In this document: in pieces, positions 1-64,000 of the stretch
Position numbering within the stretch: position 1 is the stretch's first letter
Layout: each line of letters starts with the position of its first letter
Assembly: GCF_963921235.1 (NCBI RefSeq)
Contig: NC_086108.1
Coordinates: 16,306,001 to 16,370,000, forward strand
Direction of reading: 5' to 3'
From: Mobula hypostoma
Taxonomy: Eukaryota
Length of the DNA stretch: 64,000 nucleotides
The notes under the pieces: model-generated
The model's database searches: none
What the model was told of the DNA's origin: nothing
Seen by the model: only the letters and a program-made list of their open reading frames with translations
Program-made: the position numbers and the translations under genes

Positions 1-289
1 GCACAAATTTGTATGAACAAATAGCCTGGATTACCAAATAAACAGGGAACTGCAAAATAAATAATGGTGATGCATACCATAAAATATTATTAGGTTCCCT
101 TAAGCTAAGAATTCTTTTAGTGAGCCCAGAATATCATTGGACCAGAAAGGTAAAATCCTTGTCCATACTTGTATTAAATGCCTTACAATTTCAAAACAAT
201 TTATTCAATCCAACCAATGTTAGACAGCAAAAAACTTGCTGTTCTAATAGGTTTCCTGTATTTCTGATGGATAACAAATGCTTTGGTAT

Positions 290-511
290 GGATAGTTTCA
301 GCTTCTTTCTCTCTGCCATCAGATTTCTGAATGGACAATTAACCCACGTACACTACCTCACTGCTTTTTTTTTGCACTTTATGCACTTATTTTTCAATAT
401 ATATTGCATTTCTTATTGTAGTTTATAGTTTATTATTATATATTGAAATGTAACGCTACCACAAAACAACTAATTTCGCAACATATGCCAATGATATTAA
501 ATCTGATTCTG
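290..511 (+). mobile_element. 3' UTR fragment of a LINE (probably Rex1/Babar-like)
   Basis: T-rich stretch ending gatattaaatctgattctg; homologous to 43190-43352. Confidence 0.5.
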
Positions 512-814
512 GATAAGATTTTGTGAAATAAAAATAATTATGCTATGCTACTAAATGCTAAATCTATCAGCGTAAGTTGGTAATTGAGACCAAATGAAAA
601 ATCTGGATGCTGTGGAATTGGGACCCAAGATATTTAAAAACTATGTTAAAGATACTGAAAATATGTGGCCTGCAGCTCTTTTGTTGTATATTCTGAGGCT
701 ATTTAAATATGTAGTCAATAACACATTATTTACATCAACATATTTACATAATTTACATGAACAATTTGGAAAAGGGGACTGAGTATAGTGTATCTAAGTT
801 GCCAATAACACTAA

Positions 815-1480
815 ATTGAGTTGAAAAGCAAATTGTACAGAGGATCTGGAAGGTCTACATAAAGATAAGTTAAGTGAGTGGACAAGGGTTTGGTAGATAG
901 AATACAACATCGATAAATGTGAGGTTATCCACTTTGGAAAGAAAAACAGAGAATGGATTTTTATTTAAATGGTAGTGAAAGGTAGCCGCAGAGGCATTTG
1001 GGAGTGCTTGTGCTTGAATTGCAAAAAGCTGGTCTGCAGTGCAACAGGTTATCAAGAAGGTTAATGGAATGTTGGCTTTCACTGCAAGAAGGATTGAATT
1101 TAACAGCAGAGAGGTTTGGCTGCAACTGTACTGGGGAGACTGCATTTGGAGTACTGTGTGCAATTCCGGTGTCCTTACTTGAGGAAAGATATTGGCTTTG
1201 GAGGATACACCAGGTCGATTCCAGAGATGAGGGGGTGAGCCTTTGAAGAGAGATTGCATTACCTGGGACTATACTCACTATAATGCAGAGAAATGAGAGA
1301 GAATCTTATAGAAACATAAACTTAAGCAAGGGATAGACCAGAACTAGGGGACAAAGCCTCAAGATTAGAGGGAATAGATTTAGGACAGAGATGAGGAGAA
1401 ACTGCTTTTCCAAGGGAGTAGTGAATCTGCAGAATTTTCTGTCTAGAAAAGCAGTAATGGTTGCCACATTAAATGTATTG
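815..1480 (+). mobile_element. Degenerate CR1-type LINE 3' fragment
   Basis: Decayed KCEVIHFG and HLEYCVQF coding sequence; homologous to other CR1 copies in the window. Confidence 0.75.
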
Positions 1481-1949
1481 GCATATTGATATATTGGCTG
1501 AAGATGAGGTCACAGCTCAGTTTTAGTTGGGTGTTTAGTGTTTTTTGATGGTCTGGAGACAAAGAAGGCAGTTGGATTCAGATTATGATTTAAGGGACAG
1601 GGATATGGGCGAATTAGAGGACATGCGGAGTCTTAAGTCTCCGCTCTGTATTTGAAGGACAGCAATGTTGACGTGGGACACCTGAAGATTGGGCTGGGAT
1701 TGCCAGCCGACAGGTTAGTGTGGACGAAGGCTGGTGGCTCCCCTGGGTCAGTGAGTTACCAGCAGCTTCTACAGTCAGTGTTCCATGTGGGCAGGAGAAC
1801 AAAGTCTGATGAACCCCCTGGGTTTGCAATTCAGTGAGACCAGATTAATAAATATATTATTACATCAATCCACAACAAAATTCAAACTCCTAACCTAAAA
1901 GGCACTTTTGCAAGTACGTTAGCTAGACCAAATGTATGGATTCAGCAAG

Positions 1950-3025
1950 GCAGCCAAGAATTTAAAGCAGTGGCTAACTGGCAGGAGGCAAGGAGTGGGA
2001 ATAAAGGGCACTTTTTCTGATTGGCTGCCGGTGACAAGTGGTACAAGTTGGGACTGCTTTTTACGTTATATGTCAATGATTTGGATGATGGAATTGATGG
2101 CTTTGTTGCAAAGTTTTCAGATGATATGAAGATAGCTGGAGGGACAGGTAGTTTTGAGGAAGTAGAGAGGCTACAGAAGGACTTAAATAAACTAGGAGAA
2201 TGGGAAAATAAATGGCAGATGGAATACAGTTTTGGGAAGTGTATGATCATGCATTTCGGTAGAAGAAGTGTAAGAGTTTCTAAATAGAAAAAACCACAAA
2301 AAACTGAGGTGCAAAGAGACTTGGGAGTCCTTGGAGGTTAATTTGCAGGTTGAGTCTGTGGTGAAGAAGGCAAATGCAATGTTAGCCTTCATTTCAAGAG
2401 GACTAGAATGTAAGAGCAAGGATGTAACACTAAAACTTTATAAAAGCACTGGTGAGGCCTCACTTGGAGTATTGTGATCAGGTTTGGTCCCTTTATCTTA
2501 GAAAGGATATGCTGAAACTGGAGAAGATTCAAAGGAGGTTCATGAAAACAATTCCAGCATTGATTGACTTGTCATATGAAGAGCGTTTGATAGCTCTGGG
2601 TCTGCATTGTCTAGAATTCAGAAGAATGAGGGGTGACCTCATTGAAACCTATCAAAGGTTGAAAGGCCTCAATGGAGTTACATTGGAGAGGATGTTTCCT
2701 ATGGTGGAAGAGTCTAAGACCAGAGGACACAGCCTCAGTTTAGAGAGGTGACCTTTTAGAGCAGATGTGAGGAAGAATTCCTTTAGCCAGAGAGTGGAGG
2801 ATCTGTGGAATTCTTTGCCACAGCCAGCAGTGAAGGCCATATCCGTATGTATATTTATGGCAGAGGTTGATAGAATCTAGATTGGTCAGAGCATGAAGGG
2901 AAATGGGAAGGCGGCAGGAGACTGGGGCTGAGAGGAAAATTAGATCAGCCATGAAGAAATAGCGGAGCAGACTCGATGGACCAAATGGCCTAATTCTGCT
3001 CCTATATCGTATGGTCTTATGGTCT
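1950..3025 (+). mobile_element. 5'-truncated CR1-type LINE
   Basis: RT remnants FSDDMK and RPHLEYC with frameshifts; tail tatggtcttatggtct. Confidence 0.85.
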
Positions 3026-3229
3026 AAGTAAACAAAATTATTCTTCACCCTTACTTTCATTTTATTCTTAATTCAAGACATTATACTATGTTCTGCAGGA
3101 CGCAATTATATTAATGGGGTCACAACATGCAGAGAAAAATGGCTAGGATCGCCCACAAAACATTGATCAATGCATTCATGGTATCTTCACCATGCATGTC
3201 AACTGAAAAGATTTAAGTCAACCACTCAC

Positions 3230-3417
3230 TTCTTCTGATGTTCCAGCCAGGCCAGCTCAGCTTTTGTCTTTTCCTTCAAAGCTCGTTCACGTAACTTGAG
3301 GAGTGACACTTGATGCTGGGCACGCATTTCTTCCTCTTTCATGTACTGTCTTACCATCTCCATTGTAAATTTGGAGAAACTGTCCTGGCCCCCAGAGAAG
3401 GGCATGCTAAAATCATG
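3230..3417 (-). CDS. CEP350: CEP350 coding exon (most 3' exon found in window)
   Basis: Acceptor TCTCTCCAG, donor AA|GTGAGT; 188 nt, phase 0 to 2; HDFSMPFSGGQDSFSKFTMEMVRQYMKEEEMRAQHQ...EKTKAELAWLEHQKK. Confidence 0.96.
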
Positions 3418-5363
3418 CTGGAGATAGATAAGATAGATATATAATGTATCAGATGAAGAGAGCTGCTGTGGCTGACGCAAGGTAGGCCACTTTTAACAAA
3501 CTTGAATTACGAATATAGGCAACAGAACAAATCAACACAGCTATCAGGCATGACACATGCGAAACACATGACCTTGGCAAAATGCCACACTGCTCTTCAG
3601 ATTCAGCAAGTCACAATACTTAAAAACATTTCAATAAGTACAACGGCGGTAAAGGTACAGGTACATCACACCTTATCAGACCAGGAATGCAACTACTTGA
3701 CTTCATCGGATTCTAAACACTGATAACTAACTAAATTAATAACTTGGTCACGAAGTTGTTTCTTAAGTCCATAAGATATAAGGGCAGAAGTAGGCCATTC
3801 AGCCCATCGAGTCTGCTTCCCCATATAATCACGGCTGATCCAAATTTTCCAGTCATCCCAATTCCCCTGCCTTCTCCCCATACCCTTTGATGCCCTGGCT
3901 AATCAAGAGCCTATCTATCTCTGCCTTAAATGCACCCAAAAACTTGGCCTCCACAGCCGCTCATGGCAACAAATTCCACCCTCTGACTAAAGTAATATCT
4001 TCGCATCTCAGTTCTAAATGGACGTCCTTCAATCCCGAAGTTTTGCCCTTTTGTCCTAGACTCCCCTACCATGGGAAATAACTTGGCCATATCTAATCTC
4101 TTCAGGCCTTTTAACATTCAGAATGTTTCTATGAGATTCCCCCTCATTCTCCTGAACGCCAAGGAATACAGCCCAAGAGCTGCCAGACGTTCCTCATACA
4201 GTAACCCTTTCATTCCTGGAATCATTCTCGTGAATCTTCTCTGAACCCTCTCCAATGTCAGTATATCCTTTCTAAAATAAGGAACTCAAAACTGCACACT
4301 ATACTCTAAATGTAGTCTCAGGAGTGCCTTATAGAGCCTCAACATCACATCCCTGCTCTTATATTCTATACCTCCAGAAATGAATGCCAACATTGCATTT
4401 GCCTTCTTCACCACCGACTCAACCTGGAGGTTAATCTTTAGGGTATCTTGCATCTCTGCATTTTGAATTCTCTCCCTATCTAAATAATAGTCTGCCCATT
4501 TATTTCTTCCACCAAAATGCATGACCATACACTTTCCAACACTGTATTTCATTTGCCACTTCTTTGCCCATTCCCCTAAACTATCCAATTCTCTCTGCAG
4601 GCTCTGTTTCCTCAACACTACCCACTCCCCCACCCATCATTGTATCATTGGCAAATTTAGCCACAAATCCATTAATCCCATAGTCCAAATTACTGACGAA
4701 CATCATAAAAAAGCAGCGGTCCCAACACCGACCCCTGTTGAACTCCACTGGTAAACGGCAGCCAGCCAGAACAGGATCCCTTTATTCCCACTCTGTTTTC
4801 TGCCGATCAGCCAATGCTAGTGCCTTCAGTGTAATTCCTTGGGCTTTTATCTTGCTAAGCAGCCTCATGTGCAGCACCTTGTCAAAGGCCTTCTGAAAAT
4901 CCAAGTACATCACATCTACTGCATCTCCTTTGTCTATTCTGTTTGTAATATCCTCAAAAAATTGCAGGAAAGCATGCTGGCTTAGACCTATATTGTCATG
5001 TGCATCCAGGTACTCTGTAATCTCACCCCTAACTATTGAGTCCAACAACTTCCCAACCACTGATGTCAGGCTAACAGGTCTATAGTTTCCTTTCTGCTGC
5101 CTCCCACCCTTCTTAAATAGCAGAGCAACATTTGCTATTTTCCAGTCATCCAGTACCATGCCAGAATCTATCGATTCTTGAAAGATCATTGTTAATGCCT
5201 CCACAATCTCTCTAGCTACTTCCTTCAGAACCCGAGGGTACACTCTGTCAGGTCCAAGAAATTTACCCACCCTCTGACCATTAAGCTGCTTGAGCACCTT
5301 TCTCAGTCGTAATTTTCACTGCACATATTTCACTTCCTTGACACTCTTGAATGTCTGGAATAC

Positions 5364-7534
5364 CAGACCAGAATATAGGTGATAAGTCAACTATAAGTCA
5401 CTTATAAATGGCTAATCACTCAATTTCGTTTCTAAAAGGGTTTATCTAACAAATTTAATATTAAACACACAGCAACACACATCAAAGTTGCTGGTGAACG
5501 CAGCAGCCCAGGCAGCATCTCTAGGAAGAGGTACAGTTGACGTTTCGAGAGGTCTCCGCCTGAAACGTCAACTGTACCTCTTCCTAGAGATGCTGCCTGG
5601 CCTGCTGCATTCACCAGCAACTTTGATGTGTGTTGCTTGAATTTCCAACATCTGCAGAATTCCTGTTGTTAAACACACAGCGCTATTTTCCTCACATGAA
5701 TATAGTGATAAGTCAATTATAAGTCACTTATAAGTCAATAGCATCATAACATTTTAAGTAACGTTTGGATATTAAACACACAGTGCATATTTTCCTCATA
5801 CGAACATATAAAATCATTGCAACACACCAATATCGCTGAATCAGTGGGAGCCCTGGGTTTGTTTCCCTGCAACAAGACGGTCCCATCGAGGGGTGATGGG
5901 AGACAGCGATACTCGAAGGGGGTTCCTTGTGTCCAGTCTATTCTGCAATTTAGTTTTTGTTGCATTCATTGCAGAAAACCCCGCTTCGCAGAGATATGAT
6001 GTTGGAAATGGAAGCAACGTTTTCAGTGCTCTGGTGGCTATCTTAGGATATTCAGCCTTGACTTTGATCCAGAATGCCAGCAGAGATGTTATGTCAAACA
6101 TACTTTTCAGACCACCGTCAATTGCAAGCTCGATGAGTTGACCTTCTTCCCACGCTGACATGAATGATTCACCGGGGACATTCACAAATGGGTCACGGAC
6201 CCACTCTTTTGCACGTCTTAGGTCATTTGCGGTTGGGAAGTAACACTCGAATTCTGTCGACAGCGAAGATAGGTGTTCGCGCACCAGCTGTGAGAAGGAT
6301 GGTGCAGCCTCAATCTCTCCTAAAATCCCAGCTAATGTTGGGAACATGTAAAATATGCCCCTGTCCACTCGCCGTCCCCACTGTTCCAGTTTGGCTTTGA
6401 AAGCAGACATTTTATCTGCCAACTTGAAGACAGTTGTCATTCTCCCCTGAAGTGACAAATTGAGCTCATTGAGCAGGTTGAAGGTGTCACACAGATAAGC
6501 AAGTTTTGCTATCCACTCCTTGTCACTGAAGTGTGCTGCCAGTGGTGACTTTTTTCGTGAAAGGAATCTCTGTAGCTGCTCTCTTAACTCAAAAACCCTG
6601 GCCAGGACCCTCCCCCTGAAAGCCACCTGATTTCAGTGTGTAAGAGAAGGTATTTGTGCTCTGCATCCATTTCCTCACAAAGCTGCTCAAATAGAAGTGA
6701 GTTAAAGGCTTTTGCTTTGATGTGATTGATAACTTCAACAACGTCACTCAATACACTGTTAAGATCAGGTGACATTTTTCAGCTATTGATTGTCCTTTAA
6801 ACTGTGGTAGCTGAAAGAGAAACCTGCGCCATCTTGTTAGCTGCAGCTTCTCCCAACAGTTCACCGCACATGTCCTTGGCAGCAGGCAGAATCAATTCTT
6901 CACCAACAGTGAAAGGCTCCTTAGCCTTAGCAATATGGCTAGCCACAAAGTACGACGCTCTTAGAGCAGCAGCATTTGTGGAGGTGGTGGCTCTCAGTAC
7001 TTGCTTCTGCCCCGCTTGCTCACATTTTTTCCGCTCAAAAATCTCAACGGGTTTGTCTTTAAGTGCAGGGTGCTGGACTCAAGGTGCTGAAGCAGTTTTG
7101 AGGGCTCCATTGCCTTATTAGACAGCTTGTCTCCACATATCACACACAGGGGGTTTGGAGCGTGCGAGTCACCGGTCGCAATAAAGCCAGTACTTTATGT
7201 ACCACTCATCCTATTTTCCGTTGAAGGAAGCTTTCTTTTTTTTTTGCAGTCTCGGCCTCCGCTGTCTCTGTGTTATCATCATCGTTAGGCCTTTTATGTC
7301 CCCTACCACTTCTTCCAAAGAAACTCTCCAACGATGTTTGTTTTTCACTCATCGAGTAATTGTAGGTTAATGACCAACTGATGACCTCACGTGCGTTCAA
7401 GTTCAACAGTGAACATGACAAGGAATGAGGAAAGGTGCAGCTGACTCATATCGTTTCATATTGCCAAATCATATTGTTTTCTTGCAGCCTGATAGCACAT
7501 GCTTTAGTCCAACAACTGTGGTTGGGGACCGCTG
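5364..7534 (-). mobile_element. hAT (Buster/Charlie-like) DNA transposon, defective
   Basis: Transposase remnants about 5841-7390 (LLLHTEIRWLS, YLCEAGFS dimerisation motif); right TIR gttggggaccgctg ends at 7534; only CAG remains at the left end; 8-bp TSD tggaatac (5356-5363) / tggtatac (7535-7542) with central TA. Confidence 0.85.
5474..5668. mobile_element. Fold-back (palindromic) PLE terminal-repeat insertion
   Basis: Inverted arms of about 75 bp (5472-5546 / 5562-5636); direct repeat ttaaacacacagc at 5461-5473 and 5669-5681. Confidence 0.85.
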
Positions 7535-7804
7535 TGGTATACAGATGTCTTCCACTGTGAAAACTGATGCAAAATACGCATTCAGTTTCTCTATGTCTCT
7601 CATTACAATACCTCCAGTGTCATTTTCTATTGGTCTTATATCTACCGTCAACTCTCTTTTACCCTTTATATACTTAAAAAATCTTTTAGTATCTTCTTTG
7701 ATATCAGTTCCCAACTTCCTTTCATAATTTAAAAACGCAAACAACAGGAATTCTGCAGATGCTGGAAATTCAAGCAACACACATCAAAGTTGCTGGTGAA
7801 CGCA

Positions 7805-9680
7805 CCTTGTCCCCATTCCAACCTCACTCCTTCGGAACGCTCTGCTCTCCACTCCCTCCGCACTAATCCTAACCTTATTATTAAACCCACTGATAAGGGG
7901 GGTGCTGTTGTAGTCTGGCATACTGACCTCTACCTTGCCGAGGCACAGCGACAACTCGCGGATACCTCCTCTTATTTACCCCTCGATCGTGACCCCACTA
8001 AGGAGCACGAGGCCATTGTCTCCCACACTATCACCGACTTTATCCACTCAGGGGATCTCCCATCCACTGCTACCAACCTTATAGTTCCCACACCCCGCAC
8101 TTCCCGTTTCTACCTCCTACCCAAGATCCACAAACCTGCCTGTCCTGGCCGACCTATTGTCTCAGCTTGCTCCTGCCCCACCGAACTCGTTTCTGCATAC
8201 CTCGACACTGTTTTATCACCCCTTGTTCAATCCCTTCCGACCTATGTTCGTGACACTTCTCACACTCTTAAACTTTTCGATGATTTTAAGTTCCCTGGCC
8301 CCCACCGCTTTATTTTCACCATGGATGTCCAGTCCTTATATACTTCCATCCCCCATCAGGAAGGTCTCAAAGCTCTACGCTTCTTTTTGGATTCCAGACC
8401 TAATCAGTTCCCCTCTACCACCACTCTGCTCCGTCTAGCGGAATTAGTCCTTACTCTTAATAATTTCTCCTTTGGCTCCTCCCATTTCCTCCAAACTAAA
8501 GGTGTAGCTATGGGCACCCGTATGGGTCCTAGCTATGCCTGCCTTTTTGTTGGGTTTGTGGAACAATCTATGTTCCGTGCCTATTCTGGTATCTGTCCCC
8601 CACTTTTCCTTCGCTACATCGACGACTGCATTGGCGCTGCTTCCTGCACGCATGCAGAACTCGTTGACTTTATTAACTTTGCCTCCAACTTTCACCCTGC
8701 CCTCAAGTTTACCTGGTCCATTTCCGACACCTCCCTCCCCTTTCTAGATCTTTCTGTCTCTGTCTCTGGAGACAGCTTATCCACTGATGTCTACTATAAG
8801 CCTACTGACTCTCACAGCTATCTGGACTATTCCTCTTCTCACCCTGTCTCTTGCAAAAACGCCATCCCCTTCTCGCAATTCCTCCATCTCCGCTACATCT
8901 GCTCTCAAGATGAGGCTTTTCATTCTAGGACGAGGGAGATGTCTTCCTTTTTTAAAGAAAGGGGCTTCCCTTCCTCCACTATCAACTCTGCTCTTAAACG
9001 CATCTCCCCCATTTCACGTACATCTGCTCTCACTCCATCCTCCCACCACCCCACAAGGAATAGGGTTCCCCTGGTCCTCACCTACCACCCCACCAGCCTC
9101 CGGGTCCAACATATTATTCTCCATAACTTCCGCCACCTCCAACGGGATCCCACCACTAAGCACATCTTTCCCTCTCCCCCTCTCTCTGCATTCCGCAGGG
9201 ATCGCTCCCTACACAACTCCCTTGTCCATTCGTCCCCCCCATCCCTCCCCACTGATCTCCCTCCTGGCACTTATCCTTGTGAGCGGAACAAGTGCTACAC
9301 ATGCCCTTACACTTCCTCCCTTACCACCATTCAGGGCCCCAAACAGTCCTTCCAGGTGAGGCATCACTTCACCTGTGAGTCGACTGGGGTGATACTACAT
9401 CCGGTGCTCCCGATGTGGCCTTTTATGTATTGGTGAGACCCGACGCAGACTGGGAGACCGCTTTGCTGAACATCTACGCTCTGTCCGCCAGAGAAAGCAG
9501 GATCTCCCAGTGGCCACACATTTTAATTCCACATCCCATTCCCATTCTGACATGTCTATCCACGGCCTCCTCTACTGTAAAGATGAAGCCACACTCAGGT
9601 TGGAGGAACAACACCTTATATTCCGTCTGGGTAGCCTCCAACCTGATGGCATGAACATCGACTTCTCTAACTTCCACTAA
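7805..9680 (+). pseudogene. PLE reverse transcriptase / GIY-YIG endonuclease ORF (5'-truncated, frameshift near 9393)
   Basis: Open for more than 500 codons with QTKGVAMGTRMGPSYA and RYIDD; Cys-rich linker PCERNKCYTC; the GVIY...YIGET motif is frameshifted here but intact in the copy at about 38050-38105. Confidence 0.9.
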
Positions 9681-9972
9681 GGCCCCACCTCCCCCTCGTA
9701 CCCCATCTGTTACTCATTTTTATTCACACATTCTTTCTCTCATTCCTTTTTCTCCCTCTGTCCCTCTGAATATACCTCTTGCCCATCCTCTGGGTCACCC
9801 CCCTCTTGTCTTTCTTCCCGGACCTCCTGTCCCATGATCCTCTCGTATCCCCTTTTACCTATCACCTGTCCAGCTCTCGGCTCCATCCCTCCCCCTCCTG
9901 TCTTCTCCTATCATTTTGCATCTCCCCTTCCCCCTCCAGCTTTCAAATCCCTTACTCACTCTTCCTTCAGTT

Positions 9973-10008
9973 AGTCCTGACGAAGGGTCTCGGCCTGAAA
10001 CGTCGACT
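9973..10008 (+). ncRNA. Minimal type I hammerhead ribozyme motif
   Basis: AGTC-CTGACGA-AGGgtctcggCCT-GAAA-CG-TC^GACT: helix I AGTC/GACT, conserved core, helix II, loop-less palindromic helix III (ACGT); predicted cleavage after C10004. Confidence 0.85.
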
Positions 10009-10259
10009 GCGCCTCTTCCTATAGATGCTGCTTGGCCTGCTGCGTTCACCAGCAACTTTGATGTGTGTTCCTTTCATAATTCATCTTTTCCTTCCTAATG
10101 ACCTTCTTAGTTTCCTTACGCAAGTTTTTAAAAGCTTCTCAATCGTCTATCTTCCCACTAGCTTTGGCTTCCTTGTGTGCCCTCTCTTTTGCTTTTACTT
10201 TGGCTCTGACCTCACTTGTCAGCCATGGTAGTGCTCTTCCATTCAAAAATTTCTTCTTA

Positions 10260-11206
10260 TCTATATATTACTAAAACACTCATGCTGTCTGTTTGTGACC
10301 TCCAATTAGCGCAAATGGTGCATTACAGCGGCACTTTTTTTTGGCTAAATCGAAATAAAATGCGCTAACTTACAGAATGTAGGCAAAGTTCAGGGTTATA
10401 TATTCATATAAAATTGCTCATTCGCCAAAAATCAACAGGCTGCCTTTCACCCGAGACCCGATCCGCCATCATGGAAATCGGGACACGACAGCCCAACGCA
10501 TGCGCACGGCCAGCCTCAGCAGCAACACCTACTGGAGCAAAAGGGCAGGGCAGCTGTATTTCGAGGGGACACATTCTGCTAATCACCATCAGCATGTGCA
10601 GGATTGGGACAGCTCTAACTGCCACCCATCAATAAGAGATAATTAAATCTTATTGTAATGACGTACTTCGAGACACCCATAAAACCCTTTGCTGCAGTCA
10701 AAAGACAGCGGTGACTATATCACATCCATTTAGGAGAGCGCCAACCACATCATCGAGAATAATCAGCATCCTTTGGTGTTACTGCTTCGTATCTTCTATC
10801 CAGAATTAGGGTAAAAAAAAAGGTCAGCTTAATTATGTTGTGTGGAAAGGGAAGGGGGACATTATTTTCAAGAGATGATGCCAAACATTGTCGGGAAGCA
10901 GCAAGGAGAGGGAGAGAACAAGATCCAGAGGAGGCCAGGGCAGCATGACTCCAGGATCAGTCAGGACAAAAAAAGATGAGAGAAGAAGAGACAGAGGAGG
11001 AGATGCATGTCCTTTGTTAAATGAGGAGCAACTATATTTGCTTTGCTACGCGTCGTTCTTCTTTAATAAACTGAGGTTTTCTACTTCAGTTTCCAAAGTA
11101 AAGCGATACCAATAGCATTCAGGAAAATTTAATATTCATTCTGGTCACATCAGACGGCACTACCCTTCTCTCAAAGGGTGCCCCAACGGGTCACCCCATT
11201 GTCTAG
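10260..11206 (+). mobile_element. Non-autonomous Helitron (947 bp)
   Basis: 5' TC (TCTATATATTA), 3' CTAG, subterminal hairpin GGGTG-C-CCC AAC GGG-T-CACCC (11176-11196), inserted between A10259 and T11207 with no TSD; removal restores the host CR1. Confidence 0.88.
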
Positions 11207-13119
11207 TTTGGAATATATCTGTCTTGCACGCCCCTCATTTTTCACAGAAACTCCAGCCATTGCTGCTGTGCTGTCCTTCTTGCTAGTGTCCTTTCCAGTC
11301 AACTTTCGCCAGTTCCCCTCTCATGCCATTGTAATTTCCTTTATTCCACTGAAATACTGACACATTGGATCTTAGTTTCTCCCTCTCAAATTTTAAAGTG
11401 AACTCAATTATATTGTGATCACTGTTCCCTAAGGGTTCCTTAACCTTAAGTTCTCTTATCACCTCTGGATCATTGCACAACACCCAATCCAGCACAGCTA
11501 ATCCCCTAGTGGGCTCAACAACAAGCTATTCTAAAAAGCCATCACTTAGAATTTGTAGAATGCCTCTCTCTTAAGGTCCAGTACTAGCCTGGCTTTCCCA
11601 ATCCACTTTCATGTTATAATCCCCAACGATTATCATGAAAGTGCCCTTCTGAAACATTTTCTATATCTTGCTGTAATTTGTAATCCACATCCCAGCTGTT
11701 GTTTGAAGGCCTGTACACAACTGCCATTATGGTCTTTTCACCCTTGCCATTTCTTAACTCAACCCATAGAGACTTTACACTTTCTGATCCTATGTCATCC
11801 CTTTCTAATGATTTAATATTATTTCTTATACACAGGGCCACACCACCCCCTCTGCCTACTAACCTATCTTTCTGATGCATCATATATCCTTGGATGTTCA
11901 GCTCCCAATGGCAGCCATCCTTTAGCCAAGTTTCAGAGATGGACACAATGTCATACTTGCCAATCTGTAGCTAATTTCAAGATTGTCCATTTTATTTCTT
12001 ATGCTGCGTGCATTCAAATATAACACTTTTCAGTCCAGTATTTGTTGCTTTCTGTTGTAAATCAGCCCACTGGCTGTGACTATGCCTCATCTCCTACCTG
12101 TCCTTTCTATCATCTCTGTTGCTTGTTATCTTTGGTTTATTTCTGTTTTCCCCTTCCTCACCCCTATCACTCTGGTTCCCGTCCCCCTGCCAAATTAGTT
12201 TAAACCCTCCCTAACAGCTCTATTAAACTGCCTGCTGGATATTGGACCCCTTTGGGGTTCAGGTGTAACCCATCCTTTTTGTACAGATCATACCTCCCCC
12301 AGAAGAGGCCCCACTGATCCACAAACCCAAAGCCCTGCTCCCTACACCAGTCTCAGCCTCGTATTAATATGCCTGATCATGCTATTCTTGCGCTTGTTAA
12401 CACATGTCACAGGCAGCAATCCTGAGATTACTACCCTGGAGGTTCTGCTTTTCAGCTTCCTACCTAATTCCCTGAATTCTCTCTTCAGGACCTCCTCCCT
12501 TTTTCTACCCATGTCATTGATACCAACGTGTACCAAAACCTCTGGCTGTTCACCCTCCCCCTTCAGAATACTCTGCACCCGATCTGAGACATCCTGGCAC
12601 CTGGGAGGCAACACACCATGCGGGTATCTCTATCAGGCTGACAGAACCCCCAGTCTGTTCCCCTCACTATAGAATCCCTTATGACTACCGCATTCCTCAT
12701 CTTCTTCTCGCCTTTTTGCACCACGGAACCAGGCTCAGTGCCAGAGACCCAATCGCCGTGGTTGTCCTGTGTCAGGTCACTGCCCCCCCCGCCCCCAAAC
12801 AGCATACAAAATGAAATAACAATTACTGAGGGGGATGGCTACAGGGGTGCTCTCTACTATCTGAGCTCTTCCCTTCCCTGACAGTCACCCACTTGTCTAA
12901 CTCCTGCAGCCTCAAGAGTAACTAACTCCCTGTAGCTCCTATCTCTCTCCTGCTCACTTTCCCTAATAAGCTGTAGGTCATCAAACTGCAGCTCCAGATC
13001 CCTAACACGATCTCTCAGGAGCTACATTTCGGTGCAATTGGCGCAGATGTGGCCATCTGGAAGACTGGAAGATTCTTGAGTAGCGTAAGAGAAGGGAAAA
13101 CACAAAGGACAGATTTAGG

Positions 13120-14076
13120 CAATAGACAATAGGTGCAGGAGTAGGCCATTCAGCCCTTCGAGCCAGCACCACCATTCACTGTGATCATGGCTGATCATCC
13201 AATTCAGAACCCTGTACCTGCCTTCTCTCCATATCCCTTCACTCCGCTATCTTTAAGAGCTCTGTCTAACTCTTTCTTGAAAGAATCCAGAGAATTGGCC
13301 TCCACTGCCTTCTGAGGCAGAGCATTCCACAGAACCACAACCCTCTGTGTGAAAAAGTTTTTCCTCAACTCCGTTCTAAATTGTCTACCCCTTATTCTTA
13401 AAACTGTGGCCTCTGGTTCTGGACTCTCCCAATATTGGGAACATGTTTCCTGCCTCTAGTGTGTCCAATCCCTTAATAATCTTAGACGTTTCAATCAGAT
13501 CCCCTCTCATCCTTCTAAATTCCAGTGTATACAAGCCCAGTCGCTCCAATCTTTCAACATATGACAGTTCCGCCATTCCGGGAATTAACCTCGTGAACCT
13601 ATGCTGCACTCCCTCAATAGCTAGAACGTCCTTCCTCAAATTTGGAGACCAAAACTGTACACAATACTCCAGGTGTGGTCTCACCAGGGCCCTGAACAAC
13701 TGCAGAAGGACCTCTTTGCTCCTATACTCAACTCCCCTTGTTATGAAGGCCAACATGCCATTAGCTTTCTTCACTGCCTGCTGTACCTGCATGCTTACTT
13801 TCAGTGACTGATGAACAAGGACACCTAGATCTCGTTGTACTTCCCCTTTTCCTAATTTGACACCATTCAGGTAGTAATCTGCCTTCCTGTTCTTGCCACC
13901 AAAGTGGATAACCTCATATTTATCCACATTAAACTGCATCTGCCATGCATCTGCCCACTCACCCAACCTGTCCAAGTCAACCTGCATTCTCACAACATCC
14001 TCCTCACATTTCACACTGCCACCCAGCTTTGTGTCATCTGCAAATTTGCTAATGTTACTTTTAATCCCTTCATTTA
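13120..14076 (-). mobile_element. 5'-truncated CR1-type LINE
   Basis: Open RT C-terminus (KFADDTKLGG...RPHLEYCVQFW); tail reads caatagacaatag on the plus strand. Confidence 0.9.
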
Positions 14077-14793
14077 AATGCAAAAGAAGTAAATCTTCCT
14101 TATTCTGATGAAAGATCACCATATTGAAATGTTTCATCTGTTGCTTTTTTCATAGATATTTTCAGTGTTGCTGACTATGCAATTTTTGTTTTATTTCCTT
14201 AGTTCTAGTACTGGCAGTGGTTTCTTTTGTATTAAGATGAAACTTTCTCATTGGCCAAATCTCCCTACCTCAGTTCTCAGATTTTGTTGATTTTGTATTG
14301 TTAATCTCTCTGTGTCATCACAGAGAGGTCTAGTATTTCCTGGAATTCATCAATTATTTGGCTAGGCGAACACATGCTCAGTTTGACTGACAAAAGTTGA
14401 TGAACTTACTAGAATTCATTTAAAGATACTCAAGGTAATAAAAAAAGAGGGCAAAACGAAAATTGTACCTATCCAGTTAACTTAAACAAGGGAAAATGAC
14501 ACAGAATGTTCCTCACAATCTTTCCTCCTGAGCCCCACACAATCAGTGGAAAAATGAGATTAAGACATCTGGAGCCTGTATTGTCTGCTCTGCAGTATTA
14601 ACAGATTTTCCAAAATATTTTTGAGCTGCATCCGTTATCCAGTTATCAGGAATATTGGAATTGGAGATGGCAATTCAAATGATTTCTATTTTAACTCCAT
14701 TTTGCTTCCATGTCCATTCATACTATTGCATAAAAAAAATTAATATTTCAGTTGTAAACAGACTCTCATCACTCCATTCCCATTACTCTAGAG

Positions 14794-14872
14794 CAGGGGT
14801 TCCCAATCTTTTTATGCCATAGACCCCTACCATTAACCAAGGGGTACGTGGATCCCAGGTTGCGAATGCTCA
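14794..14872. mobile_element. hAT-type MITE (about 80 bp)
   Basis: TIR caggggttcccaa with a degenerate right TIR; 8-bp TSD ctctagag / ctccagag; inverted homologue of 44964-45043. Confidence 0.75.
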
Positions 14873-15091
14873 CTCCAGAGAAAGTTTTCAGAAAATTCAA
14901 AATGTCCATTTTCTTCGGTGTGAAGGAGTGCATCTTGGCATTAATCCTGAACATCTTAGTTCCAAATTGAACTCTTCCACAAGAGGAAACAGTTTCTCTC
15001 CATTTACTACCTTAAACATCCATTTAGATAATCTATATTCAAGGAAAAATAACTTCAGCTTGTACAATCCATCTCCATTACATAAACCTAC

Positions 15092-15288
15092 TTTGACAGC
15101 TGTCAAGGTTGACTGGTCCCTGGCAGTTTCCTCATCTGAATCATCCTGCCTGCTGCGCTTCCGCTCCATGTTAAAGCGGCGGTGGCTCTCAGATGGCAAC
15201 AGGGAGCGGAAGGATTTCTCTTCGATTTCATCTTCTGTCATTGATTCATCAAATTTCAAAGAATACTCAGTGGCAATAGAGGCTGAAT
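15092..15288 (-). CDS. CEP350: CEP350 coding exon
   Basis: Acceptor TGTCTCCAG, donor AAA|GTAGGT; 197 nt, phase 1 to 0; DSASIATEYSLKFDESMTEDEIEEKSFRSLLPSESHRRFNME..., a highly conserved CEP350 segment. Confidence 0.96.
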
Positions 15289-16619
15289 CTGGAGACAGAT
15301 CATATAGCTTAATTAGGCAAAAGAATATAAGAGTACAGTTTTCAATTTCATATTCTTATCTGAAATGTTCCCAAACTGAAGATTTGGATGTTGATAGCTG
15401 AATTGTACTTCTGAGTTAGGTAAACTAATTACATTTTGTGTTTGTGTATTTGTGAATGTCACTTCAGAGATTAAAAACTTAATGAAGTCAATATGCAACT
15501 GCATAATTGATAATGCTATGGCTAATTATGCTTTGTTTTAAAACAATGATTTCTTAACATGTTGATATGATCAAGGTTTCCACTTACTACCAATATGCTC
15601 AGAGATGAATATTATTCACTTTCTATGCAGGTACTAAGTACCGAATCCTAAGATTTTGACAATAAAGAGACAGCAATAGAAACAGAGAAATTCCAATTTT
15701 CTGTAACTACTGCTACTTGTTTAGCATGGAATCTGGCAGACAGATAATTGTGCACATGCTAATTTTACCATGCTTTCTTATCCCAGCACAGAACCAAAGA
15801 AATATGAAAGAGTCTGATTTAAACAGTGCATTTATGGACAGCTAGTTTACAGAATCCAAAATAAAAGCACCAGTGTAGGTAATTAGAATTTGACTATCAG
15901 CATTTTGTCTTAAACTCTACTCGCCAAGTTTTCATCCACTTACTTCACCTTATCTATATTATGTTGTAGAATTTAAATATCCTCAGCACAACAAGCCTTC
16001 CCATCTATTTTCATTTGGTTGCCTTCCACTCTGTCCTCTCCTCCAACCCAATCTTATACTGTCTTCAACCTCTCCTGTGAGACATAATTGTGAGCCAAAC
16101 ACAGGCAAATGGGGCTAGATTAGACGGTCATCTTGGTCAGTGTCGATGACTTGAGCTGGAGGGCCAATTTCTGTGCCGTATTATTCTATATTGGGACATA
16201 TTTTCTTGTTGGGGTTTGAGCCTTAAACATATTTTTGTTGTCAACGTATTAATTATTTAAACGTTTGTCTCTGCTTCGCCACTACCATACCCTGTAACAG
16301 TGTTTTTCAATCTACCATAGCCAGATAGCCAATTCATACTTTATATCTTAGTTTACTTTGTGTAGATTTACACAATACACAATATTACTTTAAATCTTGA
16401 TATAATGTTCTATCATATTACGATTATTCTTTCCTAAAGGTTCATTAGGACAAATGTGCAATTGAACAGTTGGTGATGGAGATATGTTCATTGGCTTCAT
16501 TGATTACCATTACCATTGACACAACTACGCAGCAAGAATACTTTCCACAGGAATCTATTGTCTTGGAAAAATTCTAAAGTTAATTACAATGAGATAATAA
16601 GAAGAACAGAAGAAATGCA

Positions 16620-17185
16620 CAAAGCAGATGCTAGAAATGCAAGCAACACACACAAAATGCTGGATGAACTCAGCAGGCCAGGCAGCATCTATGGAAAAGA
16701 ATACAGTCGATGTTTTGGGCCAACACCCTTCGGCAGGATTGGAGAAAAAAACCTTAGGATTAGATTTAAGAGGTGGGGGGAGGGGGAGAGAAACACAAGA
16801 TGATAGGTGAAACCTGAAAGGTGGCGGGGGGGGTGGGGTGAGGTAAGGATCTGGGAAGTTGATTGGTGAGAGGAATACAGGGCTGGAGAAAGGGAAGTCT
16901 GATAAAAGAGGACAGAAAGCCATGGAAGAAAGAAAAGCGGGGAAGAGCACCAGAGGGAGTAGATGAGCAGGCAAGGAGATAACATGAGAGAGGGAAAAGA
17001 GGATGGGGAATAGTAAAGGTGGACGGAGCCATGACCGGAAGTTCGAGAAATCGATGTTCATGCCATCAGTTTAGAGGCTACCCAGATGGAATACAAGGTG
17101 CTGTTTTTCCAACCTAAGTGTGGCCTCATTACAATAGTGGAGAATGCCATACAGAGACATATCAGAATGGGAAGGGGAAGTGCAA
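16620..17185 (-). mobile_element. Older PLE 3' fragment with a degenerate hammerhead
   Basis: Encodes the PLE C-terminus (...DGMNIDFSNFR); related terminal repeat; ribozyme core mutated (CTGCCGA...AAAACATC at about 16705-16740). Confidence 0.8.
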
Positions 17186-17391
17186 ACGCACGATAGTTTT
17201 CTAGAACAGCATGTTAATGCATTAAACAAGGTACAGGTCATCTTAGATCCAATACTGTGCTATGAGGAAAGGTATAAATACAGTAAAAGGCTGTTTATTT
17301 TGATCAGTTAACTGAAGTATTCCTGCACCACATTATTTTACATTGCAGTGAGTGAGGGAGAGAAAAAGGTTATCTGTGATTGCAAACTCAC

Positions 17392-17564
17392 CTTTATCAT
17401 CAGGCAAAGGCGGCATACTGGAACTTTGTATTGAGTCATCAGCTGCTGTGTGCACCTCTTCTTCAACAGAACTATCTCCCTTCTCACCTTGGGAAGCCCT
17501 GCTCTCTGCTCCCTTTTCAGAGGAAGCCAAGGAAGGACTGTCTTGAATACTGCTGCCACCACTA
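17392..17564 (-). CDS. CEP350: CEP350 coding exon
   Basis: Acceptor CTCTGTTGACTAG (tandem TAGTAG), donor G|GTGAGT; 173 nt, phase 2 to 1; SGGSSIQDSPS...EEVHTAADDSIQSSSMPPLPDDK. Confidence 0.92.
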
Positions 17565-17859
17565 CTAGTCAACAGAGGTAAAATAAAATATTAAGAGCAA
17601 AGAAACAGAATGCACACTACAGGTTCATGTCACCTACCACCGATCTGCATCTAATCTCAACAACAAAAAAAAAATTCATGTGCTCCCTGCCCCAGCACTC
17701 CCATCACCATCACCTTAAATCTATTAACATTATCCATATGAAATCAACTTCTAATCTCTTTGAAGTAAATAATTTTCTCTTGCGTGCTTTGTTGGAGTTA
17801 TTAATGACCACCATATGCATGACCAATATTCTGCCACAATATTCTCATGGAAAGGAAGC

Positions 17860-18355
17860 AAGCTATGATCAAATGGGATTTTGGCACCTCTTAACACAAA
17901 AAAATATGAGGAGTGTTTGATGGATCTGGAGCTGTACTCACTGGAATTCATAAAGATGAGGGGGTTAGATCTCATTGAAACCTATCGAATCTTGAAAGGC
18001 CTCAATGGAGTGGATGTGGAGAGGATGTTTCCTATGGTATGGGTGTCTAAAACCAGAGGACAGCCTCAGAATAGAGGGATGTCTGTTTAGAACAGAGATG
18101 AGAAGTAGTTTCTTTAGCCAGAGTGTGGTGGATCTATAGAATTCATTGCCACAGGTGACAGTGGATGCAGAGTCATTGGGTATATTTAAGGCAGAGGTTG
18201 ATAGATTCATGATTAGTCAGGCCATGAAGGGATACGGTGAGAAGGCAGGAGATTGTGGTTTAGAGGGAAATGGATCAGCCATGATGAAATGGCGGAGGAG
18301 ACTCAATGGGCCAAATGGCCTAATTTTGTTCCTATATCTTATCATCCTATGGTCT
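17860..18355 (+). mobile_element. CR1-type LINE 3' fragment
   Basis: LYSLEF...DLIETY remnant; 3' UTR similar to 2900-3025. Confidence 0.8.
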
Positions 18356-19003
18356 AAAATTGCTCAGAGCTTCACAGAGTCAAACAAATACATAAACAAA
18401 CAATAGAGAAAATATTTGGAGGGGTAAGAAGATTAAATTTACGGAGGGAAATGAAGTTAAGATGCAGAAGGGAGCAATGGAATTCCAGGGCTTAGGCTCA
18501 AAACAGCCCTGGGATACAGTGGTGGGGAAAAGATGCACAGAAACAAATAACAAAGCATATCACTGAGGAACCTGTGATGGGGACAAAGTAAAGGCAAGAG
18601 TAATAGAAAAGGTTGTGGTGTTTGCTAGAAAAGCTATCATTGAGACTAAACTGAAAGGCCCATGTGCACTCTGATGTTGAAATTCACAGCAGATCACTGC
18701 ACAAAGGTAGGTAGATCAGATGGAAATAAAACCTGGCAGGAGTCAAGATGATTGTTTGTTAGCCAATTACAGTTAAGACAGAGGCTGGAATGCAACAAAA
18801 GAAATAAAATTACATCATCCAGGTTACTTCCATCTGAGTATCATTGACTTTGCCTGTTGGTGGCATTTGAACCTTGAACAGAATGAAATCTAATGGCGAG
18901 GGGCAGGACTTCTGCCTCCAGGCAATGAGTAACAGCTAGAGTTTGCGAATATTTTAATAAGGAAAGTACTGTAAAGAAACAAAATTTTAAAAAATGATCA
19001 CAC

Positions 19004-19126
19004 CTTTGATCATGATGTTTATATCTGGATGACTCAGACAGGCTGTCTAATGAAGCTGAATAGTGAACTTTAGAGTCATGTGATTTCTCCACAGGACCAA
19101 TAGACGAAGGGCTATTGTTACTCCTC
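19004..19126 (-). CDS. CEP350: CEP350 coding exon
   Basis: Acceptor TTTCTTGGTAG, donor AG|GTGTGA; 123 nt, phase 2 to 2; RSNNSPSSIGPVEKSHDSKVHYSASLDSLSESSRYKHHDQ. Confidence 0.88.
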
Positions 19127-19332
19127 CTACCAAGAAATAAGAGGGGAAAATCATACAGGTCAGTTCACCACCATTGATTTACTTAGTTTAATTCTTTTTC
19201 CATCTTGCCAAAATACTTATAACAAGTTTTCTATTAAAATATACTTCACAGGGGCTCCTTCAAGGTTCTCAATTTAAAGTACCAAGCAAATTTCATTAAT
19301 TATGGGACACAGTTATTGCTAGAGTTTTTTTA

Positions 19333-19782
19333 TAGGCATCCATTAGTCTCATGAGACCATAGATTTGCGCCTTGGAAAGTTTCCAGGGCGCAGGCCTGGG
19401 CAAGGTTGTATGGAAGACCAGCAGTTGCCCATGCTGCAAGTCTCCCCTCTCCATGCCACCAATGTTGTCCAAGGGAAGGGCATTAGGACCCATACAGCTT
19501 GGCACTGGTGTCATTGCACAGCAATGTGTAGTTAAGTGCCTTGCTCAAGGACACACACGCTACCTCAGCCAAGGCTCGAACTAGTGACCTTCAAATCACT
19601 AGATGAACACCTTAACCACTTCAAACAACAGGAATTCTGCAGATGCTGGAAATTCAAGCAACACACATGAAAGTTGCTGGTGAACGCAGCAGGCCAGGCA
19701 GCATCTCTAGGAAGAGGTGCAGTCGACGTTTCAGGCCGAGACCCTTCGTCAGGACCTTAACCACTTGGCCACGCGCCAACAC
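19333..19782 (-). mobile_element. tRNA-headed SINE with bipartite RTE-derived body, interrupted by a PLE mini-insertion
   Basis: A box TGGCCAAGTGG (19771-19761) and B box GTTCGAGCC (about 19581-19573); body matches the RTE 5' UTR (22985-23116) and RTE 3' end (26523-26571). Confidence 0.85.
19622..19753 (-). mobile_element. PLE terminal-repeat mini-insertion (132 bp) with hammerhead core
   Basis: 13-bp TSD accttaaccactt (19609-19621 / 19754-19766); starts C-CTGACGA on the minus strand; hammerhead spans 19721-19756. Confidence 0.9.
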
Positions 19783-20007
19783 ACAGAGTAGGCCAGTATG
19801 TATTGACATCCCAAATTGCCTGTCATGGTGAGCTTTAATCCTTCTGAAGTTACTCTCGGCACACTGGCCTGGGAGTTCCAGCATCTAGACCCAGTGCCAA
19901 TGAAGGACCAACAATGTATTTCAAATCAGGACTATGCAGGACGGGCTACTTGCTGTACCTACTGCTCATCACGTTCTTGATTGCCAGGTGTTATCAGAGT
20001 GGAAGAG

Positions 20008-21037
20008 GGGACTAGTGGGGTACCGCAAGGCTTAGTGCTGGGACCCCAGTTGTTTACAATATATATTAATGACTTGGATGAGGGAATTAAATGCAGCATC
20101 TCCAAGTTTGCGGATGACACGAAGCTGGGTGGCAGTGTTAGCAGTGAGGAGGATGCTAAGAGGATGCAGGGTGACTTGGATAGGTTGGGTGAGTGGGCAA
20201 ACTCGTGGCAGATGCAATTTAATGTGGATAAATGTGAAGTTATCCACTTTGGTGGCAAAAATAGGAAAACAGATTATTATCTGAATGGTGGCCGATTAGG
20301 AAAAGGGGAGGTGCAACGAGACCTGGGTGTCATTATACACCAGTCATTGAAAGTGGGCATGCAGGTACAGCAGGCGGTGAAAAAGGCGAACGGTATGCTG
20401 GCATTTATAGCGAGAGGATTCGAGTACAGGAGCAGGGAGGTACTACTGCAGTTGTACAAGGCCTTGGTGAGACCACACCTGGAGTATTGTGTGCAGTTTT
20501 GGTCCCCTAATCTGAGGAAAGACATCTTTGCCATAGAGGGAGTACAAAGAAGGTTCACCAGATTGATTCCTGGGATGGCAGGTCTTTCATATGAAGAAAG
20601 ACTGGATGAACTGGGCTTGTACTCGTTGGAATTTAGAAGATTGAGGGGGGATCTGATTGAAACGTATAAGATCCTAAAGGGATTGGACAGGCTAGATGCG
20701 GGAAGATTGTTCCCGATGTTGGGGAGGTCCAGAACGAGGGGCCACAGTTTGAGGATAGAGGGGAAGCCTTTTAGGACCGAGATTAGGAAAAACTTCTTCA
20801 CACAGAGAGTGGTGAATCTGTGGAATTCTCTGCCACAGCAAACTGTTGAGGCCAGTTCATTAGCTATGTTTAAAAGGAAGTTAGATATGGCCCTTGTGGC
20901 TACAGGGGTCAGGGGGTATGGAGGGAAGGCTGGGTTCTGAGTTGGATGATCAGCCATGATCATAATAAATGGCGGTGCAGGCTCGAAGGGCCGAATGGCC
21001 TACTCCTGCACCTATTTTCTATGTTTCTATGTTTCTA
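20008..21037 (+). mobile_element. Young 5'-truncated CR1-type LINE
   Basis: Uninterrupted RT C-terminal ORF to the stop at 20940 (SGVPQG, FADDTK); tail (TTCTATGT)n; nearly identical to 42107-43140. Confidence 0.93.
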
Positions 21038-21940
21038 TAACTGCAGTGAATTTTGAAGAATATGAACTTCAGTTGCCATGTGCCACCAGTGGAAGAAATG
21101 AATGCTTACTCCATGAATGAGTGGAAGAATGAAATGATGGGTTGCTTTATCCTGGATAGTGTTAAGCTTCTTAAGTGCCATTTAAGTACACTTATCCAGC
21201 AAGAAATAAATATTCCATTGTATTGCAAATGGTGAAAAGTCTTTGGGATTCAAAAAGTGCATTACAGCCTCCTATCTGTTCACACCACAAATAATTTTCA
21301 GATCACCTAAGATGTTCATGATGAAGATTCTGCAGCAGTAATTCATAGAATAATGAATGTGGGTTTATACTCTCACATTGGGGACTATTACCAAGTGCTT
21401 ATGATGACAATATCATTTCCCACATCCCACATACATGAATGCTGCCCTCGCCTTATTCCAGGCAGGCATGATTAATTTCTTCTTTTGATAAACTGTGAAT
21501 AGAATTAAATGTGTCCAATTATCAAGCATCCACATATTTTGATGAAAGGTTATTCAATGGTGAACATGATTAGGTCTAGGATAGTAACATTTGAAATTCC
21601 CATTACAATTTTCTGACCCTGAAATGACTGACATCCAACAATCTCAACCATTCTCTGTGCAGGATGAAACTCCAGCTGGTGCTGAATTTTCCTCAGGATT
21701 CTCAATTACTTAAGTTTTACCAAGTTCCTTGATGTTATACTCAAGTAAATCTTGCTTTAGAGTTGAGGTGAATTATCTCCAACTTCACCTCTGGAATTTA
21801 GCTTTAATGTCCATGTTTGGAACAGGATTGCAATTAGCTACATTCTCCTGATGCAATTGAGTATGTACTTATTCATAAATAAATGCCACACGACAGCACT
21901 GTTATTAATGCTTTCCATCACTTTGCTGATGTGACCTGAC
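21038..21940 (-). mobile_element. Highly degenerate ancient LINE fragment (probably continuous with about 19800-20007)
   Basis: Only LINE-like sequence texture, no intact ORF; family not assignable. Confidence 0.3.
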
Positions 21941-22791
21941 ATTTTCCAAATCTGAATCCAGGTCAATGCTGGCTTAATTTTGTTTAAGCATAGGTGTTTT
22001 TGATGGGCCATTTAAGAAAAAAGATATGAAAAGGATGGCAGCATTTTTAAAAAAATACTTTACAATAACTTTGTTGTAAATTTCATCTTAATTCACTGAA
22101 TTTAAATTTGTCAAATAAATTCGAATGCTCCATTCTATCCCAGACTGAATAACAATGGCTGAAATGCTTGACTGAGATTTTGAAGACTTGGGTACTTTCC
22201 AAGACAGATTTTGCAGAATATAGTAAAACTGCTTATAAACATTGTTCTGTCTGTAAGAATTCTACTTAAAAAATTAAAAAGGACTGAGTGACAGCATTAA
22301 AGTGGTTACATTACTGCATGTCCAGTGACTTGGACTATTGACCCAGAGAATGGTTGTTACTGGGAGATTTAGAGTCATGGAGTCATAGATAGAAACTGCT
22401 TTGGAACAGCCCTCATGACAACCATAAAGTATCTACTTTCATAAATCCTATTTTATTCACCCAACATTCTCTTCAATTCCCCCTTTACTTCTAGCAGCCA
22501 AATAAGAACAACTTAAAGCAGTCATTTAATCTACCAAGCTGCGTGTTTTTGGGATGTGGTGGAAACATAAGCATCTGCAGAACCCACTGATTTCCTGGGA
22601 AAATCAGAGAATCTGAATGAAAAGAGCTATGAACAAGTAGCTCAACTGACTGCCTTGCAATACCATCTATTTAAATTCAGGTAGCTAAAGAAATAAGGAA
22701 TAAAAACCCGGAGGATGACTGAATTGGCTTATTTACATATTTTTAGAGAATCTGCCATCTCTCACTATTTGGCCTATAGATTATAAATATT

Positions 22792-25700
22792 TTGGGTAGA
22801 TGGAGTTCATCAGCTTGGTAAGGCAGTCCATCTAAGAGAGGGAAACTCTGATTTCAAACCTTCTCTGCCTTGCGGCCATACCCACTCATGGGAAAGGCTT
22901 CGGGAGTAAACCCTGAGGACAAATCCGGAGCTGGAGTCCCTAAGGCAGTCCGACGTTGCCTCAACCTCGTTCTAGCAACTCCTGTGACAACACTGGTGCC
23001 AAGTTGTATCGGCCCTTGCCTTTCCCTTGGACAACATCAGTGTCATAGACAGGGGAGACTTGCAACATGGGCAACTGCCGGTCTTCCATACAACCTTGCC
23101 CAGGCCTGCACCCTGGAGAGGACACTCCAGCATTGCCTCACCGCGACAGCACAACACAGAAAGCAGCAGTCTACTGGTTATAAGTCTGCACTCAATTGGC
23201 ATAGAGCAAGGCACCAGGGGTTGCTTTCGACGGAGGGAGAGACCATCGCATCTCACTGGACAGCTACCGCCCACCTCAAGTTGGGCAGCCCCCAGCCAAT
23301 TAGGTGCTGTCCCGCCACAGTCCGCCCGCTCCACTGGGTGCGTAGGGCTTAGGGATACAAGTAGCCCGAACTGCGGACTGTAAACGCTGCACCAGGCACA
23401 TCAAGAAGACAAAGAAAGAAGCCAGCACTCAGACTAGGATGCCAGAATATACAGACCATGACAACTGGTATATCAGATGACCTTCAGGAGATCAGCGACA
23501 CACGCAAGACAGCAGTGATTAACAATGAACTGTCGAGACTCCAAGTGGACATCGCAACGCTCCAAGAGACACGTCTCACAGAATCGGGAACCCTATGTGA
23601 AAAAGACTATACCTTCTTCTGGCAGGGGAAGGGCTCAGACGAAACCAGAGAGCATGGTGTCGGCTTTGCCGTGAAGAACTCGTTGCTGAAGATGGTAGAG
23701 CCTAGCAAGAAAGGGACGGAGTGGATTTTCTCACTTCGACTCCACACATCTGACGGGCCTGTCAACCTTGTCAGCGTCTATGCCCCAACCCCCTACTCTA
23801 CACAAGACGCAAAGAGTGAGTTCTACGACCAGCTCTCAATGATGATACAGGAGATCCCAAGTCAGGAACAGTTGCTGCTACTTGGTGACCTCAACGCCAG
23901 AGTGAGCGCCGAGCACGACTCCTGGCCAAGCTGCCTGGGGCAGTATGGGATTGGCAGCATGAATGACAACGGGCAACGACTGCTCGAGCTTTGCATGCTC
24001 CACGAATTGTGTGTCACCAACACCTACTTCCAGACCAAAGCTCAGCACAAAGTGTTTTGGCAGCATCCCCGCTCCAAACACTGGCACCAGCTAGACCTGA
24101 TAATCACAAGACGCCATCACCTGAGAAACGTGTTCATGACTCGCTCCTTTCAGAGCGCCGACTGCGACACGGATCACTCTCTGGTTTGCTGCAAGATCAG
24201 ACTTCGGCCGAAGAAGATGCACTACGCCAAGCAGCGCATCGATGCCAGTAAGACACAACACCCAGATAAAGCTGCGGAGTTCAAGTCACTGGAGGATGCT
24301 CTCCTTGCAGACCCACCAGAGGTAAATGCTGAGCAGAGATGGGACTCTCTCAGGGACACTATCCACAGCACTGCACTCAAGGCCTCTGGGAAGAAACGGG
24401 GCAAAACACAGGACTGGTTTGAAGTGAGCTCAAGTAAGCTCACCGCTGTTTATCAAGGTAAAGCGTGTTGCACTACTACAGCACAAACACCACCCCACCC
24501 AGGCAACACTACAAGTGCTAAGCAAGGCCCAGGAAACAACCAGACGCTGTGCAAATCACTACTGGCTACAACTATACAAAAGCATTCAGTCATCATTTGA
24601 CACAGACAACATCCATGGAGTGTACGAGGGGATCAAGAAAGCCATCGGGCCAACCCAGAGCAAGACAGCACCATTGAAAACTATAACAGGTGAGACTATC
24701 AATGACAAAGGCAAGCAGATGGAGAGGTGGGTGGTGCATTACTCTGAACTCTTCTCCAGAGAAAACAGCATCTCGGACAGCGCGCTAGATACCGTGGAAT
24801 GCCTGCCTGTCATGGAGGAACTTGATGCATTGCCAACTGCCGAAGAGTTGAGTAAAGCCATCGACAGCCTGCCCTCTGGGAAGGCACCAGGATTGGATGG
24901 CATTCCACCAGAGGCCATCTAATGCGCAAAAGGTGTCCTGCTAAACCACCTGCACGAACTACTGTGCCAGTGCTGGTTAGCAGGAGCAGTGTCGCAAGAC
25001 ATGAGAGACTGCAACATTGTCACCTTACATAAGAACAAAGGGGACAGAAGCGACTGTAACAACTTCAAGGGAATCTCCTTGCTGAACATCGTTGGAAAGG
25101 TCTTTGCCCGCGTGGTCCTGAACAGACTGCAGAAAATAGCCGAAAGGGTATATCCTGAGTCTCAGTGCGGTTTCAGGTCAGAACACTCCACAATCAACAT
25201 GATCTTCTCCCTTCAACAGCTACAAGAGAAATGCAGAAAGCAAAGACAACCATTCTACATCGCTTTCATTGACCTTATGAAGGCCTTCGATCTTGTGAGC
25301 AGAGACAGCCAGTTCAAAATCCTCGCCAGGATTGGTTGTCCCCCGAGGCTCCTCAAGATAGTTCAGTCATTCCACACAGACATGAAGGGTGTCATTCAGT
25401 TCGACGACTCCTCTTCAGAGGTCTTCAACATCCACAGCAGTGTGAAGCAGGGCTGTGTGCTTGCCCCCACCCTGTTCGGTATCTTCTTCGCAGTCATGCT
25501 CAACATCAACTGATGGTGTCTACCTCCACACCAGATCGGACGGGAGGCTGTTCAGTCTGTCCCAGCTGAGGGCGAAAACCAAGGTTCGTGAAGTACTCAT
25601 CAGGGACATGTTGTTTGCAGACGACGTGGCACTGGCAACATACTCTGAAGAGCAACTGCAACGCCTCATGGGCAGCTTCTTAAGAGCCTGCCAGGACTTC

Positions 25701-26578
25701 AGCTTGACCATCAACCTGAAGAAGACCAATGTGTTGGGCCAAGGCGTTGAGCACCCCCTGCCATTACCATCAACAACTACGAGCTGGAGGTAGTTCACGA
25801 GTTTACATACCTTGGCTCCACCATCACGGACAGCCTCTCCCTAGACCCTGAGATAAACAGACCGATCGGACAAGCAGCCTCAACATTCGCCAGCCTGACA
25901 AAGGGAGTCTGGGAGAACAGAAAGGTGACGATGCACACCCAAGTTGCTGTCTGCAGGGCCTGCGTCCTCAGCACACTGCTTTACGGCAGCGAGACCTGGA
26001 GCCTCTACTACAGACAAGTGCGGCGACTTAATGCCTTGCACCTTCACAGCCTGAGACGCATCCTGGACATCAAGTGGACAGACCAAGTCACCAACAATGA
26101 GGTCCTGGCCCGCGCCCAGATACCCAGCCTCTTCATCCTGCTCCAACAACACCGTCTCCGCTGGGTGGGCCACGTACAGGGCATGTCAGATGGGAGGATC
26201 CCGAAAGACCTGCTGTACAGGGAACTGGCCTCCGTCAAGAGAGCACAAGGGCGGCTCCATCTTTGTTTCAAAGATGTCTGCAAGAGAGACATGAAGTCAT
26301 TGAACATGAACGTCGAGAGGTGGGAGGACATCGCAAGCGATTGCTCTCACTGAAGGCTGGAACTACGTAGCGGTCTAAAAAGTGGAGAAGAGAAGCTGAG
26401 ACTTGCTGCTGAAGAAAAGCACACTCATCGGAAAAACAGTACCAAGACAACACTGGAGGACAGCGCCTTCAAGTGCAGTCGCTGCAGCCACAACAGACAC
26501 TACTTTACCAACACGACTGAAGCAAGACTTTCCAGGCACAGATCCATGGTCTCGCGAAACTAACGGATGCCACCACCA
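22792..26578 (+). mobile_element. Full-length RTE-clade LINE (defective)
   Basis: 14-bp TSD agattataaatatt (22778-22791 / 26579-26592); single APE-RT frame about 23458-26353 broken by frameshifts and stops (LQETRL, LLGDLNA, QGCVLAPTLF, LFADD); short (CCA)n tail. Confidence 0.93.
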
Positions 26579-27166
26579 AGATTATAAATATTACTGACAC
26601 TTAACAGCCATCCAAAATGGCCTAGCAATTATAGATAGCTAATAAACATTGGCCTTACCAGCAACTACCGCATCCTGCAAATCAATACGTAAAAGCTGGA
26701 TCTTCAGATAATAGCCTAAAGCTAAGCTTACTAAGATAAGGATGTACTCCACTGCTGAAGTTACTCAAACAACATATTATTCTCTAATAAGCATGTTATA
26801 TGAAAGCTTTAAAAATAATTCCACCATTAAGTCGATCCCAAGCATTATAAGGTTGAATTCTAGTTACAATTCTTATTAGAGATATGAACTATACTCAGTC
26901 TCTACATAAATAGCTAACCAGTGAGACCAGTCTTATTCTGATGTCAGAAATAATTACTTGCTCACTGTTGCGTTCATCACATCTGTTATATTCATCAATT
27001 CTGAAAAGACAAATCCATAAGGTGAGTTATGAGTATGGGACCTACATATAGCATCAGTAGACATGTCTAAAATCTAGGCCATCAGCAACAAGCTCCCCAG
27101 ATTATTAACCTCATGAGACTGATCAATGACCTCTGATCAAGGTGAAGCAGCGTTCAGATGCCTTAC

Positions 27167-27333
27167 CCTTCAGATTCAATCTTTACATGCAGTTGCTTCA
27201 CAAGATCTGATTGCTGCAGCCTCTGTTGGTCCAACAGTGCCACAACTGGTGCAGTGATTGCTCCTCGCGATAGGTTGGTAGCCACAGTGGTTGGAGATCC
27301 TGTTGCAATCTGAACGTATGCCAAATCACTCAT
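27167..27333 (-). CDS. CEP350: CEP350 coding exon (absent from the ORF track)
   Basis: Poly-T tract then AATTTAG|ATG, donor GG|GTAAGG; 167 nt, phase 0 to 2; MSDLAYVQIATGSPTTVATNLSRGAITAPVVALLDQQRLQQSDLVKQLHVKIESEG, translated by hand. Confidence 0.9.
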
Positions 27334-28269
27334 CTAAATTAAAAAAAAACTTTTGTCAGTTTGGTGCAAATTAAATACAAATTGGTGATCAACTGTTGCT
27401 TTATGAAATCACAAAATTACAGAGCCTCTATGTACTTTTCTTCAAGAGGTATTCTATTAATACCACTTTCTTGCTCTTTTCCCATGGACCACACAAATAT
27501 TTTCCATTCATCTCCTTGCCTGGGGTTAACTACTATTACCCTTCCCAAAGCACACACTGAATCAAAACTGCAGCTAAAGAAATTTTTCAATAAACTTTTC
27601 ATCGCACCTTAAGCCCCTTTATTTAAAGATAAGCAGTAGGCCACTTGGGCTCCACTAATCAATAACAATGCTGATCTTCTTTCCTGCACAAACTTCGTTC
27701 CTTGATTTATTATCCTTTCCATCATCAACAACACCTATTTTGTGTTATTCGTGACCTTACTAATAATACCTCCTGTATTCATATAAATTGTTAATGTGTA
27801 TAACAAATGCAGATCCTGAGCATTGATTTATGATCATTTTGCACGATGCCCATCCAATTTGATTCCAAATCCTACTCTTGGCATCATCAGATTCTTTAGC
27901 ATTAGTGCTGCTATTTTGAGCATCTTTTCTAAAAATTAATGAAAAAGCAACTAGGTACTAGAAATCTGAAATAAAATACATAAATGCTGGAAACATTCAG
28001 CAGGTCATCTCTGGAAGAAAAATAGATAATGGTTTAGGTTGAAGAGTGTTAGAAATTTCCCTGCACAAGTTAATTAGAATAGGAATCAAGATAAATCAAT
28101 GGGAGAATAAGATGGCTAAGCCAGCAAAGATATGATGAACTGAAGTGGTTTAGGGTATGAGGAAATTTCAAATACATACTTGACGCCTGATACATTGTGA
28201 AAACTTTACTACATTCATCAATCCCAATTGTGCATGTAAAGGATGGCAACTCACGACAAAGTGTACTCA

Positions 28270-31200
28270 CAAATCTTTTTTAAAGAGTTTAAAAGGAGAG
28301 GGTTATTTCTTCAGCGGTTTGATCAGGGCACGACTGTGCAAGTGCGTGGACATCAACCGGGTAGAAAAGCGAAAAGAGTTTAAAAGGGGACAGCTTAATA
28401 GAGCGGGCGAGAGAGGAGAGGGAGATAGAGTAGGAGGGCTTTGGCTGAATGGGGTTTCAGCAATAACGGATCGAGGCGAGGTAGGTTATCTGTGTAGAAT
28501 ACAGACAGGAAGTATGTGTGTGAGGCCGGCGTTCTGTGCTTGGTGGCAGATGTGGGAAGTCCTGGAGATTCCCAGCCTCCCGGACTGCCACATCTGTGCC
28601 TGGTACGTCGAGCTGCAGTTCCTTAGGGACTGCGTTAGGGAACTGGAGATGCAGCTCGATGACCATCGTCTGGTCAGGGAGAGTGAGGAGGTGATAGAGA
28701 GGAGCTACAGGCAGGTAGCCACACTGGGGCCTCGGGAGACAGATAAGTGGGTAACCGTCAGGAGAGGGAAGGGCAGGAGTCAGAGGCCAGAGAGTACCCC
28801 AATGGCTGTCCCCCTTAACAATAAGTACTCCTGTTTGAGTACTGTTGGGGGGAACGGCCTACCTGGGGGAAGCAACAGTGGCTGTGCCTCTGGCACAGAG
28901 TCTGGCTCTGTGGCTCAGAAGGGTAGGGAAAGGAAGAGGTTGGCAGCAGTGATAGGGGACTCTTATAGTTAAGGGGTCAGGCAGGCGATTCTGTGGACAC
29001 AGGAAAGAAACATGGAGTTTGCCTTCCAGGTGCCAGGGTCTGGGATGTTACTGATCGTGTCCATGACATCTTGAAGTGGGAAGGAGAACAGCCAGAGGTT
29101 GTGGTACATATTGGTACCAACAATGTAGGTAAGAAAAAGAAGGAAATCCTGAAAACAGACTACAGGGAGTTAGGAAGGAAGTTGAGTAGCAGGACCTCAA
29201 AGGTAGTAATCTCAGGATTACTGCCTGTGCTACATGACAGTGAGTATAGGAATAGAATGAGGTGGAGGATAAATGCATGGCTGAGAGATTGGAGGGATTC
29301 AGATTTCTGGATCATTGGGACCTCTTTTGGGGCAGGCGTGGCCTGTACATAAAGGATGCGTTGCACTTGTATCCCAGGGGGACCAATATCCTGGCAGGGA
29401 GGTTTGCAAAGGGGAGAGTTTAAAATAGAATTGCCAGGGGGTGGGAACCCAATTGAAAAGATGGAGGAAGAGGCGGTTGGCTCACAAATAGAGAAAGCTT
29501 GGAGACAGTGCAAGAGAGAGGATAGCCAGGTGATCGAGAAGGGTTGCGCTCAGACCGATGGTTTGAGACGTGTCTATTTTAATGCAAGGAGTATAATGAA
29601 CAAAGCAGATGAGCTTAGAGCGTGGATCAGTACTTGGAGCTATGATGTTGTGGCCATTACAGAGACCTGGATGGCTCTGGGGCAGGAATGGTTACTTAGA
29701 GTGCCAGGCTTTACATGTTGCAGAAAGGACAGGAAGGGAGGCAAAAAGGCACTGTGGATTAGAGATGGTGTCATGGCTGCAGAAAAGGAGGAAGTCATGG
29801 AGGGATTGCCTATGGAGTCTCTGTGGGTGGAAGTTAGGAATAGGAAGGGATCAATAATTCTACTGGGTGTTTTTTTTTAATAGACCACCCAATAGTAACA
29901 GGAACATCTAGGAACAGATAGGGAGACAGATTCTGGAAAGCTGTAATAATAACAGGGTTGTTGTAGTGGGAGATTTTAATTTCTGTAATATCGATTGGCA
30001 TCTCCCTAGAGCAAGGGGTATAGATGGGGTAGAGTTGGTTAGATGTGTTCAGGAAGGTTTCTTGACACAGTATGTAGATAAGCTTACAAGAGGAGAGGCT
30101 ATACTTGATCTGGTTTTGGGAAATGAACCTGGTCAGGTGACTGATCTCTCAGTGCGATAGCATTTTGGAGAGAGTGATCACAATTCTATCTCCTTTACCA
30201 TAGCATTGGAGAGAGATATGAATAGACAAGTTAGGGAAGTGTTTAATTGGAGTAACGGGAAATATGAGGCTATCAGGCAAGAACTTGGAAGCATAAATTG
30301 GAAATAGATGTTCTCAGGGAAATGTATGGAAGAAATGTGGCAAACATTCGGGGATATTTGCATGGAGTTCTGCATAGCTACGTTCCAGTGAAACAGGGAA
30401 AGGATGGTAAGGTACAGGAACCGTGGTGTACAAAGGCTGCTGAAAATCTAGCCAAGAAGAAAAGAAGAGCTTACGAAAGGTTCAAAAAACTAGGTAATGA
30501 TAGAGATCTAGAAGATTATAAGGCTAGCAGGAAGGAGCTTAAGAATGAAATTAGGAGAGCCAGAAGGGGCCATGAGAAGGCCCTGGTGGACAGGATTAAG
30601 GAAAACCCCAAGGCATTCTACAAGTGTGTGAAGAGCAAGAGGATAAGTCGTGAGAGAACAGGACCAATCAAGTATGTATGGAACCGGAAGAGATAGCAGA
30701 GGTACATACTGAACACTTTGCTTCAGTATTCACCATAGAAGAGGATCTTGGTGATTGTAGCGATGACTTACAGCGGACAGAGAAGCTTCAGCATATAGAT
30801 ATTAAGCAGGAGGATGTGCTGGAGCTTTTGGAAAGCATTAAGTTGGATAAGTCATCAGGACTGGATGAGATGCACCCCAGGCTACTGTGGGAGGCAGGGG
30901 AGGAGATTGCTGAGCCTCTGGCGATGATTTTTACATCATCAATGGTCCCCATCCGGGAGAGGAGATTCCGGAGGATTGAAGGGTTGCGGATGTTGTTCCT
31001 TGATTCAAGAAAGGGAATATAGATAGCCCAGGAAATTATAGACCACCCAGTCTTACTTGAGCGGTTGGTAAGTTGACGGAGAAGATCCTGAGAGGCAGGA
31101 TTTATGAACATTTGGAGAGGCATAATATGAATAGTCAGCATGGCTTTGTTAAGGGCGGGTCGTACCTTACAGGTCAGATTGAATTTTTTGAGGATGTGAC

Positions 31201-32400
31201 AAAATACATTGATGAAGGTAGAGCCGTAGATGTAGTGTATATGGATTTCAGCAAGGTATTTGATAATGTACCCTGTGCAAGGCTTATTGAGAAAGTAATG
31301 AGGCATGGGATCTAAGGAGACATTACTTTGTGGATCCAGAACTGACTTGCCCACAGAAGGCAAAGAGTGGTTGTAGACGGGTCATATTCTGCGTGGAGGT
31401 CAGTGACCAGTGGTGTGCCTCAGGGATCTGTTCTGGGACCCCCTACTCTTCGTGATTTTTTAAAATGACCTGGATGAGGAAGTGGAGGGATGGGTTCGTA
31501 AATTTGTTGATGACACAAAGGTTGGCGGTGTTGTGGATAGTGTGGAAGGCTGTCACAGGTTACAGCGGGACACTGATAGGATGCAAAACTGGGCTGAGAA
31601 GTGGCAGATGGAGGTCAACCCAGATAAATGTGAGGTGGCTCATTTTGGTAGGTCAAATATGATGACAGAATATAGTATTAATGGTCAGACTCTTGGCAGT
31701 GTAAAGGATCAGAGGGATCTTGGGGTGAGAGTCCATAGGACACTCAAAGCTGCTGCACAGGTTGACTCTGTAGTTAAGGTGGCATGCGATGCACTGGCCT
31801 TTATCAACCGTGGGATTGAGTTTAGGAGCCGAGAGGTAATATTGCAGCTATATAGGATCCTGATCAGACCCTACTTGGAGTACTGTGCTCAGTTCTGGTC
31901 GCCTCACTACAGGAAGAATGTGGAAACCATAGAAAGGGGAAGAGGAGATTTATAAGGATGTTGACTGGATTGGGGAGCATGCCTTATGAGAATAGGTTGA
32001 GTGAACTTGGCCTTTTCTCCTTGGAGCGTTGGAGGATGAGAGGTGACCTGATAGAGGTGCATAAGATGATAAGAGGCATTGATCGTGTGGATAATCAGAG
32101 GCTTTTCCCCAGGGCTGAGATGGCTAGCACGAGAGGGCACAGTTTTAAGGTGCTTGGAAGTAGATACAGAGGAGATATCAGGAGTATGTTCTTTTTTTGC
32201 AGAGAGTGGTAAGTGCATGGAATAGGCTGCCGGCAACAGTGCTGGAGGCGGATATAATAGGGTCTTGCAACAGATTCCCGGATAGGTACATAGAGCTTAG
32301 GAAAATAGAGGGCTATGGGTAACCCAAGGTAATTTCTAAGGTAAGGACATGTTCGGCACAGCTTTGTGGGCCGAGGGGCCTGTATTGTGCTGTAGGTTGT
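28270..32400 (+). mobile_element. Near full-length decayed CR1-type LINE
   Basis: ORF1 with Cys-rich N-terminal region and SGNH esterase motifs (VIGDS, VVVHIGTN); ORF2 endonuclease (FNARS, AITETW, GDFN) and RT (FVDDTK); many disablements. Confidence 0.9.
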
Positions 32401-32691
32401 GCTGTGTTGTAATAAAGTGACCACTGTTTTAAATGTCAAGGCCCTAATTTCTGACATTATCTCCTTAAACGTCTCCCACCTATCTCAGCCTCACCAAGGC
32501 TTATGCCACCTACCCTAATGTGTCATATTCAGCATAGCAACAGCTTCATCTGTTTATTTAAATGCACAATACATTATGGCTCAACCAAAGCTCAAATCCC
32601 ATAAAAAGTTAGCCCTTCAAAGTATAGGAAATATCAGATGCATCATGGAAAGTGTGCTTTATTGAAACAGCTACAACAAAGTTCAGTGTAC

Positions 32692-32823
32692 CTCTTTGAT
32701 CTGGCGTGCGGCATCTGCAGTCAGTTTAGCAGTCTCCACTTGTTGAACCATCAATTTATTTGTGGACTCTTGTAGCATCTCTTGGTGTGTCTGTGCAAAC
32801 TGTAGCAGGCTCTCTGCATGTGT
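32692..32823 (-). CDS. CEP350: CEP350 coding exon
   Basis: Acceptor GCACTCAG, donor GAG|GTACAC; 132 nt, phase 0 to 0; THAESLLQ...ETAKLTADAARQIKE. Confidence 0.93.
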
Positions 32824-33461
32824 CTGAGTGCACAATAAATAAAATGTCAATATGTTAAAATCTCTCCAGTAATATGCAATTGATATCTCAAGTAGTGCAG
32901 CAGAAAACACATTTACTATATCGTGCCATTTTAAAATATATTGAGTATTGACCTCATATCTAATACAAAGTTTTGACCTTCTCTTTCTTCATTATTAATG
33001 TTTCAATATTAATGTTATTTTCTTATTTTTACAAAATACAAGCACTCCCTCTCTTCCAGCTAATATGTATATCCACAGCAATCTACTGGACTATGATTTT
33101 AAGTGATCACACATAAAATTAGCAACAATTTGTAAGTTCATGGTAGAGATATATATATATATCTCTCTCGCTCTCTAGAAGAGGTGGCTGTCAATTCAGG
33201 CAAGAGTGGGTAGATGTAGCGCCCAGCAATATGGCAAAGGCGTAGCTTTGCTGCTAAGAAGGCAGATTATTCAGCCCAGCAACTTTTCATACAATAATTT
33301 TAAAAAAGCATTAAAATTCTGAAATCACACCATATTAAGAAATAAAATTGCTCCTGCGATTGCCATTTAACCAAAATTGATGCTCCTTCTCCAAATACAC
33401 TCAGCATTTTAAAACTTCCTCAGGTCACATAAGATAACACAAACCACCCCATCCCAATATA

Positions 33462-35080
33462 CAGTGGCATGCAAAAGTTTGGGCAACCCTTGTCAAAGTT
33501 TCTGTTACTGTGAATAGTTAAGTGAGTAGAAGATGAACTGATCTCCAAAAGTCATAAAGTTAAAGATGAAACATTCTTTTCAACATTTCAAGCATGATTA
33601 TTGTATTATTTTTGTTTCGTACAATTTTACAGTGAAAAAAAGCAAAGGAACACCATGAAAAAGTTTGGGCACCCTCAAGAGATTTGAGCTCTCAGATAAC
33701 TTTTACCAAGGTCTCAGACCTTAATTAGCATGTTCGGGCTATGGCTTGTTCACAGTCATCGTTAGGAAAGGCCAGGTGATGCAAATTTCAAAGCTTTATA
33801 AATACCCTGACTTCTCAAACCTTGTCCCAACAATTAGCAGCCATGGGCTCCTCTAAGCAGCTGCCTAGCTCTCTGAAAATTAAAATAAATGATACCCACA
33901 AAGCAGAAGGCTATAAGAAGATAGCAAAGCATTTTCAGGTAGCCATTGCCTCAGTCTGTAATGTAATTAAGAAATGGCAGTTAACAGGAACAGTGGAGGT
34001 CAAGTTGAGGTCTGGAAGACCAAGAAAACTTTCCGAGAGAACTGCTCATAGGGTTGCTAGAAAGGCAAATCAAAACCCCCGTTTGACTGCAAAAGACCTT
34101 CAGGAAGATTTAGCAGACTCTGGAGTGCTGGTGCACTGTGCTACTGTGCAGTGACACCTGCACAAATATGACCTTCATGGAAGAGTCATCAGAAGAAGAC
34201 ATTTCCTGCATCCTCACCACAAAATTCAGTGTCAGAAGCTTGCAAAGGAACATCTAAACAAGCCTGATGCCTTTTGGAAACAAGTCTGATGAAGTTAAAA
34301 TGGAACTTGTTGGCCGCAATGAGCACAGGTATGTTTGGAGAAAAAAGGGTGCAGAATTTCATGAAAAGAACACCTCTTCAACTGTTAAGCACAGGGGTGG
34401 ATTGATCATGCTTTGGGCTTGTGTTAAAGCCAGCAGCATGGGGAACATTTCACCGGTAGAGGGAAGAATGAATTCAATTAAATACCACCAAATTCTGGAA
34501 GCAAACATCACAATCTCTGTCAAAAAAAAAAGCTGAAGGTGAAAAGAGGATGGCTTCTACAATAGGATAATGATCCTAAACACACCTCAAAATCCACAAT
34601 GGACTACCTCAAGAGGCACAAGCTGAAGGTTTTGCCATGGCCCTCACAGTCCCCTGACCTAAACATCATCGAAAATCTGTGGATAGACCTCAAAAGAGCA
34701 GTGCACGCAAGACGGCCCAAGAATCGCACAGAACTAGAAGCCTTTTGCAAGGAAGAATGGGCGAAAATCCCCCAAACAAGAATTGAAAGACTCTTAGCTG
34801 GCTGCAGAAACCATTTACAAGCTGTGATACTTGCCAAAGGGGGTGTTACTAAGTACTGACCATGCAAGGTGCCCAAATTTTGGCTTCAGGCCCTTTTCCT
34901 TTTTTCTTATTTTGAAACTGTAAAAGATGGAAATTAAAAAAGCAATCTTGCTTAAAATATTAAAGAAATGTGTTATTTTTAACTTCATGCCTTTTGGAAA
35001 TCAGGTCATCTTTTACTCACTTAGCTATTCACAGTAACAGAAATTTTGACCAGGGGTGCCCAAACTTTTACCTACCACTG
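33462..35080 (+). mobile_element. Tc1/mariner DNA transposon, defective
   Basis: TA flanks (33460-33461 / 35081-35082); termini CAGTGG...CCACTG with long imperfect TIRs; transposase remnants about 33843-34859 (RSGRPRK, DNDPKH, WPSQSPDLNIIE). Confidence 0.93.
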
Positions 35081-35800
35081 TAAAAGCCAAAGAGAGGGTA
35101 TATAATAAATAGTGGGAAGTTGGAGGATTGGGAAGCTTTTAAAAACCAACAGAAGACAACTAAAAATGTCAAAAAAGGAAAATATGGTATACGAATGTAA
35201 GCCAACTAATAACATAAAAGTGGATATTAAAAGTTTCCTTGGACTTTTAAAATGTAAAGTAGAGGTGAGAGTAAATCTCAAGACTGCTGGAAAATGATGC
35301 TGGAGAGGTAATAATGAGAGGAGGGGGCAGAACAAATAAACAGCCAACAAACTGAATAATTATTTTGCATCAGTCTTCACTGTGGAAGACACTAACAATA
35401 TGCCGGAAGTGTCAGGGGACAGAAGTGAGTGAAGTTGTCATTACTAGGGAGAAGGTGCTTGGGAAAATGAAATAGATAGGTAAGTTATTTGGACCAGATG
35501 GTCTACACCCCAGGGTTCTCAAAGAGGTGGCTGAAGAGATTGTGGAGGTATTAATAATGACCTTTCAAGAATCAATGGATTCTGATAGGGTTCCAGAGGA
35601 CTGGAAAAAATTGCAAATGTCACTCCACTCTTCAAGAAGGGAGAAAGCAGAAGAAAGAAAATGAGAAGCCAGTTAGGAAGATGTTGGAGTTGATTGTTAA
35701 GAAAACAACAGGAATTCTGCAGATGCTGGAAATTCAAGCAACACACATCAAAGTTGCTGGTGAATGCAGCAGGCCAGGCAGCATCTGTAGGAAGAGGTGC

Positions 35801-35836
35801 AGTCGACGTTTCAGGCCGAGACCCTTCGTCAGGACT
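35801..35836 (-). ncRNA. Minimal hammerhead ribozyme motif
   Basis: Reverse complement of AGTCCTGACGAAGGGTCTCGGCCTGAAACGTCGACT, intact. Confidence 0.85.
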
Positions 35837-38640
35837 AACTGAAGGAAGAGTGAGTAAGGGATTTGAAAGTTGGAGGGGGAGGGGGAGATCCAAAATGATA
35901 GGAGAAGACAGGAGGGGGAGGGATGGAGCCAAGAGCTGGACAGGTGATAGGCAAAAGGGGATACGAGAGGATCATGGGACAGGAGGTCCGGGAAGAAAGA
36001 CAAGTGGGGGGGGCGGAGCCAGAGGATGGGCAAGAGGTATATTCAGAGGGACAGAGGGAGAAAAAGGAGAGTGAGAGAAAGAATGTGTGCATAAAAATAA
36101 GTAACAGATGGGGTACGAGGGGGAGGTGGGGCCTTAGCAGAAGTTAGAGAAGTCGATGTTCATGCCATCAGGTTGGAGGCTACCCAGACGGAATATAAGA
36201 TGTTGTTTCTCCAACCTGAGTGTGGCTTCATCTTTACAGTAGAGGAGGCCATGGATAGACATGTCAGAATGGGAATGGGATGTGGAATTAAAATGTGTGG
36301 CCACTGGGAGATCCTGCTTTCTCTGGCGGACAGAGCGTAGATGTTCAGCAAAGCGGTCTCCCAGTCTGCGTTGGGTCTCGCCAATATATAAAAGGCCATA
36401 TCGGGAGCACCGGACGCAGTATATCACCCCAGTCAACTCACAGGTGAAGTGTTGCCTCACCTGGAAGGACTGTTTGGGGCCCTGAATGGTGGTAAGGGAG
36501 GAAGTGTAAGGGCATGTGTAGCACTTGTTCCACTTACATGGATAAGTGCCAGGAGGGAGATCAGTGGGGAGGGATGAGGGGGACGAATGGACAAGGGAGT
36601 TGCGTAGGGAGCGATCCCTGCGGAATGCGGGGGGGGGGAGGGAAAGATGTGCTTAGTGGTGGGATCCCGTTGGAGGTGGCGGAAGTTACGGGGAATAATA
36701 TGTTGGACCCGGAGGCTGGTGGGGTGGTAGGTGAGGACCAGGGGAACCCTATTCCTAGTGGGGTGGCGGGAGGATGGAGTGAGAGCAGATGTACGTGAAA
36801 TGGGGGAGATGTGTTTAAGAGCAGAGTTGATAGTGGAGGAAGGGAAGCCCCTTTCTTTAAAAAAGGAAGACATCTCCCTCGTCCTAGAATGAAAAGCCTC
36901 ATCCTGAGAGCAGATGCGGCGGACTAAATCACCATGGATGTCCAGTCCTTATAAGTTCCCTGGCCCCCACCGCTTTATTTTCACCATGGATGTCCAGTCC
37001 TTATATACTTCCATCCCCCATCAGGAAGGTCTCAAAGCTCTACGCTTCTTTTTGGATTACAGACCTAATCAGTTCCCCTCTACCACCACTCTGCTCCATC
37101 TAGCGGAATTAGTCCTTACTCTTAATAATTTCTCCTTTGGCTCCTCCCACTTCCTCCAAACTAAAGGTGTAGCTATGGGCACCCGTATGGGTCCTAGCTA
37201 TGCCTGCCTTTTTGTTGGGTTTGTGGCACAATCTAGGTTCCATGCCTATTGTCCCCTACTTTTCCTTCGCTACATCGACGATTGCATTGGCGCTGCTTCC
37301 TGCACGCACGCAGAGCTCGTTGACTTTATTAACTTTGCCTCCAACTTTCACCCTGCCCTCAAGTTTACCTGGTCCATTTCCGACACCTCCCTCCCCTTTC
37401 TAGATCTTTCTGTCTCTGTCTCTGTCTCTGGAGACAGCTTATCCACTGATGTCTACTATAAGCCTACTGACTCTCACAGCTGTCTGGACTATTCCTCTTC
37501 TCACCCTGTCTCTTGCAAAAACGCCATCCCCTTCTCGCAATTCCTCCGTCTCCGCCGCATCTGCTCTCAGGATGAGGCTTTTCATTTTAAGACGAGGGAG
37601 ATGTCTTCCTTTTTTAAAGAAAGGGGCTTCCCTTCCTCCACTATCAACTCTGCTCTTAAACGCATCTCCCCCATTTTACGTACATCTGCTCTCACTCCAT
37701 GCTCCCGCCACCCCACTAGGAATAAGGTTCCCCTGGTCCTCACCTACCACCCCACCAGCCTCCGGGTCCAACATATTATTCTCCGTAACTTCCGCCACCT
37801 CCAACGGGATCCCAGCACTAAGCACATCTTTCCCTCCCCCTCTCTCTCTGCATTCCGCAGGGATCGCTCCCTACGCAACTCCCTTGTCCATTCGTCCTCC
37901 CCATCCCTCCCCCACTGATCTCCCTCCTGGCACTTATCCGTGTAAGCGGAACAAGTGCTACACATGCCCTTACACTTCCTCCCTGACCACCATTCAGGGC
38001 CCCAAACAATCCTTCCAGGTGAGGCAACACTTCACCTGTGAGTCGACTGGGGTGATATACTGCGTCCGGTGCTCCCAATGTGGCCTTTTATATATTGGCG
38101 AGACCTGACACAGACTGGGAGACCGCTTTGTTGAACATCTACGCTCTGTCCGCCAGAGACAGCAGGATCTCCCAGTAGCCACACATTTTAATTCCACATC
38201 CCATTCCCATTCTGACATGTCTATCCACGGCCTCCTCTACTGTAAAGATGAAGCCACACTCAGGTTGGAGGAACAACACCTTATATTCCGTCTGGGTAGC
38301 CTCCAACCTGATGGCATGAACATCGACTTCTCTAACTTCTGCTAAGGCCCCACCTCCCCCTCATACCCCATCTGTTACTTATTTTTATGCACACATTCTT
38401 TCTCTCACTCTCCTTTTTCTCCCTCTGTCCCTCTGAATATACCTCTTGCCCATCCTCTGGGTCCCCCCCACCCTTGTCTTTCTTCCCGGACCTCCTGTCC
38501 CATGATCCTCTCGTATCCCCTTTTGCCTATCACCTGTCCAGCTCTTGGCTCCATCCCTCCCCCTCCTGTCTTCTCCTATCATTTTGGATCTCCCCCTCCC
38601 CCTCCAACTTTCAAATCCCTTACTCACTCTTCCTTCAGTT

Positions 38641-38676
38641 AGTCCTGACGAAGGGTCTCGGCCTGAAACGTCGACT
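38641..38676 (+). ncRNA. Minimal hammerhead ribozyme motif
   Basis: AGTCCTGACGAAGGGTCTCGGCCTGAAACGTC^GACT; predicted cleavage after C38672. Confidence 0.85.
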
Positions 38677-40525
38677 GCACCTCTTCCTACAGATGCTGCC
38701 TGGCCTGCTGCGTTCACCAGCAACTTTGATGTGTGTTGCTTGATTGTTAAGAATGTGGTTTTGGGCGACTTGGAGGCATATGATTAACAAGTTAAGACTC
38801 CATGGTATTACAGGAAAGATGCTAGCATACGTAGAATATTGTCTGACTGGCAGGAGGCAATACATGGAAATAAAGGGTGCTAGTGACTAGTGGTGTTCCA
38901 CAGGGGTCTGTGTTGGGACCGCTTCTTTTTATGTTATACATCAATGATTTGGGTGATGGAATGATGACCCTGTGGCCAATTTTGCAGACGATATGAAGAC
39001 AGGTGGAAAGGCAGGTAGTGTTGAGGAAGCAGACAGGCTACAGAAGGACTTACAAATAGATTAGGAGAATGGGCAAAGAAGTGGCAAATGGAATAGAGTT
39101 TCAAGAAATGTATGGTCATGTACTTTGGTAGAAGAAATAAAAGCATAGACTATTCTCAAAATAGAGCGAAAATTCATTAAATCTGAGGGGCAAAGGGACT
39201 TGAGAATCCTCATGCAGAATTCCTTAAAGGTTAATTTACAGGTTGAGTCAGTGGTAAGAAAGGCAAATGCAATGTTAGTATTCTTTTCAGAGGACTAGAA
39301 TATAAAAGTAAGCCTGTAATGTTGAGGCTTTATGAAACAACGGTGAGGCTTGAATATTGTGGGCAGTTTTTGGGCTCTTTATTTACGAAAGGATGTGCTG
39401 ACATTGGACGGGGTTCAAAGGAAGCTCATGAAAATGATTCTAGGATTGGAAGTCCTCATATTGGAAGGATATGAGGAGCCTTTAATGGCTCAAGGGCTGT
39501 ATTCCCTGAAGTTCAGAAGAATAAGAGGGGATCTCATTGAAACCTATCAAATGTTGAAAGGCCTCAATAGAGTGGATGTGGAGATGATGTTTCTTATGGT
39601 GGCGGAGTCTGAGCAGAGGATAACAGTCTCAGAATAGCGGGATATCCATTTAGAACTGTGATGAGAAATTTCTTTAGCCAGGTGGTGGTGAATCAGTGGA
39701 ATTCTTTGTCACAGGTCGCTGTAAAGATCAAGTCACTGAGTATATTTAAGAGAGAGGTTGATAAAGATTCTTGATTAAACAGGGTATGAAGGGATATGGG
39801 GAGAAGGCAGGTGATTGGGGCCCAGAATGACATGGATCAGCCATGATAAAATGGTGGAGCAGACTCAATGGGCCAAATGGTCTAATTCTGCTCCTATATC
39901 TTATGGTCTTAACCGTAACCGCCAACAAAATTTTAATACCGAGCCACAATTTCAGGTGATGAAAAATGTGGTCAAACTAATAAGCTTTGAAGAAAACCCA
40001 TGGATGGAAAAGATATCAAGTTAATTGGGGTTTATAGAAAGGGAGCTTATATAGGTAGGGAGTGATTGAGGCTATTAACTAAGTTTTGTTTGCCAATACC
40101 CATAATGCCCATTGGTTTGATGGAATAACTTGACTTGTGGGATAATAACTTTTTCTTTTTAATTCTGGGCCTTTCCCTTCCATTTGTTTACAACCCAGTC
40201 ACTTCTACAAACTTCCCACACCTCTAATTCTGGCTACTAGATCATATTCCCATTATTCTACCATTGGTCATCTTGCCTTGTTGCCAAGACCATAATCTCT
40301 GGAGTTCGAGCCATTAAACTTCAATAACTCTTTTTAAGATCCATCATTAAAACACCATCTTGATCATGGTTTTGATCGCTGCTAGTATCTCCTCTTTTGG
40401 TTTGCCACCTACTGTCATGATTCTACTTCTGTGAAAGGTTTCAGGCTTTATACAAATCCAACACCCAAGGACAGAATAATGCTGAAGTATTTACATGTCT
40501 GGACGCATGCAAAATGATCAAATAC

Positions 40526-40636
40526 CTGTGCTGCTTTCTGCTTGGCCTCTTCCAGCTGCTTCTGATTTGCCAACTTTTCCTGATCAGCCTTTAGCTTCAG
40601 CAAGGCCAAGTCATGCTCATGTCTCTGTTGCTGAGC
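40526..40636 (-). CDS. CEP350: CEP350 coding exon
   Basis: Acceptor TGTGTTCAG, donor CAG|GTATTT; 111 nt, phase 0 to 0; AQQQRHEHDLALLKLKADQEKLANQKQLEEAKQKAAQ. Confidence 0.95.
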
Positions 40637-40708
40637 CTGAACACAAACAGTCAATTAACCAGCACCAATCTCTTCACATTATATCACTGGGGATTTTTCC
40701 AAACAAGA

Positions 40709-41165
40709 CTGAATTGAATTGACTTTATTTCTTACATCCTTCACATACATGAGTAAAAATCTTTATGTTATGTCTCCACCTAAATATGCTATCATAGTAA
40801 TTTATAATAATTTATAATAAATAGAACAATGTTATAGAGTACACTCAAATCAGCATGAGCTCATCAGACTGATGGCCTGGTGGAAGAAGCTGTCCCAGAG
40901 CCTGTTAGCCCTGGCTTTTATGCTGCGGTACCGATTTACCAGATGGTAGCAACTGGAATAGATTGTGGTTGGGGTGACTTGGGTACCCAATGATCCTACG
41001 GGCCCATTTTACACACCTATCCTTGTAAATGTCCTGAATCATGAGAAGTTCACAACTACAGATGTGCTGGGCTCTCCACACCACTCTCTGCAGTTCCCAT
41101 AACCAGGCAGTGATGCAGCCAGTCAGGATGCTCTCAATTGTGCCCCTGTAGAAAGTTCTTAGAAT
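40709..41165 (-). mobile_element. LINE 3' fragment (Rex1/Babar-like)
   Basis: Tail (TGAAT)n on the plus strand; decayed ESILTGCIT-type coding sequence. Confidence 0.6.
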
Positions 41166-41276
41166 TTGAATTCAATTCAATATTGATGCAATTACAAAGG
41201 TGGCAACAGAGTGGCTATATTTCTTTAGGAGTTTGAGGAGAATTGGTATATCACCAAAGACACTCACAAGTTTCAA

Positions 41277-43140
41277 AAAAAACTGACTGTAAAAGCTTTT
41301 ATAGATATGTAAAAAGGAAAAGACTGGTAAAGACTGGACCCCTACAGACAGAAACAGGTGAATTGATTATGGGGAGCAAGGCCATGGCAGACCAATTGAA
41401 TAATTACTTTGGTTCTGTCTTCACTAAGGAGGACATAAATAATCTTCCAGAAATAGTAGGGGACAGAGGGTCCAGTGAGATGGAGGAACTGAGCGAAATA
41501 CATGTTAGTAGGGAAGTGGTGTTAGGTAAATTGAAGGGATTGAAGGCAGATAAATCCCCAGGGCCAGATGGTCTCCATCCTAGAGTGCTTAAGGAAGTAG
41601 CCCAAGAAATAGTGGATGCATTAGTGATAATTTTTCAAAACTCGTTAGATTCTGGACTAGTTCCTGAGGATTGGAGGGTGGCTAATGTAACCCCACTTTT
41701 TAAAAAAGGAGGGAGAGAGAAACCGGGGAATTATAGACCGGTTAGCCTAACGTCGGTGGTGGGGAAACTGCTGAAGTCAGTTATCAAAGATGTGATAACA
41801 GCACATTTGGAAAGTGGTGAAATGATCGGACAAAGTCAGCATGGATTTGTGAAAGGAAAATCATGTCTGACGAATCTCATAGAATTTTTTGAGGATGTAA
41901 CCAGTAGAGTGGATAGGGGAGAACCAGTGGATGTGGCATATTTGGATTTTCAAAAGGCTTTTGACAAGGTCCCACACAGGAGATTAGTGTGCAAACTTAA
42001 AGCACATGGTATTGGGGGTAAGGTATTGATGTGGATGGAGAATTGGTTAGCAGACAGGAAGCAAAGAGTGGGAATAAACGGGACCTTTTCAGAATGGCAG
42101 GCGGTGACTAGTGGGGTACGGCAAGGCTCAGTGCTGGGACCCCAGTTGTTTACAATATATATTAATGACTTGGATGAGGGAATTAAATGCAGCATCTCCA
42201 AGTTTGCGGATGACACGAAGCTGGGTGGCAGTGTTAGCTGTGAGGAGGATGCTAAGAGGATGCAGAGTGACTTGGATAGGTTGGGTGAGTGGGCAAATTC
42301 ATGGCAGATGCAATTTAATGTGGATAAATGTGAAGTTATCCACTTTGGTGGCAAAAATAGGAAAACAGATTATTATCTGAATGGTGGCCGATTAGGAAAA
42401 GGGGAGGTGCAACGAGACCTGGGTGTCATTATACACCAGTCATTGAAAGTGGGCATGCAGGTACAGCAGGCGGTAAAAAAAGGCGAATGGTATGCTGGCA
42501 TTTATAGCGACAGGATTCGAGTACAGGAGCAGGGAGGTACTACTGCAGTTGTACAAGGCCTTGGTGAGACCACACCTGGAGTATTGTGTGCAGTTTTGGT
42601 CCCCTAATCTGAGGAAAGACATCCTTGCCATAGAGGGAGTACAAAGAAGGTTCACCAGATTGATTCCTGGGATGGCAGGACTTTCATATGAAGAAAGACT
42701 GGATGAACTGGGCTTGTACTCGTTGGAATTTAGAAGATTGAGGGGGGATCTGATTGAAACGTATAGAATCCTAAAGGGATTGGACAGGCTAGATGCAGGA
42801 AGATTGTTCCCGATGTTGGGGAAGTCCAGAACGAGGGGTCACAGTTTGAGGATAAAGGGGAAGCCTTTTAGGACCGAGATTAGGAAAAACTTCTTCACAC
42901 AGAGAGTGGTGAATCTGTGGAATTCTCTGCCACAGGAAACAGTTGAAGCCTGTTCATTGGCTATATTTAAGAGGGAGTTAGATATGGCCCTTGTGGCTAC
43001 GGGGATCAGGGGGTATGGAGGGAAGGCTGGGGCGGGGTTCTGAGTTGGATGATCAGCCATGATCATAATAAATGGCAGTGCAGGCTCGAAGGGCCGAATG
43101 GCCTACTCCTGCACCTATTTTCTATGTTTCTATGTTTCTA
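41277..43140 (+). mobile_element. Young 5'-truncated CR1-type LINE
   Basis: RT frame open except for one frameshift in the A-run at about 42476-42481; tail (TTCTATGT)n. Confidence 0.93.
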
Positions 43141-43352
43141 TATACCATGGACAGCATTCTGACTGGGTGCATCAGCTGGTCTGGTGGGACCACTTCACTA
43201 CCTCAGTTTTTTTTGGCTCTCATTTTGCACTACTTATTTAATTTTTATATACTATATATAAATTTATAGTTTTTATTATGTACTGCAAAGTACTGTTGCC
43301 ACAAAACAATACATTTCATGACATATGCCGATGACATTAAACACGATTCTGA
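43141..43352 (+). mobile_element. Rex1/Babar-like LINE fragments
   Basis: MDSILTGCIS remnant followed by a 3' UTR homologous to 290-511. Confidence 0.5.
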
Positions 43353-43593
43353 CAAAACGCTTTGCAAGGCTGACATCTTTAGAATCTTGGGGAAATTCAA
43401 GTACACTATCAACTAAGTTTTAATGGAATTCAAGATCAGAACGTTATTTGGGTCCAGAACCAAAAAAATAGGGCTCAAAATAAGCAAAAATTAACACTTT
43501 GAATAGTTTGCCCTGAATTTATCTAAAGAGCCTGCAGAGATAATTCATAGGCAATGTCATTTAAAATACTTTAGAAACAGAAGACATTAGTAC

Positions 43594-43757
43594 CTTCAGG
43601 ATCTGAGCCAAAGATACACTCTCCTGTTGAGCAAGTGCAATTCCTCGAATCTTCTCCATCTCTGAGAGCTGGCGGACAGAGTCCTCTATTGCATCCAAGT
43701 AAGCAAGTTCAGCACTCATGCGATGCTGGAGTGCGAGTGGGGAACTTAACATAGAGG
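43594..43757 (-). CDS. CEP350: CEP350 coding exon
   Basis: Acceptor TTTTTTGCAG, donor AAG|GTACTA; 164 nt, phase 1 to 0; ...ALQHRMSAELAYLDAIEDSVRQLSEMEKIRGIALAQQESVSLAQILK matches the recalled CEP350 motif LAQQESVSLAQI. Confidence 0.93.
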
Positions 43758-44064
43758 CTGCAAAAAATGACAGGAAAGCAGAGAGAATTTTATAATTTTA
43801 TAATCAGTCAAATATTTGGAAAAATGCCAGCTTCACAAATGTCCTCAACCTTTACCAAAACAGGAATCATTTGGAAGCTGGTTATTAGCGAACAAAATAG
43901 ATAAGATGATACAGTGAAATCTAACTCAGGAAAGCAGAAGATTAAAATGCAATGTGTACCTAGTTCTATCATGGAATTAATAAGTAGTTAGCCCTTTATG
44001 CAAGTGATTATTCTCAATACCACCGATAACTGACTAAAATTATGCTTCATATTATTTAATTATG

Positions 44065-44427
44065 GAGATACAGCACAGAATAGGCTCTTCTGGCCCTTTC
44101 AGTCATGCTGCCCAGCAATCCCCTGAGTTAATCACAGGACAATTTACAATGACCAATTAACCTACCAACCAGCACATCTTGGACCACGAGAGGAAATCAA
44201 AGGTTACAGGGAGAAGGCCAGGAAATGGGGTTGAGGAGGAGAAAGGATGATTGAATGGTGGAGCAGACTCGATAGGCCAAATGATTCTGCTGCTATGTCT
44301 TACAGGAAACCAGAGCACCCGGAGGATACCCACATGGTCACAGGGAGAATGTACAAACTTCTTACAGGCAGTGGCAGGATCTGAACCTGGGTCACTGGTA
44401 CTGTAAAGCGTTGTGCTAACCACTATG
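44065..44427 (-). mobile_element. tRNA-derived SINE containing a short CR1 tail piece (about 44190-44303)
   Basis: Head AGCATAGTGGTTAGC...GGTTCAGATCC (A and B boxes); a related SINE lies at about 44705-44900. Confidence 0.65.
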
Positions 44428-44554
44428 CTGATGAAGGGTCTCGGCCTGAAATGTCAACTGTGCTTCTTCCTATAGAGGCTGCCTGGCCTGCTGTGTTCCA
44501 CCAGCATTTTGTGTGTGTTGCTTGAATTTCCAGCATCTGCAGATTTCCTCGTGT
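44428..44554 (+). mobile_element. PLE terminal-repeat mini-insertion starting at the hammerhead core
   Basis: Begins CTGATGAAGGGTCTCGGCCTGAAATGTC, followed by a variant terminal repeat; no long TSD; 5' arm of helix I absent. Confidence 0.8.
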
Positions 44555-44704
44555 CTACATCATTATTATCCCTATTTAGTTTTCCACAAGGTAATAAATT
44601 CTTTCATTTAATAAATGGTCAAACTATAAATGAATGAATAGAAAAATCATTGGGAGGGAAAGCAGACAACATCTAGAGACGGTATCATTTTATACATTTT
44701 TTTG

Positions 44705-44900
44705 GAGATACAGCACGGTAACAGGCCCTTGCAGCACAATGAGCCTGTGCTACCCAATGATACCAATTAACCTACTAACCCATATCTTTGGAATGTGGGA
44801 GGAACCAGAGTATCCGGAGGAAACCCACCCGGTCACAAAGGGCAATGTGCAAACTTCTTACAGACAACACCAGGGATCGAATCCCAGTCGTTAATCGCTT
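44705..44900 (-). mobile_element. tRNA-derived SINE, degenerate
   Basis: Homologous to 44065-44427. Confidence 0.55.
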
Positions 44901-44963
44901 CAATGGCATTACTCCAATCACTAAACTATCATAACACCCAAACCGAATGAATTCAATCTAGAG

Positions 44964-45043
44964 CAGGGATTCCCAACCTGGGGTGGACGGACCCCTCGGT
45001 TAATGGTAAGGCTCCATGGCATTAAAAAGGTTGGGCACCCCTG
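44964..45043. mobile_element. hAT-type MITE (80 bp)
   Basis: TIRs cagggattcccaacc / ggttgggcacccctg; perfect 8-bp TSD atctagag (44956-44963 / 45044-45051). Confidence 0.88.
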
Positions 45044-45125
45044 ATCTAGAGAACAGCTCCCTGGTCTCTGCTGGCATAACTGGAAAGCAGGCCACCAATG
45101 TAGCAAAAGTTCTCATCATACACAC

Positions 45126-45354
45126 CTGCAGCTGAGGTTGAAGGGAGTCTAGCTCCTGTCACACTGATGTCAGGAAGGAGTGGCCTAAAGGCAGGAGAAG
45201 GTGAAGGCAGCGGATAGGCTGTGGTGACATTTTGCCTTGTCCCATCTCCTGCTCCGGTTGCTGTGTCATTCTGTAAAGGTTTCTGGGATGCAGTGCTGAT
45301 AGCAGATTGAAAGGACAAACAGCTTGCAGCTTTCTTGGGCTTCATGGTCTCCAT
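45126..45354 (-). CDS. CEP350: CEP350 coding exon (most 5' exon found in window)
   Basis: Acceptor TTTTTAGTGTCCAG|ATG, donor G|GTGTGT; 229 nt, phase 0 to 1, joins the next exon in frame; encodes METMKPKKAAS...RLPSTSAA. The peptide is poorly conserved, so the assignment rests on splice signals and phase. Confidence 0.75.
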
Positions 45355-45964
45355 CTGGACACTAAAAACACATATTTGCAGAATTACATATTCTGACAAA
45401 GGTACTGATAATGAGGCGCCACGCGAACCAATTAAAACTGCCAATTTCATGCCTTTACATTTCATTTTGAAGCTCTGCTTTTAAATACCGCTTCAAGAGT
45501 CAAGGGTAAAAACTTAGCACTGAATGAGTCAGCACCTCCTCTGCCCCTAATAATAGTAAATACAATGCAATACTGTACACTACTTTTGAAACATGACACC
45601 CATCACTGCCCAAATACTATAACCATCAGGATTATGAACCTGCCAGTGAGTTGGCAGACAGATAATCAACACAGGGAACTACCAATTCAAACATAACATT
45701 CAGCCAGCTGGATGGAGAACTACAACAATGTAATCATTCACATAACACAAACCAGCAGGCAAGTTATCGAGACTCTTTAAAGGATAATAGGAAAAACTGA
45801 ATGAGTTGGCACGGTCTTAAGCCTGGGATATTCTCAGAGCCTAACAGCATGATAGTGGGATAAGGATAAGAATTCTTCCATCAATGGAAGAAGGAAGAAA
45901 ATATTCGAAATAGCGGTAACATCAGTTCGTTCCAAATGATGGATGTGTACTCTCCTTACCTAAA

Positions 45965-46800
45965 TATAGAGTCAGAGCAATACAGCACGGATATAGACAC
46001 TCAGCCCAACGTGTCCATGCTGACCATACTGCCCACATATCTCCTCAAAATTTTCTACATTCTAGCCCATATTTCTCGGAGCCCTGCCGCTGCACGACCT
46101 ATCCAAGAACTTCTAAATGATACTATTGCACCTGCACAACTATTTCATCTGGCTGTTCACTTACCACCCTGTGTGAAAAAGATGCCTCTGAAGTCATAGA
46201 AACATAAAAATAGAAAACCTGCAGCACAACACAGGCCCTTCGGCTCACAAAGCTGTGCCGAACATGTCCGTAACTGAGAAATTACCTAGGGTTATCCATA
46301 GCCCTCTATCTTTCATAAATCCTGCCTCTCAGGATCTTCTCCATCAACTTACCAACATCAGTTCTTTCCAAATGATGGATGTGTACTCTCCTTACCTAAA
46401 AGTCCTTTTAAAAAAGTCCTTTTTAAATCTTTCCCCTTTCATCCTAAATCAATGCCCCGAGTCTTGGACACCCCTACACGAAGAAAAAAGACTGTTGCCA
46501 TCTACTTTATCTATGGCTCTCATGATTTTATATACCTCTATAAAGGTTACTTCTCATTAACTTACATTCCAAGGAAGACAACCTGGCCAGCCTCTCCGTA
46601 ACTCAGGCCCTCTAGTCTTGGTAAAATCCTTTAAATCTGTTCTGCACTCTCTCCACCTATACTCGGTGACCTAATTGATGAAATGCCTTTTTCGCCATCG
46701 GTTACCACTTTCAATGAATCAGACACATGTACTCCGAGGTCTGAGGTCCCTCTGTTCCATTACACTCCCTATTGCCCTATAATTCATAGTAGGTCCCACA
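45965..46800 (-). mobile_element. Degenerate CR1 3' fragment with a composite insert at 46196-46400
   Basis: CR1 3' sequence; the insert comprises a second CR1 tail, an internal RT snippet and a copy of the local flank. Confidence 0.65.
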
Positions 46801-46885
46801 CTGGAATAAATGTAGAATGTCACTGTCACTATAAAACTTCAGTAACTTTTCTTTCTGTTAATTGAAATCATATACAGTGGTAAAC

Positions 46886-48690
46886 CATAGAAACTACAGC
46901 TCAGAAACAGGCCTTTTGGCCCTTCTTGGCTGTGCCGAACCATTTTCTGCCTAGTCCCACTAACCTGCACACGGACCATATCCCTCCATACACCTCCCAT
47001 CCATGTATCTGTCCAATTTATTCTTAAATGTTAAAAAAGAACCCGCATTTACCACCTCATCTGGCAGCTCATTCCATACTCCCACCACTGAAACTGAACA
47101 CAATACTCCAGATTCTGCCTCACCAATGCCTTATACAACCTCATCATAACATTCCAGCTCTTATACTCAATACTTTGATTAATAAAGGCCAATGTACCAA
47201 AAGCTCTCTTTACGACCCTATCTACCTGTGATGACACTTTTAGGGAATTTTGTATCTGTATTCCCAGATCCCTCTGTTCCACTGCACTCCTCAGTGCCTT
47301 ACCATTATCCCTGTATGTTCTACCTTGGTTTCTCCTTCCAACATGCAATACCTCACACTTGTCTGTATTAAACTCCATCTGCCATTTTTCAGCCCATTTT
47401 TCCAGCTGGTCCAAGTCCCTCTGCAGGCTCTGAAAACCTTGCTCACTGTCTACTACACCTCCAATCTTTGTATCATCAGCAAATTTGCTGATCCAATTTA
47501 CCACGTTATCATCCAGATCATAGAAACCTAGAAACATAGAAAATAGGTGCAGGAGTAGGCCATTCGGCCCTTCGAGCCTGCACCGCCATTTGTTATGATC
47601 ATGGCTGATCATCCAACTCAGAACCCCGCCCCAGCCTTCCCTCCATACCCCCTGATCCCCATAGCCATGAGGGCCATATCTAACTCCCTCTTAAATATAG
47701 CCAATGAACTGGCCTCAACTGTTTCCTGTGGCAGAGAATTCCACAGATTCACCACTCTCTGTGTGAAGAAGTTTTTCCTAATCTCGGTCCTAAAAGGCTT
47801 CCCCCTTTATCCTCAAACTGTGACCCCTTGTTCTGGACTTCCCCAACATCGGGAACAATCTTCCTGCATCTAGCCTGTCCAATCCCTTTAGGATTTTATA
47901 CGTTTCAATCAGATCCCCCCTCAATCTTCTAAATTCCAACGAGTACAAGCCCAGTTCATCCAGTCTTTCTTCATATGAAAGTCCTGCCATCACTACCACT
48001 CTTTGGCTTCTTCCATTGAGCCAATGTCTAATCCAATTTACCACCTCTCCATGTATACCTAGTGACTGAATTTTCCTAACTAACCTGCCATGCGGGACCT
48101 TGTCAAAGGCCTTACTGAAATCCATGTAGACAATATCCACTGCCTTCCCTTCATCCACTTTCCTGGTAACCTCCTCGAAAAACTCCAATAGATTGGTCAA
48201 ACATGACCTACCATGCACAAAGCCATATTGACTCTCCCTAATAAGTCCCTGTCTATACAAATGCTTGTAGATTCTGTCTCTTAGTACTCCCTCCAATAAT
48301 TTACCTACTACCGACGTTAAACTCACCGGCCTATAATTTCCCGGATTACTTTTCGATCCGTTTTTAAACAACGGAACGACATGAGCCACTCTCCAATCCT
48401 CCGGCACCTCACCCGTAGACAGCGACATTTTAAATATTTCTGCCAGGGCCCCCGCAATTTCAACACTAGTCTCCTTCAAGGTCCGAGGGAACACTCTGTC
48501 AGGTCCCGGGGATTTATCCACTTTAATTTTCCTCAAGACAGCAAGCACCTCCTCTTTTTCAATCTGTACAGTTTCCATGATCTCACTACTTGATTCCCTC
48601 AATTGCATAGACTTCGTGCCAGTTTCCTTAGTAATACAGACGCAAAAAACCTATTTAAGATCTCCCTCATTTCCTTTGGTTTCCTTTGGT
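46886..48690 (-). mobile_element. CR1-type LINE with an internal deletion and a nested young CR1 3' end (47520-47992)
   Basis: 46886-47519 matches the family at 50944-51935; 47520-47992 matches 42669-43140; the RT continues at 47993-48690. Confidence 0.85.
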
Positions 48691-50926
48691 AGTTCTGACA
48701 CTATTTTTTTCAGTAAGATGCCGCACAGACACACCACAATCAAGCTTCTGCAATAACTCCACTTTGTGTTATTGATAATGATAGATGCTTCCTTCTCTTT
48801 TTCTCATTGTTACCCATAGGGATATCTGCAGCTCTTCTTGACATCTTCACAGTGAAATTAAACACAAAGTCAACAGTGAACACAAAATATCAGCCAACAG
48901 CAAATGCACATGTAACCACTACGAGCGCTGAGCCACAACTGACATCTGGTGGCCTCTGCTAGTGCTGCCATGTCACACCTGAGTGTCGTCAGCTGTTGGC
49001 GAAAAAAACTTCGGTTTTTGGAGCTATTTGGATTTCAGGATTTCAAATAAAGGAATGTGCACCTGTACTTAACTAGCCAATCATGTGGTAGCAACTCAAT
49101 GCATAAAAACATGTAGACATGGTCAAGAGGTTCAGTTGTTGTTCAAACCAAACATCAGAAGGGGAAAGAAATATGATTCCTTCCTTTTGAAGGGCTGATT
49201 ATTGACTATAGGAGGAGGAAACCAGAGGTCCATGAGCTAGTCCTCATCAAGGGATTAGAGGTGGAGAGGGCCAGCAAATTTTAATTCCTCAGCATTAACA
49301 TTTCACAGGATCTATCCTGGGTCCAGCACACAAATGTCATTACAAAGAAAGCACAGCTGGTTTCAGTGATGTCATTGCCCAGAATGGCAGCTTAAATCAA
49401 CAGCTCCTCTGGAAAAACGCACATTTTACCCAGTTAATCCATCAAATATCTTTCGAAAATATCTCAATTGATGAGGGGGGCAAGAATGGAGATAGAAAAA
49501 GCATCACTACGGAGCCTATGGAAGAGAGAGGTGCAACGCGCGGCTCTCCTACACGTGCACGTGGTGGCGAAGCAGATGCAGGGCCTCGTTCAGGTGAAGC
49601 GGCAAATATAATAAAGATTCTGGAAGAGATCAGGGAAGTCCAAAAAGATATAAAACAGCAAATCAATGATATCAAGTCAGAGCTCACCAACATCAATCAG
49701 AAAATAGCGGTAGCAGAGACTCGAATTGAGAAGGTCAAAGATCGCGTGCAAAATGTGAAACAGATGCTAGTAAAACAATAAAAATATTAGATCAACAGGA
49801 AAGTAAATTGCTTGACCAGGAGGGAAGATCGCAACGGAAAAATATCAGGATTTATAATGTTCCCGAAGGAGCGGAGGGTTTGTCGATGACAGACTTTGTA
49901 GAAAAGTTGCTGCAGGAAGTGCAGGAGATTCCACCGACTATGGAGATTGAAATTGAGAGTGTGCATCGTGCACTCGTCCCGAGGCCTCCCGCAGACAGAG
50001 AAAGTAAGCCGCGCTCAATAGTACTTAGATTCCTTCGATTCAAGAGCAAGGCGGAGATTCTACGAAGGGCCTGGGGTAAGAAAAGGGTGTTTTGGAACGG
50101 GAAGTTAATATACATCGATCATGATTACCCCCTGACGGTCCTACATAAATGGAGGGAATATCCCGAAGTGAAATGAATATTAAAGCAAGAAAAGATTAAA
50201 TTCCAAACCTCGTACCCTGCTAAATTGAGAGTATTTGACGAAGGAGAGAGACAGTTATATCCGACAGTGGAAGAGGCGACTGCAGACATGAACAACAGAG
50301 GACTGCCCGTTAGCGTGGTCAAACTAAGGGAAAGTCTGGCTCAGCAGTAATCCCGATCTGCTTGGGAAATAGTAAGAGAACCGAGAAAGCAGGGGATGGG
50401 AGAAGGACGAGAGAAGGATATTAGAAAGAGACTGTGAGTTCTCCGAAGACAGCTCTCACCTTCTCCAGAACAGCCATAAGGTTTGGCTATCTTTAAAAGT
50501 GCTGATAAACTAAACGGAAGCAAAAATAGACCGTGATATACCTATCTTGAGAAATACGTATTATAACGTGGATTTTATATTACTCAATTTTCTTCATTCA
50601 TTCATTCACTCCTTTTTCCCCACCTAAATGAGAATATATATATGGGAGGAATACACAGGGAAATCTTTTCTGTGTAATGGACATAGATTTTTTTATTTAC
50701 TTTTATAGGTACTGCAACGAGGGCCATCAAATTACAGGTAGGAGGGGCTATCCCCCACGGCTAGACATTTTCTCTAGCTCAACCCAGGGTCATCTAGAGA
50801 CCCCAGCCTTGGAATCACACCTTCATTACCTTTTTTTTATTATTCGCGTTTCTTGGTTCTTATTTGTTCAGGGAGTAGATTGATTAAGTTATATTCTGCA
50901 AATTTCAATGATATACTAACAGGTAA

Positions 50927-51935
50927 CCTCTAACCATTGACACCAGTGCTGGGTCCATTGTTATTTGTCATCTATATCAATGATCTGGATGATAATGTGG
51001 TAAATTGCATCAGCAAATTTGCTGATGATACAAAGATTGGAGGTGTAGTAGACAGTGAGCAAGGTTTTCAGAGCCTGCAGAGGGACTTGGACCAGCTGGA
51101 AAAATGGGCTGAAAAATGGCAGATGGAGTTTAATACAGACAAGTGTGAGGTATTGCACGTTGGAAGGACAAACCAAGGTAGAACATACAGGGTTAATGGT
51201 AAGGCACTGAGGAGTGCAGTGGAACAGAGGGATCTGGGAATACAGATACAAAATTCCCTAAAAGTGGCGTCACAGGTAGATAGGGTCGTAAAGAGAGCTT
51301 TTGGTATATTGGCCTTTATCAATCAAAGTATTGAGTATATCAGCTGGAATGTTATGATGAGGTTGTATAAGGCATTGGTGAGGCAGAATCTGGAGTATTG
51401 TGTTCAGTTTTGGTCACCAAATTACAGGAAGGATATAAATAAGGTTGAAAGAGTGCAGAAAAGGTTTACAAGGATGTTGCCAGGACTTGAGAAACTCAGT
51501 TACAGAGAAAGGTTGAATAGGTTAGGACTTTATTCCCTGGAGCGTAGAAGAATGAGGGGAGATTTGATAGAGGTATATAAAATTATGATGGGTATAGATA
51601 GAGTGAATGCAAGCAGGCTTTTTCCACTGAGGCAAGGGGAGAAAAAAAACCCAGAGGACATGGGTTTAGGGCGAGGGGGGAAAAGTTTAAAGGGAACATT
51701 AGGGGGGGCTTCTTCACACAAAGAGTGGTGGGAGTATGGAATGAGCTGCCAGATGAGGTGGTAAATGCGGGTTCTTTTTTAACATTTAAGAATAAATTGG
51801 ACAGATACATGGATGGGAGGTGTATAGAGGGATATGGTCCGTGTGCAGGTCAGTGGGACTAGGCAGAAAATGGTTTGGCGCAGCCAAGAAGGGCCAAAAG
51901 GCCTGTTTCTGTGCTGTAGTTTCTATGGTTTCTAT
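50927..51935 (+). mobile_element. 5'-truncated CR1-type LINE in the L1 inter-ORF region
   Basis: RT C-terminus FADDTKIGG; tail ttctatggtttctatgg; short ggtaa repeat on both flanks. Confidence 0.9.
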
Positions 51936-53982
51936 GGTAAATACACATGGCTAAGGACAAAGTAAAATTCATTTCTTTTAATGTCAATGGGCTGTTAAAT
52001 CCAATCAAACGAAGTAAAATTCTATCAAAAATTTTGAAGTACTTGAAATTGGAGGTAAGGAGGGCAAATATATTCTGGTTAAGTGGGAGTATAGACAGAA
52101 ATCCAGTTACTTTATTGAATATATACGCACCCCCAGGAAGTGATATTAGTTTCTTCCAGAAAATTACTAATATTATGGTAACAGAAACAGAAGGTCTCTT
52201 GATATGTGGGGGAGACTTAAATTTACAATTACAACCAAAGTTAGACTCTTCCAATAGAAAAACTTATGAGACAAAGTCCTTATATAAGAAAGTTAACACT
52301 CTTTTTGAGCATGTTGATCTAATTGATATATGGAGGGATCTTTACCCCGATAGAAGGGATTACACTCATTATTCTGTCCCCCATTCCGTATATACAAGAA
52401 TAGACTATTTCATAACATTTGGAAAAGACAAAGACAAAATAAACACCTGTGGAATTGAGACAATAGATGTAAGTGACCATGCACCTATACATTTATCTGT
52501 TGATTTTAACCTACTACCAAAGTATACTATTTGGAAACTAAATTCAAGTCCACTCAATGATTTCTATTTTAAGGAACAAATTAAAAAAGAAATTGGTCTT
52601 TACTTAGAATTCAATGATAATGGAGAGGTTTCACCTCCCATTCTATGGGATACTCTGAAGGCTGTCTTAAGAGGGAAAATTATAGTGGTATCTTCATATA
52701 AGAAAACAAAAGGGTTAAAACATTACAGGAATTACAAAATAAGCTGAAGGAACTAGAAAAAAAACACAAATTGAGTTTGTCACAGGATACACTGGAGGAA
52801 ATTTTAAAAATTAGGAATGAAATTAACAGTTTGGCTACACAAGAAATTAGAAAAAAATTAATGTTTCTGAAACAGAGACACTATGAAAGTGGATCTAAAT
52901 CTATGAGAATACTGGCATGGAAACTGAAAAAAAAGACAGCAGAAAATACAATTCATAGAATTAGGGATCCAAAAACAAAAGTGATAAAAAAAATAAGCTA
53001 AGTTTAATTCAAGAAGTTTTTGAAATGTTTTACAAAACTCTATATTCCAAAGCTCCAGGGGAAAGCATAGCCCAGATTGACACCTTCCTGAATTCTTTAG
53101 AGTTACCCACTTTAAGCAAAGAACAAAATAGAACGATGACTGCTGACATAACTGAAGCTGAACTAAAAACTGCAATTAGTAGGCTTAAATTATGCAAGTC
53201 ACCAGGATCAGATGGATATATGGCAGAGTGGTATAAGGAATTTAGAAATGAATTAATTCCGGTTTTGCTCCCCACACTGAACTGGGCTCTAAGAAAGGCA
53301 CAAATGCCACCCAGCTGGAAGGAGGTGATAATCTCAGCTATACCGAAAGAAGGCAAGGAAAAAATGGAATGTGGGTCATTTACACCAATATCTGTTCTTA
53401 ATGTGGATTATAGATTATTTACCTCCATCATGGGCAAACAATTAGAAGAGTTTCTACCCACACTGAAACATAATGATTATACAACAATGCCAAACACAAG
53501 ACAATATACGAAGGACACTTCACATGATGATCTTATAAAAAAAAATGAAATTGAAGCAATAGTGATAAGTGTGGACACTGAAAAGGCATTTGATTTGGTT
53601 AACTGGAATTTTCTTTACAGAGTTTTACATAGATTTGGTCTACATGACACAATTATTAAAACAATACAGGCACTATATGACATTCCTACTGCTAGAATTA
53701 AAATCAATGGATATATATCTAATAGTTTTACCCAAGAAAGGGGCACGAGACAGGGTTGTGCATAATCAACACTACTCTTCGCGTTATATCTGGAACCATT
53801 AGTTCAACACATCAGACAAAATGAAGATATCAGAGGAATTACTATTAAAGGGACAGAACATAAATCGGCCTGTTATGTGGATGATATTTTGGTCCATCTA
53901 GGGCAACCAACATACTCTTTACCTACATTGATGCAATCCTTTGAACAATATGGCCAATTATCAGGATACAAGATCAACATAG

Positions 53983-54827
53983 TGTTACGTACCCCGTAAC
54001 TGGGTTGCCAAACCAGCAGAAATGGATCACTCAGTTGGAGTCTGGAGTACTAGAACTAAGAAAGCTTTATTAAAGAAACAAGCAACACAGTAATCGAAAG
54101 GATAATAAATGCAACAGTTCAGCGATGATAAACACACATGTGCACAAAATTAAGATAACAACATCAATCAAGCTCTATCGTTGTCTAGGGGTAAATGACC
54201 AAATTTCAAAGTGACTCAAAGTTCAGTCCAGTTTAGTAGTTCAGTTCGCAGTAATCGCTGCCATGGCGATGGACAACATGGGGGAAGAGAGAGAGGGAAC
54301 AGGAACAACTGATCATTCAGACACGGCTTCACTCACAGACCGGCGATTTTGGGCGGGTCCTTGGTGATGTCACCTGAGGTCACCGACTGTGACCCCTCCT
54401 CCAGATGTGGTCGATCCTCTGCAGTGAACCCGGCACCCAGGCAAGGGCGGACACACACCGGGCTCCCGCTGATCGTACCTTTCCACCCTGTGCGTTGTCC
54501 GATACTTCTCACCAACTCGAGAGAGGCGTACCGCTTCCAGGGTCTCGTTACCTCGGGTGGCGTGTGTCCTGCCTTAGCGAACCTGTCCCTTTTTATCCCC
54601 CTGCTGGGGCATCGCCTGTCCATCACTTCAAACAGTTCAAGGTTCAAAGGGGGGAGCCGCTCCAGACAGCTCTCTCTTCCCCCGTTCCTTCAGTACACAT
54701 CTCCAGACGCTGCTCCATTGTTCCTTATCTCTCCTTCCCCTGAGGGCAGGTGGCAGACCACTTGCTGATGTCACTGATGCTAACCCAGGCCAGCAAACCT
54801 CTTAATTTTATGTGTATTCTCGTCACA
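53983..54827 (-). mobile_element. Solo LTR (845 bp)
   Basis: Termini TGTTACG...CGTCACA; 4-bp TSD atag (53979-53982 / 54828-54831); interrupts L1 ORF2; minus-strand AATAAA at 54066-54071 and TATA-like GATAAAAG near 54590-54597. Confidence 0.88.
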
Positions 54828-56326
54828 ATAGATAAAACCCAACTACTTTCATGTAACTATAGCCCACCACGAGAAATTGAAAGTAGATATCCTTGGGCAT
54901 GGCAAACAGGGTCTGTCAAATATTTGGGCATCATTAGGCCAAAAGATTCCGCAAAATTATCAGAATGCAATTATCAGCCTACATATAAAAAAAATTAAGG
55001 AACATATAACAAGATGGAATCTAATTCCTTTTCTTGGTCTCAGCTCAAGGACTGAATCTATTAAAATGTATGTACTGCCCAGACTACTATATCTCTTTCA
55101 GACCCTACCAATACAGATTAACCAAAATCAATTCAATTAATGGAACAAGATCCTATCAAGACATATATGGCAAGGTAAAAGGCCTAAAATTCGTCTCAAA
55201 ACTTTGCAATTAGCCAAGGAAAAGGGGGGATGGGGCCTACCTTCTCTTAGAGATTACTATTTTGCAGCACAGTTGAGAGCTGTGATATGCTGGTGCAATC
55301 CATCATATGCCGCTTAATGGAAAAACATTGAGGAGAGGATACTTTCCATCCTCATACAGGCAATTTTGGCTGATAACAACCTACAAAGTTATTTAAACAC
55401 TACTGATAACCCATGGTTGAAATGGACTCTTAAAATATGAAAAACTATTATGAAAGAATATAAACTAGAGAGAGAGACATTGCAATTTTTAAATAGCATG
55501 CATATGACTTGGATTTTACGCCAAACAAACTGGATGCCAGATTTAAGGACTGGACAACTAAAGCAATAACAGCTATTTGCAATATAATAAAAGAAGAAAC
55601 AATGTTCAGTTTTGAAATGCTCAAAGAGAAACACTTATTAGAAAAACAAGACTTTTATCGACATTTACAGATGCGACAGTATGTTAATAGGATGGTTAAA
55701 AGTGTAAACAAGGCAAGTACATGTTTGATAGAGCTATTTAGAAAAGCATATAATTCAGACAACGGTAGTAGAATAATTTCAAGCATGAATAATGGTTTGC
55801 CAAATCTTAAAACACATTTGACTTCATACATTAAAACAAAATGGGAGAAGGAAGCAGGGATAATAATATCTGAAGAAGAATGGACAATAATATAGAGGTA
55901 TCAATGGAAGAGTACCAGTTCACAGAAATGGAGGGAGTTCGGGTGGAAAAACTTGGTAAGATATTTTATTACACCCTCTCAGAAATCCCATTATGATAGT
56001 AATCTCCCTGTTTGCTGGAGAAATTGTGGAAATCAAAATGCAAACCGTTATCATATTTTCTGAGAATGCCTCGTTATCAAAGACTATTGGAGTGGGATAC
56101 ACAATGCCCTACAAGACATCTTTAAATGTGAAATACCCTTATATTTTGGGTATATACTTCAAGAATGGTTGAAAAGACATAAATATTTCATGAATATACT
56201 GCTGGTGGCTGGTAAAAAGACCCTTACCAGGAAATGGTCAGCACAGGAGACCCCAACTTTAAATGTATGGATGGAATTACAATGGACATTTACAAAATGG
56301 AGAAGATAACAGCATCTGTTAATCAT

Positions 56327-59300
56327 AACCATAACCATATAACAATTACAGCACAGAAACAGACCATCTCGGCCCTTCTAGTCAGTGCTGAACCCCTACT
56401 CTCACCTAGTCCCACCGACTTGCACTCAGCCCATAACCCTCCATTCCTTTCCTGTCCATATAGCTGTCCAATTTAATTTTAAATGCCAACATCGAATCTG
56501 CCTCAACCACTTCTGCTGGAAGCTCATTCCACACAGCTACCACTCTCTGAGTAGAGAAGTTCCTCCTCAAGTTACCCCTAAACTTTTGCCCTTTAACTCT
56601 CAACTCATGTCCTCTTGTTTGATTCTCCCCTACTCTCAGTGGAAAAAGCCTATCCACATCAACTCTATCTATCCCCCTTATAATTTTAAATACCTCTATT
56701 AAGTCCCCCCTAAACCTTCTACATTCCAAAGAATAAAGACCTAACTTGTTCAACCTTTCTCTGTAACTTAGGAGATGAAACCCAGGTAGCATTCTAGGAA
56801 ATCTTCTCTGTACTCTCTCTATTTTGTTGACATCTTTCCTATAATTCGGTGACCAAAACTGTACACAATACTCCAAATTTGGCCTCACCAATGCCTTGTA
56901 CAATTTCAACATTACATCCCAACTCCTAAACTCAATGCTCTGATTTATAAAGGCCAGCATACCAAAAGCTTTCTTCACCACCCTGTTCACATGAGATTCC
57001 ACCTTCAGGGAACTATGCACCATTATTCCTAGATCCCACTGCTCTACTGCATTCTTCAATGCCCTACCGTTTACCATGTACGTCCTATTTTGATTAGTCC
57101 TACCAAAATGTAACACCTCACATTTACCAGCATTAAACTCCATCTGCCATCTTTCAGCCCACTCTTCTAACCAGCCGAAATCTCTCTGCAAGCTTTGAAA
57201 ACGTACTTCATTATCCACAACTCCACCTATCTTAGTATCATCTGCATACTTACTCATCCAATTTACCACCCCATCATCCAGATCATTAATGTATATGACA
57301 AGTAACATTGGACCCATTACAGATCCCTGAAGTGCACCACTAAACACCGACCTCCAATCTGACAAACAGTTATCTACCACCACTCTCTGGTGCCTCACAT
57401 CTAGCCACTGCTGAATCCATTTTACTACTTCAATATTAATACTTAACGATTGAACCTTCCTAACCAACCTTCCATGTGGGACCTTGCCAAAGGCCTTACT
57501 GAAGTCCATATAGACAACATCCACCGCTTTACCCTCATCAACTTTGCTAGTAACCTCTTCAAAAAATTCAATAAGATTTGACAAACATGACTTTCCATGC
57601 ACAAATCCATGTTGACTGTTCCTAATCAGACCCTGTCTATCCAGATAATTACAAACCCCATTTCCAGAAAAGCTGGGATATTTTCCAAAATGCAATAAAA
57701 ACAAAAATCTGTGATATGTTAATTCACATGAACCTTTATTTAACTGACAAAAATACAAAGAAAAGATTTTCAATAGTTTTACTGACCAACTTAATTGTAT
57801 TTTGTAAACATACACAAATTTAGAATTTGATGGCTGCAACACACTCAACAAAAGTTGGGACAGAGTTAAAATAAGATTGAAAAGTGCACAGAATATGGTT
57901 TGGAAGACTCCACATTAAGCAGGCTAATTGGTAGCAGGTGAGATATCATGACTGGGTATAAAGGTAGCGTCCATCAAAGGCTCAGTCTTTGCAAGCAAGG
58001 ATGGGTCGTGGCTCACCCCTTGGTGCTAAAATTCGTGAGAGAATTGTTAGTCAGTTCAAAAGGAACATTTCTCAACGCAAGATTGCAGAGAATATAGGTC
58101 TTTCAACATCTACAGTACATAATATTGTGAAAAGATTCAGATAATTCAGAGACATCTCAGTGGTTTCCGACCTTGCCCTTTACGCACTGTTGAATGCGCG
58201 TGATCTTCGAGCCCTCAGGCGGCACTGCCTAAGAAACCGTCATGCTACTGTGACAACTATAGCCACCTGGGCTCGGGAGTACTTCGGAAAACCATTGTCA
58301 CTCAACACAGTCCGTCGCTGCATCCAGAAATGCAACTTGGAACTGTTTTACGCAAGGAGGAAGCCATACATCAACTCTATGCAGAAATGCCAGTGAATTC
58401 TCCGGGCCCGAGCTCATCTCAGGTGGACCGAAAGACTATGGAACCGTGTGCTGTGGTCAGATGAGTCCACATTTCAGCTAGTTTTCGGAAAAAACTGGCG
58501 TCGAGTTCTCCGTGCCAAAGATGAAAACCACCATCCAGATTGTTATCAGCGAAAGGTGCAAAAGCCAGCATCTGTGATGGTATGGGGGGTGCATCAGTGC
58601 CCATGGAATGGGTGAGTTGCATGTATGTGAAGGTACCATTGACTATGAGGCCTATATTAGGATTTTAGAGAGACATATGTTGCCATCAAGGCGACATTTC
58701 TTCCCGGGACGTCCATGCTTATTTCAGCTGGACAATGCCAGACCACATTCTGCACGGGCTACAACAGCGTGGCTTTGTAGACAGAGTGCGTGTGCTTGAC
58801 TGGCCTGCTAGTCCAGATCTATCTCCTATTGAAAAAGTATGGCGCATCATGAAGAGGAGAATCAGACAACGGAGACCACGGACTGTTGAGCAGCTGAAGT
58901 CTTATATCAAGCAAGAATGGACAAAATTTCCAATTGCAAATCAACTACAATTAGTATCCTCAGTTCCAAAATGATTAAAAAGTGTTATTAAAAGGAAAGG
59001 TGATGTAACACAATGGTAAACATGCCTCTGTCCCAACTTTTGTTGAGTGTGTTGCAGCCATCAAATTCTAAATTTGTGTATGTTTACAAAATACAATTAA
59101 GTTGGTCAGTAAAACTATTGAAAATCTTTTCTTTGTACTTTTGTCAGTTAAATAAAGGTTCACGTGAATTAACATATCACAGATTTTTGTTTTTATTGGA
59201 TTTTCTGGAAAATATCCCAACTTTTCTGGAAATGGGGTTTGTATATATAACATCCCTAAGAATATGTTCCATCAATTTACCCACCACTGACGTCAAACTC

Positions 59301-60120
59301 ACAGGCCGATAATTGCTAGGTTTACTCTTAGAACCCTTTTTAAACAATGGAACAACATGAGCAATACGCCAATCCTCCGGCACTATCCCCATTTCTAATG
59401 ACATTTGAAATATTTCTGTCAGAACCCCTGCTATTTCCACACTAACTTCCCTCAAGGTCCTAGGGAATATCCTGTTAGGACCCGGAGACTTATCCACTTC
59501 TATATTCCTTAAAAGCTCCAGTACTTCCTCTTCTTTAATCATCATAGTTTCCATAACTTCCCTACCAGTTTCTCTTATCTTACCCAATTCAATATCCTTC
59601 TCCTTAGTGAACACCGTAGAAAAGGAATTGTTCAGAATCTCCCCCATCTCTTTTGGCTCCACACATAGCTGTCCACTCTGACTCTCTCAGGGACCAATTT
59701 TATCCCTCACTATCCTTTTGTTATTAATATAATGGTAGAAACCCTTGGGATTTATTTTCACCTTACTTGCCAAAGCAACCTCATATCTTCTTTTAGCTTT
59801 TCTAATTTCTTTCTTAAGATTCTTTTTACATTCTTTATATTCCTCGAGCAGCTCATATTCTCTATGCTGCCTATATTTATTGTAGATATCTCTCTTTTTC
59901 CAAACCAAGTTTCCAATATCCCTTGAAAACCATGGCTCTCCCAAACTTTTAACCTCTCCTTTTATCCTAACAGGAACATAAAGATTCTGTACTCTCAAAA
60001 TTTCACCTTTAAATGACCTCCATTTCTCTATTACATTCTTCCCATAAAACAAATTGTCCCAATCCACTCCTTCTAAATCCTTCTGCATCTCCTCAAAGTT
60101 AGCCTTTCTCCAATCAAAAT
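56327..60120 (-). mobile_element. 5'-truncated CR1-type LINE nested in the L1 and split by a Tc1
   Basis: Tail (CCATAA)n on the plus strand; RT open 56406-57650 (YADDTKIGG); upstream part at 59244-60120. Confidence 0.9.
57652..59241 (+). mobile_element. Tc1/mariner DNA transposon, defective
   Basis: TA TSD (57650-57651 / 59242-59243); TIRs of about 210 bp (CAAACCCCATTTCCAG...); transposase remnants about 58001-59016 (WSDES, DNARPH, SPDLSPIE). Confidence 0.95.
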
Positions 60121-61194
60121 TAAGTTGGAACAATTTGATTCATACTGGGAAAAATGGTGTAACTACATAACACCTCATAGGCTTGATCTTATTCTCACAA
60201 GTCAATGAATATGTTGTAAAAAAAAGTTTGTACATAATTTTCTTCTTTTGATTGTTCTTTTCTTTCCTCTCCTTTCTGTAAGTATATACCTCAGATAAAT
60301 ATTATGCAGAGATTTTTGACAAATATGACTATATGATATATATGTATAGTATCTGAAATACATCTTATGGAAAGTTTTGTTTGATGATGAACTTCAATAA
60401 AAAATAAATTACAAAAAAAAACAAAGAAAGCATAGCGATCCCTCTTTCTTAGAAGTTTGCAAAGATTTGCCATGTCATCTAAAACTCTGTCAAACTTCTA
60501 AAGGTGTGTAATGAAGAGTATTTGACTGGTTGCATCATGGTCTGGTATGGAAACACCAACAGCATTGAATTGAAACGCCTACAAAAAGTAGTGGATATGG
60601 CCCTGTCTATCATGGGCAAAGCCCTCCCCATCATTCAGCACACCTACACTGAGCGCTGTCACAGGAAAAATGCATCCATCAACAAGGGCATCGTTAGAAC
60701 ATCATGTCTGAAGGACCCTTGCTGTGTTGTAATGTTCTATGTTTAAATCTTAAGTAGAAACAAACACTGGAAATATTCAGGTAACGCAGCACATGTAAAG
60801 AGTTAGTTTCAGGTTAACTACTTTTCTTCAGAATTAGCACCATGCAATAATTAGGTGAAAAGACATTAATCCATGAGATAAATGTTAGAATGAATAGAGG
60901 TAATCATTTACTGGTGCACAAGGTAAAAAAGTAACTGAGCAGGCACAGCAAGCTGTTAGAAAGATGAGAAGTATGTTAAAATCTCAAAAGGATTTGGAGG
61001 ATATTAATGTCTTGGCAGGATCTTATTTAGAATACGACATGCACTTTTTGATTTTACACCCACAACAGAATAAATCCATTTTGGAATAAGTGCAGAATAA
61101 ATTTAATAGGTTGATTCCAGGAATAAATAGGTTGTCAGCCAAGGAGAAATTAAGTCTGGCCTCTTCAAAAGAGTATTAGAAGTGGTGATCTCCA

Positions 61195-62318
61195 TGATAT
61201 GCTGGTGCAACCCATCATATGACGCTCAATGGAAAAACATGGAGGAGAGGATACTTTCCATCCCCATATAGGCAATCTTGGCTGATAACAACCTACAAAG
61301 TTTCGTAAATAATATTGACAACCTGTGGATGAAATGGACTCTTAAAATATTGAAAACTATTATAAAAGAATATAAACTAGAGAGAGACATTGCAATTCTT
61401 AAATGGTGTGCCGAATAAACTGGATGCTAGATATAAGGACTGGACAGCTAAAGCAATAACAGCTAATTGCAATATAATGAAAGAAGGAACACTGTTCAGT
61501 TTTGAAGTGCTCAAAGAGAAACACTTATTAGAATAGCAAGACTTTTACCGGTATTTACAGATGCGACAGTATGTTAATAGGACAGTTAAAAACGTAACCA
61601 AGGCAAGTACATGTCAGATAGAGCTATTTAGAAAAGCATATAATTCAGACAACGGTAGTAGAATAATTTCAAGCCTGTATAAGGGTTTGTCACAAATCCT
61701 AAAACACATTCGACTTCATACATTAAAACAAAATGGGAGAAGGAAGGAGGGATAATAATATCTGAGGAAGAATGGACAATAATATGGAGGTAACATACAT
61801 CAAAGTTGCTGGTGAACGCAGCAGGCCAGGCAGCATCTATAGGAAGAGGTGCAGTCGACGTTTCAGGCCGAGACCCTTCGTCAGGAATATGGAGGTACCA
61901 GTGGAAGTGTACCAGTTCACAGAAATGGAGGAAGTTCGGGTGGAAAGTCTTGATTAGATATTTTATTACACCCTCTCAGAAATCCTATTATGATAGTAAT
62001 CCCCTTGTTTGCTGGAGAAATTGTGGAAATCAAAATGCAAACTATTATCATATTTTCTGGGAATACCCCATTATCAAAGACTATTGGAGTGGGATACATA
62101 ATGCTCTACAAGACATCTTTAAGTGTGAAATACCTTTAGAGAGTAAGACCAATATTTTGGGTATATACCTCAAGAATGGTTGTAACAAGATAAATATTTA
62201 ATGAGTGTACTTCTGGTGACTGGTAAAAAGACCAGGAAATGGTTATCACAGGAGTGCCCAACTTTAAATGTATGGATGGAAAGTACAATGGACATTTACA
62301 AAATGGAGAAGATAACTG
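61195..62318 (+). mobile_element. L1-clade ORF2 3' fragment
   Basis: Homologous to 55284-56312; interrupted by a PLE mini-insertion. Confidence 0.88.
61793..61885 (-). mobile_element. PLE terminal-repeat mini-insertion (93 bp) with hammerhead core
   Basis: 12-bp TSD aatatggaggta (61781-61792 / 61886-61897); the empty site is visible in the other L1 copy near 55888-55901; starts C-CTGACGA on the minus strand. Confidence 0.92.
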
Positions 62319-62610
62319 CCACACACAAAGTTGCTGGCGAACTCAGCAGGCCAGGCAGCATCTCTAGGAAGAGGTACAATCGACGTTTCGGGCCGAGACC
62401 CTTCATCAGGACTAACTGAAAGAAGAGCTAGTAAGAGATTTGAAAGTGGGAGGGGAAGGGGGAGATCCAAAATGATAGGAGAAGACAGGAGGGGGAGGGA
62501 TGGAGCCAAGAGCTGGACAGTTGATTGGCAAAAGGGATATGAGAGGATCATGGGACAAGAGGCCTACGGAGATAGAAAGGGGGGGGGGGGGAGAACCCAG
62601 AGGATGGGCA
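62319..62610 (-). mobile_element. PLE 3' UTR / terminal-repeat fragment with hammerhead (62378-62413)
   Basis: Minus strand AGTC-CTGATGA-AGGGtctcggCCC-GAAACGTC^GATT; homologous to about 9780-10067. Confidence 0.85.
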
Positions 62611-62874
62611 TCAAGAGTTCCAAGTATTCAAAGTAAGAAACTTGCCTGAGTAAAAATCTCAGTCTCATGAAAAAATTGGGGGTTCAATTTTTATTCTATA
62701 GTAACAAATCAGTATAATAATGGAGTACTGTATTGTCAAAAGTGCTATCTTCCAGATGAGATACAAAACTGAAGTAACATCTAATAGTAAAAATGATGGA
62801 TTATCTGTTGTCTTGACAAATCTCTTTCCTTTGACCAAGGTAATCAAGCCAGATTATTTGGGCATTCTCATATT

Positions 62875-64000
62875 AGAAACATAGAAAACCTACAGCACAA
62901 TACAGGCCCTTTGGCCCACAAAGCGGTGTTGAACATTAGAAATTACCTAAGCTTACCCACAGCCCTCTATTTTCTGAGCTCCATGTACCTGTCCAGAAGT
63001 CTCTTAAAAGACCATATTGTATCCGCCTTCACCACCGTCGCCTGAAGCCCATTCCATGCACTCACCACTCTCTGCGTAAAAAGCTTACCTCTGACATCTC
63101 CTCCGTACCTGCTTCCAAGCACCTTAAAACTGTGCCCTCTCTTGCTAGTCATTTCAGCCCTGGGAAAAAGCCTCTGATTATCCACATGATCAATGCCTCT
63201 TATCATCTTATACACTTCTCTCAGGTTACCTCTCATCCTCCATTGTGGCAAGGAAAAAGGGCCGAGTTCACTCAACCTATTCTCATAAGACATGCTCCCC
63301 AATCCAAGCAACATCCTTGTAAATTTCCCCTGCACCCTTTCTATGATTTCCACATCCTTCCTGCAGTGAGGTGACCAGAATTGAGCACAGTACTCCAAGT
63401 GGGGTCTGACCAGGGTCCTATGTAGGGTCCTCTCGGCTCTTAAATTCAAATTCAATCCCATGACTGATGAAGGCCAATGCACCGTATGCCTTCTTAACCA
63501 CAGAGTCAATCTGCGCAGTACCTTTTGAGTGTCCTATGAACTCTCACCCCAAGATCCCTCTGATCCTTCACACTGCCAAGAGTCTTACCATTAATACTAT
63601 TCTGTCATCATACTTGACCTACCAAAATGAACCACCTCACACTTATCTGGGTTGAACTCCATCTGCCACTTCTCAGCCCAGTTTTGCATCTTATCAATGT
63701 CCCGCTGTAACCTCTGACAGCCCTCCACACTATCCACAACACCACCAACCTTTATGTCATCAGCAAATTTACTAACCCATCCCCCCACTTCCTCATCCAG
63801 GGATTTATAAAAATCACGAACAGCACAGGTCCCAGAACAGATCCCTGAGGCACACCACTGGTCGCCGACCTCTTTGCAGAATATGACCCTTCTACAACCA
63901 TTCTTTGCCTTCTGTGGGCAAGCCAGTTTCTAGATCCACAAAGCAATGTCCCTTTGGATCCCATGCCTCCTTACTTTCTCAATAAGCCTTGCATGGGGTA
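62875..64000 (-). mobile_element. CR1-type LINE running off the window end
   Basis: Tail tagaaacatagaaa on the plus strand; RT remnants ([17 protein letters not shown]); related to 31270-32400. Confidence 0.88.

Follow-up and report, generated by a model that had tools for sequence, protein, structure and literature searches.

A 36-base motif on the plus strand at 9973–10008 of the 64-kb stretch of DNA analysed here (the window) reads AGTC CTGACGA A GGGT CTCG GCCT GAA ACGT C GACT and has the architecture of a minimal type I hammerhead ribozyme. Helix I (AGUC/GACU) is formed by 9973–9976 and 10005–10008. The CUGACGA...GAAA-CG-UC core, with CUGACGA at 9977–9983 and GAAA at 9997–10000, flanks helix II (9985–9996), whose best fold pairs GGGU with GCCU around the loop CUCG and leaves one unpaired A after the core (9984). 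The place of helix III is taken by the palindrome ACGU (10000–10003) without a loop, and cleavage is predicted after C10004. We numbered the A of the helix I AGUC as +1, which puts the predicted cleavage after +32. An initial annotation had described this CUGANGA core with helix I, helix II and a helix III reduced to ACGU, and all of these elements were confirmed. It had also referred the motif to a known class, as is indeed published: minimal hammerheads (min-HHRs) were reported in 2014 from the pseudo-LTRs of metazoan Penelope-like elements (PLEs), including Xena, Poseidon and Neptune of fishes (PMC4209133). As in that report, the motif combines a type I core (CUGANGA ... GAAA ... UH), a helix I of 4–5 bp, one unpaired base between A9 and position 10.1 of helix II, and a helix III consisting only of the palindromic positions 15.2–16.2, without loop III. 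It differs from the class described there in its host, which is likely a ray, in a helix II of just 4 bp and in its commonest form, which has G10.1–U11.1 and not the conserved G–C.

The bare core pattern CTGANGA-N5-35-GAAA is not above chance in the window, with 13 matches versus 8.6 ± 3.2 expected and 13 reached by 10 of 100 shuffles. Two core-only matches, 14105–14129(+) and 60807–60831(−), look by eye somewhat like older repeats of this kind; they were rejected as distant copies, the family profile giving no match there at E ≤ 10, and the remaining bare-core matches lack the stems and were rejected as hammerheads. A full descriptor (core, helix II of at least 3 bp, palindromic 15.2–16.2 and UH) found six matches, all with ACGU, versus a mean of 0.06 and a maximum of 1 in 200 shuffles. 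When a minimum of 4 bp in helix I was also required, five matches stood against none in 200 shuffles. These matches are not independent, because all belong to one repeat family. Among nine aligned copies, helix II was paired in 36 of 36 cells and helix I in 84%. The pair 10.1–11.1 was G–U in six copies, G–C in two and A–U in one, changing on one side at a time; two-sided (compensatory) changes in the helices numbered zero among these nine closely related copies, whose covariation score was reached by 338 of 500 shuffles. The search with hammerhead covariance models, put forward as a check in the initial annotation, gave no support: Rfam returned no hammerhead family at E ≤ 1, and a canonical hammerhead with a stable helix III was not found. 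This outcome is expected, because the motif has no helix III. The sole Rfam match, mir-789 (31.8 bits versus a gathering score of 100), corresponds to a fold-back palindrome at 5471–5670 and was dismissed as spurious. Exact-pattern scans gave no match in metagenome contigs, viral contigs or prokaryotic genome contigs.

The motif sits about 290 nt 3′ of a 5′-truncated Penelope-like ORF (7805–9680, plus strand) with a DKG motif, a reverse transcriptase (RT), a CX4CXXC linker and a GIY-YIG region, interrupted by a frameshift near 9390. Upstream of the motif, a 567-codon frame (7733–9436) carries the DKG motif, the RT (Pfam E 1.1e-5, under the curated cut-off) and the C-X4-C-X2-C linker CERNKCYTC, and leaves frame within the endonuclease. 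The GIY-YIG domain itself was matched by Pfam (E 2.9e-5) on another frame, 36134–36652, which lies on the inverted arm of a second insertion, has the linker CKWNKCYTC and is 47% identical to the linker and endonuclease end of a full-length relative of 889 amino acids. The closest named proteins are from Mobula hypostoma (89–94%) and Hypanus sabinus (77–89%), which makes a ray the likely source of the window. An RT with DKG followed by a C-terminal GIY-YIG, as found here, marks endonuclease-bearing PLEs, and a CX2-5CXXC linker between the two domains marks the Neptune clade. According to PMC8557442 this linker is absent from Penelope and Poseidon, while Hydra has CxCX5C; the linker therefore excludes Penelope/Poseidon and the Hydra type, and Neptune or Nematis fits the features given there. 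A 2026 preprint covering vertebrates describes Neptune and Poseidon only (bioRxiv 10.64898/2026.07.22.740005). By its protein motifs, not by an RT tree, the element would thus be classed as Neptune-type, in agreement with the original assignment of the motif to the terminal region of such a PLE. DKG, a C-terminal GIY-YIG with internal cysteines and the linker are shared with the Neptune clade of PMC8557442, as is an inverted 5′-truncated partner with a tail on one side. Unlike the microsatellite targets described there, the ray insertions lie in ordinary sequence with clear duplications of 12–14 bp.

We collected copies by BLAST with the 3′ 1.2 kb and with a profile of motif plus tail, and both approaches agreed on 11 arms in eight insertions. 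All copies are 5′-truncated, none being full length within the window. The insertion that holds the motif (7738–10073) consists of an inverted arm with a full tail (7739–7804, minus strand) and a direct arm ending at +101, and is bordered by a 14-bp target-site duplication (TSD). A second head-to-head insertion, also with a 14-bp TSD, spans 35703–38743; its minus-strand arm (35703–36923) carries a motif at 35801–35836, the GIY-YIG frame and a full tail (+134), and its plus-strand arm (36949–38743) carries a motif at 38641–38676 and ends at +103. The third two-armed insertion is the fold-back at 5471–5670, flanked by a 13-bp TSD. Its arms, which have their 5′ ends at about +12/+14 and +25 and their 3′ ends at +133 and +100, join within helix II. 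Two short minus-strand insertions have clean duplications: 19622–19755 (about 132 bp, starting at +2/+3 in helix I and including the full tail, 13-bp TSD) and 61796–61886 (about 91 bp, from +3/+4 to about +95, 12-bp TSD). A more diverged short copy at 44428–44549(+) starts at +5, and a TSD was looked for there and not found. The remaining two, both on the minus strand, are 62320–62610, which runs from −195 to +95 with a motif at 62378–62413 (CUGAUGA, G10.1–C11.1), and 16624–17185, an older, diverged copy whose alignment reaches 68% over 610 bp and whose motif, at 16705–16740, has decayed.

An ungapped scan with the 36 bases found identical copies at 35801–35836(−) and 38641–38676(+), one mismatch each at 19721(−) and 61853(−), three at 62378(−), six at 44424(+), seven at 16705(−) and nine at 5538–5573(+). 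The copies listed as intact in the initial annotation (9973, 35801, 38641 and 62378) thus lie where it had put them, the last with its three mismatches. Its core-only copies at 19721(−), 61853(−) and 44428(+) exist as well, but the first two are not without helix I: 61853 keeps 2 bp of it and 19721 all 4 bp, because a target-site G supplies a G–U pair. The copy at 44428 reads AUGU in place of the palindrome. A degenerate copy expected near 16705(−) was recovered, whereas the fold-back insertion and the motif-less inverted tail at 7739–7804 were additional to the annotated sites.

The ends of the copies follow a pattern. TSDs of 12–14 bp were seen at five of eight insertions. The 3′ ends fell into two groups about 33 nt apart, +95 to +103 (5 of 11 arms) and +133/134 (4 of 11), while the two older diverged copies align to +118 and +127. 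All three two-armed insertions are head-to-head with a full tail on one arm only, that is, an inverted 5′-truncated partner with a one-sided tail of 30–40 bp. The 5′ ends lie at +2/+3, +3/+4, +5, about +12, +25, +69, −195, −450, −1086, about −1690 and −2168. Ten of the 11 arms span the predicted cleavage site; none starts at +33 and none ends at +32. For Poseidon of Anolis carolinensis (PAc), the head-to-head, one-sided-tail pattern, which is familiar from Penelope elements, has been traced to two internal RT starts combined with nicking of both strands (PMC11167929). The ray copies resemble PAc, as described in that work, in having two 3′ ends 30–40 nt apart past the hammerhead, in the use of both strands and in copies that span the cleavage site. 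They differ in belonging to another clade, PAc having no CX2-5CXXC linker, and PAc is known biochemically while the ray element is known from sequence.

Most probably, then, the hammerhead motif, minimal and of type I, lies close to the 3′ terminus of broken, 5′-truncated Neptune-type PLE copies that were reverse-transcribed from uncut RNA. By analogy with PMC11167929, the two groups of 3′ ends and the one-sided tails would reflect nicking of both DNA strands by the element protein and a start of reverse transcription at two positions inside the RNA, both 3′ of the hammerhead. The template would be uncleaved RNA, as for Poseidon in vitro, consistent with a cleavage site spanned by nearly every arm; site-spanning copies would also come from cleaved and re-ligated (circular) RNA. 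In an active master the hammerhead may be a weak ribozyme, either assisted by protein or dependent on a dimer, and would at most process tandem transcripts at another stage, while in the window copies it would be a passenger decaying at CpG sites.

Variation across the family was analysed in public contigs from the runs X1, X5, X9 and X17, where depth is summed over contigs and was taken neither as copy number nor as expression. At least 113,548 contigs matched in X1 and at least 105,599 in X5; with over 100,000 contigs per DNA run, the family is therefore very abundant. Eight of the 40 variants listed fall in the motif, seven of them CpG-type and one U11.1/C11.1. C11.1 makes up 19–31% of the summed depth in these contigs and retains the pair. 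Among the variants listed for X1, frequencies were 6.7–8.5% at four core-side places, 8.4–11% at two loop places and 3.0% at G12, and the common non-CpG variants listed flank the motif on both sides. This distribution fits a core kept in masters and neutral decay in copies. Young copies keep all core positions, and the CpG-type variants are about equally frequent in core and loop. When one young copy was compared with one old copy, 29 of 36 motif positions were kept, as were 29 of 37 and 31 of 38 over the next 72 nt, versus 19 of 37 in the 36 nt upstream. This one young–old comparison suggests that conservation extends over the entire module from +1 to +134 and is not visibly a property of the ribozyme alone.

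Such even conservation would also be expected if the motif were retained for a non-catalytic role, as an RNA element bound by the RT, an internal promoter or a splice acceptor, with cleavage lost in this lineage. Folding is in line with that alternative. With nearest-neighbour energies, which leave out tertiary contacts, the monomer forms both helices, I and II, together with an inactive pairing of GACG with CGUC, at −10 kcal/mol (z −0.37). The young subfamily has C7 and U11.1 (window positions 9981 and 9996), the 62378 copy U7 and C11.1, and the inactive fold is stronger in the former, which is the commonest form (−10.0 versus −8.6 kcal/mol); both C7 and U11.1 are expected to stabilise the inactive fold or to destabilise helix II. 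Sequence resembling a splice acceptor at the 5′ edge of the motif points the same way. Against a non-catalytic role stand the young copies with every core position in place, and the only common non-CpG variant listed for the motif preserves a pair. Moreover, the Poseidon motif is reported to cleave, only with the help of the element protein, with rescue by C3G/G8C, and to be dispensable for insertion (PMC11167929). We therefore regard loss of catalysis as doubtful, and keep to a weak or assisted ribozyme in the masters.

The 5′ edge of the motif carries further information. A stretch resembling a 3′ splice site (9951–9974, plus strand; use putative) comprises branch-point-like CTTAC/CTCAC at −22/−18, a pyrimidine tract, CAG at −5 to −3 and TAG at −1 to +2. 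AG occurs at −4 and +1, and in two of three young copies no further AG is found back to −101. The overlapping TCAGTT is presumably initiator-like, a label given from its consensus. The Drosophila virilis element likewise has a pyrimidine tract and an AG where helix I begins; its intron, located 46 bp downstream of the start site (PMC2377424), terminates at that point (PMC4209133). An RNA 5′ end or a splice acceptor at helix I is likely, judging from these signals. The 5′ ends of three arms, out of 11, lie at +2 to +5, and two of these arms have clean TSDs. Since they begin at the front edge of the motif and not at the cleavage site, these short copies probably derive from uncut RNA.

We tentatively propose that insertions of 90–135 bp headed by the hammerhead are run-off products of the RT at the 5′ end of uncut RNA. 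Reverse transcription would start from within the RNA, at the 5′ terminal repeat's tail, and run off an RNA 5′ end fixed at helix I by the initiator or the 3′ splice site. The products would resemble retroviral strong-stop DNA, and a template jump from the run-off end would be required to make a full-length copy. Through helix II the new DNA would be able to turn back and prime its own extension, giving the insertion at 5471–5670, where the turn-back within helix II may equally reflect the joining of two arms; PMC3846280 discusses palindromic junctions. At +2, an inversion joint was seen in at least four X1, at least three X5 and two X9 contigs, and not in X17.

The same starts could instead be random 5′ truncations made conspicuous by a motif-biased search, or the result of RT drop-off at the upstream pyrimidine-rich stretch. 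Clustering in the window is indeed weak and post hoc: three of seven ends lie within 4 nt when uniformity over −200 to +100 is assumed (p = 0.013), and three of six over +1 to +100 (p = 0.063). Among those listed in the public contigs, loose ends at +1 numbered at least 281 in X1 and at least 217 in X5, versus at least 462 and 405 at the true 3′ end; this +1 peak may come largely from a subfamily with different upstream sequence, as the loose-end consensus at +1 is not random in either run. X9 had no loose ends at +1 or +2 among the six positions listed. Several observations speak against chance. Arms were gathered with the tail and the upstream region, not with the motif alone. X17 has 21 loose ends at +2 versus 49 at the 3′ end, among those listed. 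In X1, the loose ends recorded at +1 have a median of 112 nt and an agreement of 0.38; in being long and heterogeneous they resemble those at the true 3′ end (255 nt, 0.42) and not those at a subfamily boundary at 35800 (270 contigs, 24 nt, 0.6). In addition, both ray database proteins that contain the translated motif begin their match at −9 to −3 (2 of 2, ending near +103). Random truncation or drop-off appears rather unlikely, and we tentatively prefer RT run-off. If true, this reading would make a Penelope replication intermediate visible in genomic sequence, show that internal initiation is not confined to Poseidon but occurs in Neptune too, and account for the abundance of solitary minimal hammerheads in animal genomes.

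The weakest alternative extends the dimer cleavage mentioned in the initial annotation: tandem transcripts would pair ACGU with ACGU into a double hammerhead, both sites would be cut, and the unit would be ligated into a circle from which the genomic copies descend; we consider it improbable. It was proposed in PMC4209133, where min-HHRs are described as inactive as monomers, and dimer and trimer constructs as weakly active. All six descriptor matches keep the palindrome, and ligation would restore the junction and so be compatible with intact sites. Contig joints at 35836->35726, 35837->35766 and 35832->35746 lead from the 5′ edge of the motif (about +1) back into the tail, which hints at retrozyme-like head-to-tail units of 70–110 nt elsewhere in such genomes. 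In the window, however, no insertion has more than one motif on a given strand (35801 and 38641 lie head-to-head on opposite strands), so that a cis dimer within one insertion is impossible. For two copies, the double hammerhead (−11.5 kcal/mol) is strongly disfavoured relative to the extended duplex (−30.3), the misfolded monomer scoring −11.0, again without tertiary contacts. Together, the missing same-strand pair and these energies leave dimer cleavage unsupported for the window copies. The ends at +2 to +5 are not explained by circles either. For Poseidon, hammerhead mutants insert normally and RNA-seq ends are absent at the site (PMC11167929), and eight of nine Xenopus dimers tested showed no cleavage (bioRxiv 10.64898/2026.07.22.740005). 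Copying from uncut RNA thus remains the preferred reading.

Non-LTR retrozymes, non-coding hammerhead derivatives of Penelope terminal repeats, have been reported in one cartilaginous fish (PMC7229834; bioRxiv 10.64898/2026.07.22.740005). The short ray copies are likewise hammerhead-bearing, non-coding and derived from such repeats. They differ in being dispersed monomers or inverted pairs with duplications: no tandem array of successive hammerhead-bearing units was found, all eight window insertions being solitary or inverted. Mostly solitary copies on truncated elements and opposite-strand pairs are also what PMC4209133 describes for min-HHRs. A search of mostly open-access literature, without Repbase or supplements, found no account of the ray family or of 5′-end clustering at helix I, and the latter goes unmentioned in the accessible part of PMC11167929. 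The arrangement of motif and PLE is already known, and the ray family adds one host lineage to the 2014 class. Its value lies in the copy ends, where two 3′ starts, a cleavage site without ends, 5′ ends that may pile up at helix I and a fold-back in helix II offer clues to replication; a family of such high copy number is a good place to study the Penelope cycle by genome counting.

Repeats of this kind are easily misread as microRNA hairpins, and they appear in ray database proteins under host-gene names. Three such proteins (P0004, P0033 and P0123) include the element ORF or the translated hammerhead region and are named as a chitinase-domain protein, a kinase-domain protein and STARD3 N-terminal-like. 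A search of representative proteins again returned the two ray proteins that contain the translated motif, and one low-complexity match upstream of the motif, and for a second reading frame through the motif no protein match was found.

Several features of the surrounding sequence were also recorded. The motifs at 61853–61888(−) and 62378–62413(−) lie 525 nt apart on the same strand and stem from two independent insertions; the upstream AGUC could pair with the downstream GACU, a dimer-like layout by chance if that strand were transcribed. The 132-bp copy lies inside a sequence (19560–19790, minus strand) that is A-box-like and that we take to be a possible tRNA-derived SINE head; ARAGORN called no tRNA gene. 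Matches to apurinic-type endonuclease and RT families at 23365–26353, 29353–29880, 41237–42607 and 56406–57914 indicate that the window is dense in LINE-like fragments. Inverted repeats of about 220 bp (57645–57865 and 59026–59248), separated by 1.2 kb that contains broken frames, are possibly a decayed DNA transposon. Finally, 47091–47524 and 50977–51410 are 97% complementary arms of another young inverted retroelement pair, and the RT-matching regions around them (47049–48650 on the minus strand, 50934–53765 on the plus strand) are oppositely oriented.

Follow-up and report, generated by a model that had tools for sequence, protein, structure and literature searches.

Short insertions in the window

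The window, that is the whole stretch of 64,000 nucleotides of Mobula hypostoma contig NC_086108.1 analysed here, contains three short copies of a retrotransposon terminal repeat, referred to as minis, and several longer copies of the same repeat. Element positions are counted along the sense strand of the element with the C of CUGANGA as 0, and the predicted cleavage is placed between +27 and +28.

61793..61885, minus strand: mini of 93 bp with the short 3' end, spanning element position -1 (up to -2 if microhomology is counted) to about +91
61781..61792 (left) and 61886-61897 (right): target site duplication (TSD) of this mini, 12 bp, exact
19622..19753, minus strand: mini of 132 bp with the long, tail-bearing 3' end, spanning -1 (up to -3 if microhomology is counted) to about +130
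19609-19621 and 19754-19766: TSD of this mini, 13 bp, exact
44428..44554, plus strand: mini of an older subfamily (about 86% identical), starting at 0 to +2, long 3' end
62320..62610, minus strand: further shortened copy that extends to about -200 and shares its host repeat with the 61793 mini
35703..36923, minus strand: long reference copy with GIY-YIG region, 3' pyrimidine tract, hammerhead and tail; one arm of the inverted insertion 35703-38743
7730..10067, plus strand: 5'-truncated Neptune-type copy with part of the reverse transcriptase (RT) ORF (7805-9436), CX4CX2C linker and a hammerhead at 9977; an inverted long-tail piece lies at its left end, and a 14-bp TSD (7716-7729 / 10068-10081) bounds it
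5471..5670, both orientations: head-to-head inverted pair of a short and a long arm, joined within the hammerhead, TSD present

The three short insertions proposed in the initial annotation are real, and two of them are bounded by exact TSDs of 12 and 13 bp; for 44428-44554 a TSD was searched for and none was found. For the 61793 mini an empty paralogous site, with a single copy of the site, lies near 55889 in the paralogue 55283-56313 of the host repeat. The identical start base reported for the two cleanly bounded minis holds for the boundary outside the TSD, at -1 in both cases, but not necessarily for the copied ends, which may be -2 and -3, since the TSD ends match one and two further bases of the element. 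The description of these copies as consisting of ribozyme only was overstated, as the motif occupies about 38 of 93-132 bp and in many minis the 5' strand of helix I is incomplete.

The host repeat at 61195-62319, which houses the 61793 mini and the 62320 copy, is a second copy of the 3' part of the LINE at 49299-53765 (+); judged by eye, 49299-53765 (+) and 55283-56313 / 61195-62319 are broken pieces of an L1/Tx1-like LINE. The window further holds a nearly complete, broken LINE at 23365-26353 (+) with endonuclease- and RT-like translations (RTE-like by eye), transposase-like fragments at 5841-6632 (+) and 33780-34154 (+), hAT-like and Tc1-like by eye, and a short open frame at 14823-15401 on the minus strand that resembles a host exon. 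The inverted pair 5471-5670 lies in repeats beside the hAT-like fragment 5841-6632.

The parent element

In the longer copies an RT is followed by a C-terminal GIY-YIG domain, the order that defines EN+ Penelope-like elements (PLEs). Note that the two profile matches come from different copies, with GIY-YIG above its cut-off (E 2.9e-5) and RVT_1, matched in one copy, below it (E 1.1e-5, 25.8 bits against 29.6). Further EN+ traits are the hammerhead in the terminal repeat, the optional tail of 30-40 bp and the presence of tandem and inverted insertions. The CX4CX2C linker read in the translations fits the CX2-5CxxC linker between RT and EN that is described for Neptune and shared with Nematis (PMC8557442), and judged by linker motif and domain order the parent is probably a Neptune-type element. 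The ORF ends at -302; in copies running beyond the tail it starts at +168/+169, so that an RNA with its 5' end at -4 would contain the whole of it. The minis are truncated copies of this ordinary Penelope-like retrotransposon rather than a separate family. Two of the longer copies (L237, L255) diverge from the reference copy at -796 and share the flank upstream of that point, which may mark a variant subfamily or a peculiarity of the reference itself.

The hammerhead and its helix I

61852..61884, minus strand: minimal type I hammerhead motif, sequence read against the description in PMC4209133; CUGACGA at 61878-61884, helix II at about 61865-61876, GAAA at 61861-61864, predicted cleavage between 61857 and 61856, helix I 3' strand at 61852-61856
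35833..35837, minus strand: helix I 5' strand (-5..-1), hotspot of 5' ends
35835..35858, minus strand: putative splice-acceptor-like motif, with a branch-like motif, a pyrimidine tract, and CAG and TAG 4 nt apart

The motif comprises the CUGANGA and GAAA boxes, helix II, a short helix I and the palindromic remnant of helix III. An Rfam scan yielded no hammerhead match and one chance microRNA match on an inverted pair, and CTGANGA by itself is not enriched in the window (57 observed vs 46.9 expected). Helix I consists of -5..-1 paired with +28..+32, and each of these pairs is kept in 21-28 of 31 older long copies, as against 4/31 at -6 and -7. The lowest-energy fold of the monomer hides the core and is no better than shuffled sequences (z -1.24), while in a modelled dimer -5..-1 of one copy would pair with the far end of the other.

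The same bases can be read in two other ways, given the consensus YYANWYY of an initiator and that of a branch point: as initiator-like (TTAGTCC, with the A at -4) and as the YAG of a splice acceptor. In the young family TACTAAC or CTCAC is followed by the tract and by CAG/TAG, and among the 31 older long copies, a set chosen for pyrimidine-rich upstream sequence, YAG is found at -5..-3 in 24 and a branch-like motif in 24. The TACTAAC is perfect in part of the young family, and the acceptor-like motif is conserved at helix I across diverged hammerhead families (L031-L200). A donor-like site is present at -629, within the endonuclease region.

Distribution of 5' ends

We analysed 140 evenly spaced 10-kb stretches (1.4 Mb) together with the first 30 loci of two anchored searches, keeping copies at least 86% identical over +45..+90 and excluding duplicate entries, copies lying at the edge of a locus, side copies at anchored loci, and inverted and direct-repeat junctions; the end of L055 was set by eye at -3 instead of +2. 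Of the 44 simple, i.e. non-inverted, copies reaching 0, 11 end at -6..-2, corresponding to 5.6% per base. Six more end at -56..-7 (0.40% per base), one at -300..-57 and 17 at -1080..-301, and nine run on. In the downstream-anchored sets, 8 of 36 simple copies end at +1..+49 (0.51% per base). The peak at -6..-2 is thus 12 times as high as either flank, with p 7e-8, or 7e-6 after allowing for about 100 window positions. The hotspot is the outer half, or 5' edge, of helix I and not the core itself, since the pairs at -5..-1 are the ones kept in older copies and those at -6 and -7 are not. About three quarters of the simple copies pass it. In the pyrimidine tract at -300..-57, the single simple 5' end in 6,490 copy-bases corresponds to 0.02% per base, vs 0.14% in the ORF.

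The boundary had been set apart from the cleavage site, and this is borne out, as 0 of the 36 simple copies of the downstream-anchored sets end at +25..+31. Nor is the peak simply the upstream repeat's own boundary: among 11 copies that continue into the ORF, 3 start at -5..+2 and 1 within -6..-2. A stop at a lariat branch (-18) was ruled out, with none of the 33 simple copies passing -7 ending there. The random set alone contains 9 such minis among 26 simple copies in 1.4 Mb, which extrapolates to about 22,000 genome-wide (95% range 10,000-42,000).

Whole-genome counts of exact matches, covering 3.48 Gb, gave a consistent picture. The anchor 0..+29 has 40,228 matches, of which 1,422 end at -2, 2,886 at -3 and 2,799 at -4; 975 copies end at -5, counted with an anchor one base shorter, and 30,670, 27,153 and 22,943 reach -5, -9 and -18, respectively. 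The loss is 7.9% at -3 and 8.4% at -4, against 3.1% (0, -1), 3.8% (-2) and 3.2% (-5) at neighbouring bases and 2.9% (-6..-8) and 1.85% (-9..-17) further upstream, and these per-base losses also include point mutations and inverted junctions. A raw BLAST histogram of ends was dropped in favour of young-family, inversion-aware counts, since matches to older families break off at -4 where upstream homology is missing. As evidenced by the whole-genome losses and the simple-copy counts, the shared boundary goes beyond chance, and a sharp genome-wide peak does exist, although it lies at -4/-3, the edge of helix I, and not at the core where it had been expected. Contigs from 4 sequencing runs showed loose ends at 35836; these may stem from older families, and the contigs are uninformative on starts or ends.

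Loci selected by end class comprised 70 ending at -4 (among the first 71 matches listed), 30 ending at -5, and 20 out of 23 non-C rows in the first 37 matches listed for -3. By eye, the first 30 loci ending at -4 are 16 inverted junctions, 11 simple copies with TSD and 3 others. A fold-back of the new DNA at helix I was rejected, as the junction expected from it is absent, by eye, from the 70 loci ending at -4. In the 16 scored simple copies ending at -5 (L291-L320), C precedes the element in 11, giving a CTAG palindrome (by eye).

Many junctions carry 1-5 nt of microhomology, and this raises the question whether a special stop is needed at all: ends might be trimmed to wherever joining is easiest, the AT-rich -6..-2 matching AT-rich target ends. 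The scatter of inverted junctions over -13..+34 would suit such a bias. However, the same AGT occurs at -8..-6, where the loss is only 2.9% per base, and in about 12 TSD-bounded junctions at -4, judged by eye, microhomology is absent and the A at -4 is not target-derived, so that copying truly reached -4 in these cases. We therefore consider joining bias a very doubtful explanation.

3' ends and inverted pairs

The 3' ends cluster near +92 and +129, with 26 simple copies in each cluster. The difference of about 40 nt between the minis that had been pointed out is real and matches a tail already known from PLEs (PMC11167929); in Poseidon PAc this tail lies between two internal start sites of reverse transcription (PMC11167929), and by analogy the two 3' ends of the minis would fit the same arrangement. 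Whichever of the two 3' ends they carry, minis stop at one and the same 5' place, so that the shared boundary is independent of the 3' end used and the stop goes by position rather than length. A preference of minis for the short 3' end (10/11, p 0.004) was not repeated, the classes being about even in the class-selected loci (by eye).

Inverted junctions account for 34 of 61 arms in the random set. All 36 inverted pairs scored (L031-L260) consist of one short arm (about +92) and one long arm (about +129), and the rule also holds for the three inverted insertions of the window (5471-5670, 7730-10067 and 35703-38743). A tail at one end only has already been described in words (PMC3846280, PMC8557442), and self-priming on an antisense template has been put forward as an alternative for head-to-head junctions (PMC3846280). 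The strict pairing seen here would fit priming of both target strands, one per site, and provides a testable rule for the use of the two start sites.

Minis interleave with longer copies

The short insertions had been proposed to be an independent, retrozyme-like unit, with an own clade of minis as its expected signature. To the minis of the unbiased sample we added 48 from the class-selected loci ending at -4, -5 or -3; in the resulting set of 61, L370 turned out to be inverted, and the unbiased mini L055 was left out because of misregister. Comparison with 35 longer copies shows an 88-nt core identical to one of them in 27 of the 61 minis; every common haplotype occurs in minis and long copies alike, and there is no diagnostic base private to minis. 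In a tree, weak because the alignment is short, the label changes between mini and long 23 times and a single mini clade is rejected (AU p 0.0017); the count of identical cores is independent of the tree. The minis interleave with the long copies, and the proposal of an independent unit fails.

A non-autonomous family of retrozyme-like type with a short RNA of its own, for which the extrapolated 22,000 copies and a few direct tandems restarting at -5/-4 might be quoted, is accordingly hardly credible. Its 5' ends spread over -6..-2, its 3' ends are the two sites of the parent, its boundaries lie away from the cleavage site, and the three minis of the window as well as most of those sampled are single and dispersed. 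The features of retrozymes, namely tandem units with a complete hammerhead and a family distinct from the parent repeat, are not found in the minis. In the two-unit direct tandems L205, L357 and L358, the second unit starts at -5/-4 behind about +205, +75 and +780 of another copy; these may be template jumps and seeds of retrozyme-like repeats.

Relation to known elements

The closest kin are the truncated copies and solo pseudo-LTRs of EN+ Neptune-type PLEs (Cervera and de la Pena 2014, PMC4209133; Arkhipova et al. 2013, PMC3846280; Craig et al. 2021, PMC8557442). Shared with them are the RT with C-terminal GIY-YIG, the cysteine linker, a minimal hammerhead in the terminal repeat, an optional tail of 30-40 bp on one of the ends, 5'-truncated copies in inverted arrangement, junctions with TSD or microhomology, and many single hammerheads derived from truncated elements. 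In their available parts, however, these papers describe truncation without a preferred point, whereas here about a quarter of the simple insertions end at the edge of helix I, and unlike in those descriptions the tail is on exactly one arm in each of the inverted pairs.

Poseidon PAc of Anolis (Frangieh et al. 2024, PMC11167929) is alike in having two internal start sites that bound the tail, an uncleaved RNA template, cutting and extension of both target strands, and a product length determined by the template's 5' end. It is unlike the present element in belonging to another clade and in an ORF that starts within the hammerhead, rather than at +168; hotspots of genomic 5' ends are not reported in the results section of that paper, and its text supplements contain no match. 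The animal non-LTR retrozymes (Cervera and de la Pena 2020, PMC7229834; Li, Clavereau and Pollet 2026, 10.64898/2026.07.22.740005) are likewise short and non-coding with a type I hammerhead, related to PLE terminal repeats and presumably moved by PLE enzymes. In contrast to the minis, which lie scattered with a minimal and in many cases clipped hammerhead and do not make up a separate lineage, they are described as tandem, with mostly canonical hammerheads, circular RNA and families of their own. In the literature outside subscription papers we found no prior report of a 5' end hotspot at a PLE hammerhead, and a hotspot at the edge of its helix I is apparently unreported, the element itself being of a known kind. 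Annotations should enter minis of this sort under truncated PLE copies, not under SINEs or retrozymes.

Origin of the shared boundary

We favour, at roughly even chances, the explanation that the minis are by-products of target-primed reverse transcription that set out from the tail sites and came to an end at helix I since a share of the template RNAs ends there. The RT would start at either internal tail site, about +92 or +129, and run out at the 5' edge of helix I (-5..-3), where the template would end. This end may be a transcription start at the initiator-like TTAGTCC, with the A at -4, or it may be left by a nuclease that trims the RNA as far as the ribozyme, folded and bound by protein. 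The newly made DNA end would then be joined to the target bluntly, via microhomology or with a few extra bases, and in inverted pairs, with both target strands primed from one tail site each, the new strands would meet head to head. Target-primed, internally initiated reverse transcription on uncleaved RNA is documented for the Poseidon element (PMC11167929), and the PLE hammerhead cleaves poorly, its cleavage being dispensable for insertion in vitro (PMC4209133, PMC11167929). That 5' ends pile up at the edge of helix I, while the cleavage site has none, provides in vivo evidence for the copying of uncleaved RNA and for a physical boundary at this edge.

Several observations speak against an RNA end. 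A main start at -4 might give more than 3 of 11 ORF-continuing copies starting at -5..+2, and the whole-genome peak consists in part of inverted junctions, for which the palindromes of the ribozyme supply microhomology. That some three quarters of the simple copies run past the hotspot also counts against it. Transcription from further upstream is suggested by the acceptor-like motif together with D. virilis Penelope, in which transcription starts upstream of an intron whose end falls at the 5' end of helix I (PMC2377424, PMC4209133).

Alternatively, the RNA could be longer and the RT released at helix I, if this is paired between copies in a dimeric or protein-bound hammerhead and not unwound. 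The predicted dimer fold supplies the pairing, and the 3/11 share of ORF-continuing copies starting there is near the general rate of 11/44. The stop also tracks helix I in young and older families, with the older-family tendency to end at -5..-3 weak and taken from truncated copies devoid of recognisable TSDs. A stop or jump at the ribozyme, the second proposal of the initial annotation, may hold. A stop by structure is expected on the side that the RT meets first. For a ribozyme folded within one RNA this is the 3' side, +28..+32, where 0 simple copies end; for a helix between copies it is 0/-1, yet 0 of 44 simple copies end there, the whole-genome loss is at the neighbouring level of 3.1%, and the ends are found at the far side. 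We regard such a release as unlikely, though not far-fetched.

The block could also be formed by splicing factors that occupy the 3' splice site, with its branch motif, pyrimidine tract and YAG, on unspliced RNA. The YAG and the branch-like motif, each conserved in 24 of the 31 older long copies, would agree with this, as would the composition of the young family and the D. virilis intron ending at helix I (PMC4209133). However, the YAG is also demanded by the pairing of helix I, and the tract begins at -10 in the young family vs -6 in older ones with no apparent shift of the stop. A spliced template was rejected, as the 48 class-selected minis share no upstream exon or sequence and one candidate junction is absent from 1.99 Mb, which counts against the splicing-factor block as well and leaves it improbable. 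Note that splicing was shown in D. virilis (PMC2377424, PMC4209133), while in the present element it is suggested by sequence alone.

Returning to an end of the template RNA at helix I, a broader reading, held only tentatively, is that the minis footprint an intermediate of Penelope transposition: a paired RT-endonuclease would use strictly one tail site per strand on an RNA that has its 5' end defined by the uncleaved hammerhead, overlapping a conserved splice acceptor, and some 20,000 strong-stop-like insertions would be its trace. If so, the ribozyme would act as an end marker or shield of the RNA rather than as a cutter.

Copying of a capped RNA 5' end is expected to leave an extra G at the 5' junction. 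A G precedes the A at -4 in 8 of 22 simple copies (p 0.33), or in 8 of 16 when cases with microhomology are left out (p 0.07); by batch, it is found in 7 of 11 TSD-bounded simple copies in the first and in 1 of 10 in the second.
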